Positions 1-57,314 of a stretch of 57,314 nucleotides of DNA are shown here, piece after piece. Position numbers and translations under genes: made by a program. Numbering within the stretch: the first letter of the stretch is position 1; each line of letters begins with the position of its first letter. The notes under the pieces were generated by a model. That model was not told the origin of the DNA. It ran no database searches and worked only from the letters and a program-made list of their open reading frames with translations. Source of the DNA: Girardia tigrina (lineage: Eukaryota); assembly GCA_001938485.1 (NCBI GenBank), contig MQRK01170105.1:1-57314 (forward strand). Reading direction: 5' to 3'.

Positions 1-329
1 TTTATCATCTTTATGATGATCAACAGTAAGGCTTTCACTAGATTCCATCAATCAATTTTTCAATATCTCTCATTATAATCTGAACTAACTTGAGAAAAAT
101 ATTTTATTTAAAAATATTTGCTTTAAATTTTATTGGCTGAAATAAAATATTTTTATAGTTATTTTTAAACATTAATTTGATTTTAATTATTTAAAAATTT
201 ACAAAAATAAAATCATTAAAATTATTTAAAAAGTACAATNNNNNNNNNNNNNNNNNNNNNNNNNNNNNNNNNNNNNNNNNNNNNNNNNNNNNNNNNNNNN
301 NNNNNNNNNNNNNAATTAAATATTGACAA

Positions 330-430
330 TCCATCTGGTTAGGAGAGGCACAATCCCAAATCAACATACAACATTTAAACATACAAAAACTACACAAAAA
401 CATCCACACACCAAATATTCCTCACAATCA
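330..430. repeat. Dispersed repeat fragment, homologous to 28765-28870
   Basis: catctggttaggagaggcacaatcccaaatcaacat here versus catctgtgtaggagaggcacaatccgaatcaacat at ~28769. Both are followed by an attcctcacaa motif. Family not identified. Confidence 0.55.
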
Positions 431-879
431 AATTGTGGGAAAATATTTCCGCATGCTCAATAAGGAAGGTTATCCTCCTTAGCAAGAGTATCTTCAATTT
501 TCTGAGCAAGTAAGACATTAAAAGTACGTATATTCTAGAACTTTCACTCCATATAATTATATATATATAGTATTTCCCGTTCTAACGCACTGGAACTTGA
601 ATACAATGCGGTAAGGTCATAGCGCCTTCAAAAACCTTAGCTATGTGCTTACAAATACTATATGTATTCACTGGCAAATTTATCTAAAGTTTGGTTTGAG
701 GAAAATCATCCTCTTTTTCTTATCGTTCTGTTTTTATATTATCTATTTATTCTACTGACATTTTGTCAAAATCTTTCATGCAACCATAAATTGCCAGTCA
801 TTCACCATTGTCAAATGGGAGTTCCTAAATCTACTTTGAGGTAATGAATAAAGGATGACAAATATGTGAATTGTTGCAT

Positions 880-1246
880 AGTGCTGACAAAACCCCTGGA
901 ATCAAGCACCAAAAAGCATCTATGTGAAGGATTGAAAATTGGATAACACTTTGTTTTCATGGTAAGTCCAACAAAGAAATTAAGGCATTAAACTTGATTA
1001 GATTCTCAGAAAGCTAGCCAAATAATTTGATAAATAGTTAAAGACGACGCCTTTATGTTTGCTGCTGGTCATATTTCGTTATCATGCTTTCAGCAACGAC
1101 ATGAAATTTCAGATGCAATGATGTACGGTATGGTACGTTCAACAAATACAGACTCAACAAGTAAATTCCTAGCAAAATTCAAAGCAATACTACAAGTTAG
1201 TGAGCACATGGAACATGAAATCTATAAGCGCAATGAAGCTGCATAG
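880..1246 (+). pseudogene. Possible pogo/Tigger transposase N-terminal (CENP-B-type HTH) relic
   Basis: FAAGHISLSCFQQRHEISDAMMYG resembles the FxASxGWLxxFKxRHxI...G motif. Heavily decayed. Confidence 0.3.
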
Positions 1247-1950
1247 CACTTTATTTTTATATTATTGCCGGACACCATGAATCAAATAATCTGCTTGTAC
1301 TATCAAATAGAATAGCAGTGCTATTTTTGTTAAAAAACCAAGGGATCACGAATTGCGTCCACTCTGTATCGGAAAATTCAAATAGACACAATCTTTTCAT
1401 TATATCAATAGGACCAAATGTCTTGATTATGACAATAGTAAAATTTCCTAAATGACTAAAAAAAATTTGAAAATTATCTTCACAAAAAATTTGTTCTTCA
1501 AGTTAGGAAATGTTTAATATGTAAAGCTTTGGAACAATGTGCTTTATTGCTCAACTTAGTCCAGAACTGCTCCTGTTTAGAATTAGAAATAGTATTTATT
1601 TTTATGTGAAAAATAAATTAAATCCTAACATTGATATGTACGTAAAAAAGTGATAATCTCGACATTTTGTTTTTCTCAGTCAGTTTGATTGAGTTTTAAA
1701 AATTTTGATATTAAAAAGAGAAAAGAAATCGTTTCGGAAAAATCAAAGTTGTAAATTTTAATTGGCAAAAAAATATATTTTATTCATACTATAAAATTCT
1801 AAAATTTCGAAAACGATTTTGACTGTCTTTTGGAAATTTTAAACTAAATTGTTGAAAGTCGAGCTACTTTCTCGCGCTTGTCACTTGTGTGAGATCCGTG
1901 TGCGATTGAGAGACTGTCGAGATTGCGAGAGGACATTAGTGAATGGTAAA

Positions 1951-2456
1951 TCAATCCTCATCAGAATCGCTATCGAAATTTTCAATATAATCACCATTTA
2001 GTTTCACACACTTTTCTCATCTCTTGGTCAACTTCCTAATACCATTATCGAAGAAAATACGCGGTGTCTCCGAAATCCTCGCACTTGACTGATTAACCTC
2101 CAATGATTGACGCCCTGTCTGGAATCGTTGCACCCACTTAAAGACAGCCGTTCTTCCCATAGCGGGATCACCAAAGACGCGGTGTAAACGGCGCACAATA
2201 TCTGCAGTGGGATTGTCTTCCTTTCAGAGGAAATAGATGATTGCTCGTTGAGTAATAGTAACTACAAGGGAGAAAACTGACAAAATAATATATTAGTATG
2301 TTACACTCATGCCGACGGGCAACCAATGAGAGCTCACCTCAATTACAATTAGTTGACTCCCCCTTATGTCATCGTACACACACCGCGTGTTACAGTCACG
2401 CACACACGTGACCACGCCATATTTTCTCAGTCCGCGAACTTTTGGGACACCCCTCG
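1951..2456 (-). mobile_element. Internally deleted mariner element (5' TIR, N-terminal HTH joined to C-terminus)
   Basis: Minus strand starts TA-CGAGGGGTGTCCCAAAAGTTCGCGGACT (mariner-type TIR). Translation QRAIIYFL*KEDNPTADIVRRLHRVFGDPAMGRTAVFKWVQRFQTGRQSLE runs into FFDNGIRKLTKR*EKCVKLNGDYIE (mariner C-terminus). The DDD core is absent and no second TIR was found. Confidence 0.85.
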
Positions 2457-3689
2457 TATACTTAGTCTTTAATTATTTTCCTTTATGACCTATTAAATAT
2501 GAGATTATACATAATGAAAACACTCTTTAGTACAGTTTTCGTACATTTTCTTATTTTTACATATATTTAATATATTTTTATCCTAATTTGATTTATTTTA
2601 ACAATATTTAAATGCTATCAATTAGTTATAATGGAAAAAACCTAGGATAATTCTTTCTAATTTTAATATTGTTACTTTTATTTTCAACAAAAACTTATAC
2701 TAATATTTATCAGTTTGATTATTTTATTATTGGAAAAATATATTTTTTTATATATCCCGCATAATTTTAAAATAATTTCACTGTATTTCAATGACACTAA
2801 TTAATTTGATTTCAAAGATTTCCAAATTTCCTGGGTGACTTAAATGTCTCATTTGGATATCTAATAAATTACATTCGAATATGACAAATGAATCTGCCTT
2901 GTTTTCTAACAATATTTTGCTAAGAATTTCTGAAATCCTTAAACATTTAGAAACTAAAAGATTTTTTTACTGATTTGTATTTTTAATACATTGGATAGTC
3001 GAATCCTCGTTTTATAACACTTTCAGATTTACTTAAAAATAATATAATTAACAAATTTAAGTCTAGAATATTTTTCAAATAAATTTAAAAATAATAAAAA
3101 TATTTATGAAACAATATTTTGATTAGTGGTTTTGCAGTCTTAAGATTTTTAGTCTCTGATATCTATCATTACTGTTTTAATAAACATGGATCGTTACTGA
3201 CCCCGTGGACTTAAATAAGTAAAAGAATAAAATAATATTACAAAACTATTATTATGAATGAGGTTGTTATAGAGGGAATACAAGATTTAAACTTTAATTT
3301 TAAATTGTTGACTTAATTTAGAAAAAAACTTTATGAATTGAAATAAAAGCCATTACAATTAACTCATGTTTTCAATAAACATTTATATATGCCCATAACT
3401 TAGAAAGCCGGTAGTACTTCATCTGGAGCAAAATTATTCAGATGCTTGAAAAATTGTTAGTTAGATAATAAGAGGTCTGACAAGGATAAATGATGAGACA
3501 TAGTCTAGAAGTCTAAATCCTTCAACTTATGTGGGGTCAGCTAAGCGACACGCGTGCGGATGCTATAATGAAGCAGAATTGATCCTTTTTTAACCAATAT
3601 CTAAAAAATATATTAAAGCTCCTAGTGTATTTCATCAATTTGTTGAGTATAATTCTGTCATAATCATCTTACCCTGATTCTGAATTTAA

Positions 3690-3693
<4 letters not shown>

Positions 3694-3740
<47 letters not shown>
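3694..3740. repeat. (TA)n microsatellite abutting an assembly gap
   Basis: Perfect TA run ending at the N block 3741-4162. Confidence 0.95.
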
Positions 3741-4189
3741 NNNNNNNNNNNNNNNNNNNNNNNNNNNNNNNNNNNNNNNNNNNNNNNNNNNNNNNNNNNN
3801 NNNNNNNNNNNNNNNNNNNNNNNNNNNNNNNNNNNNNNNNNNNNNNNNNNNNNNNNNNNNNNNNNNNNNNNNNNNNNNNNNNNNNNNNNNNNNNNNNNNN
3901 NNNNNNNNNNNNNNNNNNNNNNNNNNNNNNNNNNNNNNNNNNNNNNNNNNNNNNNNNNNNNNNNNNNNNNNNNNNNNNNNNNNNNNNNNNNNNNNNNNNN
4001 NNNNNNNNNNNNNNNNNNNNNNNNNNNNNNNNNNNNNNNNNNNNNNNNNNNNNNNNNNNNNNNNNNNNNNNNNNNNNNNNNNNNNNNNNNNNNNNNNNNN
4101 NNNNNNNNNNNNNNNNNNNNNNNNNNNNNNNNNNNNNNNNNNNNNNNNNNNNNNNNNNNNNNAAATAGCAATTAATCACTTTATTTCAT

Positions 4190-4226
4190 TGCACTGAAGA
4201 TGCCGAAATGGTGAAACGCGTTTGTA
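4190..4226 (+). ncRNA. Minimal type I hammerhead ribozyme motif
   Basis: UGCA-CUGAAGA-U-GCC(GAAAU)GGU-GAAA-CGCG-UU|UGUA. Both core boxes are present, with stem II GCC/GGU, palindromic stem III ACGCGU and 4-bp stem I UGCA/UGUA. Confidence 0.7.
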
Positions 4227-7200
4227 TTGGGAATAAATTTAATATTAAAAAATTGCCTTTCTTTTCATTATTATTAAAAATACCATTATCAGTTCTAGAT
4301 AATATATATATATATATATAATTATGTTATGTGCGTCATTAGAATTAAGGCCGTAATTTTGGAAAATACTACCTTGGAAAACTAAACTCTGACGAGTTAG
4401 CACCGATTGTTGTTTTGTCAAGATATAGCAAGCAGTTCTGTGCAAATCTCCACTCGCTTTTGTCAGATAATGGTTATTATCCAGGTTTTTCATATTAAAC
4501 GCTCCCGCATAATCTTCAGATGTTTTCACATTGTTTGCGTGGTTGCATTTTTAACCTCTTACAGAATCTACTCAAATTGCTAACACATAATCATAGATGA
4601 TTTCCCTTCTCTTGCGTGTTCTTCTGTGCTAACATCTCTACATCTGGATTTCCCTTTCAATTTAGAGCACGTCCAAAAACTCACAGTATCTTGCTCAATA
4701 ATGTTAGTTATCTCTATATCACGTTTCTAACAATAATAAAAGAGTTTAAGGATAACTCGTCAGTTGAACTCCGTTGAAACTGCCAAAACACCGATAAAAT
4801 GTTAGTGGCATTAATTTGGTTAAACAAAATTATGATAAAACAAAATAATATAATATTATCAACAAGCACATATAGGACAATCCTGTAATGGCGGTTCGAT
4901 GTAATCATAAAGTTTTGAAATGATTTATAGAATAAATTTTCTTAATGAAAGATTTCAGTACGGACATATCGTAGATTTTTAAAAGAGGATCTTATATCAA
5001 AGAAACAATTATTATTTATTCATAATTATATCTGAATATTAAGTTTAATCAGTGTACCTATATAACTTGTTTTTATCGTTATTCTATTTTTACATAAAAA
5101 TATCAAAAAAGAAAATATTAATAATTAATAGATATTTTTTTCAATGTGAATATTTATGCAGAAATAATTTCTTTTTGGTATATTTTAAAATATTATGAAA
5201 ACAAATTGTTAATATCACCATAAAATTCTTTTATATTATTGATTTAATTAAGTATACATAGATTTTAGAATTAATAAAAGAAATTATATTTACGAAAAAA
5301 ATACTTAATAACGTTTATTTTGTAAGTAATAATGTTTAGAAAAACAAATATAAATTTTGAGATTAACAACTTATCAAAATCAAAACAATAATATTTAAAA
5401 AATTATTATTAATTTATTATATAATGTTTACTATTTAATTTTTTCTTTAAAATTAAGATCTGAATATATTCATTATTATTTGAACATTATGAGTTTGCAA
5501 ACTATTTTTTCTATTGTTTTTCTATTCTTTTTAAAAATTTATTTTATAACAAAAGTAATGCATTATATTAATTATTCTGATGTATTGTTCTATACTTAAA
5601 TAAAGTCATTTTAATTTAATTAAAACAATAATTATTTAAGAATTATGTTCTTCTTTTTAAGAAACGAAAGCATTTTACACTATTGAAAATTCATCGTTTT
5701 ATTTTAAAAATAGTATTATTAAGAACACTAATATGATTTTCAATACTTTTTGTTATAATATTTGTTTTTTTTGTTTTAAGATTTGTTTTAATATTTACAA
5801 ATGAAAAGAGAAATTTATTTCCAAAAATGAAAACTTTTACACATGCACATATATATATATAAAGACTCAAACTTAAATAAATTTGTATATTTTATAATTA
5901 CATTTTAATAATATTTTTTCAACTTACAGACACAGACAATTACAATTAAAAGTTACATTTTTTCCATTAAACAAAAAAAATTTATATTAATATAATAAAT
6001 ATATAAATTAATAAAAATTATATTTGTAAAAGAGTGTTGTTGTTAATTTTTTTTAATTTTCGAAAATAAGAATTTTGGTTTTTAAAAATTTCAAATTATA
6101 ATCGAAATTAAAAAAAAATAATAGAAAATAGAATTAAAAAAAAAGAAAATGAAAAAATGAAAATTTGTTTAAATAACAAATTTAACCTGTTGTAGTTAAT
6201 AAATTTTGCAAATCTTAATTTCTTTTTGATTTAGAATGGATGATAATTCCCAACCTAACAATAATGATTAAAGAAAATTTTCTGGTTTTTAATAATCTTA
6301 GACAGGAAATATGTAAAACTATCTAGAATATAAAATATTACAGGATACGTACTGAAATACAAACAATTTGCATAGAGGAATACAACATATTCATATTCAT
6401 AAAATAAGAAAATGAAGGATTATTTACAAAATATATTGAATATGTTTGAAAAAGTAAAATGTTATTGTTACAAGATCTGACAAGGGCAACAAAAATATGG
6501 CAGCATAGATGAAAGGAATAATTTATAATGCATAGAGAAATTAAATAAAATTAGAAAATAGTACGCCATTCTAAAATATGATTACATTTATGATATATAT
6601 ATTATATTGAAGCATCTTTTGAAGAACAAAAGTAACCAACCGAAAGTTGAGATAATAGTGTAATGGTAGGGTTGACAACTTTCTACAATTGGTGGACTAA
6701 GTAAATTGTACAAGTTGGGCCATCTACTTCGCTCTGTGTTATCGATAACTAATGCTGTGAGGTTCAAGGTATACAAAGTTTGCCATTTAATTATTTGACT
6801 CTAGATAAATTCAAAATCAGACATAGCTTTTATTCTTGTCATTAAGATCGGTAAATCACACTCTTGTGAGAATCATTGAAACTCCAACTGAAACTCCAAC
6901 AATGTATTTACGACCACAGCATAATTAATATTAAAGTTACTCTCATAATGTCCAAACTTCGCTGATTATTTAAAAACTTTTTCAGTTTTTTTTTAAATTT
7001 TTATATTTTATTTTGAGAAACTCATTCTTTTTTGTTTTAAAAATCAAATATCGGAAACGAATATTTATTTACTCTATTAATTTTTTAATATTTTTATGAT
7101 AATTTTTATTCTCTATTAATTTCTATTTATCTTGATCAATAATTTTTATTTTCCAATGACACTTATTTCTGATTCAAAAATTTTCTACACTGCTTTTTAA

Positions 7201-7650
7201 TTTCCTTACAAAATCAGATGGCGATTCAAACCGAACCTGTATGGAAAACCCCATATTAGGTAAAATAAAAAACGTTTTCTAACGCCAATATTTTTCTATA
7301 AATTAATAGAAAATAACATAAGAAAAGACTATAGACATATGTGTTCATATTGTTATGTTGATATTTTTGTGGAAGAGGGCTTCAAGAATGTTTATATCAA
7401 TTTTTTATAATGTTATAATCATTTTAAACAGTAAATTGCATTAATTAAAAAAACCCCAAAAGATGTCGGTAACTGAAAATAGTAAATGATTTAAGGGAAA
7501 TAAATGTCAATATTATTCTTGTTTTGGAAAACGATACAGAGGATATTAATAGTAAAAGAAGTAATAATATTAGTTGCATTAATACTATTAATATTATAAA
7601 ATTACCAATAATATAAAAACAACACTAATCCATTAAAAAATATATTTATA

Positions 7651-7689
7651 GATAATATATTTCGATGGATCTACCGTCATCTTCAGGTC
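7651..7689 (-). ncRNA. Minimal hammerhead motif in the inverted Penelope arm
   Basis: Minus strand GAC-CUGAAGA-U-GACGG(UAGAU)CCAUC-GAAA-UAUA-UU-AUC, with one stem II mismatch. Confidence 0.65.
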
Positions 7690-8549
7690 ACTAATAAATA
7701 ATCAATTCACCTGTATATAAATACAAAATTATGATTATGGAATCGATTACATGAAATCATTCTAATCAAAAATTCTGGTCGTTGTCTTCCACTTTTGTTA
7801 AATCTGTAGAGAGTGTTAATAAACTAAGTTCTTTGTTAAATAAGAATGGTTATTCTAAATCTTTTCTAGAAAAATTAACAAAGGAAACAGTAGATAAAAT
7901 ACTTTTTAAAGACTTTTCGAGAAACCAGATTTTGGCTTCTCTTGATGGATCTAAGAAGGAAATCGAAGAATCATTAGATATTAATAATATTCCTAAATAT
8001 TGTTTAATTGTACCTTATTCTTAAGGATTTAAAAACTTTAAAGATGCATTGTTAAAAGCAACTAACAATGAATTAAATTTAAAAATTATATCACGATCTC
8101 ATAAAATTCAAAATATGTTCAGTAATAAATCTATTACACTTTTAACACTTTGTTCTGATATTGTTTATGAATATAAATGTAATGGGTGCGATGCCACATA
8201 CATTGGAGAGACGGTCCGTCATCTCTGTAGACGAATTCAAGAACATGGTCGAAAAGAGAGTAAGAGTAATATTACAGAATATAAGAAAAATATAAATGTG
8301 ATGTTAATTTTGGTAATTTCAAAATTCTGTGTAAGCATTTTGACAGTTATTGGGAGAGAGTGTCGTGTGAAGCATTGTTAATTAGGTCACGTTGCCCTAA
8401 AATCAATGTTCAATCGGCAGTCTCAACCAGCTTATTGAGAATTTTTGATTAGGATGATTTCATGCAATCGAAATAATCATCATTTTTTACATCATTTACA
8501 TAATCATCATTTTTGTATTTATATACAGGTGAATTGATTATTAATTAGT

Positions 8550-8588
8550 GACCTGAAGATGACGGTAGATCCGTCGAAATATATTATC
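8550..8588 (+). ncRNA. Minimal hammerhead motif in Penelope 3' repeat
   Basis: GAC-CUGAAGA-U-GACGG(UAGAU)CCGUC-GAAA-UAUA-UU-AUC. Perfect 5-bp stem II and palindromic stem III; stem I is weak. Confidence 0.75.
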
Positions 8589-8849
8589 TATAAATATATT
8601 TTTTCATGGATTATTGTTGTTTTTAAAAGAAAATTATTATCCAGATTTCGTTTTATCAATAATAATATAAATAATTAGAATCTTAAAAGTACATATATTT
8701 TATATTAATTGTGTAGTGTATTATTTAATTTATGAAACAATACAAATTGACGTATTTATGCTTGTAAATACGTTAGAAATTTCCTTTTTCCGAAGGATTA
8801 AACTAATTTGAATGTTCAATTTTTAAAATGTATTAAAAATATTTTCAAA

Positions 8850-9200
8850 TGCGTAAAATTCGAAATATTTCTTGTAATAAATCTTCCACTCAACAATTAG
8901 TGTGTTTGGATCTCATTTATCAATATACTTATAAGTTGAACGATGTGACATACAAATGAGAGACTTTGCATCATCTTCATACGAGAATTTTTTAGCATGA
9001 CCTTAACCGGGATGAATGTTATAATTTCCAATGTAGAAAGGTTTTCAACTCTCTTTCAAACATAAATGAATTTCAAATTTCGTGCAATCATTGATTTAAA
9101 AAGTCATTAATTTTTGTAAGAAAGTAGTTTGCAAAGTATATAAACAGCCTTATTAAACTAAAGCGGACTGAACTGAATACTGAACAAGGAATTGGTTATC
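8850..9200 (+). pseudogene. Second, more decayed Penelope GIY-YIG fragment
   Basis: KIRNISCNKSSTQQLVCLDLIYQYTYKLNDVTYK*ETLHHLHTRIF*H aligns with KIQNMFSNKSITLLTLCSDIVYEYKCNGCDATYIGETVRHLCRRIQEH. LIKLKRTELN follows downstream. Confidence 0.65.
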
Positions 9201-12199
9201 CTCAAACGCAATGATTATGAGCAGGGCAGGTTTTTGCTCCCTAATAATATTTTTACAAAATAATTTTACAGAAATTAAAATGTACTATAAATTAAATTTA
9301 AAAATTGTATTTGTAATTAAAATTAATTTTATTAATTAATTTTACAATCAACAAGTTTGAATAATTTAAATTTTTAAAAAGTAATAGAATATGTTAAATT
9401 CAAATTTGAATAAAATTTAGGATAATAATTTACACGAAATTAACTAAAGAATTGGCGAAATGCTTTTAATGCTCTAGTATATGACGTGCCAATGCATCTC
9501 GATAACACCGAAATAAGTGATCGTGAGAGAAATATTAGTATTCCAACTGACAAAAACATAAAAAAATAGTTGGAAGTTTGCCCTAACACTAAAAGCTCAC
9601 ACTCTGGTATCTGAAAATGTGTGAGATGATTAAAATACTCTTGTATGAATTAGAATTTCAATCAATACAGAGTCTACGAACAAAGAACATGTACCATTGC
9701 AGCCTATGTAGTTAACTATACAGTAAAGGAAAGCTGAATAGGAGCATTAATACTTGTAGAGTGTTGTATCTCAGAGGAATGATTTTTAACTTTAATTATC
9801 GGAAATTCTTTTTCTGAACTTTCGTGATCCGTGGGGGATTGATTCATCCACAGTTGCAACAAATAATCAAGATTTAATAATCAAAACGGCACAAGTTTTC
9901 TGTCATAAATGGATTTTAAAGTTAAATAAGCAACAGAATCGTGAGAAAACATTTTATTTACAGAAGATTTCGATGCTGATTTTACGTACGCGGTTGTTGA
10001 ATTATTATCATCTTAAGCAGGTGGTGGAAGTATTTGGTTTGTGCCCAAAAGAATCAAATTAAGAATAGTTCTCAATATCACACAAACTAATTGACAATGC
10101 ATAGGTTCCATTTCAGTTCCACAAACGTAATAAATTTTAACCAATTTATCATCAAATTTATAAACATCAACTAGCTTTCTGAAATATTTGAAATGATCGT
10201 TTTCGAATGCTTCTGTGTATAGATCAATATTACGATACACATAAGGAATGTTAACGAGAAGAGAATTTTCAAAATCATCAGCTTTATATCATCATTTTCT
10301 CGTCATACAATATATTGATATATGGATTCAATCGACTCGCAGAAAACCATAAATTTATGCGCAAATTTGTATATCCGAAAATACTTTCATTTTCTCCATA
10401 TAACTGGTGAGTAAAAGGAGTTATATTGTTGACATTGTTATCCAAATCTCCATTTTCAAGACTTAATTTGTAATTGATATGCTTATTGACAGGTCAAGTA
10501 AATTTATCATTTGGCATTTCCTTACTATCTATTTTTAACTCTTATTATCATTAAAATTAGACAATCAAATAAGACTTTAAATTTTCGCCAAAACTTTATT
10601 TGCATTATTAAATTGCTTAGTTTAAACAAATTTTTATTTAAATGTTTTTCTTATATTGCTATGGTGATAAATTTTCTTTTTAAAAAACAAAACCTTCACA
10701 CACTTAAACACATACACCTTTTCAATCGCATTTGCACTCACATTTAAAACACGCAATTCATACACACAAACACATTTTATTTACAATTTCGATTGGCTTA
10801 TTCAAAAAAGAAAAAATAAACAAAGAAGATCAAGTGATCTTAATTCGTTAAAACTCGATTGACACGTAAATTGATCATGAATATTGAACCACAATCATGA
10901 AACCAAATGAAAGTGATGGTTTAATAAATGTTATATAGATATATATTTTTTATTTGATTTATTTATTTAAATTACTTATTTATTTTTACTTTTAATTAAT
11001 TTATTTTAATGTAATGATTTTATTTAACTAATATTTTAATTTAATTGCTTTATTTACATTTACTTTTAATTTAATGCGGTATTTATTTTTTTTTCCTTCT
11101 TTAATTTAATTTTACTTAATTTTATTTATTTAATATTTTAATTTAAATTGGTCTCAAGTAAGGGTCAAAGGCAATCACAACGCCAACATAGATTTAATAT
11201 TCATATTTTACTTGTTCCTAAACTTCTTTGTCATAGCGATAACATTAATTGCCAAAAATAATAAAATTTATTTTGCAAAGTGTTGTTTTTATTAATTATA
11301 ATTATAAAATTTTTAATAATAAAATGTTTATTGTTTTATAAATAGGTTTGAAAATTTTGCATAACAATTATTGAATTTTAGCTTTGTTAATATAAGCAAA
11401 CAGTACTGAACTTAAGATAATCACATTTGTTAACGCAAAAAAAGCCCATAATCCATTAATCATCTCTTTTAGGCAGAACGACCACGCAAAACCGGATTTC
11501 CAATTGGAATACGACATTATTCACAGTTAAATTGTGGGACCCGACTAATATTTGTATCTGAAAACCGCTGATGAAAATATTTCCACTTCAATGAAATATT
11601 ATTATTTTAATAAATTTAATTACATTTATTATAATTCATATTGTAAAAAAAAATAATATTTTATTTTGTTTGTTTACAAAATTTGTTTTCATTTCTTTTA
11701 TTTTATTTTTTTATATATTTATCTTTATATTATTTTTTTCTCCTTAATTTTTTTAATCATTGATATCAATAACTTTATTATTGAATAATTACCAATAATA
11801 CAATTTGATTTCCAAAGAAATGTTTTAATTTTTGTAATTGTTATTTAATTTAAAAAATTTCAAAAATTAAATAGATTTAAGAAACAAAAAAGACAATTGT
11901 AGACATAATTAATTATATTATTTGCATTGTTGGAGGATATTAAATAAAAAAAATTTTGAAAAATCAAAAATTATTTTTTAATAATTTTGAAATACAAATT
12001 GATATGAAGAGAAAATTAAAATTTTCTAACTTCATTTCACGTTTATCAATTTTTCATATTTTATTTACTTTGACAATAGTAATAATCGAAGTAATAATAT
12101 ATCTACTATTAACGAACATCGCCAAATAATAACAGTAAAAAAATCACAATCATTAACAAATCTATAATTTAAAATATGATTAATACACTTTATTCATTA

Positions 12200-12700
12200 A
12201 CCACATCCAAACATTCTACATCAGCATTATCATCTAGACACTCTACATCCTGATCATCTGCATCTTCTTCAGAATATGACTAGTAAGAGAATTTTTCACT
12301 CTGGTTGAGGCAACCCATACATCGAAAAACTTTCAACCATAAACATCAGACTCTGCTTTATACTTATCCTCATTGTTCGAACTAAATCCTGTTGATAATA
12401 TTTAGTTTTCTATGATTTCAGTTTTAAATTCCTACAAAGATTTTCCGACCCATGACCTATCCAATTGCTTCAATGGTAGTTTTGGCTTACCATTTTTTGG
12501 TAAAAACAATAGAATTAGAGTTCCTTCATTCCTTAATTTAAAATTAATATCAAATCTTTCTAGGAACTAGGAATTCCTGTATATCCTGCTTGTAGATAAG
12601 ATGGAAATCCACCTGGGAGAACGATCATTTCAACATTTCTCTTAATATAATTTTCGATAACTTGTTGGTCTGAATGAACTCAATACAAATCCGAAATAAT
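12200..12700 (-). pseudogene. pogo/Tigger (DDE_1-type) transposase C-terminal relic
   Basis: Minus strand ISDLY*VH...NVEMIVLPGGFPSYLQAG (compare IPGGxTSxLQPxD), then FTKNGKPKLP...SWVGKSL and an acidic tail. Confidence 0.7.
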
Positions 12701-12911
12701 ATACTAGCCGTTCGCTATAAGACTTTTTAAAATTGAATATTTATTAATTAAAAAGTAAGTTATCAAATATTATAATTAAAAAAAATTTGCTCATATTTAA
12801 ATCTTATTAAATTTACCACTACCACAACAACTACTACTACTACTTCTACAGCAACAACAAATAAACTACTACTAATATTAATATGTACACTGGCTTTTTG
12901 CAGCTTATGTG

Positions 12912-13137
12912 TGAGAATGGTGATTATGTAATCAACTATGTAATTAAGGCTCTATTTGAAAATGTTTAACAGAGAAGTTGAGTGTGAAGCTTGATTATTA
13001 ATGTGTGGATATTATGATGCCTTATTAATAAGATACATGGATCCAAAAATAAATATTTAAGCTTCATACTCAGCTTCTATGTTAAACATCCTCAAATAGA
13101 GTCTTTATTGCTTTAGATTGCATAATCATCATTCTCA
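12912..13137. repeat. ~100-bp imperfect inverted repeat made of a Penelope 3' tail
   Basis: 12912-13010 is the reverse complement of 13041-13137. The spacer plus right arm reads YDALLIRYMDPKINI*ASYSASMLNILK*, matching CEALLIRSRCPKINVQSAVSTSLLRIFD* of the 8.4-kb copy. Confidence 0.75.
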
Positions 13138-14203
13138 TTAATAATAAAATTAATAATAGTAAGGATTAGTATTTATTTTCCGTTTTTAATTTTATAATAA
13201 TTTGTCTTTAAATATATATTTGATTCAATATTTTTAATTAATTCAAGAAAATATAATAAATTAGAAATTATATAAATTAGAAAAAGAAAAATCTATAAAT
13301 AAATCGTTGAAATTTTAATTAATTATTTAAAAAGTACCAGCTATTTTCCATTTTTAAAATATAAAGTTTGTCTTTAATTTAGAATTTCACTTATTAACAA
13401 TAATTAATTTTATTAATATATTAAAATAATTATTAATAAATTAAAAGATTTCTAAAAAAACTTATTAAATGAAACAAATCAAAATCAATAAATTGCAAGA
13501 AAAAATTATATTTTTATAACAGAGTAAATTAATAAGAAATAATTTTTTTAAAAGGTTCTTATACTTGTTAACAAGCAAATATAAAAGTACAAACTTACAA
13601 AATTGAAAGCTTTTTTTTCTTTTGATTATTTTTTTATTCTTTAATCAGTCAAAAAAACATGTCTCAATGGACCAGCAAGCCAAATTATATATTATTTCTA
13701 AAAGTTTTTAATTTCCTAACTAACACTATAAGACAGTTGTTATGGAGGTATTTATAAAAATGTTTGAGAAAAAAGTGATATTTGTCCTATAACTATATAA
13801 ATAAATTTTCATTACGATTATTGTTCTCAATTTTCCGTATTTATTTCAATTCATTTTTATATAATTGTATATATTTTGTCTACACGCACGTTTAGAAAAA
13901 AAACGTTATACTTTTAACAAAATTTTATTCATTATATATAATATTTTTATTCAATATTTATAATTAATAGGTATAAATGTCATTTCTAAAAAATGCATTT
14001 TTCCTATTAATTTTTTCAGAAAAAGGTAACATACTGTTTTCTGGCAAAGGTTTAAAAAGTAATTATCTATTCAGTAACGAAACATGATATCATATTAGAA
14101 TGTAAAAAAATAATTTTCGAATTAATTAAATTACTTTCCTTTAGATTTGGGCAAGCTTTTAGTGATACTATAAGGGTTTCATACTTAATTTCATTTTATT
14201 TAG

Positions 14204-15360
14204 TGGTTAGATGAACACGCCTGAGAAGGACGTTGCACGGTTATAAGCATTTCATAATTGCTGCACGAGGACAGCTTTCACGAAGACCAAACTCGACAGA
14301 ATCCCGAGTAAGGACATGACGATGGGACTGACAGGGGAAAGAGTGATTCTAGCCAAAAGACGCATAGTATTCTATGAATAAAATTCACAGAAGGGTGTAA
14401 CTGAGGTTCGAAGAGTTCTAAACTCTAAGATAGCCTCAGAAAATCACAGAATCAGCGGCCGTAAAAAGCAACTGATGAGAGAGCGTATTGCTCGCCATGT
14501 GCTCTAGATATTCAACTATCCGGCAGATTTGACAGAATACAGGGAAAGTCTAAACGAAAGAGGGCTTCTCGACATTGATGAAGAATTTAAACACCTAATC
14601 AAAGGGACCATATCTGAGCGATTGAAAGAGGCAATCGAGCACGAGAAAGAATATTCGAAAATGCTTCAGCCGCGCATCATAATATTAGCTTGCACATTCC
14701 CTTCTTGCTTTAAAGAATTTGCTGAGTAGAAGAAACTCACAAGACACACTAAGAATATGCATCTGGCGACGGCGCCAACGGCACAGAGAGGTGGTGGTTC
14801 ATTCATATGTCCGATGGAGAACTGCTACAAAACTTATAAAACTAATGGATGGCTACAACGGTATTTATTAATTGATCATCGAATCCAAGGTAATGGTACT
14901 ACGAACATCCAAGAAGTACACAGAGAAGAAACAGAAAAACGTACTGGACCTTTGAACTTGAACGCGGAACATGATATGCCAGTGTCTGTCGGTGTAACTG
15001 ATGAGGACTGTCTCAGAGTAATCCCTAGTGTGGTGCTGAATTTTAGGCTGGATAATATAACGGATGAAGGAATGTTTCATTGCCCATTTCCCCGTTGCAC
15101 AACGTGTGTTTATACAGCAAGAAGTCGCCAGAATCACGAAACGAAGGAACATTACTAGTCCTTTTTAGAGGGAAGCCAAAGCGTGCCCGTGCATTGAAAG
15201 CTTGCACTCTTGCATCTCAAACCGTATGAGAGGATCAGAAAACTTTGTATTTGTCAAATGGTTTCTACCCGATACAGAGTCTATGATTCACTACCCTGTG
15301 CGCCAATGTTGAGTATTATTTGTAATACACAGCTATTCGTAACAGTCGGGGGAGGCTTAT
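14204..15360 (+). mobile_element. 5'-truncated RTE-like LINE: post-RT region, three C2H2 zinc fingers and probable 3' UTR
   Basis: One frame read through stops: ARL*AFHNCCTR...KLDRIPSKDM...KRRIVFY...RISGRKKQLMRERI (compare RTE LxxFHxxCLR..W.DxI...RLRW...GRxKKRW). It then gives CTFPSC..H..H, CPMENC..H and CPFPRC..H..H fingers. Ends are approximate. Confidence 0.6.
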
Positions 15361-16813
15361 ACATTATTTTATAAGTTATTGGTTATTTCAATACACAAAT
15401 TAAATAAATATTTGTCAGTCAAGTAAAAAAAATCAATTGTGGATTAAGTTAAACCTATTTTGCGATTAGATCACAATCAAAAAACGATAATTACTGAAAC
15501 AATATTAATAAAGTTTTATAACCTCTTTTAAACATACAAAGTGATTCATTCAATCATATAAAAGTATTTTGACGTATTGGTCATCGGACTACATTTACAA
15601 TAAACGTTCCCTAAAATATAGAAATGACGATTCCAGGAAAGTGGAAAAAACATGTTTTTCAATAAGAATAAAATTCGAAATTAAATTTTCAAATAGTGAA
15701 CAAATCAAAATTATTAAAATATTTGATTTTTCTTGAAGAACAGAAGATGATTTTCCATGAACCTACACTTACTGCTGGCCGTCGCAATTAATCATATAAA
15801 ATAATGTTTTATTTAAAATATTATTTAATTATTTATTGAATTCTTATAACAAAAGTCCCACTAGGTCAGACGAATCAACGACGCCTTATTTTAAAACAAT
15901 TATTCGGTTTTTAATTATTTAATTTTTCTTTTCAAATACAATTTCGTTTGACATTACGGATAATTGTAGAAATTAGTAAAACAATTATATTTTTGTATGA
16001 TATATGGAGTAATTTATCAATATTGTTTAATAATTTTTTTATCTATTTTTTTTATTTTTTAAAGTATCTAATGAAGAAAAAAAGCGCAGTTATCATAGAA
16101 ATCAGAGTAGGAAAAGTAGTTTTTTTTATCTTTTAAAAAATCAGAAAGAAGAAAAGTAGTATATTTTCTAGAATTAATGTCAAAATCTTCAAATTAATCA
16201 CTGGGAGATTTGTAATCCGGGATCAAGGTGATCAATCATTATATGATGACAGTTTGGTCAGGCAATATCGAATTTTCTATATGAAAACGGACATTAAACT
16301 ATAGATACTAATTCATAATCCATCATCTTCATAGATTATTGTTAGATATTTCTGTCTTCAGATACATTAGAAAATGTGATTTGAATCTGTAATACTTTTT
16401 TCACCAATCAACAAAATTTGGAAATTATTGAAATGATAAAAATTAAAGGAAAAAGAAAGTTTTTCTAATAAAATATAATATTTTATAAAGTGCGAAAAAT
16501 TTGTCTTATTCTATACAACAACTTCCTTTATTGAAATATAGGAATGAAATGCTTATTAACAAGATATAAAAAAATTGGAATTTTAAAAAAATAAAACTTT
16601 ATATTTATGTTAAAACCTTCAAACAAGGGTATTAATAATCGATCAAGGTTTAAAAAACACTAACAACTTTCAATAATTATAAAACGCTTAAGTACTTTTA
16701 GCCTGAAATACACATGTACTTTATATAAATAGTACTTTGATTAATGGAAGGATATCAGGATTATTAAGAGATCAATCATTTAATAAATGTTCGTTAAATG
16801 AAATATTCTCATT

Positions 16814-16917
16814 CTGTTTTCAGCAGTCTGCAGTTTTCCCCAGAGACTTACCGGTGGTAACAGAGTCTTGGCTTTGCTGGGCCCATTTTTTATGTCTTTA
16901 ATTTCTGTTGGGCTTAT
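16814..16917 (-). other. Unassigned structured repeat, copy C
   Basis: Minus strand AAUGGGCCCAGCA...CUGUUACCACCGGUAAGUCUCUGGG-GAAA-ACUGCAGACUGCUGAAAACA. Confidence 0.6.
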
Positions 16918-17290
16918 TGTTCGAAATACCCAAAGAAACATTTTTTCAAATCCAAAAAATAAAAATCGTTTCAATTGGCATCAAAATTATATTTCATCTC
17001 AATTAAATCAAAATTATTTTAATTAAAAAACTCGAACATTCAATCGCAAACCAAGTTGTAAATAATTGACAAAAATTGTTTTCAATTAATCTTTGAAAAA
17101 TCGAAAATGATCGAGAAAATTTCAACAATTTCAGACTCGACAACGCGGTTATCCAATAACATTTACACAAATACACCCGACAAGTAATCGCCAGGGTCCA
17201 ACCCAAACAAAATTCAAACAAAGAACTCTTTAAAAAAGATGGCAATTTTTTATTATAAACAAATAAACGCCATTTAAAAATATATTTTAG

Positions 17291-17329
17291 GATAATATAT
17301 TTCGACGGTTTAACCGTCATCATCAGATC
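17291..17329 (-). ncRNA. Minimal hammerhead ribozyme motif (best preserved Penelope copy)
   Basis: Minus strand GAU-CUGAUGA-U-GACGGU(UAA)ACCGUC-GAAA-UAUA-UU|AUC, with stem I GAU/AUC, 6-bp stem II and palindromic AUAUAU stem III. Confidence 0.8.
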
Positions 17330-17676
17330 ACTGATTATGTTGTTTTTATTAATTTTTATACATCGGCGAGACTGCCTATCATCTCTGCAAAAGGGTCCAA
17401 GAACACAGTCAAAAAAGGGAAAAGAGTAATATTGCTGAGCATAAAAAAACGTGTAAATGTAATATAAACATAAATGATTTTAAGATTTTGTGCAAGCATT
17501 TTAAAAATTATTGGGAGTGGTATGTGAAGCATTGTTGATAAGATTATGTGATCCTAAAATCAATGTTCAAGCAGCACTCTCAACTAATTTGTAAAGAGTT
17601 TTCGATTAGACTTACGTAAGTGATTGCATAATCATTCATTTCTTATATAAAAGCAATAAAAAAGAACATAATCAGT

Positions 17677-17716
17677 GATTTGATGATGACGGTTAAACCG
17701 TCGAAATATTTTATCC
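17677..17716 (+). ncRNA. Mutated hammerhead motif in the sense Penelope arm
   Basis: UUGAUGA (C3 to U) with the same stem II and GAAA. The stem III palindrome is broken. Confidence 0.6.
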
Positions 17717-19293
17717 TAAAATATATTTTTAAATGGCGTGTATTTGTTTATAAAGAACTCTTTGTCAGTGTTTTTTTTAATTTGTGTGTTATTTAAATTT
17801 GAAACATTTATTAATTATCTGAATAATCATTTTTTAAATTTTTTTTATTAATTTTTATTTAACTTATTTAGTTCCTTTCTTAGTTTAACATTTCATTATA
17901 TCACTCAAGAAATATATTATTCAGCAAATGTTATTCAAAAGTAAAACAATTTGTACGACATTTAACAACAATTTTAAAACAATTGAACCTTGAAACATTT
18001 TGTTTTTGGATAGTAGAGGAGTCATTTAGAATATAAAATAAATATAATAAAAATAGAATTAGAAATTTAACTTGAAAGTATGAAAACCCTTCATAAAGAC
18101 AATGAAACGTTACATATTTCTTTCACTTTTCATTTTCTTTCTAGTCTCTTTTGTATTTTTATTTATACCTGTTGTAAAAATTCGTTTCTTCTGAAACTTA
18201 TTTCTATATATATCTCAAGGAACTAATTTTAAAGGACAATAATTATAAGACATGAGTTATAAAATGGTATTTTGGAAGAATTCGATAGCTAACCTCTTAA
18301 ACATGAGTAGTATATAAATATATATATATATATATATGACTATTGTGTTGATGATTCAAATAAAAAAACAAATTTGATTATTACACATTGAAAGATAATT
18401 TATCTTTAATTTAATTCTGTGTTTTGAAAAATAAAAAACAAAATAAATAATAAAAAATCTAATCGGTATAAATCAGAAATAACAATAAAATATTTACCAT
18501 AAAATTCATAGATTAACTTTGAATATAAGGGAGACGTTGTAACATGCTAATATATAAATAAGCATATAACAGTAAAGCAGAATTGATAACCTTTACCTGA
18601 GTCATAGTAAACGTTTAGTTTGAAATCTTGGTTCAAAACAAAATAACTTCATTATATGCTTCATTAGATTATCTTTTTTTCTGGACTTCTTCTTTTACCT
18701 TTGGGTAAGGGATGATGATCTACATGTGGTTTGATTTCACCTAATTGGCGTGGTTAAATTAAATTAATTAAACTCTCTACAAAGTTATAATTAAACAACG
18801 AATGTTGGAAAACATTAAAATTTGAGTTTTCTTTGTCAAAGCCTTCAATCCCGCTACATTGTTCAACTTTTAAATTTGAAATTTTAGAGGGTGGGGTAAT
18901 TACCCCTTTACCACCCCCTTCTGGATCCACCTTTGGTTATAATGTAACAAAAAATCATGAATATAATCGAAGCAATGTTTGGAATAGAAGCATAAATTGC
19001 CGAGACAAACATTAAACTATTTAATAAAATCATGACATTTCGAAATATTTAAAAAAAAAAATAAATGCAGTAAAATCAATTTGAAAAAATAAAACGAAAC
19101 TTTAATATTTCGATTTTCTAACTAAAAATACTCATTAAAATGTGTAAAGTAATTTTAAAAAACAAATATTAGATAAAAGATTTTTAATTATTAATAATGA
19201 TAAAATTTTTTTTTCAATCGTAATTAAAATTGCTCATTAATAATTATTATTTTAAATATTGTATTTCTTTTTACTTTTAACTGTATAATGTCC

Positions 19294-19411
19294 ATGTTCC
19301 GCCTGATTCTTAGTTTGCCCCAAGAATCGGACGGAGGTAACATCGTTACCCAACGAATACTAATTTTCGCTGTCGTGCTGGTGCCCATTGATATAGATAA
19401 TGTGACGGTTT
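19294..19411 (-). other. Unassigned structured repeat, copy B
   Basis: Minus strand CCGUCACAUUAUCUAUAUCAAUGGGCACCAGCACGACAGCGAAAAUU...GAUGUUACCUCCGUCCGAUUCUUGGG-GCAA-ACUAAGAAUCAGGCGGAACA. Alignable end to end with 33766-33882. Confidence 0.75.
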
Positions 19412-21154
19412 GTGACTGTAAAAATAAAGAATTAGCTAATTTGTAGAATTCTTTATTTTTACAATAGATAAAAGTATCAACAATGACACCAATTGTAATG
19501 GAAAATGAGAGTGAGTGGATCACTATCTTCCATTAACTAAATAAATTAACAAACACAAAATAATCTGGAAAATTTATTAACAAAAGGTTGTTTCAGGATT
19601 GTTGGTATTAGTGGTATGAAATAAAAAGATTGTTTTCCGGAGTTCCAAATCAGCAATAAGTATATTTCCGTACCAGTAAAAATGTGTCATCTGAAATCAT
19701 CAACATCAGATTTGCTGAACAAATGTTGATTCCATGTTTAGACTGCTACTAAACATTCATCGGGTGAAACTCACTATGCGAGTGGTTTAGGTGTCGGTAG
19801 TTTGATGGAAATTCGTCGGCGTGAGTGCCAAGTGAGACAAATTTCCAGTACTGACTAAACCAGAAAAAAACCGATAAATGATTAGTGCTCCGGTTGGATG
19901 CGTCGCAGCTAATGTTATGGAAATCGATTTGTTGATTTTCTCCATGCGACAAAGATCCGCTGACATTGACTGGTACCGTATACATACATACTAATTTAGG
20001 ATGGTAGAAATCTAGTATTTCGACCCATGGTCGACGTATTATGTGTTTGCATAGTGGAACATGTAGCAACATACATAAAAATAACATTGTCGTGCTTTAA
20101 ACAAAATATACTCACTTGTTACAGGAAATGAAAGACAGATTAATTAAATCAAACTCTTAATAAAAGTTACACATAAAAATTCGAATTATCGGTATGATAG
20201 TTAAAAATAATCATAATAAACCGTGCCTTATGATATTTGTGAGGTAGTCAATCGATTAATTGATGGTTATGACACAACTGCATGTTATCACAGGATCTGA
20301 CATTGAATTCTCTCTTTTAATTTGACAAATTCTGGCGGGTTGTGTTCCGTTAAACGAACCAATTTTATCCAGTATGACACTAATGCAATCCGAATCCGAG
20401 GATCTCCAACGTTGTATTTCGGATAAAAAACACGTCGTTTGCCGTCTTTTTTTCCTCGTGCAGTGGAAACAACTGCTTTTACCTATTAAAAATCTGATTA
20501 GAAATGATCTCTAGCGATAGACATTGACAACTTGGATTTGGATTTAATTCAATTGATTTTTTTTTAATTTTTTAAATCCATAATTTAATATATATATATA
20601 TATATATAAATATTAATGAAAATGTAGAATCACTACAGTGACAATCAATTTTTACTTCGAACATTTATTGATAATAGACAATTTGAATCAGAGGTAGCAA
20701 ATAGAAGTTATGCTTAGAATTAATTTATTTGTTCAAAGTATAATACATGAATCACTCGGTCTTCAAAAATTAAGAATGAACAATATCATAAACTACATTC
20801 ATTATTCAAAGATTCACACAAAACTTTTGTTTCAAATTCAAAACAATAATCACTTTTTGTCCCACCATCTGTACATTGTCACCAACAAAAAAAAACGAAA
20901 CTCAATCAGAATCAGAATTCTTTTCTTTTTGATTAATTGTGATTAATTAATTTTGATTATCAATCGAAATTTTTTCCAGCAAATCAAATTCGACGGAACG
21001 AACCAAACAGACATTGACGTCACAAATTACGTGATTCAACAACAAAATTTAATGATTTTTTTTAAAACTGAATTAAATTCAGTTAATTTCGAATTCTTTC
21101 CGAATTAATATTTTTTCTTTTTCTTTTTGATTTCTTTTTCAACTTATTATTTAT

Positions 21155-21192
<38 letters not shown>

Positions 21193-24100
21193 ATCCAAAC
21201 CAATAAAATTCTCAGAGATTGTCATTCATGATATAGGAAGTTATGAATAGAATTGAAAGTTCGAGGCAAGGTGGAGAAGGCTGAGAGATATAATAATAAT
21301 AACAATGTATAAATAATACTATGATACTATTCCAATCCCAAACAGTCCATTAAATATAAAGTTTTTAATTTTGATTTAAAGGTTTAATTATATATCGTAA
21401 TTGCTAAGAATTTATTAAGATGTAATTTGTCTTGTTTTGAAAATTATAATAATAGAACATATTAATATAGTTATATAAATAATATTATAATATTAATAAA
21501 ATTATAATATTAAAATATTAAACATATAACAATATTAATAATATTATAATGTTAATAATATTAATGAGGATAATAATAGTAGACAGTTACTATATTTTTT
21601 TCTATTTTTCTTAAAAAGATATTCTAGAACAAAATACTACTAAAATTATTGAGTTGTGGAAAGAATAAAAAGATGTTCAGACAAATAAAGTATAAAGGAG
21701 GAAATATCTGTCGACAGAAATCGGTAATTAGTTTAGTTGTGATACCCTTTATTAACGTAAAGATCTTTTGCAAAAATTTTTGGCGAAAATCATTCTTTTG
21801 ATATGTTTCAAATGAAACAGAAAACATATTTATTGTCTTCATTTTGTGATTTGTATCTTAAAAGAGATTTAATTGTATTACAACAACAGAAAAAGGAAAT
21901 ACGTTTTTTGCTTGTTTTTACTTTATTTTCTTATTTCAAAAGAAACAATAATTAATTTTGTTCTCCTGTAAAACATAAATAGTTCAAAGAATCTGATAAT
22001 ATGTTTATTTGACCATATAAATTTAATTAGGATTTATTTATATATTTATATTTTTTTCTTTTAATATTTTTTTAATTTATATATTTTTTATATATTATTT
22101 GATTCGATTTGAAAATTATAAGTTATTATTAAAAACCAATTAAATATAAGTATTTTAGTTTTTAATATTATAATTATAATTACATTTATATGTTACTTAT
22201 AATATTATTTATATAAAATATAATGAAACAACAAATAATTGAAAAAATAATAATTTATAAATTATCTATATTTAATTTGGTAGAATAGTTTTGTATTGAA
22301 AGAATCACAAAGTGAAACGGTTTTGATATTAATATAACATTTGTTTAATATCGAGTTGAACAGAAGTTTTAGTTCTATTTTCAAAAGATGCAACTTCCAT
22401 TACTTCTCCATTTGAAGTTTTAATTTTATTTTATGACGTGTATTCCGAGAGGTGACATTTCGACGTTTTTTATTCAGAATAGATAAGTTGGTTTAACTTT
22501 TAGAAAATTGGTGTATATTTTAAATGAGAAAAGCATCGTAAGAAAAACACCGTACAAATAGCAAAAAAGATATTGTATGTTCATAGAGATGCAGCAGTAG
22601 ACGAGCAAATAATTAGACTGATATTTGAAAGGTTTTGAACTGGACATTTTATCTTGAAAGATAAGCAATCAAAAGAAGGCCTTTAGAAAACGATAATGAG
22701 AAAATTGTTGTAATTTATGAGAAAAAAAATAATGGATCGATTATCGGTCCATAATTTGCACCTGAAACGCCATAAAATCGATTCATTTTTGAAAAAAAGA
22801 TTATTACAAGTGATTATATATGAATGGTGTTTTTGCAGTCTCTAGGTTGCCCCCGTCATTTATTTTAACTTTTCAAATCAAGTAATCAGTCATAAAGTTT
22901 GAACATAATTTTTCGAAACAACAATCAAAGGCAGGCTTTCACTAAATATCATTTAAAAACCAAATAAAACGCCTTATCACTCACTCTGATTGGTTAGCGA
23001 ATCAGAATGAATCTAGTTCCTTCGAAATATACAGTCATTTTCGCACTAAGTTCGAATACTTCAATTAATTATTCATCGGCTCTCAGGTCAATCCAATCCG
23101 AACAAATAAGTCTTTGTTCTGTAGTTTGAATTCAAATTTTAATAATAATAATATTTTTAATAATTAATTTAAGTTCTGTTTATTCTATGTGTATGCATAT
23201 TTATTTACATACATATAACATTAATAAAGCGAAATTATATCAGCAATAGTGACATTCAAAATTAATAAAATAAAGATTTTGAATAACAATAAACGATTTA
23301 ATATTGATAGATTGTCTTTGAGGCATGAAAGGGCAGCATTTGAATATAGATAGAAATGCAAAATATAAATAAAGATTATAATTTTTAAATTCTAAAACAA
23401 ATGGTTTACAACAATGTTGAGAGAAATCAAGATTAGCACCTTTATCATCTCAAAACTAATCTTCTGATAAGCGTTATTTGGTACAATCTGCAGGTTGCCC
23501 TAGAAACTGAACGATGGTAGCAAAGTCATTACACTGGATTTGCTGCTTTGTTCAATATATAATTCAATATAATTCAAATTATTATTTTTTATTTTAATTT
23601 AAATTGTTTATTTTTATTTGTATTCATATTTTTATATTTATACATATATAATCATAAAAAAACAGAATAGATCAGCGAATAAGCAATTCAAAATAAAAAA
23701 AGAACTATTCAAATCTGAGTTGAACGGTCGTCTTTGGACAGAAAAGGAGACAGAAGAGAAAATAATTGGAAGGGATTCTTTATTTAAGGCTTCTTTCAAA
23801 CTACTAAACGATAAGTTCTGGTTGGTTTTGTTCAATATTGAATAATGCCATGGAAACATTTGTAGAAAAGTGACCAGAATTGGTAAACAAAAAACGTTAT
23901 GTTTTATCAAACAACTCTAGAATCAACGCTTTTGTGAATCAAGTAAAAAAACTCTAATGCAACACATCCCTTATTCACTAAACCTTGAATCTTCTAGCAA
24001 AATACTTACATTTTGGTCTTTTTGCTAAGAAAGATTGAAGTTCTAGGATGAATGAATTCTAAAGCTGTTTGGTAACAAAATACTGATTAAAATGCTCAAT

Positions 24101-24929
24101 TATCATTGAATAAAGGTTCATTTGTATTTGATGAAAAAATATTTCTTTGTATCTAATTCAAAACTAAAAACTTTATTCACAAATTAATTTTAATTAAAAG
24201 TACATTAATTAAAAAAATAACTTAAATTATTTATGAAATATAATACGATGTAACAGACAATATTTTTGTGTTATTTTTTTAAAATTTAATTAGTAATATA
24301 TAAATATATAAATATATAATATTTAAATATTTTTATTCAGCGACATTTCTCTTTTTAAAAAAAATAGTTTTACAACTGTTAATTTAAGTTGATATTTCCG
24401 TCTATTTGTCATTTTTTCTGTCACATTTTTTCTTGTAATTTAGTATTTTTTAAAATAAATTCAAAAGATGTTTCCTTTTAGTTAGAGAAGCGAAGAAAAA
24501 ATCAAAAAATAAAATTCTGATTTCATTAAGAAGAATAAGGAATAATATCTATCTCGATGGTATTCCCAATAAGTATAAGACAATCTACATTGCGAAATTT
24601 ATTTGTATCGTAAATTTAAGAAAATAACCGAATGATTTTGAAAAAAAATTAAAAATTACTAAAAAATTAAAGAAAATTTATTTTAATTAACTAAATTAAA
24701 TTTCTCATTACAAAAAAACTTTGGTTCTCCCATCCTTCTTATTTTGTATTAATAAATATTAATCTAACTTATATAAACATTGTAATAATGATGGCAAATT
24801 GTTTTTAAAATATACAAAGTGCTCACCATAATTTATTGTTGTTAATTTCAACGAATATCCTTAAAATATACTAAAAATATTTTTTTAACTTTAAAAATTG
24901 TGTATAAATTATGTAAGAAAGGAAATTTG

Positions 24930-25150
24930 TTCATCCATAAATCTATCTGTTCAGATGGTTTATGTTACAATTTAGTTTATCATTTTCAATGCAATTGATA
25001 TGACGCAACATACATCGGAGAGACATGTCGTCATCTATGTAAGAGAAATCAGGAACATAATCAAAAGGAAAGTAACAGTAAATTTGCTCAACATAAAAAG
25101 CATTGTTTAAATAGTAGGATGGTTTAAGTAATTTTAGGATTTTGTGCTGA
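24930..25150 (+). pseudogene. Penelope GIY-YIG relic
   Basis: VYHFQCN*YDATYIGETCRHLCKRNQEHNQKESNSKFAQHKKHC. Confidence 0.8.
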
Positions 25151-26038
25151 CAGTTTAATAAGAACTGAGTGTTTTGAATTCAAATCTTAAATTTCTATTA
25201 TATTTAAATTATTATTTATATGCAACATTGAATCTCTCTCATCTGCTCTAGAGTCATAAACTCAATCTGTGATTTGAATGACAATTTCTAAAAAGATTTT
25301 ATCTCCTTTTGTTTTGTTATATAAGTATATATTGTATAAAATAATAATTAAAAAATAAATAATAATATAAAAATTTTAAATAAAAGAAAAAATTTCAAAA
25401 AAATGTGTAAATAATTTTAAGATTATTAAAAATTTATTCGAAATCGAGTTATGTGACTAATTGTCTTCGTTTTCAGTTAGTTTTTGTTGTTGTTATTTAT
25501 TCGCTATGCCCGATTGAAGGTCAGTTTGGTGTCCTGCTGGTGTGTATCGAATTTTTTTGAGCCGAGTGATGAGATGAAATGGTAAATAACTAGCCCTGAT
25601 TGGCTGCCCAATCAAAGCGAGTTACTAAATCAAATTATTTACCGCTTTTATCGATTTAAAAAAAATTTAATTCGTTTTTGTCTTTAATGCAGATTTTCAA
25701 ACTGTTTTTTTATTTTTCAAACGATTTATGCTTAATTTGTGGCTTGCTATAATCGAAATATCGAGGATAACTTTTTAAAGTGAACATTTATCATAGCTAC
25801 TGTATTTCTTTATTTTAAAGGACAAAAAGTCAAATTTTTTAAATTGCTTTTAGTTTGTCTGAAGATTATCGGAACAGATTATTTAATGAAAATCTGTTAA
25901 CTCAATCGTCAAAATAAAGTTTATCAATTAACAAATTTTATCTTTGACGAACATTTTGAATTATTATATTCTTATTTTCAAATTTGATTCAAATTATCAT
26001 CTTCAATTTAAATTTTGATAATGAAGACAATAATAAAA

Positions 26039-26143
26039 GACGGGCCCAGCAAAATTAATCCGAGATCTTTTTCAATCATTCTTAAATCGCTACTGCTACT
26101 ACCTCCCAGTATTCGGGGAAACTCGTAGATCGGGAGAAATACT
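26039..26143 (+). other. Unassigned structured repeat, copy D
   Basis: GACGGGCCCAGCA...UGCUACUACCUCCCAGUAUUCGGG-GAAA-CUCGUAGAUCGGGAGAAAUA. Confidence 0.55.
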
Positions 26144-26345
26144 GAGAGTGGTTAATGAAGCACTTATGATCAAATTTTTGTAAAGTCAATGTTCAAACAC
26201 TATCTTCTTAAACTTTACCAAAAGTACTTTTATAATTTTAAAATTACATAACAATTGCACAAATATTTTTTGGTAAATAAATTACAATATATTATTGTTC
26301 ATTTAGTCTGATGATGGTTGATCCGCCAAAATTAATAACAATACA
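26144..26345 (+). mobile_element. Decayed Penelope 3' tail with degenerate hammerhead
   Basis: gagagtg..tgaagcacttatgatcaaa..aaagtcaatgttcaaac matches the other PLE tails. ctgatgatggttgatccgccaaaa at ~26308 is a decayed core. Confidence 0.55.
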
Positions 26346-28764
26346 TCGAATTTATCTTTAATTTTTGTTTATTTCTATTTATCAAACATGACTACTAAAT
26401 CGATTATAAAACTCCAATCTTAACAGATTTTGCTTCTGTTTAATAAAATCGATTTCTAAAATCTTATCAGATATAATAGTTAGTGAGTCTGGTTTATGAA
26501 TGATGGAAATGAGTATCTAAAATTATTCATCGCACTGATAATATGAGAATATATGTTAATCTTTTTAATATCTTATTCAAATTTCGTTATTAATAAGTGT
26601 TCCTTAAAGCAAAGAAAATTTGGTTAAAATTTATTACTTATTTTGTTACTGAATTAACTAAAAAATCATGGGTCACATGTGGTTACATTCATATTATCTT
26701 ATTATAAATTTACCTGAAGGTTGAGCAAATCATTTTGGAAGCAGAAAATATATTTAAAAATATGTAGAAACATTTATCATACCGAATATTGTTTCAAAAT
26801 TAGAGAGTTTTGATTAACTAAGAATATTAATTATTATAATTTAATAAACCATACCCCAGAACATAAACCAAAGAATTATATTTGTTATTTTTCCTTATAA
26901 TATAAAAAAGAAAATAGACAGCATTTTAATACAGGTTTAATATTTTATATTATTAAATTATTTTGCTTTGAGATTATATTTAAAAAAATTTTTTTGATAA
27001 AAACAAAATTGATTTATTAAAACATTATTGCAACAATATTTTTTAAATCTAGATAACAATGTTAATGTTCAAATTATTTTTCATATTTTATAATGAGAAA
27101 GATAAAAAATTACAATATTTATATTATTTTGAATTTAATGGCAATTAAAATAGAGAAACAATAATATTACTTTTTCATTTATTTTTCATTAAATTCAAAT
27201 AGAAGATACAATTCTCTCATTAAAGTTTTGACTAAATTATATTTTTTATAGATTATTTTATATTTTAGTTTTTTTATTAATAATTCAAAAGAAAGTTCTT
27301 GTAATTATGATACAGTTATTTTTTTAATTATAAATTATTAAATGAGAAAATTATAAATTCTAAAATCTCTAGAAAAAAAGTTTTAAAAATATTTCATAGA
27401 CAAATCAGAGACTTTTATATATAGCGGAAAATACTGTTAAATAAAACAGAAAGTACGTAAAAAAGAGATTAAACCTGACAAAGTTATTTTAAGGATTAAA
27501 GCCCCTAAATCGGACGGAATGATATGAAAAAGCGAAAAGCAGAAAATATAATCATAAAATCGCATAAATTATGATTTTCTTTAAAAGATTTTCAAAACTT
27601 TTTGCAAACTATAAATGTGGTTTTAAAATAATTTTAATGAAGGAAACCTGACTAAAAACTCATTTTCTGTTAGTAAATAAAATCATATAAGTAAATACAA
27701 TCCAAATAAGCTAGAAAATAAAGGATTAAAAATTAAAAATTAAAAAATCCTCCTTCCAAAAATTTTATTGAATTCTAGCATAACATAAGTAACAAAAACC
27801 GATAATATTTTCAACGTTCACAGTTTAATAAAATAATCTGTCATTAAAAAATTTATTTTAAAATTTGATTTTTTAAAACTTTATTTATTTTTAAATTAAA
27901 TATAAATTATATAAATTATACATTATATAATAAAATTATAGAAACTTAATCATAAAAAATAATTAATTAAATAAAGAGGGAAATGTAACATGATTAATTT
28001 GTGATTAAAATATTCAATTAATTTTTATTAATAAATTGGAATAATAATAATTAAAATTAATTAATATTTATGTTCTCATAATTTACCGAGATTTACAGAA
28101 TAAAAAAATTCCCTAAAGTATTTTTAATAAATGAAAGCAGACTTTAACATATATATTTGTTTAATTTACGAATTTATAATAATTACAATTTATAATTACA
28201 ATATTTATGTTAATTAATCTAAAACAACATTTTATATATTTAATATTTTAAAACCAGGATCAGTTTAGATATAAATAAATTAATAAAAGAAAATAATTTT
28301 CTCCTTTTAATGGGAAGAAGGAAGACTGAATGTTGAAGAAGAATATTTTTTTATATTTCGGAAATTGTTTTTTTTAGAATTAGGAGGAAAGTATCAAATT
28401 TTACCTCAATAAAACTCTTGGAGGTCAAGCAACAAATTACTTATATTAACAACATCAATATGAGTTTTACAACATTTATTAATATTCATTATTTGACATT
28501 TTTCTTGATCCATATATTTCTGAGTTCATACTAATTATTTTCAATAAATGAAAATCCGTTAATAAAAATTATTAATTATAAAGAATCTAATTGGTTAAAA
28601 TTAAATCTAAACATTTTTTAAAAAAGAACATATTAAATTAATATATTAAAATTTTAAATTACATTAAAAAAATAAATAATAAATTCAAAAATTATTTTAA
28701 ATCTTTTTACTTTAAAATTAAATTAAATTATTTTTAATTAGTAGGAATCAAAGAAAATACCAAT

Positions 28765-28870
28765 CAGTCATCTGTGTAGGAGAGGCACAATCCGAATCAA
28801 CATTCTACATGCACAATATCAACACACAATTCAAAACATTCCTCACAACTTACTTGTCCACAATCAAATC
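28765..28870. repeat. Dispersed repeat fragment, homologous to 330-430
   Basis: Shares the catctg..taggagaggcacaatcc..atcaacat and attcctcacaa motifs with 330-430. Confidence 0.55.
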
Positions 28871-29763
28871 TTTATTAAATTTCACAGAAGCATAAAGCTA
28901 ATAAATTCTTAACGATGTCAAATCTCTTTCTTGATACTCTTACCACTTAATTACTTTTTTTTATATTTTACAAAGGTTATTAAAATGTATTACAAAGTCA
29001 TTTGTAATCTTCATTTCTTTTCATTTTGTTTTTTTTTATTTATCCCTGAAGATTGAAACAGATAATTCCACAAAAAAAAGCTTTTAAGAAAAAAGATTCT
29101 TTGTATAATATTTATAAATTTTATCTTACTACGATTCAAATAGAAAAATATAATTGTTCATTCCAAAGTCTTAACGGAAAGATTCTATCTATCTTACCTC
29201 TTTATTCTTTATAATGCACATTATATAATATTATCACAATCAAATATTTCTCTAATTTATACTATTTTTATTTTGAGATATGTAATTTCTGAACACAAAA
29301 CCAAAAAATTTTATTATTTTATCTATTTGTAAATTCTTTTGTAAAATTCTTTTCTTTTTGAAGAAATTTATCATTATCTTTCCTAAACATTTAACATTGT
29401 TTATTATAAAACATTTTAATGCCTCAAAATTTGGGTGTTATCCGTGAATGATTGTTTTTCATTACAATAGATTTGATTAAAAAGAAACAAATGAAAAATA
29501 AAACATATTTTTATCTTTTTTGTTGTAGAAAAACGTAGTTGTTAATAAATTATAATCAGTTTACAAATTAATTTTGAAACTTAGATCATAATACTGTATC
29601 GACCTTATCAAATACTATTCTTAATACTTAATGAAATACGATAATTTTTGGAATTCTAACAGTGGAAATACGTACTCAAAAACTGAAGATTTACCGTGAG
29701 TTAGAACTGATTTTCTTATGAGTCTTCAATGGTTTAAATAAATAATAACTTAAAAAAAATATT

Positions 29764-30480
29764 TTAGGTCGTCAAATATGAAATTTGTAGAACTGAAGTC
29801 AAGTTTATTGATAATTTACGAATACAAATATTTTTCATTAATCTCAGTATGCAACCATATCGACACACTTTTCCATTTGAGCGACAGCTTGTGAGGCCAT
29901 TTGAATAAAGATTTTGTTGGGGAAAATCTATAAATTTCTGGAAGTTCACTTTTATGGCATCTTCGGAATTGAATTGTCTTGGAGCACGATCGAAGTTGAC
30001 GTGTTTACAAAACACGGCTGTGTTTCTTTGAGTTTTTGCATCGTATTTTTTAGTTGCTTTCAGTAGGCATCTTCTGTGATCAAAAAATCAGATTTCATTA
30101 AGACTCACGATCAGCTTCTATTGATGAATGTAGTAATTTACACTATGTTTTGGGGCTTCATTCCTATTCATTCACCTTGTTGAACGTTTGCAATTATCAT
30201 ATTAGATCGACTTTTTGTCACATCGATTAAAAATGTGATAAATTTTATAAAGAAAAAGCATCATACAGCAACGTTCAAATACTTTCGTTTCTGCCTTTCC
30301 TTCAAATAATGTGGTATCTAATTATTCACCCGATGTTAGACAAGTAATTTAATATTGTTTGCTTTGTAACAGCAAACATTGGTGATAAATCAAGAGCACT
30401 CTGTGATGCATTCGACTCCATGGTTACTTTCATTTAGAATATTATGGGTCGACAATTCTCAAATTGCTAGGAAAATGAAT
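29764..30480 (-). mobile_element. Decayed mariner transposase with one TIR
   Basis: Minus strand VTKQTILNYLSNIG...CDKKSI*YDNCKRSTR*MNRNEAPKH...IHQ*KLIVS (compare CDEKWIxYDNRKRSxQW...PK...HQKKxMV), then AY*KQLKNTMQKLKETQP and FNSEDAIKVNFQKFID..LYSNGL. TIR-like ttaggtcgtcaaatatgaaat at 29764. Confidence 0.8.
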
Positions 30481-32392
30481 TTGTGGACCTCATACAGAAG
30501 TAAGTAATGCAAAAGGGATAATGTATCAAGAAATAAATCTCTTTTGCATTGAAACTTTGAAAAAAATATCATTTTATTCTGGTTTTCTTTCCTTGAAAAG
30601 TGTTCGCTGATTTCCTTCATAAAGACTTCTGTTCAAGTTGATTCAACAATTTTTTCACTATTTCAATCGCTTAACCACTTTGAGTAAACTCTGTAAAGTC
30701 TTGTAAAGTTCATGTCATTTTGAGAACTCGATTCACAGCCTCAAATTTTACCAAATTTCTTTGACCGTCTTTACCTTAAACTAGAATATCTGTTCGATGA
30801 TTGCTCATCCAATCTCAATCACATACATAGCAACTTCTCAGATCAGCCCTTGTTCTAATCACCAAAATCCCCATTCTATGGCGCCAATTTTGAACTCAAC
30901 GCGTCTATCGGCCTCCATGGTACATCAATATGATCTGTGATTGACACCGTTATTCTAACAGATTCAAAGCTCAAATATTTGAGCTCTATAATTATGTCCT
31001 ATGTAAATAATATTGGTGTTTTTTAATTAAAACATTCTATTAGTAGAAATTAAATTTTCCGAAAAAATTATAAATTTAACACTTGTGATAACAAAAGTCT
31101 TTTTCTTACAAGTAAAAAATTAAATAAAAAGGCATTGTAAGAGATTAATACTTTTTATTATTATATTGAAAATTTATTTTAATTAGCTTAGAATAAAATA
31201 TATTTTATTAATAAAAACCATAAATAAATAAAATAATAAATTAGATAAAAAAAATGATAGAAATTTTTTTAACAAAAGAAAAAAATCTGAAACAGAATTG
31301 TTTCCATGAATTATTGTTGAAAAAAACAATACTCTTCTATTCAATTTATTAATTAATATTTCATTAAAATGTGGAATTGTTTTATTTTATTATTTTATCA
31401 ATTTCTTTTTCTCTACAATGGTTAATATTATATTTTTTCTATGATTTTATTGTCTAAATTTTCATTTCCCCAGGTAACAATAAATAATAATTACAGAAAA
31501 ACTTTATAAAATATGTGTTTATTAATATGCTTTTCCAAAATAATAACGTGAATTAGTTCAAAAATATTTTTAATAGATTTTTAAATATTTTTGATATTTA
31601 TTTTCATAAATGTATCAAAAAACATAAAAAAGATAGTCAAATATTTGTTTATTTTATTAATTTATTTTAAGTTTAATTTGAAATTTATTTAATATTATTT
31701 CTTTTAAAATCAATGCAACGTTTGTTAACAAACTTTTTGAAATATAATATTTTATTTTAATTTAATCATAAATTAAATAAATTTTCTATATAGCAGAAAT
31801 AAATATTTTATTGATTTATTAATATTAACATTCTCTTTCATTATTTTGATACAATATTTTTATAATTATTTTTGTCGATTTGTAAATTATTTTATTAGTT
31901 AAAGAAACAACTCATGTTCACATATGTTAGTGATAAAAAAACTGAGTCAATTAAAAATATAAATCGATTAAGGGTACCCAAAATTAATCAATATTTAATG
32001 CATGCTAAAATTTTGATATTATTTTGATATTATATTTTTAAATATATATTTTTTTAGTGTCTTAAAAAGAATTTTTAGTAACATAAAACTATAAATGCAC
32101 TTAACGGTTTTAAAAAACTTAGTTTTATTTTACAGAATTAGAACGTCTTATGACTCATCTGCGGCGTCGCGTACTCATCAATCATAAAATCAAAAAAACA
32201 AAAATTATCAATCAGCAACGATCAGTTAATGTAATGAAAAGAGTGAAATTAAAAATTTTCACTAATTGACTCAGATTGTTCTGATTAGCGAGGCAATCGA
32301 TTCGAAAATTTCAAATTTCCCAAAAAGGCACCCTCCAAATAATGCCCGACAATCTACATTTACACATGCACACTATGTCAATTCAAATACAC

Positions 32393-32790
32393 CAGTAGCG
32401 TCGCTAGGCGATGCTGGGGAAGCGGACCGCACCAAGTGACACAATCTCAGAGGGTGTCACCAAATGAAAAATAAATCGCGGAAATAACCCGACGTTAAGC
32501 TAAGGTTAACTAAAAAACACAGGTTATTCAGAGTCCATGACGTCAGTTTCCGGTTTAGAAATATTAAGTCATTTTATGTTGATTTGACTTTACCAGTAAT
32601 TTTATGCTATGATAAAGTAACGCACGCGTTCGTTGACTTGTTGTGAAATCATTCAAACGGAGCCGGTACATAGATGCTGTAGATAACCTACAAAAATGCA
32701 TTTACAATACATGTTGGGCGGATTGGGCTCCACTGCCTTCCCACTCAGAATAAATGTGAAGGGGTGACACCAACCCTAGCGACGCCACTA
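32393..32790. mobile_element. 398-bp non-autonomous hAT-type MITE
   Basis: TIRs cagtagcgtcgctagg / cctagcgacgccacta. Perfect 8-bp TSD aaatacac (32385-32392 and 32791-32798). Subterminal gtgacac repeats. Confidence 0.9.
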
Positions 32791-33765
32791 AAATACACTA
32801 AACCAGAACAAAGAAGTTTTTGTTCAAGTTTAAATTTTAACCCAAACTTTGAAAAATTTTAATATTTTAAAATAATAATTGTTTGGGATTCAAATTTTGG
32901 TTATTATTATATGTTGTTTCTATTAATATTATACTCAATTGAAAATATTTCATCTTTTTTCTACTATCGAAAGTTCAATTTAATCCTTTAGATGTAAAAT
33001 ACCAAGGAGATGAATGATAGTTAGGGGTAGTGAGGGAGAACTCTCATTTTTACACTACTATCGTCCATTTACAGTCAAATCTCCATCAATTTTATCTCCT
33101 CCCTGCTCATTAACATACAACTCATCCAAATACAATTTTCCTAATTTATTCACATACATTTCTTTTTACAAAATATAAATATTACTAGTAATAAATATTA
33201 AATAAAATAGAACAAAAAAGTAAAAGTAAAAAAATTCATTTTGTTTGAGTTGAATTGTGGTGTGATTTCGAGTTGAGTCACGTGAATGTTGTGACATCAA
33301 CATTATGCTTCCATTTGGTCAAAGCTGATTGACCGATGATGAAATCGATTCGTTAAAACAACAACAACTAATTTGATTTCGTCACAATAAAGGAAAGGGG
33401 ATCAATGACGGGGTAGTTTGGATTGCGTTTTCGTTTTGCGTCGAAAAATGATGAAAAACAATGACGATGATTATAATGTCGATAAAAAATTCGATTGAGA
33501 GTAAAAAATTCTTGTAAATTGGTGGTGAGCAGTTTTTTACGCGTCATCAGAAATATTTTGTTGATAATTTTACTCGCTGAAACCATTTTTTTGGTATAAT
33601 TGTGATACTGTTGTTCTTATTATTTTTTGAGTTCGAGTGATTCAATTTGATGATTTATGTGAATTGAGAGTACGGTATTCGAATCCGACTTGTCGAAACA
33701 TTTTGAACTAATAAAACTTTTCTGAGCTGAATTCAAATTGAATTATTTTTCAATAAATGTTCGAC

Positions 33766-33882
33766 GTAACCCGTCAGATTATCTATTCAATGGGCCAAGC
33801 ACGATAGCGAAAATTATTATCCGATGTGTATTGATGCTATCTCCTTCCGATTCTCGGGGTAACCTGAGGATCGGGTGGAACA
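33766..33882 (+). other. Unassigned structured repeat, copy A
   Basis: GUAACCCGUCAGAUUAUCUAUUCAAUGGGCCAAGCACGAUAGCGAAAAUU...GAUGCUAUCUCCUUCCGAUUCUCGGG-GUAA-CCUGAGGAUCGGGUGGAACA. Confidence 0.75.
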
Positions 33883-33965
33883 AAAAAGTTTTTTTAATTT
33901 AATTATTTAATATTTATATATTAGATTATGTATTTACATTATAAATATATATATATATGTATATA

Positions 33966-35338
33966 TCCTGCCCCCCCCAAAAGTCTTCACTCAGTACCTT
34001 TTTCATACTTTTAACTGGTCGTAATGAATTCTTTAACATTTAAACCCAAATAGAAAACAGAAGACAAAAGAGGCAAAGGAAAATTAGTATATAGTACAGT
34101 TTTCTTTAGCTCCTATGACTGTTCCTACGCGGTTTGACATAGAATCGACCAATTTTTTCAGGAGCTGTGGAAGAATATTTGCCCATTCTTTCCGCAGCTG
34201 AAGTTCTATTTCAGTGGGATTCCTTAGAAGCACCTGCCTTTTACGAACGAGTCGGTCTACTTCATCACATAGGAATTCGATTGGGTTCAAATTGGGGCTT
34301 TGTGGCATCCATTCCAGTACATTTATGTCACTTATTTCGAAGAAATCCTTAATGAGATGCGACGCATAGATTTGTGCCATAACGTGTTAGAAGAGCATAT
34401 CGGCAATTTCTGAGAGGAATGGAAGCGCTTCGTGTTCAAGGATTGCTCGGAACTCCATGGAATTCATGTTGTTAGTACACTTGACCAATGGGCCAGTACC
34501 CTTGACTGTGAAGTAACTCCAAAACATTATGGAGCCGCCGCCGTACTTGACTGTTGGAAGAACAAAATCAGGATGAAATCGTTCATCATTGCGCCGCCAT
34601 GGAAATTATCGTCCATCGGAATGGAAGAGTGTAAAACGGGACTCATCGCCCCATATAATTTTCTGCCAATCAGCAGAAGTCCAGATACGTCTGGCATTGC
34701 ACCAACGAAGACGCCGCATGCGAATGGCTTCTAAAATAAATGGTTTTCTTGCACATACTCTCCCGTAGAAATCCAAGAAATGCAGATTTCGGCGAACTGT
34801 ATACATGCTTGCCTGTTTGTGGCCTGCGTTGTACTCAGCAGTGATATGCGCCAAGGGCATGTCCCAGTTCTGCTTCAGAAGTCGAACAAGCTGTCGTTGG
34901 TCACGATTGCCCAAACATTTTGGTCGGTAAAATCGCTTCTTGTTTACATGACTGTACGTGCTGCGATACTTTCGGAGAAATGAATCAATTGTTAATTTTG
35001 GGTGACCAGTTAGTTGTGAAATTTCACTCTGAGATTTGTTGCACAGATGGAAGCCATAGATGATGCCCTTCTCAAAGTCCGTAAGCTCCTTTCGTAATTC
35101 CATGCTTAGCAATATAGTGAATAATGGTGAAATAGAAAAACGCTTCGTGCAATATCATTTCTGAGAAGTCTATTTTTAGAGAACCAATAGGATAACAGTA
35201 TAAACTTTGTCATTTCAATATACTGATAGTATGACAGCCTTATAATTCTTTGATTTAAGATGACTTTCCCAATACACTCATATAACATCAGGAAAGAGTC
35301 AAATACGCTTTTGACCGATGACTTTTGGTATGGCAGAG
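33966..35338 (-). mobile_element. Near full-length Tc1-family (DDE) DNA transposon; transposase frameshifted
   Basis: ORF 34606-35112 gives the HTH through ARKPF...WQKIIWGDESRF. A middle frame gives PTVKYGGGSIMFW. ORF 34084-34380 gives LEWMPQSPNLNPIEFL. Imperfect TIRs tcctgccccccccaaaagtc / gacttttggtatggcagag are flanked by TA. Confidence 0.92.
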
Positions 35339-35556
35339 TATAAATATCTCAGTAAGGAGGAGGAAAATAAAATTCATACATAAGTATTATATAATTCTTA
35401 TAAAATTCATTCAGAGTAACCAAAAACGATACAAAGATTGATTCTGAACTTTTGAAGGGAACGACATCGATATAAATAACAAAGGTTTACGAAATAGATT
35501 GTATAATCATCCAATTCATATAAAGAAGCAGTAAAAAATATTCAGAGACATAAACA

Positions 35557-35590
35557 TGACGGTAAAACTGTCGAAATATAATATCATAAA
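35557..35590 (+). repeat. 3' half of a Penelope-type hammerhead (CUGA box lost)
   Basis: tgacggtaaaactgtcgaaatataatatc resembles 17687-17715. Confidence 0.45.
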
Positions 35591-36505
35591 ATATATAATG
35601 AAATAGCGTTCCTTTTGTTTCTTAAAAAAATACAGTTATCTTTAAAATTTATTTTACAAAACTTATAAAAATTGATTTATTTTAGAATATCGATATTGTC
35701 GGAATGATTACTAAAACTTGTTCAAATTTTGTTTGTTTTAAATACACATCAATAGCTTGTCTTATAACTAATATTTTTACTTCGATGAATTTGAATATTA
35801 ATGTAACGAACACTTAATAATTTGTTAGTAAAAAATATCAATATAGAAATTACATATAATTGTTTTGAAAATTAGTTTTTTTGTATAATTTTAAAAACAG
35901 GAAGATACTTATACTTTACGTTTTCACTTTTAGACAAAAATACGAAAACCTCAAGATAAAACTCATTTTTTTTAATTTCATGTCACAAAATTCAAAAAAA
36001 GATTTTTATTTTAAAATTTGCTTTTAATTCAACAAACAACTCAATCTGTAAAAAGTATATAAAAATGGACAACAACAACAATATGGCAGAATAATTAATA
36101 AATATGAAGTTACAAAACATTGGCAAGAAATGATAATTTTAATTATCTCTGTATTCCACAAATGTAATTTTGTTTTACCTGAAACTGGAGTCCATTTACA
36201 AGACATGAAATCATGTTAAAATAAAATCAAAATATTTATATAAAACAATATATACGCTCTGAAAAATTAAAATATATATCCACCACTGTTGGGTTCTTGA
36301 TCAATATTAGAATTCATAACACCAAAAATTTATTAATAACACAAATAACAATTATTTAAACAATTTTTCTTGAGGAACTTTTGTTTTCTTTTTTTCTGAC
36401 CAGATTTCTTATACATAAAAATATGGAATTATAAATAATGATAAGCCATTTATTAAAATGAAATTTTAGAAATTATTATTTTTATTATTTATAACTATTA
36501 TTTTT

Positions 36506-36762
36506 TTATTTTAGAATTACAATTCTCAAAATTAAAATTCAAAATATTATTCTTATTTTAGAAATAGAATTTTTGAATTTGAAATACAAAATATTATTCT
36601 ATTTCAGAATTACAATTCTGAAATTTAAAATACAAAATATTATTCTTATTTTAGAAATACAATTTTCAAATTTTAAAATACAAAATATTATTTTATTTCA
36701 GAATTACAATTCTGAAATTTAAAATACAAAATATTAGTCTTATTTTAGAAATACAAAAATAT
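36506..36762. repeat. AT-rich minisatellite, ~46-48 bp unit, ~5.5 copies
   Basis: Unit ttatttYagaaWtacaattYtSaaatttaaaatacaaaatattattc, with alternating A/B variants. Confidence 0.85.
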
Positions 36763-38412
36763 TAGCAATATTTAAATTTATTATTATCTAATAGAGATTA
36801 TTTACAAAAATTAATTATTCAAAAATTTAAAGAATGAGCCCGTCCTTCACAACCACTAAGGGTTGTTTTTATGTGGTCAGAATTTTGTGGGTTCCTAAAA
36901 TCTGGAAGATGAATTGTAACATTATTTTTAAAACTTTAAAATTATTAAATAAAATTTTGTAACAAAAATAAATAAAATATAATTTAAAAGCAAAACTTCA
37001 TCAATTAAGAAATCGCATAATTAAAACAAAATCAAGATACAATCGTTTCCTTATAATTTTATTACCGTTTTAACACTTTTGACAAACTCCTGATTAGTTT
37101 TTCATCATAAACTCATCATTTGCGGACACGTTTTTTAATAAATAAATGGTGCTGAGATTGACTTACTCTCGACATTTGACATCTTTCCTCTCAAACTAAA
37201 TGTCAAAATGTCTTTAAATATCTGAAGCTGTTCACGATATTCGTTTAATAGATATAATGGGTTGAAAGTCAGAAAAAACATTTTTGTTAAAATTTTGTAT
37301 CATATATTAAATTATAACAATTTTAAAATTAAATAAAATTTAGTGAGTTCTTCTTATTAATACAGAATCATGGTAAGTAGAGAACGATAGCGAAATATCA
37401 GCACAATTCAACGGGGCCCCTTAGGCATTTTATATTAATTCTTTTCCGTTAATTTAAACTAGAAAATTATTATTTGAAGAAAAATAATTTTCCGGACATG
37501 GCTTAAGTTTTATGAACTTTTCTATTAAATTTTTGTTTAATTTATTTTGATTATAATTCTTATTATTATTAAAGTTTTTTAATTTAATTTTTTACAACTA
37601 GCTTTGCCAATAAGAAATGACTTTCGATTGAGCCGAAATCTAATCCTGGCGAGAAAGCGACTAACAAAGAGAACGTCCTGCCAAACGATATTTCTTGCTC
37701 TGAGTCATTATTTTCAAGAAGAGTTACCATTGATCTCTAATTTGTGCATAATACTGTCTATACCATGCCGAAGAAAGTTTGAGATTATAAAGGATATTTT
37801 ACAAAATACTGAATATTATAAATCTATTGGGCTCTCTTTATCAAATTCTTGAAACTAAATTGTTATTTCATTGTTCTACGTTCTGTTGCTTCATAGAAAA
37901 GAGTTATTTAACGAATATAGTCTAAAAAATGGTTTTCGGATACTTTTGCAAAGGCAGAAGAGTATAGGGGGCCAGGCCTTAATTTCCAGGACTGGTATTT
38001 CTTCCATAAGGCCATGACTTATTTAAGGGACATTTTAGTAAGACACAAAGTGTACGTGTTAATCTAGAATTTAAGCAACACATACAAAAAAAACAAGATA
38101 TCGGATTAAATGTATTAAATTATAACTTTAAAAATATGAAATTTTGCTGAAGTAAAGTTGTAATTCACTTAACGGATATCGCTAAACTGACTTTCAGCTT
38201 AAAATTATATATATATTATTAGTTTTGCATAAAGGTATAGAAGTCTTTATTAAAAATAATTTTTTCAACAGTCCCTTAATAAGTATATTAATAATTATAA
38301 AAATAAATCATAATCATTTTATGATAATGTTTTCTATATTTTACAAACTAAAATATTATATCTTAAACATCAAAATTTGATATTTTAATTTAATTAAAAA
38401 TATTATTTTTAG

Positions 38413-41076
38413 ATGAAATATTTTCAATTGAAACTAATTTTCTTTCACATATTATTTGAGATTTCCTTTCCGATCATTTGGACTCAAGAAATAACGTTCT
38501 ATGTCGTAGAGGAAAACAAAAATGATCTGATTCTGGGGAACATTAATTATTTCCTCGAAAATCAAATGAAAACCGATCCGAAATCCGCAGAGTTTCATTT
38601 TATTAGTAAATATATCTCCATAGATAACGTATCAAAAAACGTTCGAATGAAACAAGTCGTCGATGTGGACACGATTTGTTCCACGGATTCCGAATGTTGT
38701 GACCAGGACATTTGCGTAATTAAAACAAAAATCCTTCTTCAAGAACATAACCAGTATAAAGCAACATTTTTATTGAAACTAGAAATTAAAGACCTTGATG
38801 ATAATTATCCGGTTTTTAATGAAGAAAAGAAAATCATCAGTCTATCCGAAAAGATTCCACTCAACACTTCAATTTCCATTGAAGGAGCTATAGACAAGGA
38901 TTTTTCCAAGGAAAATCAGGAGAAGATTTATCAGTTTTTTGATAGTACTGAAACCTTCGAACTGTCGAACCCTCATTTCCATTCTTTATCAATTTTTGTC
39001 AGAAAGCGTTTAGATTATGAAACAAAAGAAATGTTCAATTGTTTGCTTAAGGTTTGCGATAGAAAATATCAAAATTGTGCTAATAAATCTATAATAATAA
39101 AAGTAAAAGATGAAAACGACAATGATCCAGTATTCGAAAGAAAATCTTATTTTGTGAAAATACCTGAAAATTTCCAAATCGGGAAAGAGATTCTAAAGGT
39201 TACAGCGAAAGACATTGATGGAGTTGGATATAATAGAACGAAATATGGTTTTCAGTCGGAGTATAACATAATGTCGGTTTTTAAAATTGATGAACAAAGC
39301 GGTGCAATAAGTCTGATAAATAATCTTTCAATTAATAAGAAAAGTAAATATAATTTTAAAGTTTACGCAATGGACGCTTCGTTTATCAGTTTCAAAAAAG
39401 ATTACACAGAAGTCGAAATAAACGTTGAAGATGTCAATGATAACTACCCTTTAATTTCCCTTCTTAACGGTCCAATGCCGAATTTATATTTGGTCGATAT
39501 TGAAGAAAACATTCCTCCGAAAACTTTGTTTTCCATTCAAGTTACCGATAAAGATCTGGGGAATAATTCCATTGTAGCGTGTTCCTTAAACACAGCCAAA
39601 GATGATCTTATTAAAATGGTTAAAATTGATTTAGAAATTTATCAAATTAATACTCAAAATCTTTTGGATTATGAAACAATTCAAACGATTGAAGGAGAGA
39701 TCCTTTGCTCGGATTCCGGAATTCCATCGTTATTATCGAGGAAACAGATCCAAATTAACATTATCGATGTGAATGAATATGAACCGGAAATAAAAAATTC
39801 CCCATTGATTATTAGTTTAAAGGAAAACATTCCCGAAAATAAGTATGTAATGAATATAGATGCTACTGATAGCGACAGAGGGGCTGTTCTGACGTATTAT
39901 CTAGATGAATCCAGCAAGGTTCATTTTTCCATTGATTCTCAAACTGGAAAGGTTCTAACAACAAACAACCCACTTGATAAAGAAACAAATGATTCTGTCA
40001 AATTCAAAGTTATAGTTACAGATAGTCTAAAAAATCCGTATACGGCAACAGTTGTCATAACGGTTAATATACTCGATCAAAATGATAATGCCCCACAGTT
40101 TATCCATGTCCGACCCTTCGTTGTTTATGAGAATCAGTTTATTTACACAAAATTAACCACGAAAATCGAAGCAAATGATGCTGATAAAGAAGAACTAAAT
40201 AGATCAATAATATTTCGTTTACTACATACATTTAATTGTCATATGGAAATGATCCATGACCAAGTGTTTGACGTAAACTGGCTGGGAGAAATCGAAACTG
40301 TAGCACTAATAGATCGAGAGAAAGATAATAATTATACTCTAACTATTCTCGCTCAAGATAGAGGTAATCCACCATTTTCAAACTCTATAAATATTACAAT
40401 CACAATTCAAGATATAAATGACAATGCACCGGTATGGATTTATCCATATGCGATTCCGCCTGTGGAACCGGAAGCCACAATTAATGTTTCTAGGGACGCT
40501 ACTCTAGGAACTGTTATAGCAAATCTTAAAGCATCAGATCAGGATTTAGATGATGCTGGTAAAGTCGGTTACTTAATCTTATCTTCTGACACTTATCATC
40601 GCAATGGTCATTTTTTACTTTTAAATGAAACTACTGGAACTTTGAGTATCTCCCAGTATCCTTTAATCTATGGAAGAAATCAGTTACGTATTCGAGCTCA
40701 TGATCATGGGCAGCCTCAATTATATACAGATGCTACACTAATTATAAATGTAATGCAGTCCAACGATAACCTATTTAGTGGTCTTAACATGGCTATTATA
40801 ATTGGAATGTTGTCGATCACTGCCCTAATTTCCCTTTTTCTAGTCATTGCTATCTTTTTTATTCGTCGAAGTCCAAATCCACCTCGAAATCATAGACTGT
40901 CAAGTCAAAATATCAGAAAAGATTGTGAAAGTACCTTGAAAAATTCCTATAAAGATCTGGATGAGTTTCCTGAAAAAATTGATTCTGTGTTTACCGACAA
41001 TGACTGCCACCACGTGTATTACCGGAATGGAAACAGCGAAACAAATCTACCCATGTATCCTCAATCATCCGTAGAA
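38413..41076 (+). CDS. Protocadherin (7 cadherin repeats, delta1-like architecture): large exon with signal peptide, ectodomain, TM and proximal cytoplasmic tail
   Basis: Hydrophobic N-terminus. Linkers DLDDNYP, DENDNDP, DVNDNYP, DVNEYEP, DQNDNAP and DINDNAP, plus a seventh repeat. LDYE/LDKE/IDRE and AxDxG motifs. TM MAIIIGMLSITALISLFLVIAIFFI. Acceptor tttttag lies directly before the ATG and a phase-0 donor GAA|GTACGT lies at 41077. The ORF tail to 41187 looks intronic. Confidence 0.93.
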
Positions 41077-42539
41077 GTACGTTATAAAATTTACTTGTTT
41101 TTACGTTTACATTTTTTAATAGTTTTTTTCAAAGACAAAGTGTTATTCTTTTCAAAATATTTAAAGATATTTTACATAATTTTCTAATTATTAGCTTTTC
41201 CGAAAATATGACCAAAGATATCCGAAACAAGACACGCCCTTTTATAATTGAAAATGAATATTTCTTAAAAATCCTTAATTTGGTCATTTGAGAGAATATA
41301 AAAAGTGTTACTACATCATTGTTTTGTAGCGAGATCTAATTAATTTGACTGTTATAAAAGTGTATCATGGATAGGTAAACGTTGATGCTACATTAACTAC
41401 GTGTTAGAAAGATTTGTTTAAAAGATTGTTCAAACTTTATCACAACTGAGTTATAAAGTTATTAAATCTTAAAATACTTGTATAAAATAAATGTATTATA
41501 CTTTTATTCTGAAAGAAACATGTGATATCCTAATACATTATTCAGTTGCTCTGAACCAGTACCATCTTGGGCACAAAACTCTAAGCTGTTATCTCCAGAT
41601 GGCTTGCCCAAAGCAACCCACATATAATTATATATCGTTATATTAAATAAAATAAAAATAATTAAATAATCTAATTAATAAACATGTGCTGATTGGTTAA
41701 AATATTTAATTCAAAAAAATAATAATGGCTAATTTACCCCTGAAGACTTCGAAAATTGAAACTTAATACATATAACAAACTGACTGTATTACGAGCTATT
41801 TTCTTGCAATATTTCGAGTTTTTTATTGATCAAGTTACAAACTAGTTATTTAACATTGAGAAGTAATAATACTTAATATATAATATTATCAGAGTCAAAT
41901 CAACCTGAATATTCTAAACTATGAGATTAGATTACAATTATAAAGTAACTTATATTTATTGTTCACCTTCAAACACATTTTTCTTTTTACAAGATTCACA
42001 ATACATTTAGCATTCCGTTCAACTGTTGTAGTTAATACAATTTTATTGAATAATATTTATATTTTTTATTTATATAATTATACTAGAAGAGGATTTAGTA
42101 CATAGTCAATTATAACTAAGTTCACTTTTACTATTATATAATACAAATCTGTTTTATTAAATACAAATCCAAATAAAGAGAAGAGACTATTTAAAGTGTA
42201 ATTTTCAATTTCTTAAAAAGCATAAGTGAGGATACAAGATTGTTAATTTTATACAATTGCAAGAGTAAATGTAATTAGCAAGACGATTTTTGAGAAAATA
42301 ATAAACCTGAAATTAAATTACATTTTACAAACGATACTCAGCAAGATTATATTGGTAAAATATCGGTGGACGAAAAAAATAAAGAAAAATATAACTTTTA
42401 TTATTATAATCGACATAAAGTCAGACAATTGAAGGAAGCAAAGAATTATAGAAGGTCTTCGAAAACGTGTTACTTTGGAAGAAAAAAATAAAGTGAGTGA
42501 ACAATTTATCAAATATGTAACTTAGAAACCAAATTTAGT

Positions 42540-44130
42540 TGCAAAGTGACAAACGAAAAACGTTTCAGAAGTACCAAGAATACAATACAGATTGTAGATA
42601 AGCCAACGATTGTCGATATTTATTATGGAGGATAAATGGGTTGAGAGATGTGAGGTGCTTAAGCAGAAAAAAACTTCCGATCAACCTTAGGTCCGATAGA
42701 CAACCGGTTAGTCTTGAAGCAAAATTAATGTGATCATTAAAAACTTGTCATCAAGCAATACAATTAACTTTGGAATACACTGATGGACTGTGTATGAAAA
42801 AAAGAAAGAATTGTGTCAAAATTTGGTTTTTTATTTTACTCAACTAAACGTAATCGCTGATAGACAGGCATTTCCAATACCAAATATAATAGAAATGATA
42901 GACATGATATACAGAGCAAGATATTTTACATCCATTGATTTGGAAAATGGCAAATGCCTAGTTCAACTAGAGGACTGATTCTGTTTCAACAGAATGCTGT
43001 TCAGTCTAGCAGTAGTATCAAGAGCATTCCGGTAACTCTTGACAAAGGCACTCGAGGAATAAAACGGACAGTAGTATTCTTAGGTGACTTATTTTTTGAA
43101 GTCCTTGGAAAAACATAAAGAAATTCTATATAAAAATTTAGACCAAATCTAGAAAGCAGAATTAACTCGAAAAAGTGTCATATCCTAAAAATTTAAGTTA
43201 AAATTTTGATACATATAATTAGTGATAAATGTATTCTAGTAGATTTATTTAAATTACAAGCCATGAAGTCTTTTGAAAATCCCAAATAGGCAAAGAATCT
43301 TAGAAGATTTCTTGGAATTTTCAACTATTCTAGAAGATTTTATTAAGGATTTTGCAAGAAAGATTAACATGGGGATGATTTGGATGCCGAAAACGAAAAG
43401 AAGAGATGTGATCGCGAAGATACATGCTTTAATGTTTCACACAAACGCACAGAAAATCGCAAAATACATTCCATAAAATTATGACTTGATCAACCGGAAT
43501 TAAATAACAAAAATACAATTATACAGTAGAAAGCATGCCAGAAAAGTAAAACATAAATTATCCAATGTAGAAAGCACGAATGAACAGACCTCTTAAGGAA
43601 ACACAGAGAAAGGAAAAATATATTGATGCAATCATTAATCCTTTGAGATAGGAGGTATACCATAATCTTAGAAAACTATTAGCAAACAGGATCAAATATC
43701 TATAAAAGACACCATAATGAAAAAATGAATCTTGAAATTTGGAGCATTGAAATAAATACATATGGATCCTGGGAAGACATTCGAGTCTCAGGTAATTAAA
43801 AACATGACAACATCTTTGGACATAAATTTATCGAGTCCATGTCATAACAACTTGAAATGAATAGTAGAGAGATAATGTTGGACAATCGAATAATATTGAA
43901 ATCATTGCTGCGAGAAAAAACAAGGACAGGTTTGGAAGGAAAATTGCCAGGAATAGAATCTACGCTAAACGCAAAATTTCAGAGGCTAATAGATAAGACC
44001 CCGGCAGAAATGTATTTGATAAAAGAATATAAAGAAAAAGATTACATAGTGGAGAAATAAAGACGAATCAAGAAAAGTATACTGTTGGAGAAAGTTCCAG
44101 ATTGATAATGAAGTATTATTCAAGATGAAA
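42540..44130 (+). mobile_element. Highly decayed Ty3/gypsy pol relic (RT and integrase fragments)
   Basis: FTQLNVIADRQAFPIPNIIEMIDMIYRARYFTSIDLENG (gypsy RT). LPGIESTLNAKFQRLIDKTPAEMY (integrase C-terminal part). Many stops and frameshifts. Confidence 0.75.
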
Positions 44131-44827
44131 ACCGGTGTTGGTGCACAAGCGGGCGCAGCGCAGTGGCAGGACTTCATTCAATCATGTAAAATATGTCAGA
44201 AAAAGACTATGACAACAAAGTCAAAAGAAACCATCGTGAAACAAAGTGCAAACTATCCATTCAAATCAATATTTCTAGATTTCTGTGGTCCGTTAAAGCA
44301 AGCATTTCAGGGAAAAATATATTTTGGCTATTATAGATCAGTTAAGCCGGTATATATCATTAAATGCAGTTGCTAAGATGGATGAAGGTACGACAATCGA
44401 GATACTTCTCAGTCACTGGATTTGGAAATTTGGAGAACCATGTATAATTCACATGGATTGTGCTAAAACGTTTAAATCTTCCGTAATGAAAGAGCTTGCG
44501 GAACGTCGTAAAATACAACTACAATTTTCTAGCTCTTATCATCATAGCGTTAATGGCATAATTGAGAGACAATTTAGAACCATAAGAGATTATATAAATG
44601 GCACAAGACAAGATAAAATCGGAAAGACATGGGTTGATATCTTACCAAAGGTAGAATTTACTCTGAATGATACAACACAGAAATCGATTGGAATGAGCCC
44701 AACAGAAGAGATATTTGGATTTTAAATTAACCGACAATGGAATAATTCCTGGAGAACGAATAAAAATAAAGATGAAATTGTTAAATTACTTAGGAGGAAT
44801 CAGGAAAAAATAGTTATGACAATAGTA

Positions 44828-45180
44828 GGCCTCCTCCCCCATCGGCGGCAGCACATGGACCCTTTTCGGAATCCATGCGGCACTTACCCGACGGATAATG
44901 ACTCGTAGAATCTATAAGGAGCCGGGACGGTTGTCTCATCGGGTTTCACCCCTCAACTGATCATGGGCCCCGCCGTTAGACGTTTCCATGATCCCGCCCG
45001 GAATAGCATTGCCTTTCAAGAGGGCGGATTGCGGGCCCAGACCCTCGTACTATGTTGGTCAGCACCCCAACAAGGCAAGCTTCGGACACTTTAGCCTAGA
45101 GCATGCTCTAGTTTCCCAGGGACACCACGTGGAGGTATGTCCGACTGGCTTAACACAGGTTACCAAAGTAACGGGACCCC
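44828..45180 (-). mobile_element. 353-bp GC-rich non-coding SINE-like retro-insertion headed by an HDV-like ribozyme
   Basis: Perfect 12-bp TSD atgacaatagta (44816-44827 and 45181-45192). About 57% GC by hand count. No TIRs. Removing it restores integrase SYDNSKICHTTFNVGDEMLVK. Confidence 0.9.
45083..45180 (-). ncRNA. HDV-like self-cleaving ribozyme fold
   Basis: Minus strand: P1 GGGGUC/GUCCCU (G1-U wobble, one U-U mismatch), J1/2 with hairpin GUUAC/GUAAC, P2 CGGACAU/GUGUCCG, P3 ACC/GGU, L3 UCCACGU, P1.1 CC/GG, P4 from palindromic CUAGAGCAUGCUCUAG, and J4/2 GCUAAA with the putative catalytic C at 45094. Confidence 0.85.
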
Positions 45181-46959
45181 ATGACAATAGTAAAATTTGT
45201 CACACGACATTCAATGTGGGAGATGAAATGTTAGTCAAAATTGAAAGTCTTAATAATAAAGACGGGAATCGTTATGATGGTCCTTTTAATATAATTAAAA
45301 AGAGACATGACAGAAGTTATGAAGTAACAAATAATAAGGGGAAGACATTAATAAGAAATGTTGAATGGCTAAAGCCTTTTAAGAGATGGATATGTGAGAT
45401 AAATTAATATTTGTAAATAATAAATGTAAATAACTTATAATAAAATTTAATTAAACATGGTTCAAAAACATTCATATATTTTAACTCTACTATTTTAGAA
45501 ATGTGATTTTATAAAAAGACAAATTTATTCAAATATTGTCAGAAATCGCGTGAAAATTAAAAATATTGTTTTATATTATCTAATAAGATTATTTAAAAAA
45601 TAAATAATGGCGAATGGATTTTGAAAAGAAAGATGAAAATTTGTTTGTAACAGAAATTGTTTAATTTGGCTAATGAGGGGCATTACTGACGCAATATTTG
45701 ACGCAATAGATAATGTTGACTTAATATTTAGTAAAAGTTAATTGTAAAAAATTAATAATTAATTGATAAAAAAGAAAATAAAATGAAATGATATTAAAAA
45801 AAATAATTTGCTTCAAGTTTTAGCGTGAAAGCAAAAGAATTTGTTTTCTCTCTTCGATTTCAGCAGAAAAAGACATGGAAAAGAACATTTCATTTCGAAT
45901 TTAATTCTTCAATTAAAATCAATTTCAAAGTAACATTTTTTTTCAAATATTATTAGTTCAATTATGAAATATTTTTTTTAATTTATTTTAATGAAAAACC
46001 TAGCATGCGAGAAATTGTTTTTTTCATTACAAAAAACGAAAAAAAATAAATTTTTTTTATTAAATTAAATTAGTTTTTCTATCATAAATATAAAGTTTTA
46101 AAACAAATTTTACAAAAAAAGTAATCTATTGTTGAATTTTTTATTTATTTTTGATACAATTTTGATTTCCTTTGACCATTGTCAGATCCAATTTTTCTTT
46201 CTACATTTCCACTGTTTTTTTAATAAAATATAATTTAAAATTTCTGTTATTTAAACAAATGTTCTTTTCTTTTATTATTCTTTTTTTCAATGAGGTTTTT
46301 TAATAAATATAAAAAAATCATTGTTAATAATTCACAATAGGATTTATTTAATTTTCGAAAGAATATTTGTGTATTTTATAATATTTCCCGTTTTAGGTAA
46401 TTGTTTTCGTGAATGTCTGTTGAAAATGTCGATTCAGCTGTTTTGTTTAAATGAGTTTTATACTTATTCGAAATAGATGGCAGTTAAAACAAAAAAACAG
46501 ATTTTTATTTTACTTTTTAATCCAGTTTAACACTCAGTTTTAATAATATATTAATTACAAATATTTTTTTTATTATTATAAATATGTCTGACTAGAGATT
46601 AGAATATTAAGTATTTCAATAATAATTTATTTTATTTTTAAATATTTTAAATTGTTTTCTTTTGAAGATAAATATATTTGTGTAAATTTAATTAAAATAT
46701 TAGCTTTTTTTAATATTTTATTTAGAGATATTTTAAGTATTAGAAGATGGAAGATGAAAACATTTTTTTTTATTTTCAGTGTTTTCATTAAAAAATATAT
46801 TAACAGATGAAGTATTAGTAATGTATTAAATATATATTTAGTTTAGATTATCAAAAATATTGAAATCATACTTGTTTCCTAAAAGCAGAAATTATTAAAG
46901 AATAAAGCATTATTACCTTTAATTTGATAGTCTTCCTTTTTATGATACGTGTAATAAAT

Positions 46960-47960
46960 AATCATGAAAATACTTTCGATAAAGTTGAAGAGGATGATGT
47001 TTGCACATTGATTTTAGGATCAAAGAATTTGATCAACAATGCTTCACACATCACCCTCTCCCAGTAATTACCAAATTGTGAACATAAAATCTCAATTACT
47101 TAAGTAACAAAGGGTTATTATGAATGACTCACCTATCAGATGAATGTTGATTACTATGAGTCAGTCTATATAGTGGGAGAATTACTAAGCTAGTTTAATC
47201 AGTGAGTTAAACGAGCTTAGCAATCTATAATTAACCGAAAAAAAATCAACCAACGTACCAAATAAAACTATATTGTTTAAACGAAAATACAACGAGAATT
47301 GTAAGGATTAAAACTTGTAACAAACCGATTTGATCAAATAGTTCCCAAATAAAGTCTCTGGGAGATATTGTCAAAGATGAAGTGATATGTTGAATTAACT
47401 AGTTGATCAATTGATGTTTCCTAAACCGAACCACTGACTATCGTTGGAAAGATAGTTTTGCATTCTCTTGTTAAAATTTGAGTTTCAGAAATTATATTAA
47501 TTTCTCTATCTGTTATTAATTTGGCCGGACGGAAACTGATCCAAATAAACTTTTATCATAATTTTTTATTTAATTTGTCAATATTCCTATGGATATTTTT
47601 TGTACTTATATAAATATTTTATGACGTTGCTCGAAGCATAAATTATTATTAATTTCTTCCTTTTTTAATTGACTTGACTTTTTTCTTTTTTGACGTAAAC
47701 CAAATAAAATAATTTCGATTTTCGTAAGAGGTAAAATTTTGGTTTGATGCATTCAATTGTTGAAGGATTTCGCTTTTGTTGAATAATAAAAAATACATAC
47801 AAAAATAAAATTACATGTTCACACACGTCAGCATAAAAAGATTAACAAAATAAGTAGGGCACTACAATGGTAATGTGTGAAACATTGTTTATCAAATCCT
47901 TTGATCCTAAAATCAATGTTCAAACGCCATATCAACTTTATTGAAAGTATTTTCATGATT
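46960..47960. mobile_element. Pair of inverted Penelope 3'-tail fragments
   Basis: 46960-47055 is the reverse complement of 47869-47960 (ggtRatgtgtgaaRcattgtt..tcaaat..tttgatcctaaaatcaatgt..caaac..tcaactttatYgaaagtattttcatgatt). Same tail family as at 8.4 and 17.5 kb. Confidence 0.75.
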
Positions 47961-50657
47961 TAAATTACAAATGATAACATATAATATATTATTTTTATCC
48001 AAATTCTTTTCTCAATCTTGTTTGCTAAACTTATTTATTATTCAGGAGTTTATCAAATGATATCAATTCAAAATAAAAGAAGGAACTACATTTATAAATC
48101 CAAAAGTTAAAAACTAAAAATTATTTTAATTAAAATTAAAAGATTTGTATAAAAAAAGAAATCAATGTAAGCCTTACATCAACCTTCACTTTTTTAAGTT
48201 TTTCAGTCCTTATACATCATTTAATCTTATATTGAAGCCTTCAATTTTTTATGTACTTTCATTATCATAATGTGTTTCATACACGTGTTACCATCCAATT
48301 TTCAAATTTTCATCCCAACTTTGACTTAAATGACATATCAGCGAAGAGTCGAGGGGTTTCCAAAGTATGATAATACTATTAAGAACAACAATTCAACTTA
48401 AAGTGTTTCTTACACAATTTCTGTTTATTTTAGCGCAATGACAGCAATGGAGTCATTCCCATCAAAAAAGATCAGAAAGCCAGGTCCTCATCATATCTTT
48501 GTCCATCTATCCTTCACTATTGGTATTTAATAAAATATATAAAGGAAACGATTATATTCATAGTGTTTTCCGTTTTAATATCACGATTCGCATCAACTTC
48601 TCTCCGTCTGATTTATTATTTAATTAAAATTATTTTTCTGTACATTTTTTAATATAAATTTCATAAATTTTGAAATATTATTTCATATATAAGGTACCCT
48701 AAATTAAAAGGAGTTGAACACTATGAGAACTTAAAATCTGTACTAAAAATTTTAAAGATTATTGTTTGGATTAAGATTAAAGATTATTGTAAAGATTATT
48801 CAAAAACTACTATATATATTATCATTATTATCGATATTTATATCAAGGGACACATTCATCATCTCTCTTTCTAGCATCAATTAAAAATGACCATCTGGGA
48901 TGTTTTTATTCGTTTTCGTTTCTTTTGTTAATGTAAATAATAAGTAAAAGAAATGTATAGATGATATATAAAAAATTGTAGAAAGTTGAAAAGAAAAAAA
49001 TCTGGAATCTTTTAGACACCTTAAATACGTTTTTGACATTTTTAATTTGAAATTTGTTTGTTCGTTGAGTTTTTTTTGTCAGGGAGAGAATGAAAGAAAT
49101 TCTGTGAGGTCGGAATTCGTCACATCACAAACAACAAAAAAACACCGGTGTCAGTCCCTCAACATGATGCGTCAGACTTGTGTATATTTACACAGATGAA
49201 TTGAAGCTTTCTAATAATTAAACTTGGAAGGGAGGGATGCTTTCATGCTCTTGTACTCGTTGTACAAAATGTTTCGACACAGCACACAGAATGCAAAATC
49301 ATGGACAGTGGGATCACTACTAGTCTTTTCTATGTGCTAAACAAAAATGAATCAGATCTTTAAAAGATCAAAGACCTTCATTATGACCATTTGGAAAAGC
49401 AATAGCTATGTTTTTTTCGATTTAAAGACTTTACCTAAAACAGAGCCAGTATTTCAATATATTGTTTATTTGTGGAGGTATCGCATCAATTTAGCGCGTC
49501 AATTTAGTACAACAATTCAGCCCAGCGACAACTGTGGAAGGTTATATTTATCAAACACTGTTAGATAATAAATAAAAAACAATTGATAAAACTTCAAAAG
49601 TAAACATTGTTGTTAAAGATGTTCAAAATATTTGCATTTATTGAGCCTTATGAAGTCAGGATCTCTTTGAAAACTAATGATAATTTTGCACCTAATTCTA
49701 ATTTTGATTTGAGTCTTATAAACAACGGTCCTGTCCATTAACTCGTATACCAGAAGTGGAAAATTTTGACAACTCTCCTTAGCTTTTTGCCACCTTTACC
49801 TTGGGTGACTGGCATTATTCTTGTTGTTTCATATTTGTAGGTTACAGATTTTACAATTAAGGATTTTGAAGATATGGAATAAGCTTTAATTTAATAAAAT
49901 TATAAAATTAAGTAATTTTCTATATTAAATAACAAAAAATAATTGTAACATTTTATCAATAGTAAAGCGCAATTGTAAATGTTTTAGAAAAATGATATTT
50001 GTCTATTTTTATAATTAGAGTTTTCAATTATATATATTCATTTTTAATTAAAAAATAAACATTATATTTTTTCTGTTAAAAAATAAGCGGCTTATAGTTG
50101 AATAATTAATTAAGAAAATACAGAAAATATTTAATATAAAAAATCGACATAATATTTATCATATTTAATAATTAATAAAATATTTTTTACATAATTAAAA
50201 TACTTAATCAGTATTAATTGAATAATTAATCGCTTATAAAATTTAATTACTTATTTACCAGTAATGAATTACTGTTTTCGGTTAATATTCTTTTTCATTT
50301 ATTTTACTATTAAAAAAAATGAGAAAATGTCTAAGTAAAAATTTTGTGTGTTTAACAATACAACTTTGTTGATTATTCATTATGTTCTGTTTCTTCGATG
50401 GAATTTATCTCTGCCTGACTTCGCTGCGAGCCAATTTACATCTCAACCGATTTTGTATCGTCCAGTAGATAGTATGGAGTCACGATTGAAATATGTGTGG
50501 TAATCCTTGATACACTATTCGAGCGCCACAATCACTTTACCATATGCATAAGGGCTGAGATAAAGTTTAAAATCAACAATATACCCTTGTATACAAATTA
50601 ATTTGTATTAATAATACTATTTTATTAATAATTTGTGATTGAATACGATAATAATTA

Positions 50658-51190
50658 CCTAAAACTTCCAATAATCCCGCTGGGGAATTATTCTTTTTTT
50701 TAAGTTGGAAAAACAAGGACATGGGGGAGTATTAGAAATTTTTAAAAATCAAAAGTTTTTTTTAAAAATCAAATTTATTCATCCATTTCTGAATAGCTAG
50801 ATTCCAAATAGTCCTGAACTTAATGATTTATACTAGCACAATATTTTGTTCTAAATTTGATACCAAATTGTGCATTTTTGGTAATGAAAAAGCTCATTCC
50901 TTCACCTAAGAAACACGAATAAAAACTTTTTATAATCAGTTTTTTTGAAAGAGTATCCCCAGCAATATTAACGCATTTTGAAATCAACTCGCAATGCGGA
51001 GGTTTTATTCTACCAGATTTGGTACGCTCACAAGTATCAGATTTAAACCATTGAGCAGTTTGACCCGCATGAAGTCTTTAAATGATTTATTCCAAAAATA
51101 TTCGCTGGCTGAAGAAGACTGGTCAAAAAATTTAAAAAATTTTCAGCGTTGGGAATTATTAGAAGTGGGGGATTATTAGAAGTTTGAGAG
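50658..51190. mobile_element. ~530-bp MITE with pogo/Tigger-like TIRs
   Basis: Left TA-cctaaaacttccaataatccc versus reverse complement of the right end TA-ctctcaaacttctaataatcccc. TA flanks both ends. Confidence 0.65.
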
Positions 51191-51220
51191 TATTATAGAA
51201 ATAGTAATATTAGTCGGTAT

Positions 51221-51223
<3 letters not shown>

Positions 51224-51285
<62 letters not shown>
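51224..51285. repeat. (TA)n microsatellite abutting an assembly gap
   Basis: Perfect TA run ending at the N block 51286-52143. Confidence 0.95.
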
Positions 51286-52261
51286 NNNNNNNNNNNNNNN
51301 NNNNNNNNNNNNNNNNNNNNNNNNNNNNNNNNNNNNNNNNNNNNNNNNNNNNNNNNNNNNNNNNNNNNNNNNNNNNNNNNNNNNNNNNNNNNNNNNNNNN
51401 NNNNNNNNNNNNNNNNNNNNNNNNNNNNNNNNNNNNNNNNNNNNNNNNNNNNNNNNNNNNNNNNNNNNNNNNNNNNNNNNNNNNNNNNNNNNNNNNNNNN
51501 NNNNNNNNNNNNNNNNNNNNNNNNNNNNNNNNNNNNNNNNNNNNNNNNNNNNNNNNNNNNNNNNNNNNNNNNNNNNNNNNNNNNNNNNNNNNNNNNNNNN
51601 NNNNNNNNNNNNNNNNNNNNNNNNNNNNNNNNNNNNNNNNNNNNNNNNNNNNNNNNNNNNNNNNNNNNNNNNNNNNNNNNNNNNNNNNNNNNNNNNNNNN
51701 NNNNNNNNNNNNNNNNNNNNNNNNNNNNNNNNNNNNNNNNNNNNNNNNNNNNNNNNNNNNNNNNNNNNNNNNNNNNNNNNNNNNNNNNNNNNNNNNNNNN
51801 NNNNNNNNNNNNNNNNNNNNNNNNNNNNNNNNNNNNNNNNNNNNNNNNNNNNNNNNNNNNNNNNNNNNNNNNNNNNNNNNNNNNNNNNNNNNNNNNNNNN
51901 NNNNNNNNNNNNNNNNNNNNNNNNNNNNNNNNNNNNNNNNNNNNNNNNNNNNNNNNNNNNNNNNNNNNNNNNNNNNNNNNNNNNNNNNNNNNNNNNNNNN
52001 NNNNNNNNNNNNNNNNNNNNNNNNNNNNNNNNNNNNNNNNNNNNNNNNNNNNNNNNNNNNNNNNNNNNNNNNNNNNNNNNNNNNNNNNNNNNNNNNNNNN
52101 NNNNNNNNNNNNNNNNNNNNNNNNNNNNNNNNNNNNNNNNNNNNTTTTTCTTAATTTTAAGGAAAAGTGAAATAAAGTTATTTTCATCCAATAATTTATT
52201 GGATAAATTTAATTTATTTTCGGCAAGCTACCATATAGTGTACTTGCGTAGTGTAATTTGT

Positions 52262-52302
52262 GAACTGATGATGGGATTTTTATTATCTCGAAACGCGTCG
52301 TC
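52262..52302 (+). ncRNA. Minimal hammerhead ribozyme motif (GUC triplet)
   Basis: CUGAUGA-U-GGGAU(UUUUAUU)AUCUC-GAAA-CGCG-UC|GUC. Stem I is imperfect (GAA versus GUC). Confidence 0.65.
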
Positions 52303-54324
52303 TTGTTTTTATCCCTATTATATAGATTTTACTTTGCAATGTATATATATATATATATATACAACTCGTCTGGAACTACCATAAAAATAGTTTCATTACA
52401 TTAAGTTCTAATTTAATACGTTTTCAGTGAAAACTTCATTACAAAATATCATTAAAGTATTTTTTTAAGAATATATTCTATTTTATTAAGTAATATTAAA
52501 CTCAAAGTTTTTTTTGGTTTTTGTGAGTTTAATTAAGATAAAAAGTTTTTTTGACTAAAATCAAATTTCAAAAAAGTAATTAATCAAAATAATTAATTAA
52601 TTATAATTAATTAAAAATCTTTAAAAAAATTCATCAAATAATTATAATAATTAAGTAATGTATTTTGATTTATATAAAAAACTTTATTGAGTGAAATTTC
52701 AACTAATGAATTCCTAATATTCATTCAATATTTGATTTATTAATTTATTTTTGACATTTATGGATAGAATATAAATTTTTGTTTAATAATTGAATTTGAT
52801 TGTTTTTACTATAAATTTTATAGGAAAATATATAAATCAAAATCGGAATCAAATATTTTCATAAAACTGTCAAAGATTTTTTATGACATTATCGATTAAT
52901 GGACGGAAAAAATAAGTAATTAAAAAGAATAAAGAAAATATATAAATAAATTATTTGAAATAATAATTCTTAATTCTTGAGATTATTGCTAATAAATCTA
53001 AAAAGACCAAATAATTAATATTTATTGAATGATTTTAATGAAATTCGCGCGAAAATCTTCTTGAATAGATTATCAAATAAATTTTTGATGAAATATTTTT
53101 TTTTATTTTATTTTTTCTTAAAATATCTATAAATATTTAATAGTAAATAAATATTAATTTTGTCAATTATTCGATGTAAATTAAAATAAAAGTAAATATT
53201 TTTTATATCTTATATATTAAAAAAATATTATTTTGATAATAACGTCTTGAAATAATTCAAATTACAAATCTTTAATTTATTTAATTGAATAGATTTAAAG
53301 GTTTAAATGGTTGCTTGAATGAAATTTAAATAAAAATTATATTAAAAATATATGAAGAAAATATTCCTTTTTATTCTATTAAAAATTAATTTAAAAGGTA
53401 TTAAAATTTATAGATAATTTAAAATAGAATTTTCAATTAAAAAAATATTACTATTTGTATATTAATATTTCAATATTCTATATTTTAGACAAAAAAATAG
53501 TTTTGGCTTTTTACAAATTATATTAATTATCGAAAAATTTTCTTCATTTAAAAAAATTTAAAAAAATTAATTTGAATATTTTAGAAAATAATAAAACGTG
53601 TTTTTTATTGAATAATTCTTGTGGAAAATTAATTTTTTTTCAATTTTTATTTCTTTCCCTTTAAAAGAAAAAAAATTAAAAACAAATTTATTGAAAGATA
53701 TTTACAAATTAATAGAATACTTTATTATTATTTTTCATTTAAATGATTTTTTCAATTTTGAATGGGAAACAGGATTTCTTTTGTTGAAATTTTTATTATT
53801 CTTGTCCAATTAGTATATGTTTTTTTTAGATTTCATGAAGTTAGATTCCATTCAATTCTTTTATTAAATATTTATTCACAAAATTAACTTATATAAATAA
53901 CAATAAACAATCAACGTTTTATGATGGCAAATAATAGTTTTCTGTTAATTGAAAGAATGGGGAAAATGAAAGAAGAAATTCAAAAAGCTTTTCTTAGTGG
54001 AAATAAAAAATATTAAAACTTTTTAAATTTTAAAAAATATTTTTTTTTAATTGAACTTTATTATTAATCTTACTGTATTAAAAAAATATGTAAATAAATA
54101 TTTAATACCCATTAAGATCTAAAACTATTTTGTTTTTTTAAGTGTTTTCCAATCTATTATTTCGTTATTGCAATCAATTATGACATAAATAGAATAGTTT
54201 AAAAAAAATAAATTTAAACGAGTTGTGATTATTATTTGTTTAAGTATTCTAAAAAGATTGTAAATAATAAATAAATTCTACTTGTTGTTATTATGAATTC
54301 TGAAGTGAAACCTGGAGATTTAAC

Positions 54325-57166
54325 TGGCGATCACGCTGGTGTTCCAATAAAAGTTTTGAGGCTTCCTAAACTAGAACTTCCATCAATCTTTAAGGAAACC
54401 CTCAAGAAGAAAATGAAGGAGTACAATGGAGTTGATTCTGAAGAAGGTCAAATATGATATAGAGACATATGTCAATGCTCAGAATTTGTTGGATTAACAT
54501 TCTCGGAAATGTGTAACTATTTGTTGATAGACGAAGCGAAAATTCTTTGTGGGAATGCAACAGAAGAGGGTAAGAAACCAATGTCAGATGTGGAATCCAA
54601 AAATTGGTTCCAGAAAACATTTATAAAGAAAGTATCGCTGTTGGAAGAATTGGACAAACTAAGCCAAATCTCTCAAGGTGAGAATGAAAGATTCTTAACA
54701 TTCGAATTAAGGGTTCGAAAAACAATTGAAAATTTTAGGAAACACAGCGATGAAGAAATTTTGAATGAACTTTTGAAAGAGCGGATAAAATCTCAAGTTC
54801 TGAAGGATCGATTTGTTTTCAAACCTAACATATCGGTGGACGAAATGAGAGCGGAAGCTAAGATTTATGAGGACAACATATTAAAATAAGAAAGAAATGA
54901 TGTTTTAGCCGTCAAAACATCGAACTCAGAAATGGCAAAGAAAAACAAATATCAAGTTAGAAGATATGAGAATTCTGAACATAAAAGAAATACAGCTCGA
55001 TTGAATGAATCAAACGATAGACAACCAATATTAAGAACGGAACGTGGAATATTATCGGAAAAATTTAATAAAAGTAATGAGAAAGAATACAGTAGAATGT
55101 CAGACGATAAACAACAATATAATCGCCCAGTGCATTCGGCTTGGTATGAAACAAGGAAGTTATATTACAAAATAAAGAGACCTCCGACTCCAGAAGAGGA
55201 GCATTTAACCAGAGGGGATTGTTATTGCTGTGGAAAACATGGGCATTTGAGGATAGATTGTCCTTTAAATAATCTTTTTTTAATGTGTGAAAAAAGTAGA
55301 TTCAGAAACTGTAATCATATTAAGAATGTTAATGTAGTATGCATCAAAGATGTGTAAAATGAAGACAACATGTATATCGTATCATATAAAGATGAATATG
55401 AAGATGATGTAAAAGCCAGAGACTCCATGGTGAGCATTTTGTCTGTGGAGTCGGCATAAAATATCCAATAAATCGAATTGCAGAGATAGTAGAGGGATCA
55501 GATGGTAGATTGTGGAGCGATGTTAGGCCGGACAATCACAATGTATTAATTTTTGGGATAGTGGAGCGGGTGTTTCGGTTATTAGTGAGAAGGTTTGGTT
55601 GGAAATCGAACAACCCAGATTAGAAAAGAGCGAATTATACGAAATGGGGCGTTTTCAGAAGGCCATAAGTTTTTGGGAAAAATGACAGTGAAGTTGAAAT
55701 TGAAAGAAGAATGCCATGCGGTAGATTTTTTAGTGGTGAAAGCAATCCGACCGGCAGTCATTGGAGGTGTTAATGTCATGCATAAATTCGGAATCAAAAT
55801 TGAAAAAAACTACCAAGAAGTCAGTTGTTACAGTGGAAAAAGATATGAAACTGCAAGAGCAAAACAAATGACTGGAAGAGCTTGTAAAACGATATGCTGA
55901 TGTTTTCATGAAACATGAATACGATTTGGGATTTACGGATATTGTGGTCCATAAAATTGAAACAGAAGGTAAACTGATTTTTCTGAATCCAAGAAGGTAA
56001 TCAATTCACTTAGAAAGTCAAATCGAAGGATTTCTGAAAGGATTAGAAAAGGCAGGAATAATTCGGAAATGTAAAAGTGAATGGAACTTCCTGTTAGTCA
56101 TTACGCCAAAGAAAGATGGAGGTATTCGAATTTGTTTAGATTTCAGAAAATTGAATGATGTAACAAAGAAAGTTTCCTTTCCAATGCCAGACAGCCAAAT
56201 GTTAATGGATGCTCTGGGTGGCTTCAGATTTTTTTCCAGTATAGATCTAGGCAAAGCATACCATCAAGTAGCATTGGATGAAAGTTCTCAAGAAAAGACT
56301 ACGTTTTACACAAGAACACAGAAGCATTGTTTTAACCGTGTACCGTTTTGACTTCCAACAGCACCCGGAACGTTTCAGAGAATAATGAATTCATTATTCG
56401 AAGATTTACTATTCTCTGGAGTAGTAATATACCTAGACGATGTCTTAATTTACTCAAAATCAATGAAGGATCATATGAGATTATTAGAAGAAGTACTGAA
56501 TAAACTGAAGAAAGCAGGTTTAAAAGTCAATCCAGGGAAATGCAAATTCGGAGTGGGGGAGCTGGTATTTCTGGGACATACAATTAACAAAGAAGGTATC
56601 TCAACAAATAAATTGAAAGTTGCAAAAATTCAAAATTTTCGATTCCAAAGTGTACTCGAAATTTACGAGTATTTTTAGGTCTGTGTAACTACTATCGACA
56701 ATTTATCAAGAATTATGCAGAATTAGCAGCACCTTTGCACAGTGCGTGCAGCGAAAAATGTAATAATATTTTAATTTTTTTTAAGAAATATTTTGGTCAA
56801 ACGAGTGCGATAGAAGTTTTAACGAATTGAAGCAAAAGCTATGTGGTGCACCAATATTAGCATTTGTGAACCCGAATAATAATTTCATCTTAGACACAGA
56901 TGCATCATTCGGATCGATAGGAGCAGTTCTTAGTCAGATATCAGAAGAGAGAGAAGTAGTAATCTCGTATGCATCGAGGACTTTAACCACACATGAAAAA
57001 GGGTACTGTGTTACAAGAAAGGAACTATTAGCTTAACAAGAGTTCATGTTACATTTCAAACAATATTTATATGGGAAGCGATTTACAGCAAGAACTGATC
57101 GTAAAGCACTGATGTATATGAAGAGTACTTCCAAACCAATAACTCCTCAATTCCAGACATGGTTAG
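54325..57166 (+). mobile_element. Decayed Ty3/gypsy retrotransposon: gag, protease, RT and RNase H
   Basis: Possible PBS tggcga.. at 54325. Gag with CYCCGKHGHLRIDC knuckle. Protease DSGAGVSVI at ~55557. RT SIDLGKAYHQV and VIYLDDVLI. RNase H FILDTDASFGSIGAVLSQ and YCVTRKELLA. Similarity stops abruptly at ~57166. Confidence 0.92.
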
Positions 57167-57314
57167 TGTAATATATTAATTTTAATTAATGCATCGTGGT
57201 GTGATTGTTTTCCTTTGCGGATTCTCGTTCTGAGTTGCGTGTGTGTCTTCGTTAGATTTTTTTTTAGTTAAGAACACGGACATGTCAATCTTAGACAAAT
57301 TTTATATATAAGAA

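Follow-up and report, generated by a model that had tools for sequence, protein, structure and literature searches.

BEL/Pao LTR ends in Girardia tigrina probably provide an extended, self-lidded binding site for the primer tRNA

Motif copies in the window

The window analysed here, a 57,314-nucleotide stretch of Girardia tigrina contig MQRK01170105.1, contains five copies of a motif that forms the ends of long terminal repeats (LTRs). The order within the LTR end is sequence antisense to initiator tRNA (tRNA-iMet) nt 23-35 (box A), nt 10-18 (box D) and nt 1-8 (box B), followed by a GNRA hairpin and a terminal CA. A covariance model built from 41 motif copies outside the window and then run on the window recovered all four copies of the earlier note at their positions and strands, scoring 65.4 bits for copy 4, 63.8 for copy 2, 36.3 for copy 1 and 22.0 for copy 3 (E 0.0014, rough); the reverse strand of the two best-scoring copies gave 9.9 bits. 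A fifth copy absent from that note (23475-23527, minus strand; 33.4 bits) retains a decayed box B and hairpin and an unrecognisable box A (7/13).

Copy 1 ends a probable solo LTR (16815..18385, minus strand), its end placed by the covariance model and its putative 5' end at a candidate TGT start (18385) with flanks 4/5 alike and a TA-repeat downstream, a start for which relatives give no confirmation. This LTR is interrupted by a GIY-YIG/Penelope-like remnant (17253-17753); box A lies at 16874..16886 (12/13 antisense to tRNA-iMet nt 23-35), and box B, antisense to tRNA nt 1-8 as well as to the PBS (primer-binding site), lies with the GNRA hairpin and terminal CA at 16815..16867. Copy 2 belongs to a TGT...ACA solo LTR on the same strand (19295..21344) with a perfect 5-bp target duplication (21345-21349 and 19290-19294), in which a 1.2-kb TGT...ACA insertion (19417..20637, minus strand) with its own perfect 5-bp duplication is nested. 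Its box A (19375..19388) has a 1-nt insertion and matches at 9/13 ungapped, and box B, a 16-bp hairpin with a GCAA loop (about 19315-19318) and the terminal CA occupy 19295..19347. On the plus strand, copy 3 ends a TGT...TA solo LTR (25170..26141) flanked by a perfect 5-bp target duplication (25165-25169 and 26142-26146), with box A at 26040..26052 (11/13) and box B and a decayed hairpin with a GAAA loop at 26089..26141. Copy 4, also on the plus strand, ends a solo-type TGT...ACA LTR (32880..33882) with flanks only 3/5 alike; box A is at 33790..33802 (12/13), and box B, a hairpin with a GUAA loop (about 33859-33862) and the terminal CA are at 33830..33882. No box D is demonstrable in the window copies, the best matches being 5-6/9 and out of place, and the box is missing from the copy-1 subfamily. 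Since the window copies are solo LTRs without a PBS, they are decaying leftovers.

The high copy number suggested by the earlier note is borne out by at least 551 strict motif matches in the genome. Conservation of the GNRA loop likewise holds in 78/83 aligned copies; many loci were collected with patterns that fix GCAA, and among 20 copies with another loop 15 are still GNRA. Hairpin stems that differ in sequence and still pair are a feature of the motif (89% pairing across 78 distinct rows), though within the window decay has affected the stems of copies 1 and 3, and copies 1 and 2 have a mismatch at the closing pair. A further correction is that the terminus of copy 3 is TA, not CA. The reported upstream CC/GG helix is common to copies 2 and 4 because both derive from one LTR family; between families, the upstream sequence is unconserved.

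Termini of BEL/Pao elements

The motif is the final ~95 nt of BEL/Pao LTRs and not a free-standing RNA, in agreement with one of the two readings of the earlier note, an end-signal of a retroelement. Across copies, downstream flanks are unique and upstream flanks are common within separate families, and a terminal CA occurs at a fixed distance in 80/86 ends. Among 16 solo-like LTRs with an identifiable start, 5-bp flanks match at 4-5/5 positions in nine (shuffled mean 0.44, max 4) and none is perfect at 4 or 6 bp; of these 16 rows, one pair consists in fact of a 3' LTR plus a 5' LTR and another two have a common start, and all were kept. At locus L152, two 444-bp LTRs that are 98% identical are accompanied by a PBS, a polypurine tract and a perfect 5-bp duplication. 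A PBS follows the 5' LTR in 17/30 fetched loci, beginning two bases downstream of the motif end, and purine tracts precede the 3' LTR at L027, L152 and L155.

Elsewhere in the genome, the motif is followed by a tRNA-iMet PBS and BEL/Pao genes. Elements with copy-2/4-type ends encode DUF1759, an Asp protease and Peptidase_A17, with DUF5641 located before a 3' LTR; the DUF1759, Peptidase_A17 and DUF5641 matches are above Pfam cut-offs. BEL/Pao domains occur in nearly all of 90 homologs, the best of which are 33-37% identical. Pfam detected only a shared ubiquitin domain in a copy-3 relative (L082), and the copy-1 subfamily yielded no coding region; the literature searched contains no description of a ubiquitin-Gag in BEL. 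The elements resemble Belpaoviridae (BEL/Pao) in their TG...CA LTRs, 5-bp duplication, PBS and polypurine tract as well as in their DUF1759/Peptidase_A17/DUF5641 domains. Helitron, terminal-inverted-repeat and SINE ends are ruled out by the TG...CA ends, 5-bp duplications, PBS and purine tract, and copies 2 and 4 are not inverted ends of one element, as each has its own LTR start. BEL families of one planarian are present in Repbase and in the 'Flow' group (PMC3118150); the main text of that survey contains no occurrence of 'primer' or 'tRNA', and the models described in the text of an LTR-structure survey (PMC3601003) include no BEL/Pao clade.

A pattern of box A plus PBS gave 29 chance-like matches in metagenomes (28 with at most 13/18 PBS letters, one with 16) and none in viral sequences; both collections are poor in animal DNA, making the matches uninformative on distribution. 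Three small runs of presumed RNA yielded only short pieces on L154.

Complementarity to the initiator tRNA and predicted folding

Judged by base complementarity, the conserved boxes mirror half of the host starter-methionine tRNA. The genome's reference for this comparison is a set of three tRNA-Met(CAT) genes in locus L163, with A1:U72, three G-C anticodon-stem pairs, A54 and A60. These are marks of an initiator tRNA, some of them described in PMC10275265.

Box A, the GGGCCCAGCA box, is situated 84-100 nt into the LTR and runs antisense to tRNA nt 23-35. It matches at 11 or more of 13 positions in 67/86 ends that were chosen without use of box A, compared with 0-1 in shuffles and 0 on the other strand. 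The match stops at nt 35, the partner of nt 36 being paired in 7/82, and the partners of nt 24-27 are paired in 74-81 of 82. Its substitutions do not favour wobble pairing (C>U 18, G>A 13), and it contains an 8-nt palindrome. An A[A/T]TAAA hexamer occurs within 25 nt upstream in 38/82 ends (background 100/920), and because this polyadenylation-type hexamer is often just upstream of box A, the boxes may lie in the R/U5 part of the transcript. Box B, the UGYUACC box, has two antisense targets, tRNA nt 1-8 and the PBS. The AGCA:UGYU pairing proposed in the earlier note is a by-product, because both words mirror one tRNA (nt 24-27 and nt 1-4). The match to the tRNA, where the interest of the motif lies, went unnoticed in that note.

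The third box, D, matches the D-arm (nt 10-18) in register, leaves a gap at G9 and varies in a way that tolerates G-U pairs. At least 8/9 positions are paired in 64/86 ends (shuffles 0-5), with one fixed offset in 38/39. In the 76/86 in-register ends, nt 8 is paired in 75/76 and nt 9 in 10/76; the partners of nt 17 and 18 pair with the tRNA in 76/76 and 75/76, and those of nt 6 and nt 16 are mismatched in 63/76 and 51/76. Counting one copy per group in 35 groups with unalignable upstream LTR sequence, which are not fully independent, we found C>U at 52/243 vs G>A at 4/91, A>G at 5/30 vs U>C at 5/122 and, in the hairpin, G-U 126 vs A-C 21; when copies were selected, G-U in box D and in the hairpin was scored as a pair, a choice that works in favour of this wobble result. 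Hairpin pairing together with G-U-biased substitutions in the LTR copies supports the earlier proposal of selection on plus-strand RNA pairing. Hairpin covariation is moderate: double-change cells number 30 vs 7.6 in shuffles, a control slid by +2 gives 29, and covarying pairs are no more numerous than in shuffles (104/500). The motif's conserved letters are explained by its hairpin, its terminal CA and its complementarity to tRNA-iMet and the PBS.

A search that fixed the first nine PBS letters returned 86 'PBS' junctions, of which eight are opposite-strand readings of box B and some two dozen are chance. At 38 hairpin-type junctions, picked by eye, the PBS matches at 17-18 of 18 positions in 35, and 20 have a short bulge. 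The box B:PBS helix is 90% paired across these 38, with a predicted pairing probability above 0.8 in 27; at the one informative column, 19/38 are unpaired. Nearest-neighbour estimates, which ignore tRNA modifications and topology, give rough median tRNA binding energies of +1 kcal/mol for the PBS alone vs -28 with the LTR boxes, and -17 for the tRNA 5' half alone. A simple cofold, which cannot form both helices, compared with a shuffled control on six leaders gave a clear win in two, a slight one in one, a tie in two and a loss in one.

A proposed extended primer-binding site and its alternatives

We consider it likely that this BEL/Pao LTR end offers the primer tRNA an extended binding site and at the same time supplies a lid for the PBS. 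In free RNA, the hairpin would place box B beside the PBS, and folding predicts that the two pair. Primer tRNA, helped by Gag/nucleocapsid, would exchange strands, laying its 3' 18 nt onto the PBS and its freed 5' half onto boxes B, D and A; pairing of the 5' half would pay for the opening of both lid and tRNA, and reverse transcription would afterwards copy through the hairpin. A natural RNA of ~120 nt is thus predicted to bind about 48/75 tRNA nucleotides and to hide its own PBS. Little work has addressed how BEL/Pao elements begin reverse transcription, and most of the documentation of extended primer contacts concerns Ty1, Ty3, gypsy and retroviruses. Such a leader allows an in vitro test of primer selection and of PBS shielding from tRNA fragments, and also bears on whether tRNA modifications shape retroelement sequence; a practical rule is to search LTR ends for antisense tRNA 5' halves. 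In a bolder version, which we rate as less likely than not, selection has shaped the LTR end into an antisense copy of the entire tRNA-iMet 5' half, a PBS-locking strand-exchange switch that skips modified G9 and position 37 and is unlocked by the tRNA 5' half or a free 5' fragment. If true, retrotransposon priming would be licensed by the tRNA 5' half and shielded from 3' tRNA fragments, and BEL/Pao elements would unfold their primer tRNA almost completely.

It is improbable, yet the least so of the alternatives, that the intramolecular fold alone matters, with boxes B and D pairing to the PBS and its extension as a lid that keeps out 3' tRNA fragments or prevents premature priming, the match to the tRNA 5' half being a relic of long-ago captured tRNA cDNA. 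Colinearity with nt 35 to 1 suggests such an origin; box B equals the tRNA 3' strand and is hence anti-PBS by construction, the ACC after box B has the PBS as its only possible partner, and predicted folds of L198 and L154 also pair box D with a bulged PBS extension. This account, however, leaves box A unexplained, the near-invariant partners of nt 17-18 have no partner in the PBS extension, and the boxes persist in 26-31 of 35 groups despite unalignable neighbouring LTR sequence and an A-D spacer that varies from 8 to 24 nt.

Somewhat harder to credit is that box A is a dimerisation or packaging signal, or a protein or polyadenylation element, whose tRNA match is partly a coincidence of the same palindrome in the tRNA. 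Its palindrome and lack of wobble bias fit this reading, as do its position just after the hexamer, the parallel with palindromes of the retroviral DIS and Ty1 PAL (PAL-mediated dimerisation has been proposed for Ty1; PMC4974528) and five other iMet-PBS families (L123, L130, L131, L139, L208) that keep little besides the palindrome. Conservation nevertheless continues for 4-5 nt outside the palindrome, just as the tRNA sequence requires (nt 24-27), and is succeeded by boxes D and B in tRNA order; a dimerisation signal may exist in addition to tRNA binding.

We give little credence to a partner that is a second tRNA or free 5' half, binding A-D-B, lifting box B and thereby exposing the PBS or bridging genomes. 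The match spans nt 1-35, the size of 5' halves, the predicted energy for the 5' half alone is favourable (see above), and in the L198 cofold minimum the 5' half is paired while box B does not occupy the PBS. PIWI proteins bind 30-35 nt tRNA 5' halves in a planarian, but the accessible text of that report does not show iMet halves (PMC7962491), and a single tRNA in both roles would be the simpler arrangement, one for which there is precedent. The earlier note's other reading, an independent structured RNA or self-cleaving ribozyme, can practically be dismissed: the strand-specific hairpin has a GNRA loop and some LTR elements (retrozymes) carry ribozymes (PMC4918200), but no Rfam family reached its gathering score in the window (five weak unrelated matches, E up to 5), the conserved letters are otherwise explained, solo copies have a single stable helix, and the motif is a transposable-element terminus, the finding named beforehand as refuting novelty.

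In the literature searched, to which subscription journals, Repbase reports and supplements may add, we found no description of extended tRNA pairing in BEL/Pao. Copia and Ty5, which use half-tRNA priming, share complementarity to the tRNA-iMet anticodon arm; in them the complement is the PBS itself, just outside the LTR, whereas here the match is inside the LTR, ends at nt 35 and is followed by a normal 3'-end PBS. Half-tRNA priming at box A is ruled out by this position, and would presumably leave the LTR end uncopied. The Helenus and Cassandra TRIMs also have tRNA-related sequence inside the LTR, and a likeness to part of a tRNA is noted for 'not a few' LTRs in Repbase (PMC10886601). Helenus, a non-autonomous element, retains the Pol III boxes A and B and has no complementarity to its own PBS (PMC10886601); the elements here, in contrast, are protein-coding (Gag-Pol), with a match that is antisense, confined to the 5' half and PBS-pairing. 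Identity with Helenus/TRIMp3 is excluded by the antisense match ending at nt 35 and the encoded Gag-Pol, and ARAGORN found no sense tRNA in the window.

The HIV-1 primer activation signal (PMC1865047) and the second tRNA-Lys site of Drosophila gypsy (PMC1635307) are, as here, second tRNA-pairing sites whose availability depends on folding. Those sites are short (11 nt in gypsy; PMC1635307), whereas about 30 nt of the 5' half are matched here, and in HIV-1 the second site is masked (PMC1865047), whereas here the predicted masking falls on the PBS itself. The proposed mechanism would work like the multipartite PBS of Ty1 and Ty3, which use the same tRNA-iMet and have extra sequences complementary to tRNA arms outside the PBS, as is found here. 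Those extra boxes serve primer packaging and initiation, bind the T and D arms and lie 3' of a 10-nt PBS in Ty1 and in U3 in Ty3, and the tRNA 5' end is stated to remain unpaired in Ty1 (PMC5371799, PMC4974528, PMC3592414). In the elements described here, by contrast, the PBS has a full length of 18 nt, and the extra boxes sit within the LTR, 5' of that site; they follow nt 35 to 1 colinearly, taking in the acceptor 5' strand and the anticodon arm, cover more of the tRNA and double as the predicted lid of the PBS.

The motif is the end of BEL/Pao LTRs

Forty-one copies of the motif, all from outside the window, served to train a covariance model, which recovered the four window copies on their expected strands, each present as the earlier note had described it, and found a fifth at 23475-23527(-). 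The predicted high copy number was likewise evident in the genome containing the window (animal, 1.43 Gb, about 25% GC): a 31-letter motif pattern gave 233 exact matches, and a pattern joining box A and box B, words antisense to nt 23-35 and 1-8 of tRNA-iMet, gave 551, with controls of 0 for both. The true number is probably in the thousands, an estimate on which duplicate contigs in the assembly bear. An Rfam scan for the motif returned nothing relevant.

Across 60 loci, downstream flanks were common only to near-identical duplicates, and upstream sequence formed nine clusters and 17 singletons, the upstream families starting with TGT 0.45-1.2 kb from the motif. Within the window, the LTRs of copy 2 (21344..19295, minus strand) and copy 3 (25170..26141, plus strand) have perfect 5-bp duplications, that of copy 4 (32880..33882, plus strand) matches at 3/5, and the probable LTR of copy 1 (18385..16815, minus strand, its start inferred) at 4/5. 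A nested, solo-LTR-like TGT...ACA insertion of 1.2 kb in copy 2 (19417-20637, minus strand) has its own perfect 5-bp duplication and ends without the motif. Among solo-like ends, a start could be identified in 16, and in nine of these 4-5 of the five positions match, against a shuffled mean of 0.44. Additionally, 30 loci were fetched by means of a pattern with TGG at its end, and 17 of them run on into a single primer-binding site (PBS), and one locus, L152, has the complete layout, with 98% identical LTRs, PBS, purine tract and perfect duplication. The genes downstream of the PBS are BEL/Pao; a coding region was looked for in the copy-1 subfamily and none was found, so its BEL/Pao assignment rests on the shared motif. 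Taken together, the flanks, TGT starts, 5-bp duplications, PBS and BEL/Pao genes bear out the earlier suggestion of a retroelement end-signal: the motif is real, high-copy and the terminus of a known element class. Helenus, as far as the available part of its description goes (PMC10886601), and copia-type half-tRNA priming were rejected as its identity.

Ubiquitin domains, possible gene capture and neighbouring features

In several BEL/Pao elements elsewhere in the genome, a ubiquitin domain lies directly ahead of Gag (L155:1731-2351(+) and L090:1525-2610(+); likewise L188, L198, L205, L082, L138, L208 and L131), preceded in some by leucine-rich repeats or a piece of HSP90. Of the seven top-ranking homologs in the database, four contain ubiquitin as well, one with HSP90 too, and the literature searched held no description of ubiquitin ahead of Gag in BEL/Pao. 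Coding-looking pieces immediately 5' of the motif at L031, L049 (within the LTR body) and L048 (whose LTR start was not located) possibly reflect host-gene capture within LTRs; the L031 piece presumably resembles an alpha/beta-hydrolase exon set.

GIY-YIG-like remnants in the window (7614-8625, 17253-17753, 46994-47930 and also 25010-25101; Pfam E 0.0009, below the cut-off) are probably Penelope-like elements. They are flanked by 60-115-bp inverted repeats with hammerhead-like words by eye, for which an Rfam scan of the window gave no hit. A Tc1/mariner transposase remnant and two broken gypsy-type gag/pol remnants occupy 34084-35154(-), 44050-45407(+) and 54458-56678(+), an AT-rich tandem repeat of 47-nt period occupies 36485-36756, and a 924-codon open frame with cadherin-type repeats, which we take to be protocadherin-like, spans 38413-41187(+).

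LTR boxes mirroring the primer tRNA

The 18 nt to which the PBS is complementary form the 3' end of a tRNA-Met(CAT), genes of which are present at L163. This tRNA has initiator features: A1:U72 and three G-C pairs, which we take to be such, and also A54 and A60, so classed in the available part of one source (PMC10275265). In 38 hairpin-type junctions, where the search fixed the first nine PBS letters, the PBS matches at 17-18 of 18 positions in 35, 15 directly and 20 with a short bulge. Truncated at the 5' end and some in tandem, tRNA-iMet pieces at L149, L147, L148, L150 and L162, one with CCA next in the DNA, are probable retrocopies.

Each tRNA 13-mer was slid across the 73 nt upstream of 86 ends chosen on hairpin, loop and box B alone. 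A single main peak emerged at nt 23-35 (box A), with at least 11/13 paired in 67 ends, versus 0-1 in shuffles and 0 on the other strand; a second, smaller peak lay at the D-arm, where box D (nt 10-18) was paired at 8/9 or more in 64 of 86 ends (shuffles 0-5). In 76 of the 86, nt 19 to nt 1 run in one ungapped register ending at the hairpin base, and nt 18 to nt 1 are paired at 85-100%, save nt 16, 9 and 6. Boxes A and D lie 8-24 nt apart, against 4 nt in the tRNA. Among positions unused in selection, nt 8 is paired in 75/76 and nt 9 in 10/76, and the box A match halts at the last anticodon base. Because G9 and position 37 are often modified in eukaryotic tRNAs (PMC10275265, in the part available), these gaps may be what pairing with mature tRNA leaves. 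The nt 6 mismatch has no account on the tRNA-pairing model and follows the PBS instead in half of the copies.

When ends were sorted into 35 groups by unalignable upstream LTR, 26 had a box A member and 31 a box D member. When a single copy stood for each group, transitions that keep wobble pairing reached 21% and 17%, versus 4% and 4% for strand mirrors, in a test whose selection somewhat favoured G-U and whose groups were incompletely independent; this bias was looked for in box A and was absent.

Families sharing the PBS without the hairpin carry other tRNA-complementary pieces, which shows that complementarity to the tRNA 5' half is not bound to the hairpin. L115, L122, L125 and L201 (the last BEL/Pao by DUF1759) have an exact 11-13-nt D-arm complement beside a box-B-like word, and further families have, of box A, just the palindrome. 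Other iMet-primed LTR ends (L128, L138, L142, L143) lack a long hairpin and bear other short words, complementary to the tRNA or to the PBS, and L134-L137 (G000:C21274), a tandem array of ~340-bp units with an iMet PBS in each, resembles a non-coding LTR element repeated in tandem.

A putative lid over the primer-binding site

The hairpin is paired at 89%, with double changes at 8/16 pairs. The covariation anticipated by the earlier note held in its score, which exceeded all 500 shuffles, and failed in the count of covarying pairs, which did not exceed shuffles; as one slid control also gave a similar cell count, we grade the covariation as moderate. For box B, which is also anti-PBS, 90% of the cells in its helix with the PBS are paired, and among 38 leaders this pairing had a predicted probability above 0.8 in 27. 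By rough energies, tRNA at the lidded PBS alone scored a median of +1 kcal/mol, and -28 with the boxes bound too, suggesting that it would gain nothing from the lidded PBS alone and much with the boxes added; plain cofolding against shuffled controls had a mixed outcome. Upstream of box A, 38/82 ends have a polyA-type hexamer (background 100/920), an arrangement that would place the motif near the R/U5 junction.

We favour, as the likely reading, an extended primer-binding site in which the LTR boxes would extend primer binding and strand exchange would open the PBS lid. The element class is already known, and the tRNA-mirroring architecture varies a known scheme in a new way; the literature searched held no description of an extended tRNA-pairing LTR end in BEL/Pao. 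Judging from the available parts of the sources, such a site would work like the multipartite PBS of Ty1 and Ty3 (PMC5371799, PMC4974528, PMC3592414), the HIV activation signal (PMC1865047) and the second tRNA site of Drosophila gypsy (PMC1635307), but the BEL/Pao boxes differ from these in their place, in their extent and in their predicted pairing with the tRNA 5' end.

Follow-up and report, generated by a model that had tools for sequence, protein, structure and literature searches.

A GC-rich, non-coding island framed by an exact direct repeat on the Girardia tigrina contig MQRK01170105.1 raises the question of what kind of sequence it is, how it was copied there and what selected its site. 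The window considered throughout is the whole stretch analysed, 57,314 nucleotides of that contig. Here we report that the island is a member of a dispersed non-coding family with precise ends, termed family A, and that the main feature of the family, absent from the initial annotation, is a target motif at its insertion sites. We hold it probable that RNA of this family is cut by a predicted HDV-like ribozyme and copied by the reverse transcriptase of an RTE-like LINE that favours the motif. The copy and its surroundings are laid out as follows.

44827..45180, minus strand: family-A non-autonomous retroposon copy, 354 nt counting the terminal T at 44827
44816..44826, no strand: TSD on the 3' side of the element, 11 bp (a 12-bp identity when 44827 is counted)
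45181..45191, no strand: TSD on the 5' side of the element; position -1, at 45181, holds a U that could extend P1
44297..45407, plus strand: decayed Gypsy-like integrase, host of the insertion, with its rve core in 44297-44722

The initial annotation had drawn the element as 44828-45180 on the minus strand (353 nt) between perfect 12-bp TSDs, and the 12-bp repeat ATGACAATAGTA is indeed exact at 44816-44827 and 45181-45192; by a hand estimate from local composition, chance identity over 12 bases at two given ends has a probability of about 5e-7. Judged from related sequences, the TSD of this copy is likely 11 bp rather than 12. The T at 44827 is likely encoded by the element, because both the LINE and a sister family (family B) have C where the target has T, and because one family-A copy (L068) has T after a C target. 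The 353-bp island measures 56.7% GC, whereas most 1-kb bins of the window lie at about 15-35%, and contains neither an ORF nor a tRNA head, in keeping with its description as a non-coding island of about 57% GC. No terminal inverted repeat was found at its ends, and the copy contains no tRNA, neither an A box nor an exact B box, and no poly(A), all as first claimed. The short tail originally described is present as GGAGGAGG at the end, although the tail comprises more than GGAGGAGG and also closes a predicted three-way junction. We rejected a MITE or DNA transposon on the lack of terminal inverted repeats and on a TSD length that varies from 7 to 14 bp in family A. The insertion interrupts the integrase, whose remnant also gives a weak SH3_Tf2-1 match near 45258-45326, and a contig of run X4 spans the host site without the insertion. 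Of the sequencing runs, available as contigs, the single one recorded as RNA gave 3 pieces, in which no transcript ends are visible.

Elsewhere the window holds an open frame of 924 aa that encodes six cadherin repeats and is likely a large protocadherin-type exon (38413-41187, plus strand), a Tc1-type transposase fragment (34606-35154, minus strand) and decayed reverse transcriptase fragments (56001-56678, plus strand). Open frames on both strands at 3664-4197 and 51180-52384 are of low complexity or very AT-rich and are probably simple repeats or gaps.

A search of the genome (1.43 Gb in 255,254 contigs) with the element gave 1,563 first-look candidates, and 35 of the 40 that were scored are full length (start at or before position 9, end at or after 351) at 86-100% identity. 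The exact 22-nt ribozyme core has 168 genome matches and none in the control; the exact 3' 20-mer has 28, and is rarer because subfamilies of about 305 and about 350 nt diverge near the 3' end. Within loci L001-L110, 105 core matches reduce to 79 unique copies with a head, 68 that also have a tail and 54 that also have a TSD. Thus 54 of the 68 complete unique copies carry a TSD (10-13 bp in 48 of them), and 44 of the 54 have no base at all between the TSD and the first G or A of the ribozyme, which bears out the earlier expectation that copies with different TSDs would begin at the same G. No long ORF lies behind the core in the 70 core-pattern loci opened among the 168 matches (100 of them listed), and hence none of these loci revealed a LINE headed by family A. 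One copy (L050/L052) is interrupted near position 114-123 by ~1.8 kb of inserted sequence, and copies at L037 and L090 are flanked by intronless, hydrophobic-rich frames of ~318 aa, possibly seven-transmembrane receptors.

The 5' end of these copies coincides with a fold whose parts are listed below, where element position n corresponds to window position 45181-n.

45082..45180, minus strand: predicted HDV-like ribozyme fold
45180-45175 with 45123-45118, minus strand: predicted P1 (element 1-6/58-63), with a U-U mismatch at 45176/45122
45172-45159, minus strand: predicted J1/2 hairpin
45144-45137 with 45089-45082, minus strand: predicted P2 (element 37-44/92-99)
45136-45134 with 45126-45124, minus strand: predicted P3 (element 45-47/55-57)
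45133-45127, minus strand: predicted L3, UCCACGU (element 48-54)
45117-45115, minus strand: predicted G run of P1.1
45111-45096, minus strand: predicted P4 (element 70-76/79-85)
45094, minus strand: C87 in J4/2, the predicted catalytic cytosine, equivalent in alignment to the J4/2 C of HDV models in Rfam

Every part of the complete HDV-like double pseudoknot named in the initial annotation could thus be located, C87 at 45094 included. Descriptor searches bear on it less decisively: three HDV-type Rfam models match the minus strand, all under their gathering scores (E 0.15-2.7; 16-21 bits against thresholds of 37-50, each model representing one narrow family), and at gathering threshold Rfam has no match in the whole window. 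The minimum free energy of the whole element is no better than that of shuffles (z -0.77), by a method blind to pseudoknots. Among the 79 family-A heads, position 87 is C in 74 and A89 and A90 are kept in 76, while paired cells number 458/474 in P1, 602/632 in P2, 236/237 in P3, 532/553 in P4 and 384/395 in the J1/2 hairpin, with the conservation of positions 45-66 inflated in that many copies were selected by that exact pattern. We regard covariation across families, as read from the alignments, as stronger evidence for the predicted fold than these within-family core counts. Relative to the sister families, P3 changes from ACC/GGT to ACT/AGT (the latter being P3 of family B) and pair 6 of P1 from C-G to T-A, and family-B P1.1 alternates between CC/GG in 11 and CT/AG in 17 of 28 heads. 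P1 itself reads CAGGGAT/ATCCCTG in family B and GGGATAC/GTATCCT in LINE1.

Covariation in family B fixes a 7-bp P1 whose first base belongs to the element and is C in 30 of 32. By homology, the flanking base could serve as position 1 in family A, where it is T in 53 of 79 heads and able to pair with G64 in 63. P1 could thus be 6 bp, in the G1 register, or 7 bp with the flanking U; T at -1 is likewise frequent before the LINE (24 of 37). Predicted cleavage may accordingly be placed at G1 or one base upstream of it. In the available text of PMC3774820, P1 of R2 ribozymes spans 6-7 bp, a range that includes a 6-bp P1. The copy in the window has U5 where 77 of 79 heads have A, which gives a U-U mismatch in P1, and it is probably a weakened daughter; such a mismatch was proposed as the reason for non-cleavage of another HDV-like ribozyme (PMC3774820, same portion).

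Family A has relatives with similar heads. Positions 31-180 are homologous to family B (E 6e-20), which has 442 core matches in the genome. Over positions 100-200 the comparison of A with B stands at 6 of 1000 shuffles, and comparisons with LINE 5' ends are not significant (128 and 446 of 1000). A short motif in this part of the element resembles sequence in both:

45026..45038, minus strand: short motif GGGCCCGCAATCC, resembling GGGC(T/C)AGCAATCC of family B and of the region just behind the LINE ribozyme

In families B and C the loop L4 of the ribozyme reads GGTTCGA(T/C)TCC (L141, L228, L231 and family-B loci L192-L220), and the B-box-like GTTCGANYC occurs there in 12 of 33 family-B and 2 of 2 family-C heads; LINE2 carries GGTTAAAGTCC at the same L4 position. 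Scanned with A- and B-box consensus patterns, family-A copies have no A box (0 of 54) and a B-box match anywhere in only 3 of 54, and the strict B box is found in P4 of none of 77 heads. Family A might still be a Pol III-driven SINE, or the descendant of one, in which the fold of the ribozyme is left over from an RTE 5' UTR and cutting is dispensable: it is homologous to a family that has the box-like loop, and RTE 5' parts do occur inside Pol III SINEs according to the accessible part of PMC5786205. We judge this very unlikely, given those scans, the lack of a tRNA, 5S or 7SL head, a 5' end that coincides with P1, and the retention of C87 and all helices. Promoter independence of family A is plausible. 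The open literature, with Repbase and subscription papers outside the scope of the search, yielded no B box inside an HDV-like ribozyme.

A candidate basis for the choice of site emerges when the 54 family-A sites are aligned on the start of the TSD, which gives the motif GTGT-N-A-rich-TT^AC. Upstream, at positions independent of the search patterns, G-14 occurs in 50 of 54, T-13 in 39, G-12 in 46, T-11 in 39 and A-9 in 43; near the nick, T-2 occurs in 42, T-1 in 52, C+2 in 44 and A+1 in 53, the last partly forced by the tail pattern. The nick is placed at T^A because the final base of the LINE and of family B is C, against T in the target. In the window the motif was located as follows:

45192..45205, minus strand: upstream half of the target motif, with GTGT at -14 to -11 (45205-45202), an A-rich spacer and TT at -2/-1

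The element's own site scores 15.4 bits and ranks second of 114,578 window positions, being itself in the training set. Applied to other insertions, the family-A matrix exceeds the 95th percentile of the null for 25 of 37 LINE and 17 of 32 family-B sites, and the remaining 12 and 15 agree with the motif no more closely than the null does.

The best matches to the motif are two hot spots, a single site in 28S rRNA and the YIG codons within a GIY-YIG repeat. With 18.9 and 18.2 bits out of a maximum of 20.6, they rank with the highest-scoring family-A sites. At the 28S hot spot, Rfam LSU matches end or begin at the insertion site, which lies in L145 ~550 bp downstream of the R2-site region, placed by the R2 site sequence. 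There are 14 exact matches to upstream sequence plus TSD, none with the native continuation. Of 12 that were opened, 7 have 28S upstream and 1 has it downstream, all 8 with an insertion, and 4 belong to an AT-rich repeat; one of the other two is apparently a fifth such repeat (unopened), and L141 is the fourteenth. Since no empty 28S site was found, the assembly has probably collapsed the intact rDNA or lacks it, and occupancy therefore cannot be read from it. The seven downstream junctions comprise 2 of family A, 2 of the LINE, 1 of B type and 2 others. Several further structures bear on this site. L223/L224 (G000:C48176, C54634) carry another LINE-like start with variant L3/P3, whose reading frame runs to the end of the contig and closes with TWNVRG; inserts or 3' ends that fit no known class (L225, L235, L238, upstream of L005 and of L179) end GGATTC, CTCGTT, GGATTT or GCTTTTT; and in L222, L226, L229 and L230 the AT-rich repeat contains a 28S target fragment of only ~25 bp, twice per copy.

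The second hot spot falls in YIGE codons of a repeat that matches GIY-YIG at E 0.001-0.005 in three of four pieces, below the cut-off; the repeat is likely the nuclease gene of another transposon, presumably Penelope-like by its motif. It has 703 exact junctions, the first 100 of which, assigned by hand, are 67 LINE, 17 family B, 2 family A and 14 other, with at least six different 3' ends at the site. Among the first 100 of 1,211 upstream matches, likewise sorted by hand, 35 have a non-native continuation, 17 of these with a recognisable head. So heavy a use of one repeat, together with the duplication of some loci, might suggest that copies are passengers in other repeats or in DNA duplications and that the motif merely reflects a few host repeats. 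This is scarcely credible, and already largely refuted by the unique TSDs: with duplicate flanks removed, the hot spots supply only 4 of the 54 training sites (3 GIY-YIG, 1 28S), the other sequences differ and still show the motif, and the diversity of 3' ends at the GIY-YIG site also speaks against it.

The question of the enzyme led to LINEs with the same habits. An APE search of the genome gave 126 matches, of which 30 loci were opened first and 20 fetched at length. These form two groups; one bears HDV-like heads, and the other (L111-L123) has no similarity to the element. A full copy of the former (L141:982-4839, 3,858 bp) is bounded by two identical ACCACAGGGAT TSDs and encodes APE, RT and C-terminal C2H2 fingers with one in-frame stop, while a relative 93% identical (P0001) is open for 1,169 aa. 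The LINE has a single ORF, with an N-terminal APE followed by RT and neither RNase H nor zf-RVT; the finger region recurs in relatives at 34-36% identity. We saw three subfamilies (LINE1, LINE2 and LINE3), with 471 exact heads and at least 2,941 exact 3' ends, the pattern skipping some. The LINE ends in GAGATGGGAGGCCC directly before the TSD and lacks a 3' microsatellite tail, a feature listed for RTE in the available portion of PMC6007223. About two thirds or more of its copies are dispersed. At the 28S site, L141:704-5400 (G000:C255124) holds an array of an internally deleted B, the full LINE, another B and a C, all separated by one and the same 11-bp repeat. In L127 and at LINE 5' ends the reading frame opens in or just behind P2 without an ATG, as is expected for ribozyme-assisted initiation.

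From its sequence this LINE likely belongs to the RTE group. In a quick RT tree (73 rows, with no named RTE references) it forms its own clade (SH-aLRT 100), adjoining proteins that bear DUF6451, which we take to be an RTE marker (support 93, unstarred; DUF6451 was not matched in the LINE itself). An R2, R4 or R5 (RLE) identity was rejected on the N-terminal APE and on the location of most copies outside rDNA. Ingi/Vingi, a first guess from the 12-bp TSD, which we took as a pointer to them, was rejected as well: the LINE sharing head and sites has no RNase H, and it groups apart from the RNase H-bearing rows of the tree. The PDB relatives of its protein are only L1, R2 and intron RTs. A metagenome scan returned 78 distant loci at 21-40% identity, and a pattern search of these found neither the 28S site nor a ribozyme head.

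We consider this LINE the likely mobiliser of family A, since the two have in common the ribozyme core, the motif, the fold of the 3' junction and tandem sites. Family-A positions 45-94 match the LINE2 and LINE3 heads at E ~1e-6 and LINE1 at 0.01, with nothing beyond the ribozyme, and P4-J4/2 is closest to LINE3. Among the 79 family-A heads, 2 stand directly behind a LINE 3' end, 1 behind a B-type end and 1 behind another A. The 3' end of the element is as follows.

44827..44923, minus strand: predicted three-way junction at the 3' end, with a closing stem, a 5-bp hairpin (3-nt loop) and a second hairpin, ending GAGGCCT

This fold was recovered in both family-A subfamilies, in family B and in LINE1, over its final 58 nt, and was not obtained by MFE for the LINE2 and LINE3 ends. 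Family A and the LINE 3' ends have the terminal GAGG-NN-Y and the fold in common; in sequence, nhmmer found no significant match between them in either direction (best E 2.2), nor did the 3' ends of families A and B match significantly. The 3' end of family B matches that of the LINE in 11 of 12 copies (E at most 0.02, best 8e-6), its 5-bp hairpin being 96% paired with one compensatory pair. The predicted junction is likely what the LINE protein recognises. The anticipated LINE sharing both ends was found in part: it carries an HDV-like head and inserts with the same signature, whereas its 3' end is alike only in fold. The element is no simple internal deletion of the LINEs found, its 3' end having no significant sequence match to them.

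The same lack of 3' homology to the three subfamilies would be explained if another LINE did the copying, be it an unfound sister subfamily or one of Ingi/Vingi or R2 type, the sites being merely common to both. Hot-spot usage also differs, with 7 of 79 family-A heads at the GIY-YIG site against 20 of the first 100 LINE ends listed, and because of this lower use the true partner of family A may be a related subfamily. The first look covered 30 of the 126 APE matches, 20 were fetched at length, and Ingi, Vingi and R2 also yield bipartite derivatives (PMC5786205, in its available text). Against this, the motif, TSD length, AC start, 28S and GIY-YIG sites and tandem joins all match the LINE found, and the P4-J4/2 of family A is nearest its LINE3 subfamily; we therefore rate a different LINE as unlikely.

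With the RTE-like LINE as mobiliser, a cycle can be proposed. Flanking DNA would drive read-through transcription of the element, and the RNA would cleave itself at G1 or at the preceding U. The LINE protein would bind the 3' three-way junction, and its APE would nick the bottom strand opposite T^A, while the GTGT that lies one helical turn upstream would likely be recognised by the endonuclease or by the C2H2 fingers at the C terminus; as motif readers, the zinc fingers are something we infer. Target-primed reverse transcription would run to the ribozyme-defined 5' end, and a second nick 10-13 nt downstream would give the TSD. Each insertion would leave AC behind its 3' end, and the LINE and short elements could in this way build tandem arrays at one site. 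We also entertain, as a doubtful extension, that an RTE-group LINE lineage with three C-terminal C2H2 fingers evolved specific integration, at first into a conserved 28S rRNA site, and has since relaxed so far as to hit, in hundreds of copies, the YIG codons of a Penelope-like endonuclease as well, with ribozyme-headed satellites recognised by the shape of their 3' RNA alone, some of them with a Pol III B box in the P4 loop.

These observations place family A among known systems, as far as the available portions of the cited papers describe them. Non-autonomous LINEs of bipartite build have been described for RTE, Ingi, Vingi and R2, and 5' ribozymes for RTE (PMC5786205, PMC6765202). Like Bov-A, RTESINE1/2 and WALLSI3, family A is short, has no ORF or small-RNA head, and has an RTE-type 5' end and probable movement in trans (PMC5786205); unlike these derivatives, it has a 3' end that is LINE-like only in fold, no microsatellite tail, a strong target motif and several sister families. 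NARTc and SIDERs carry active HDV-like ribozymes, and trypanosomatid NARTc, RIME and SIDER (PMC4035085) as well as R2 SIDEs (PMC3414825) resemble family A in depending on a LINE and in their 5' HDV-like ribozyme. The partner of family A, however, is neither Ingi/L1Tc nor RLE-type R2, being APE-type and RTE-like; a Pr77 promoter is not shown for family A, and copies are not confined to rDNA. The suggestion that the family is undescribed stands for the family, new as far as the open literature goes, and not for the kind of element, ribozyme-headed non-autonomous LINE derivatives being already known (PMC5786205, PMC4035085, as excerpted). The family or its 28S site may already be named in Repbase, in the 2011 survey of non-LTR ribozymes or in the paper on the Anopheles RT1/RT2 rDNA elements.

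The target preference is set against a similar background, again from partial texts. RTE elements have a split T-stretch/TA insertion signature (PMC6007223, PMC13295347), and ours resembles it in placing a motif about one turn upstream of the nick with T/A, common to LINE and SINE; it differs in an upstream GTGT instead of a T stretch and in being stricter (G-14 in 50 and G-12 in 46 of 54, in an AT-rich genome). PMC4640811 assigns most target-specific families to the early-branched, Tx1 and R1 groups and not to RTE. Like R2, R4 and R5/LIN (RLE) and R1 and Tx1 (APE), the present elements insert repeatedly at one 28S site and within another repeat and form tandem arrays, and the relaxed specificity of the LINE resembles that of some Utopia families (PMC4640811); unlike R2/R4/R5, R1 and Tx1 elements, the LINE is RTE-like and its copies are mostly dispersed. 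In the open literature, Repbase and closed papers being outside the scope, we found no sequence-selective RTE-like system. RTE elements are described as broad inserters and RTE-based gene writers as random integrators in the accessible text of PMC13708176.

The targeting system outweighs the element alone in importance. A natural RTE-like protein with a split motif and candidate zinc-finger readers would make the gain of target specificity by APE-type elements testable, and the 350-nt element may be viewed as a minimal cis template, a 5' ribozyme and a 3' junction whose shape is conserved while its sequence turns over.
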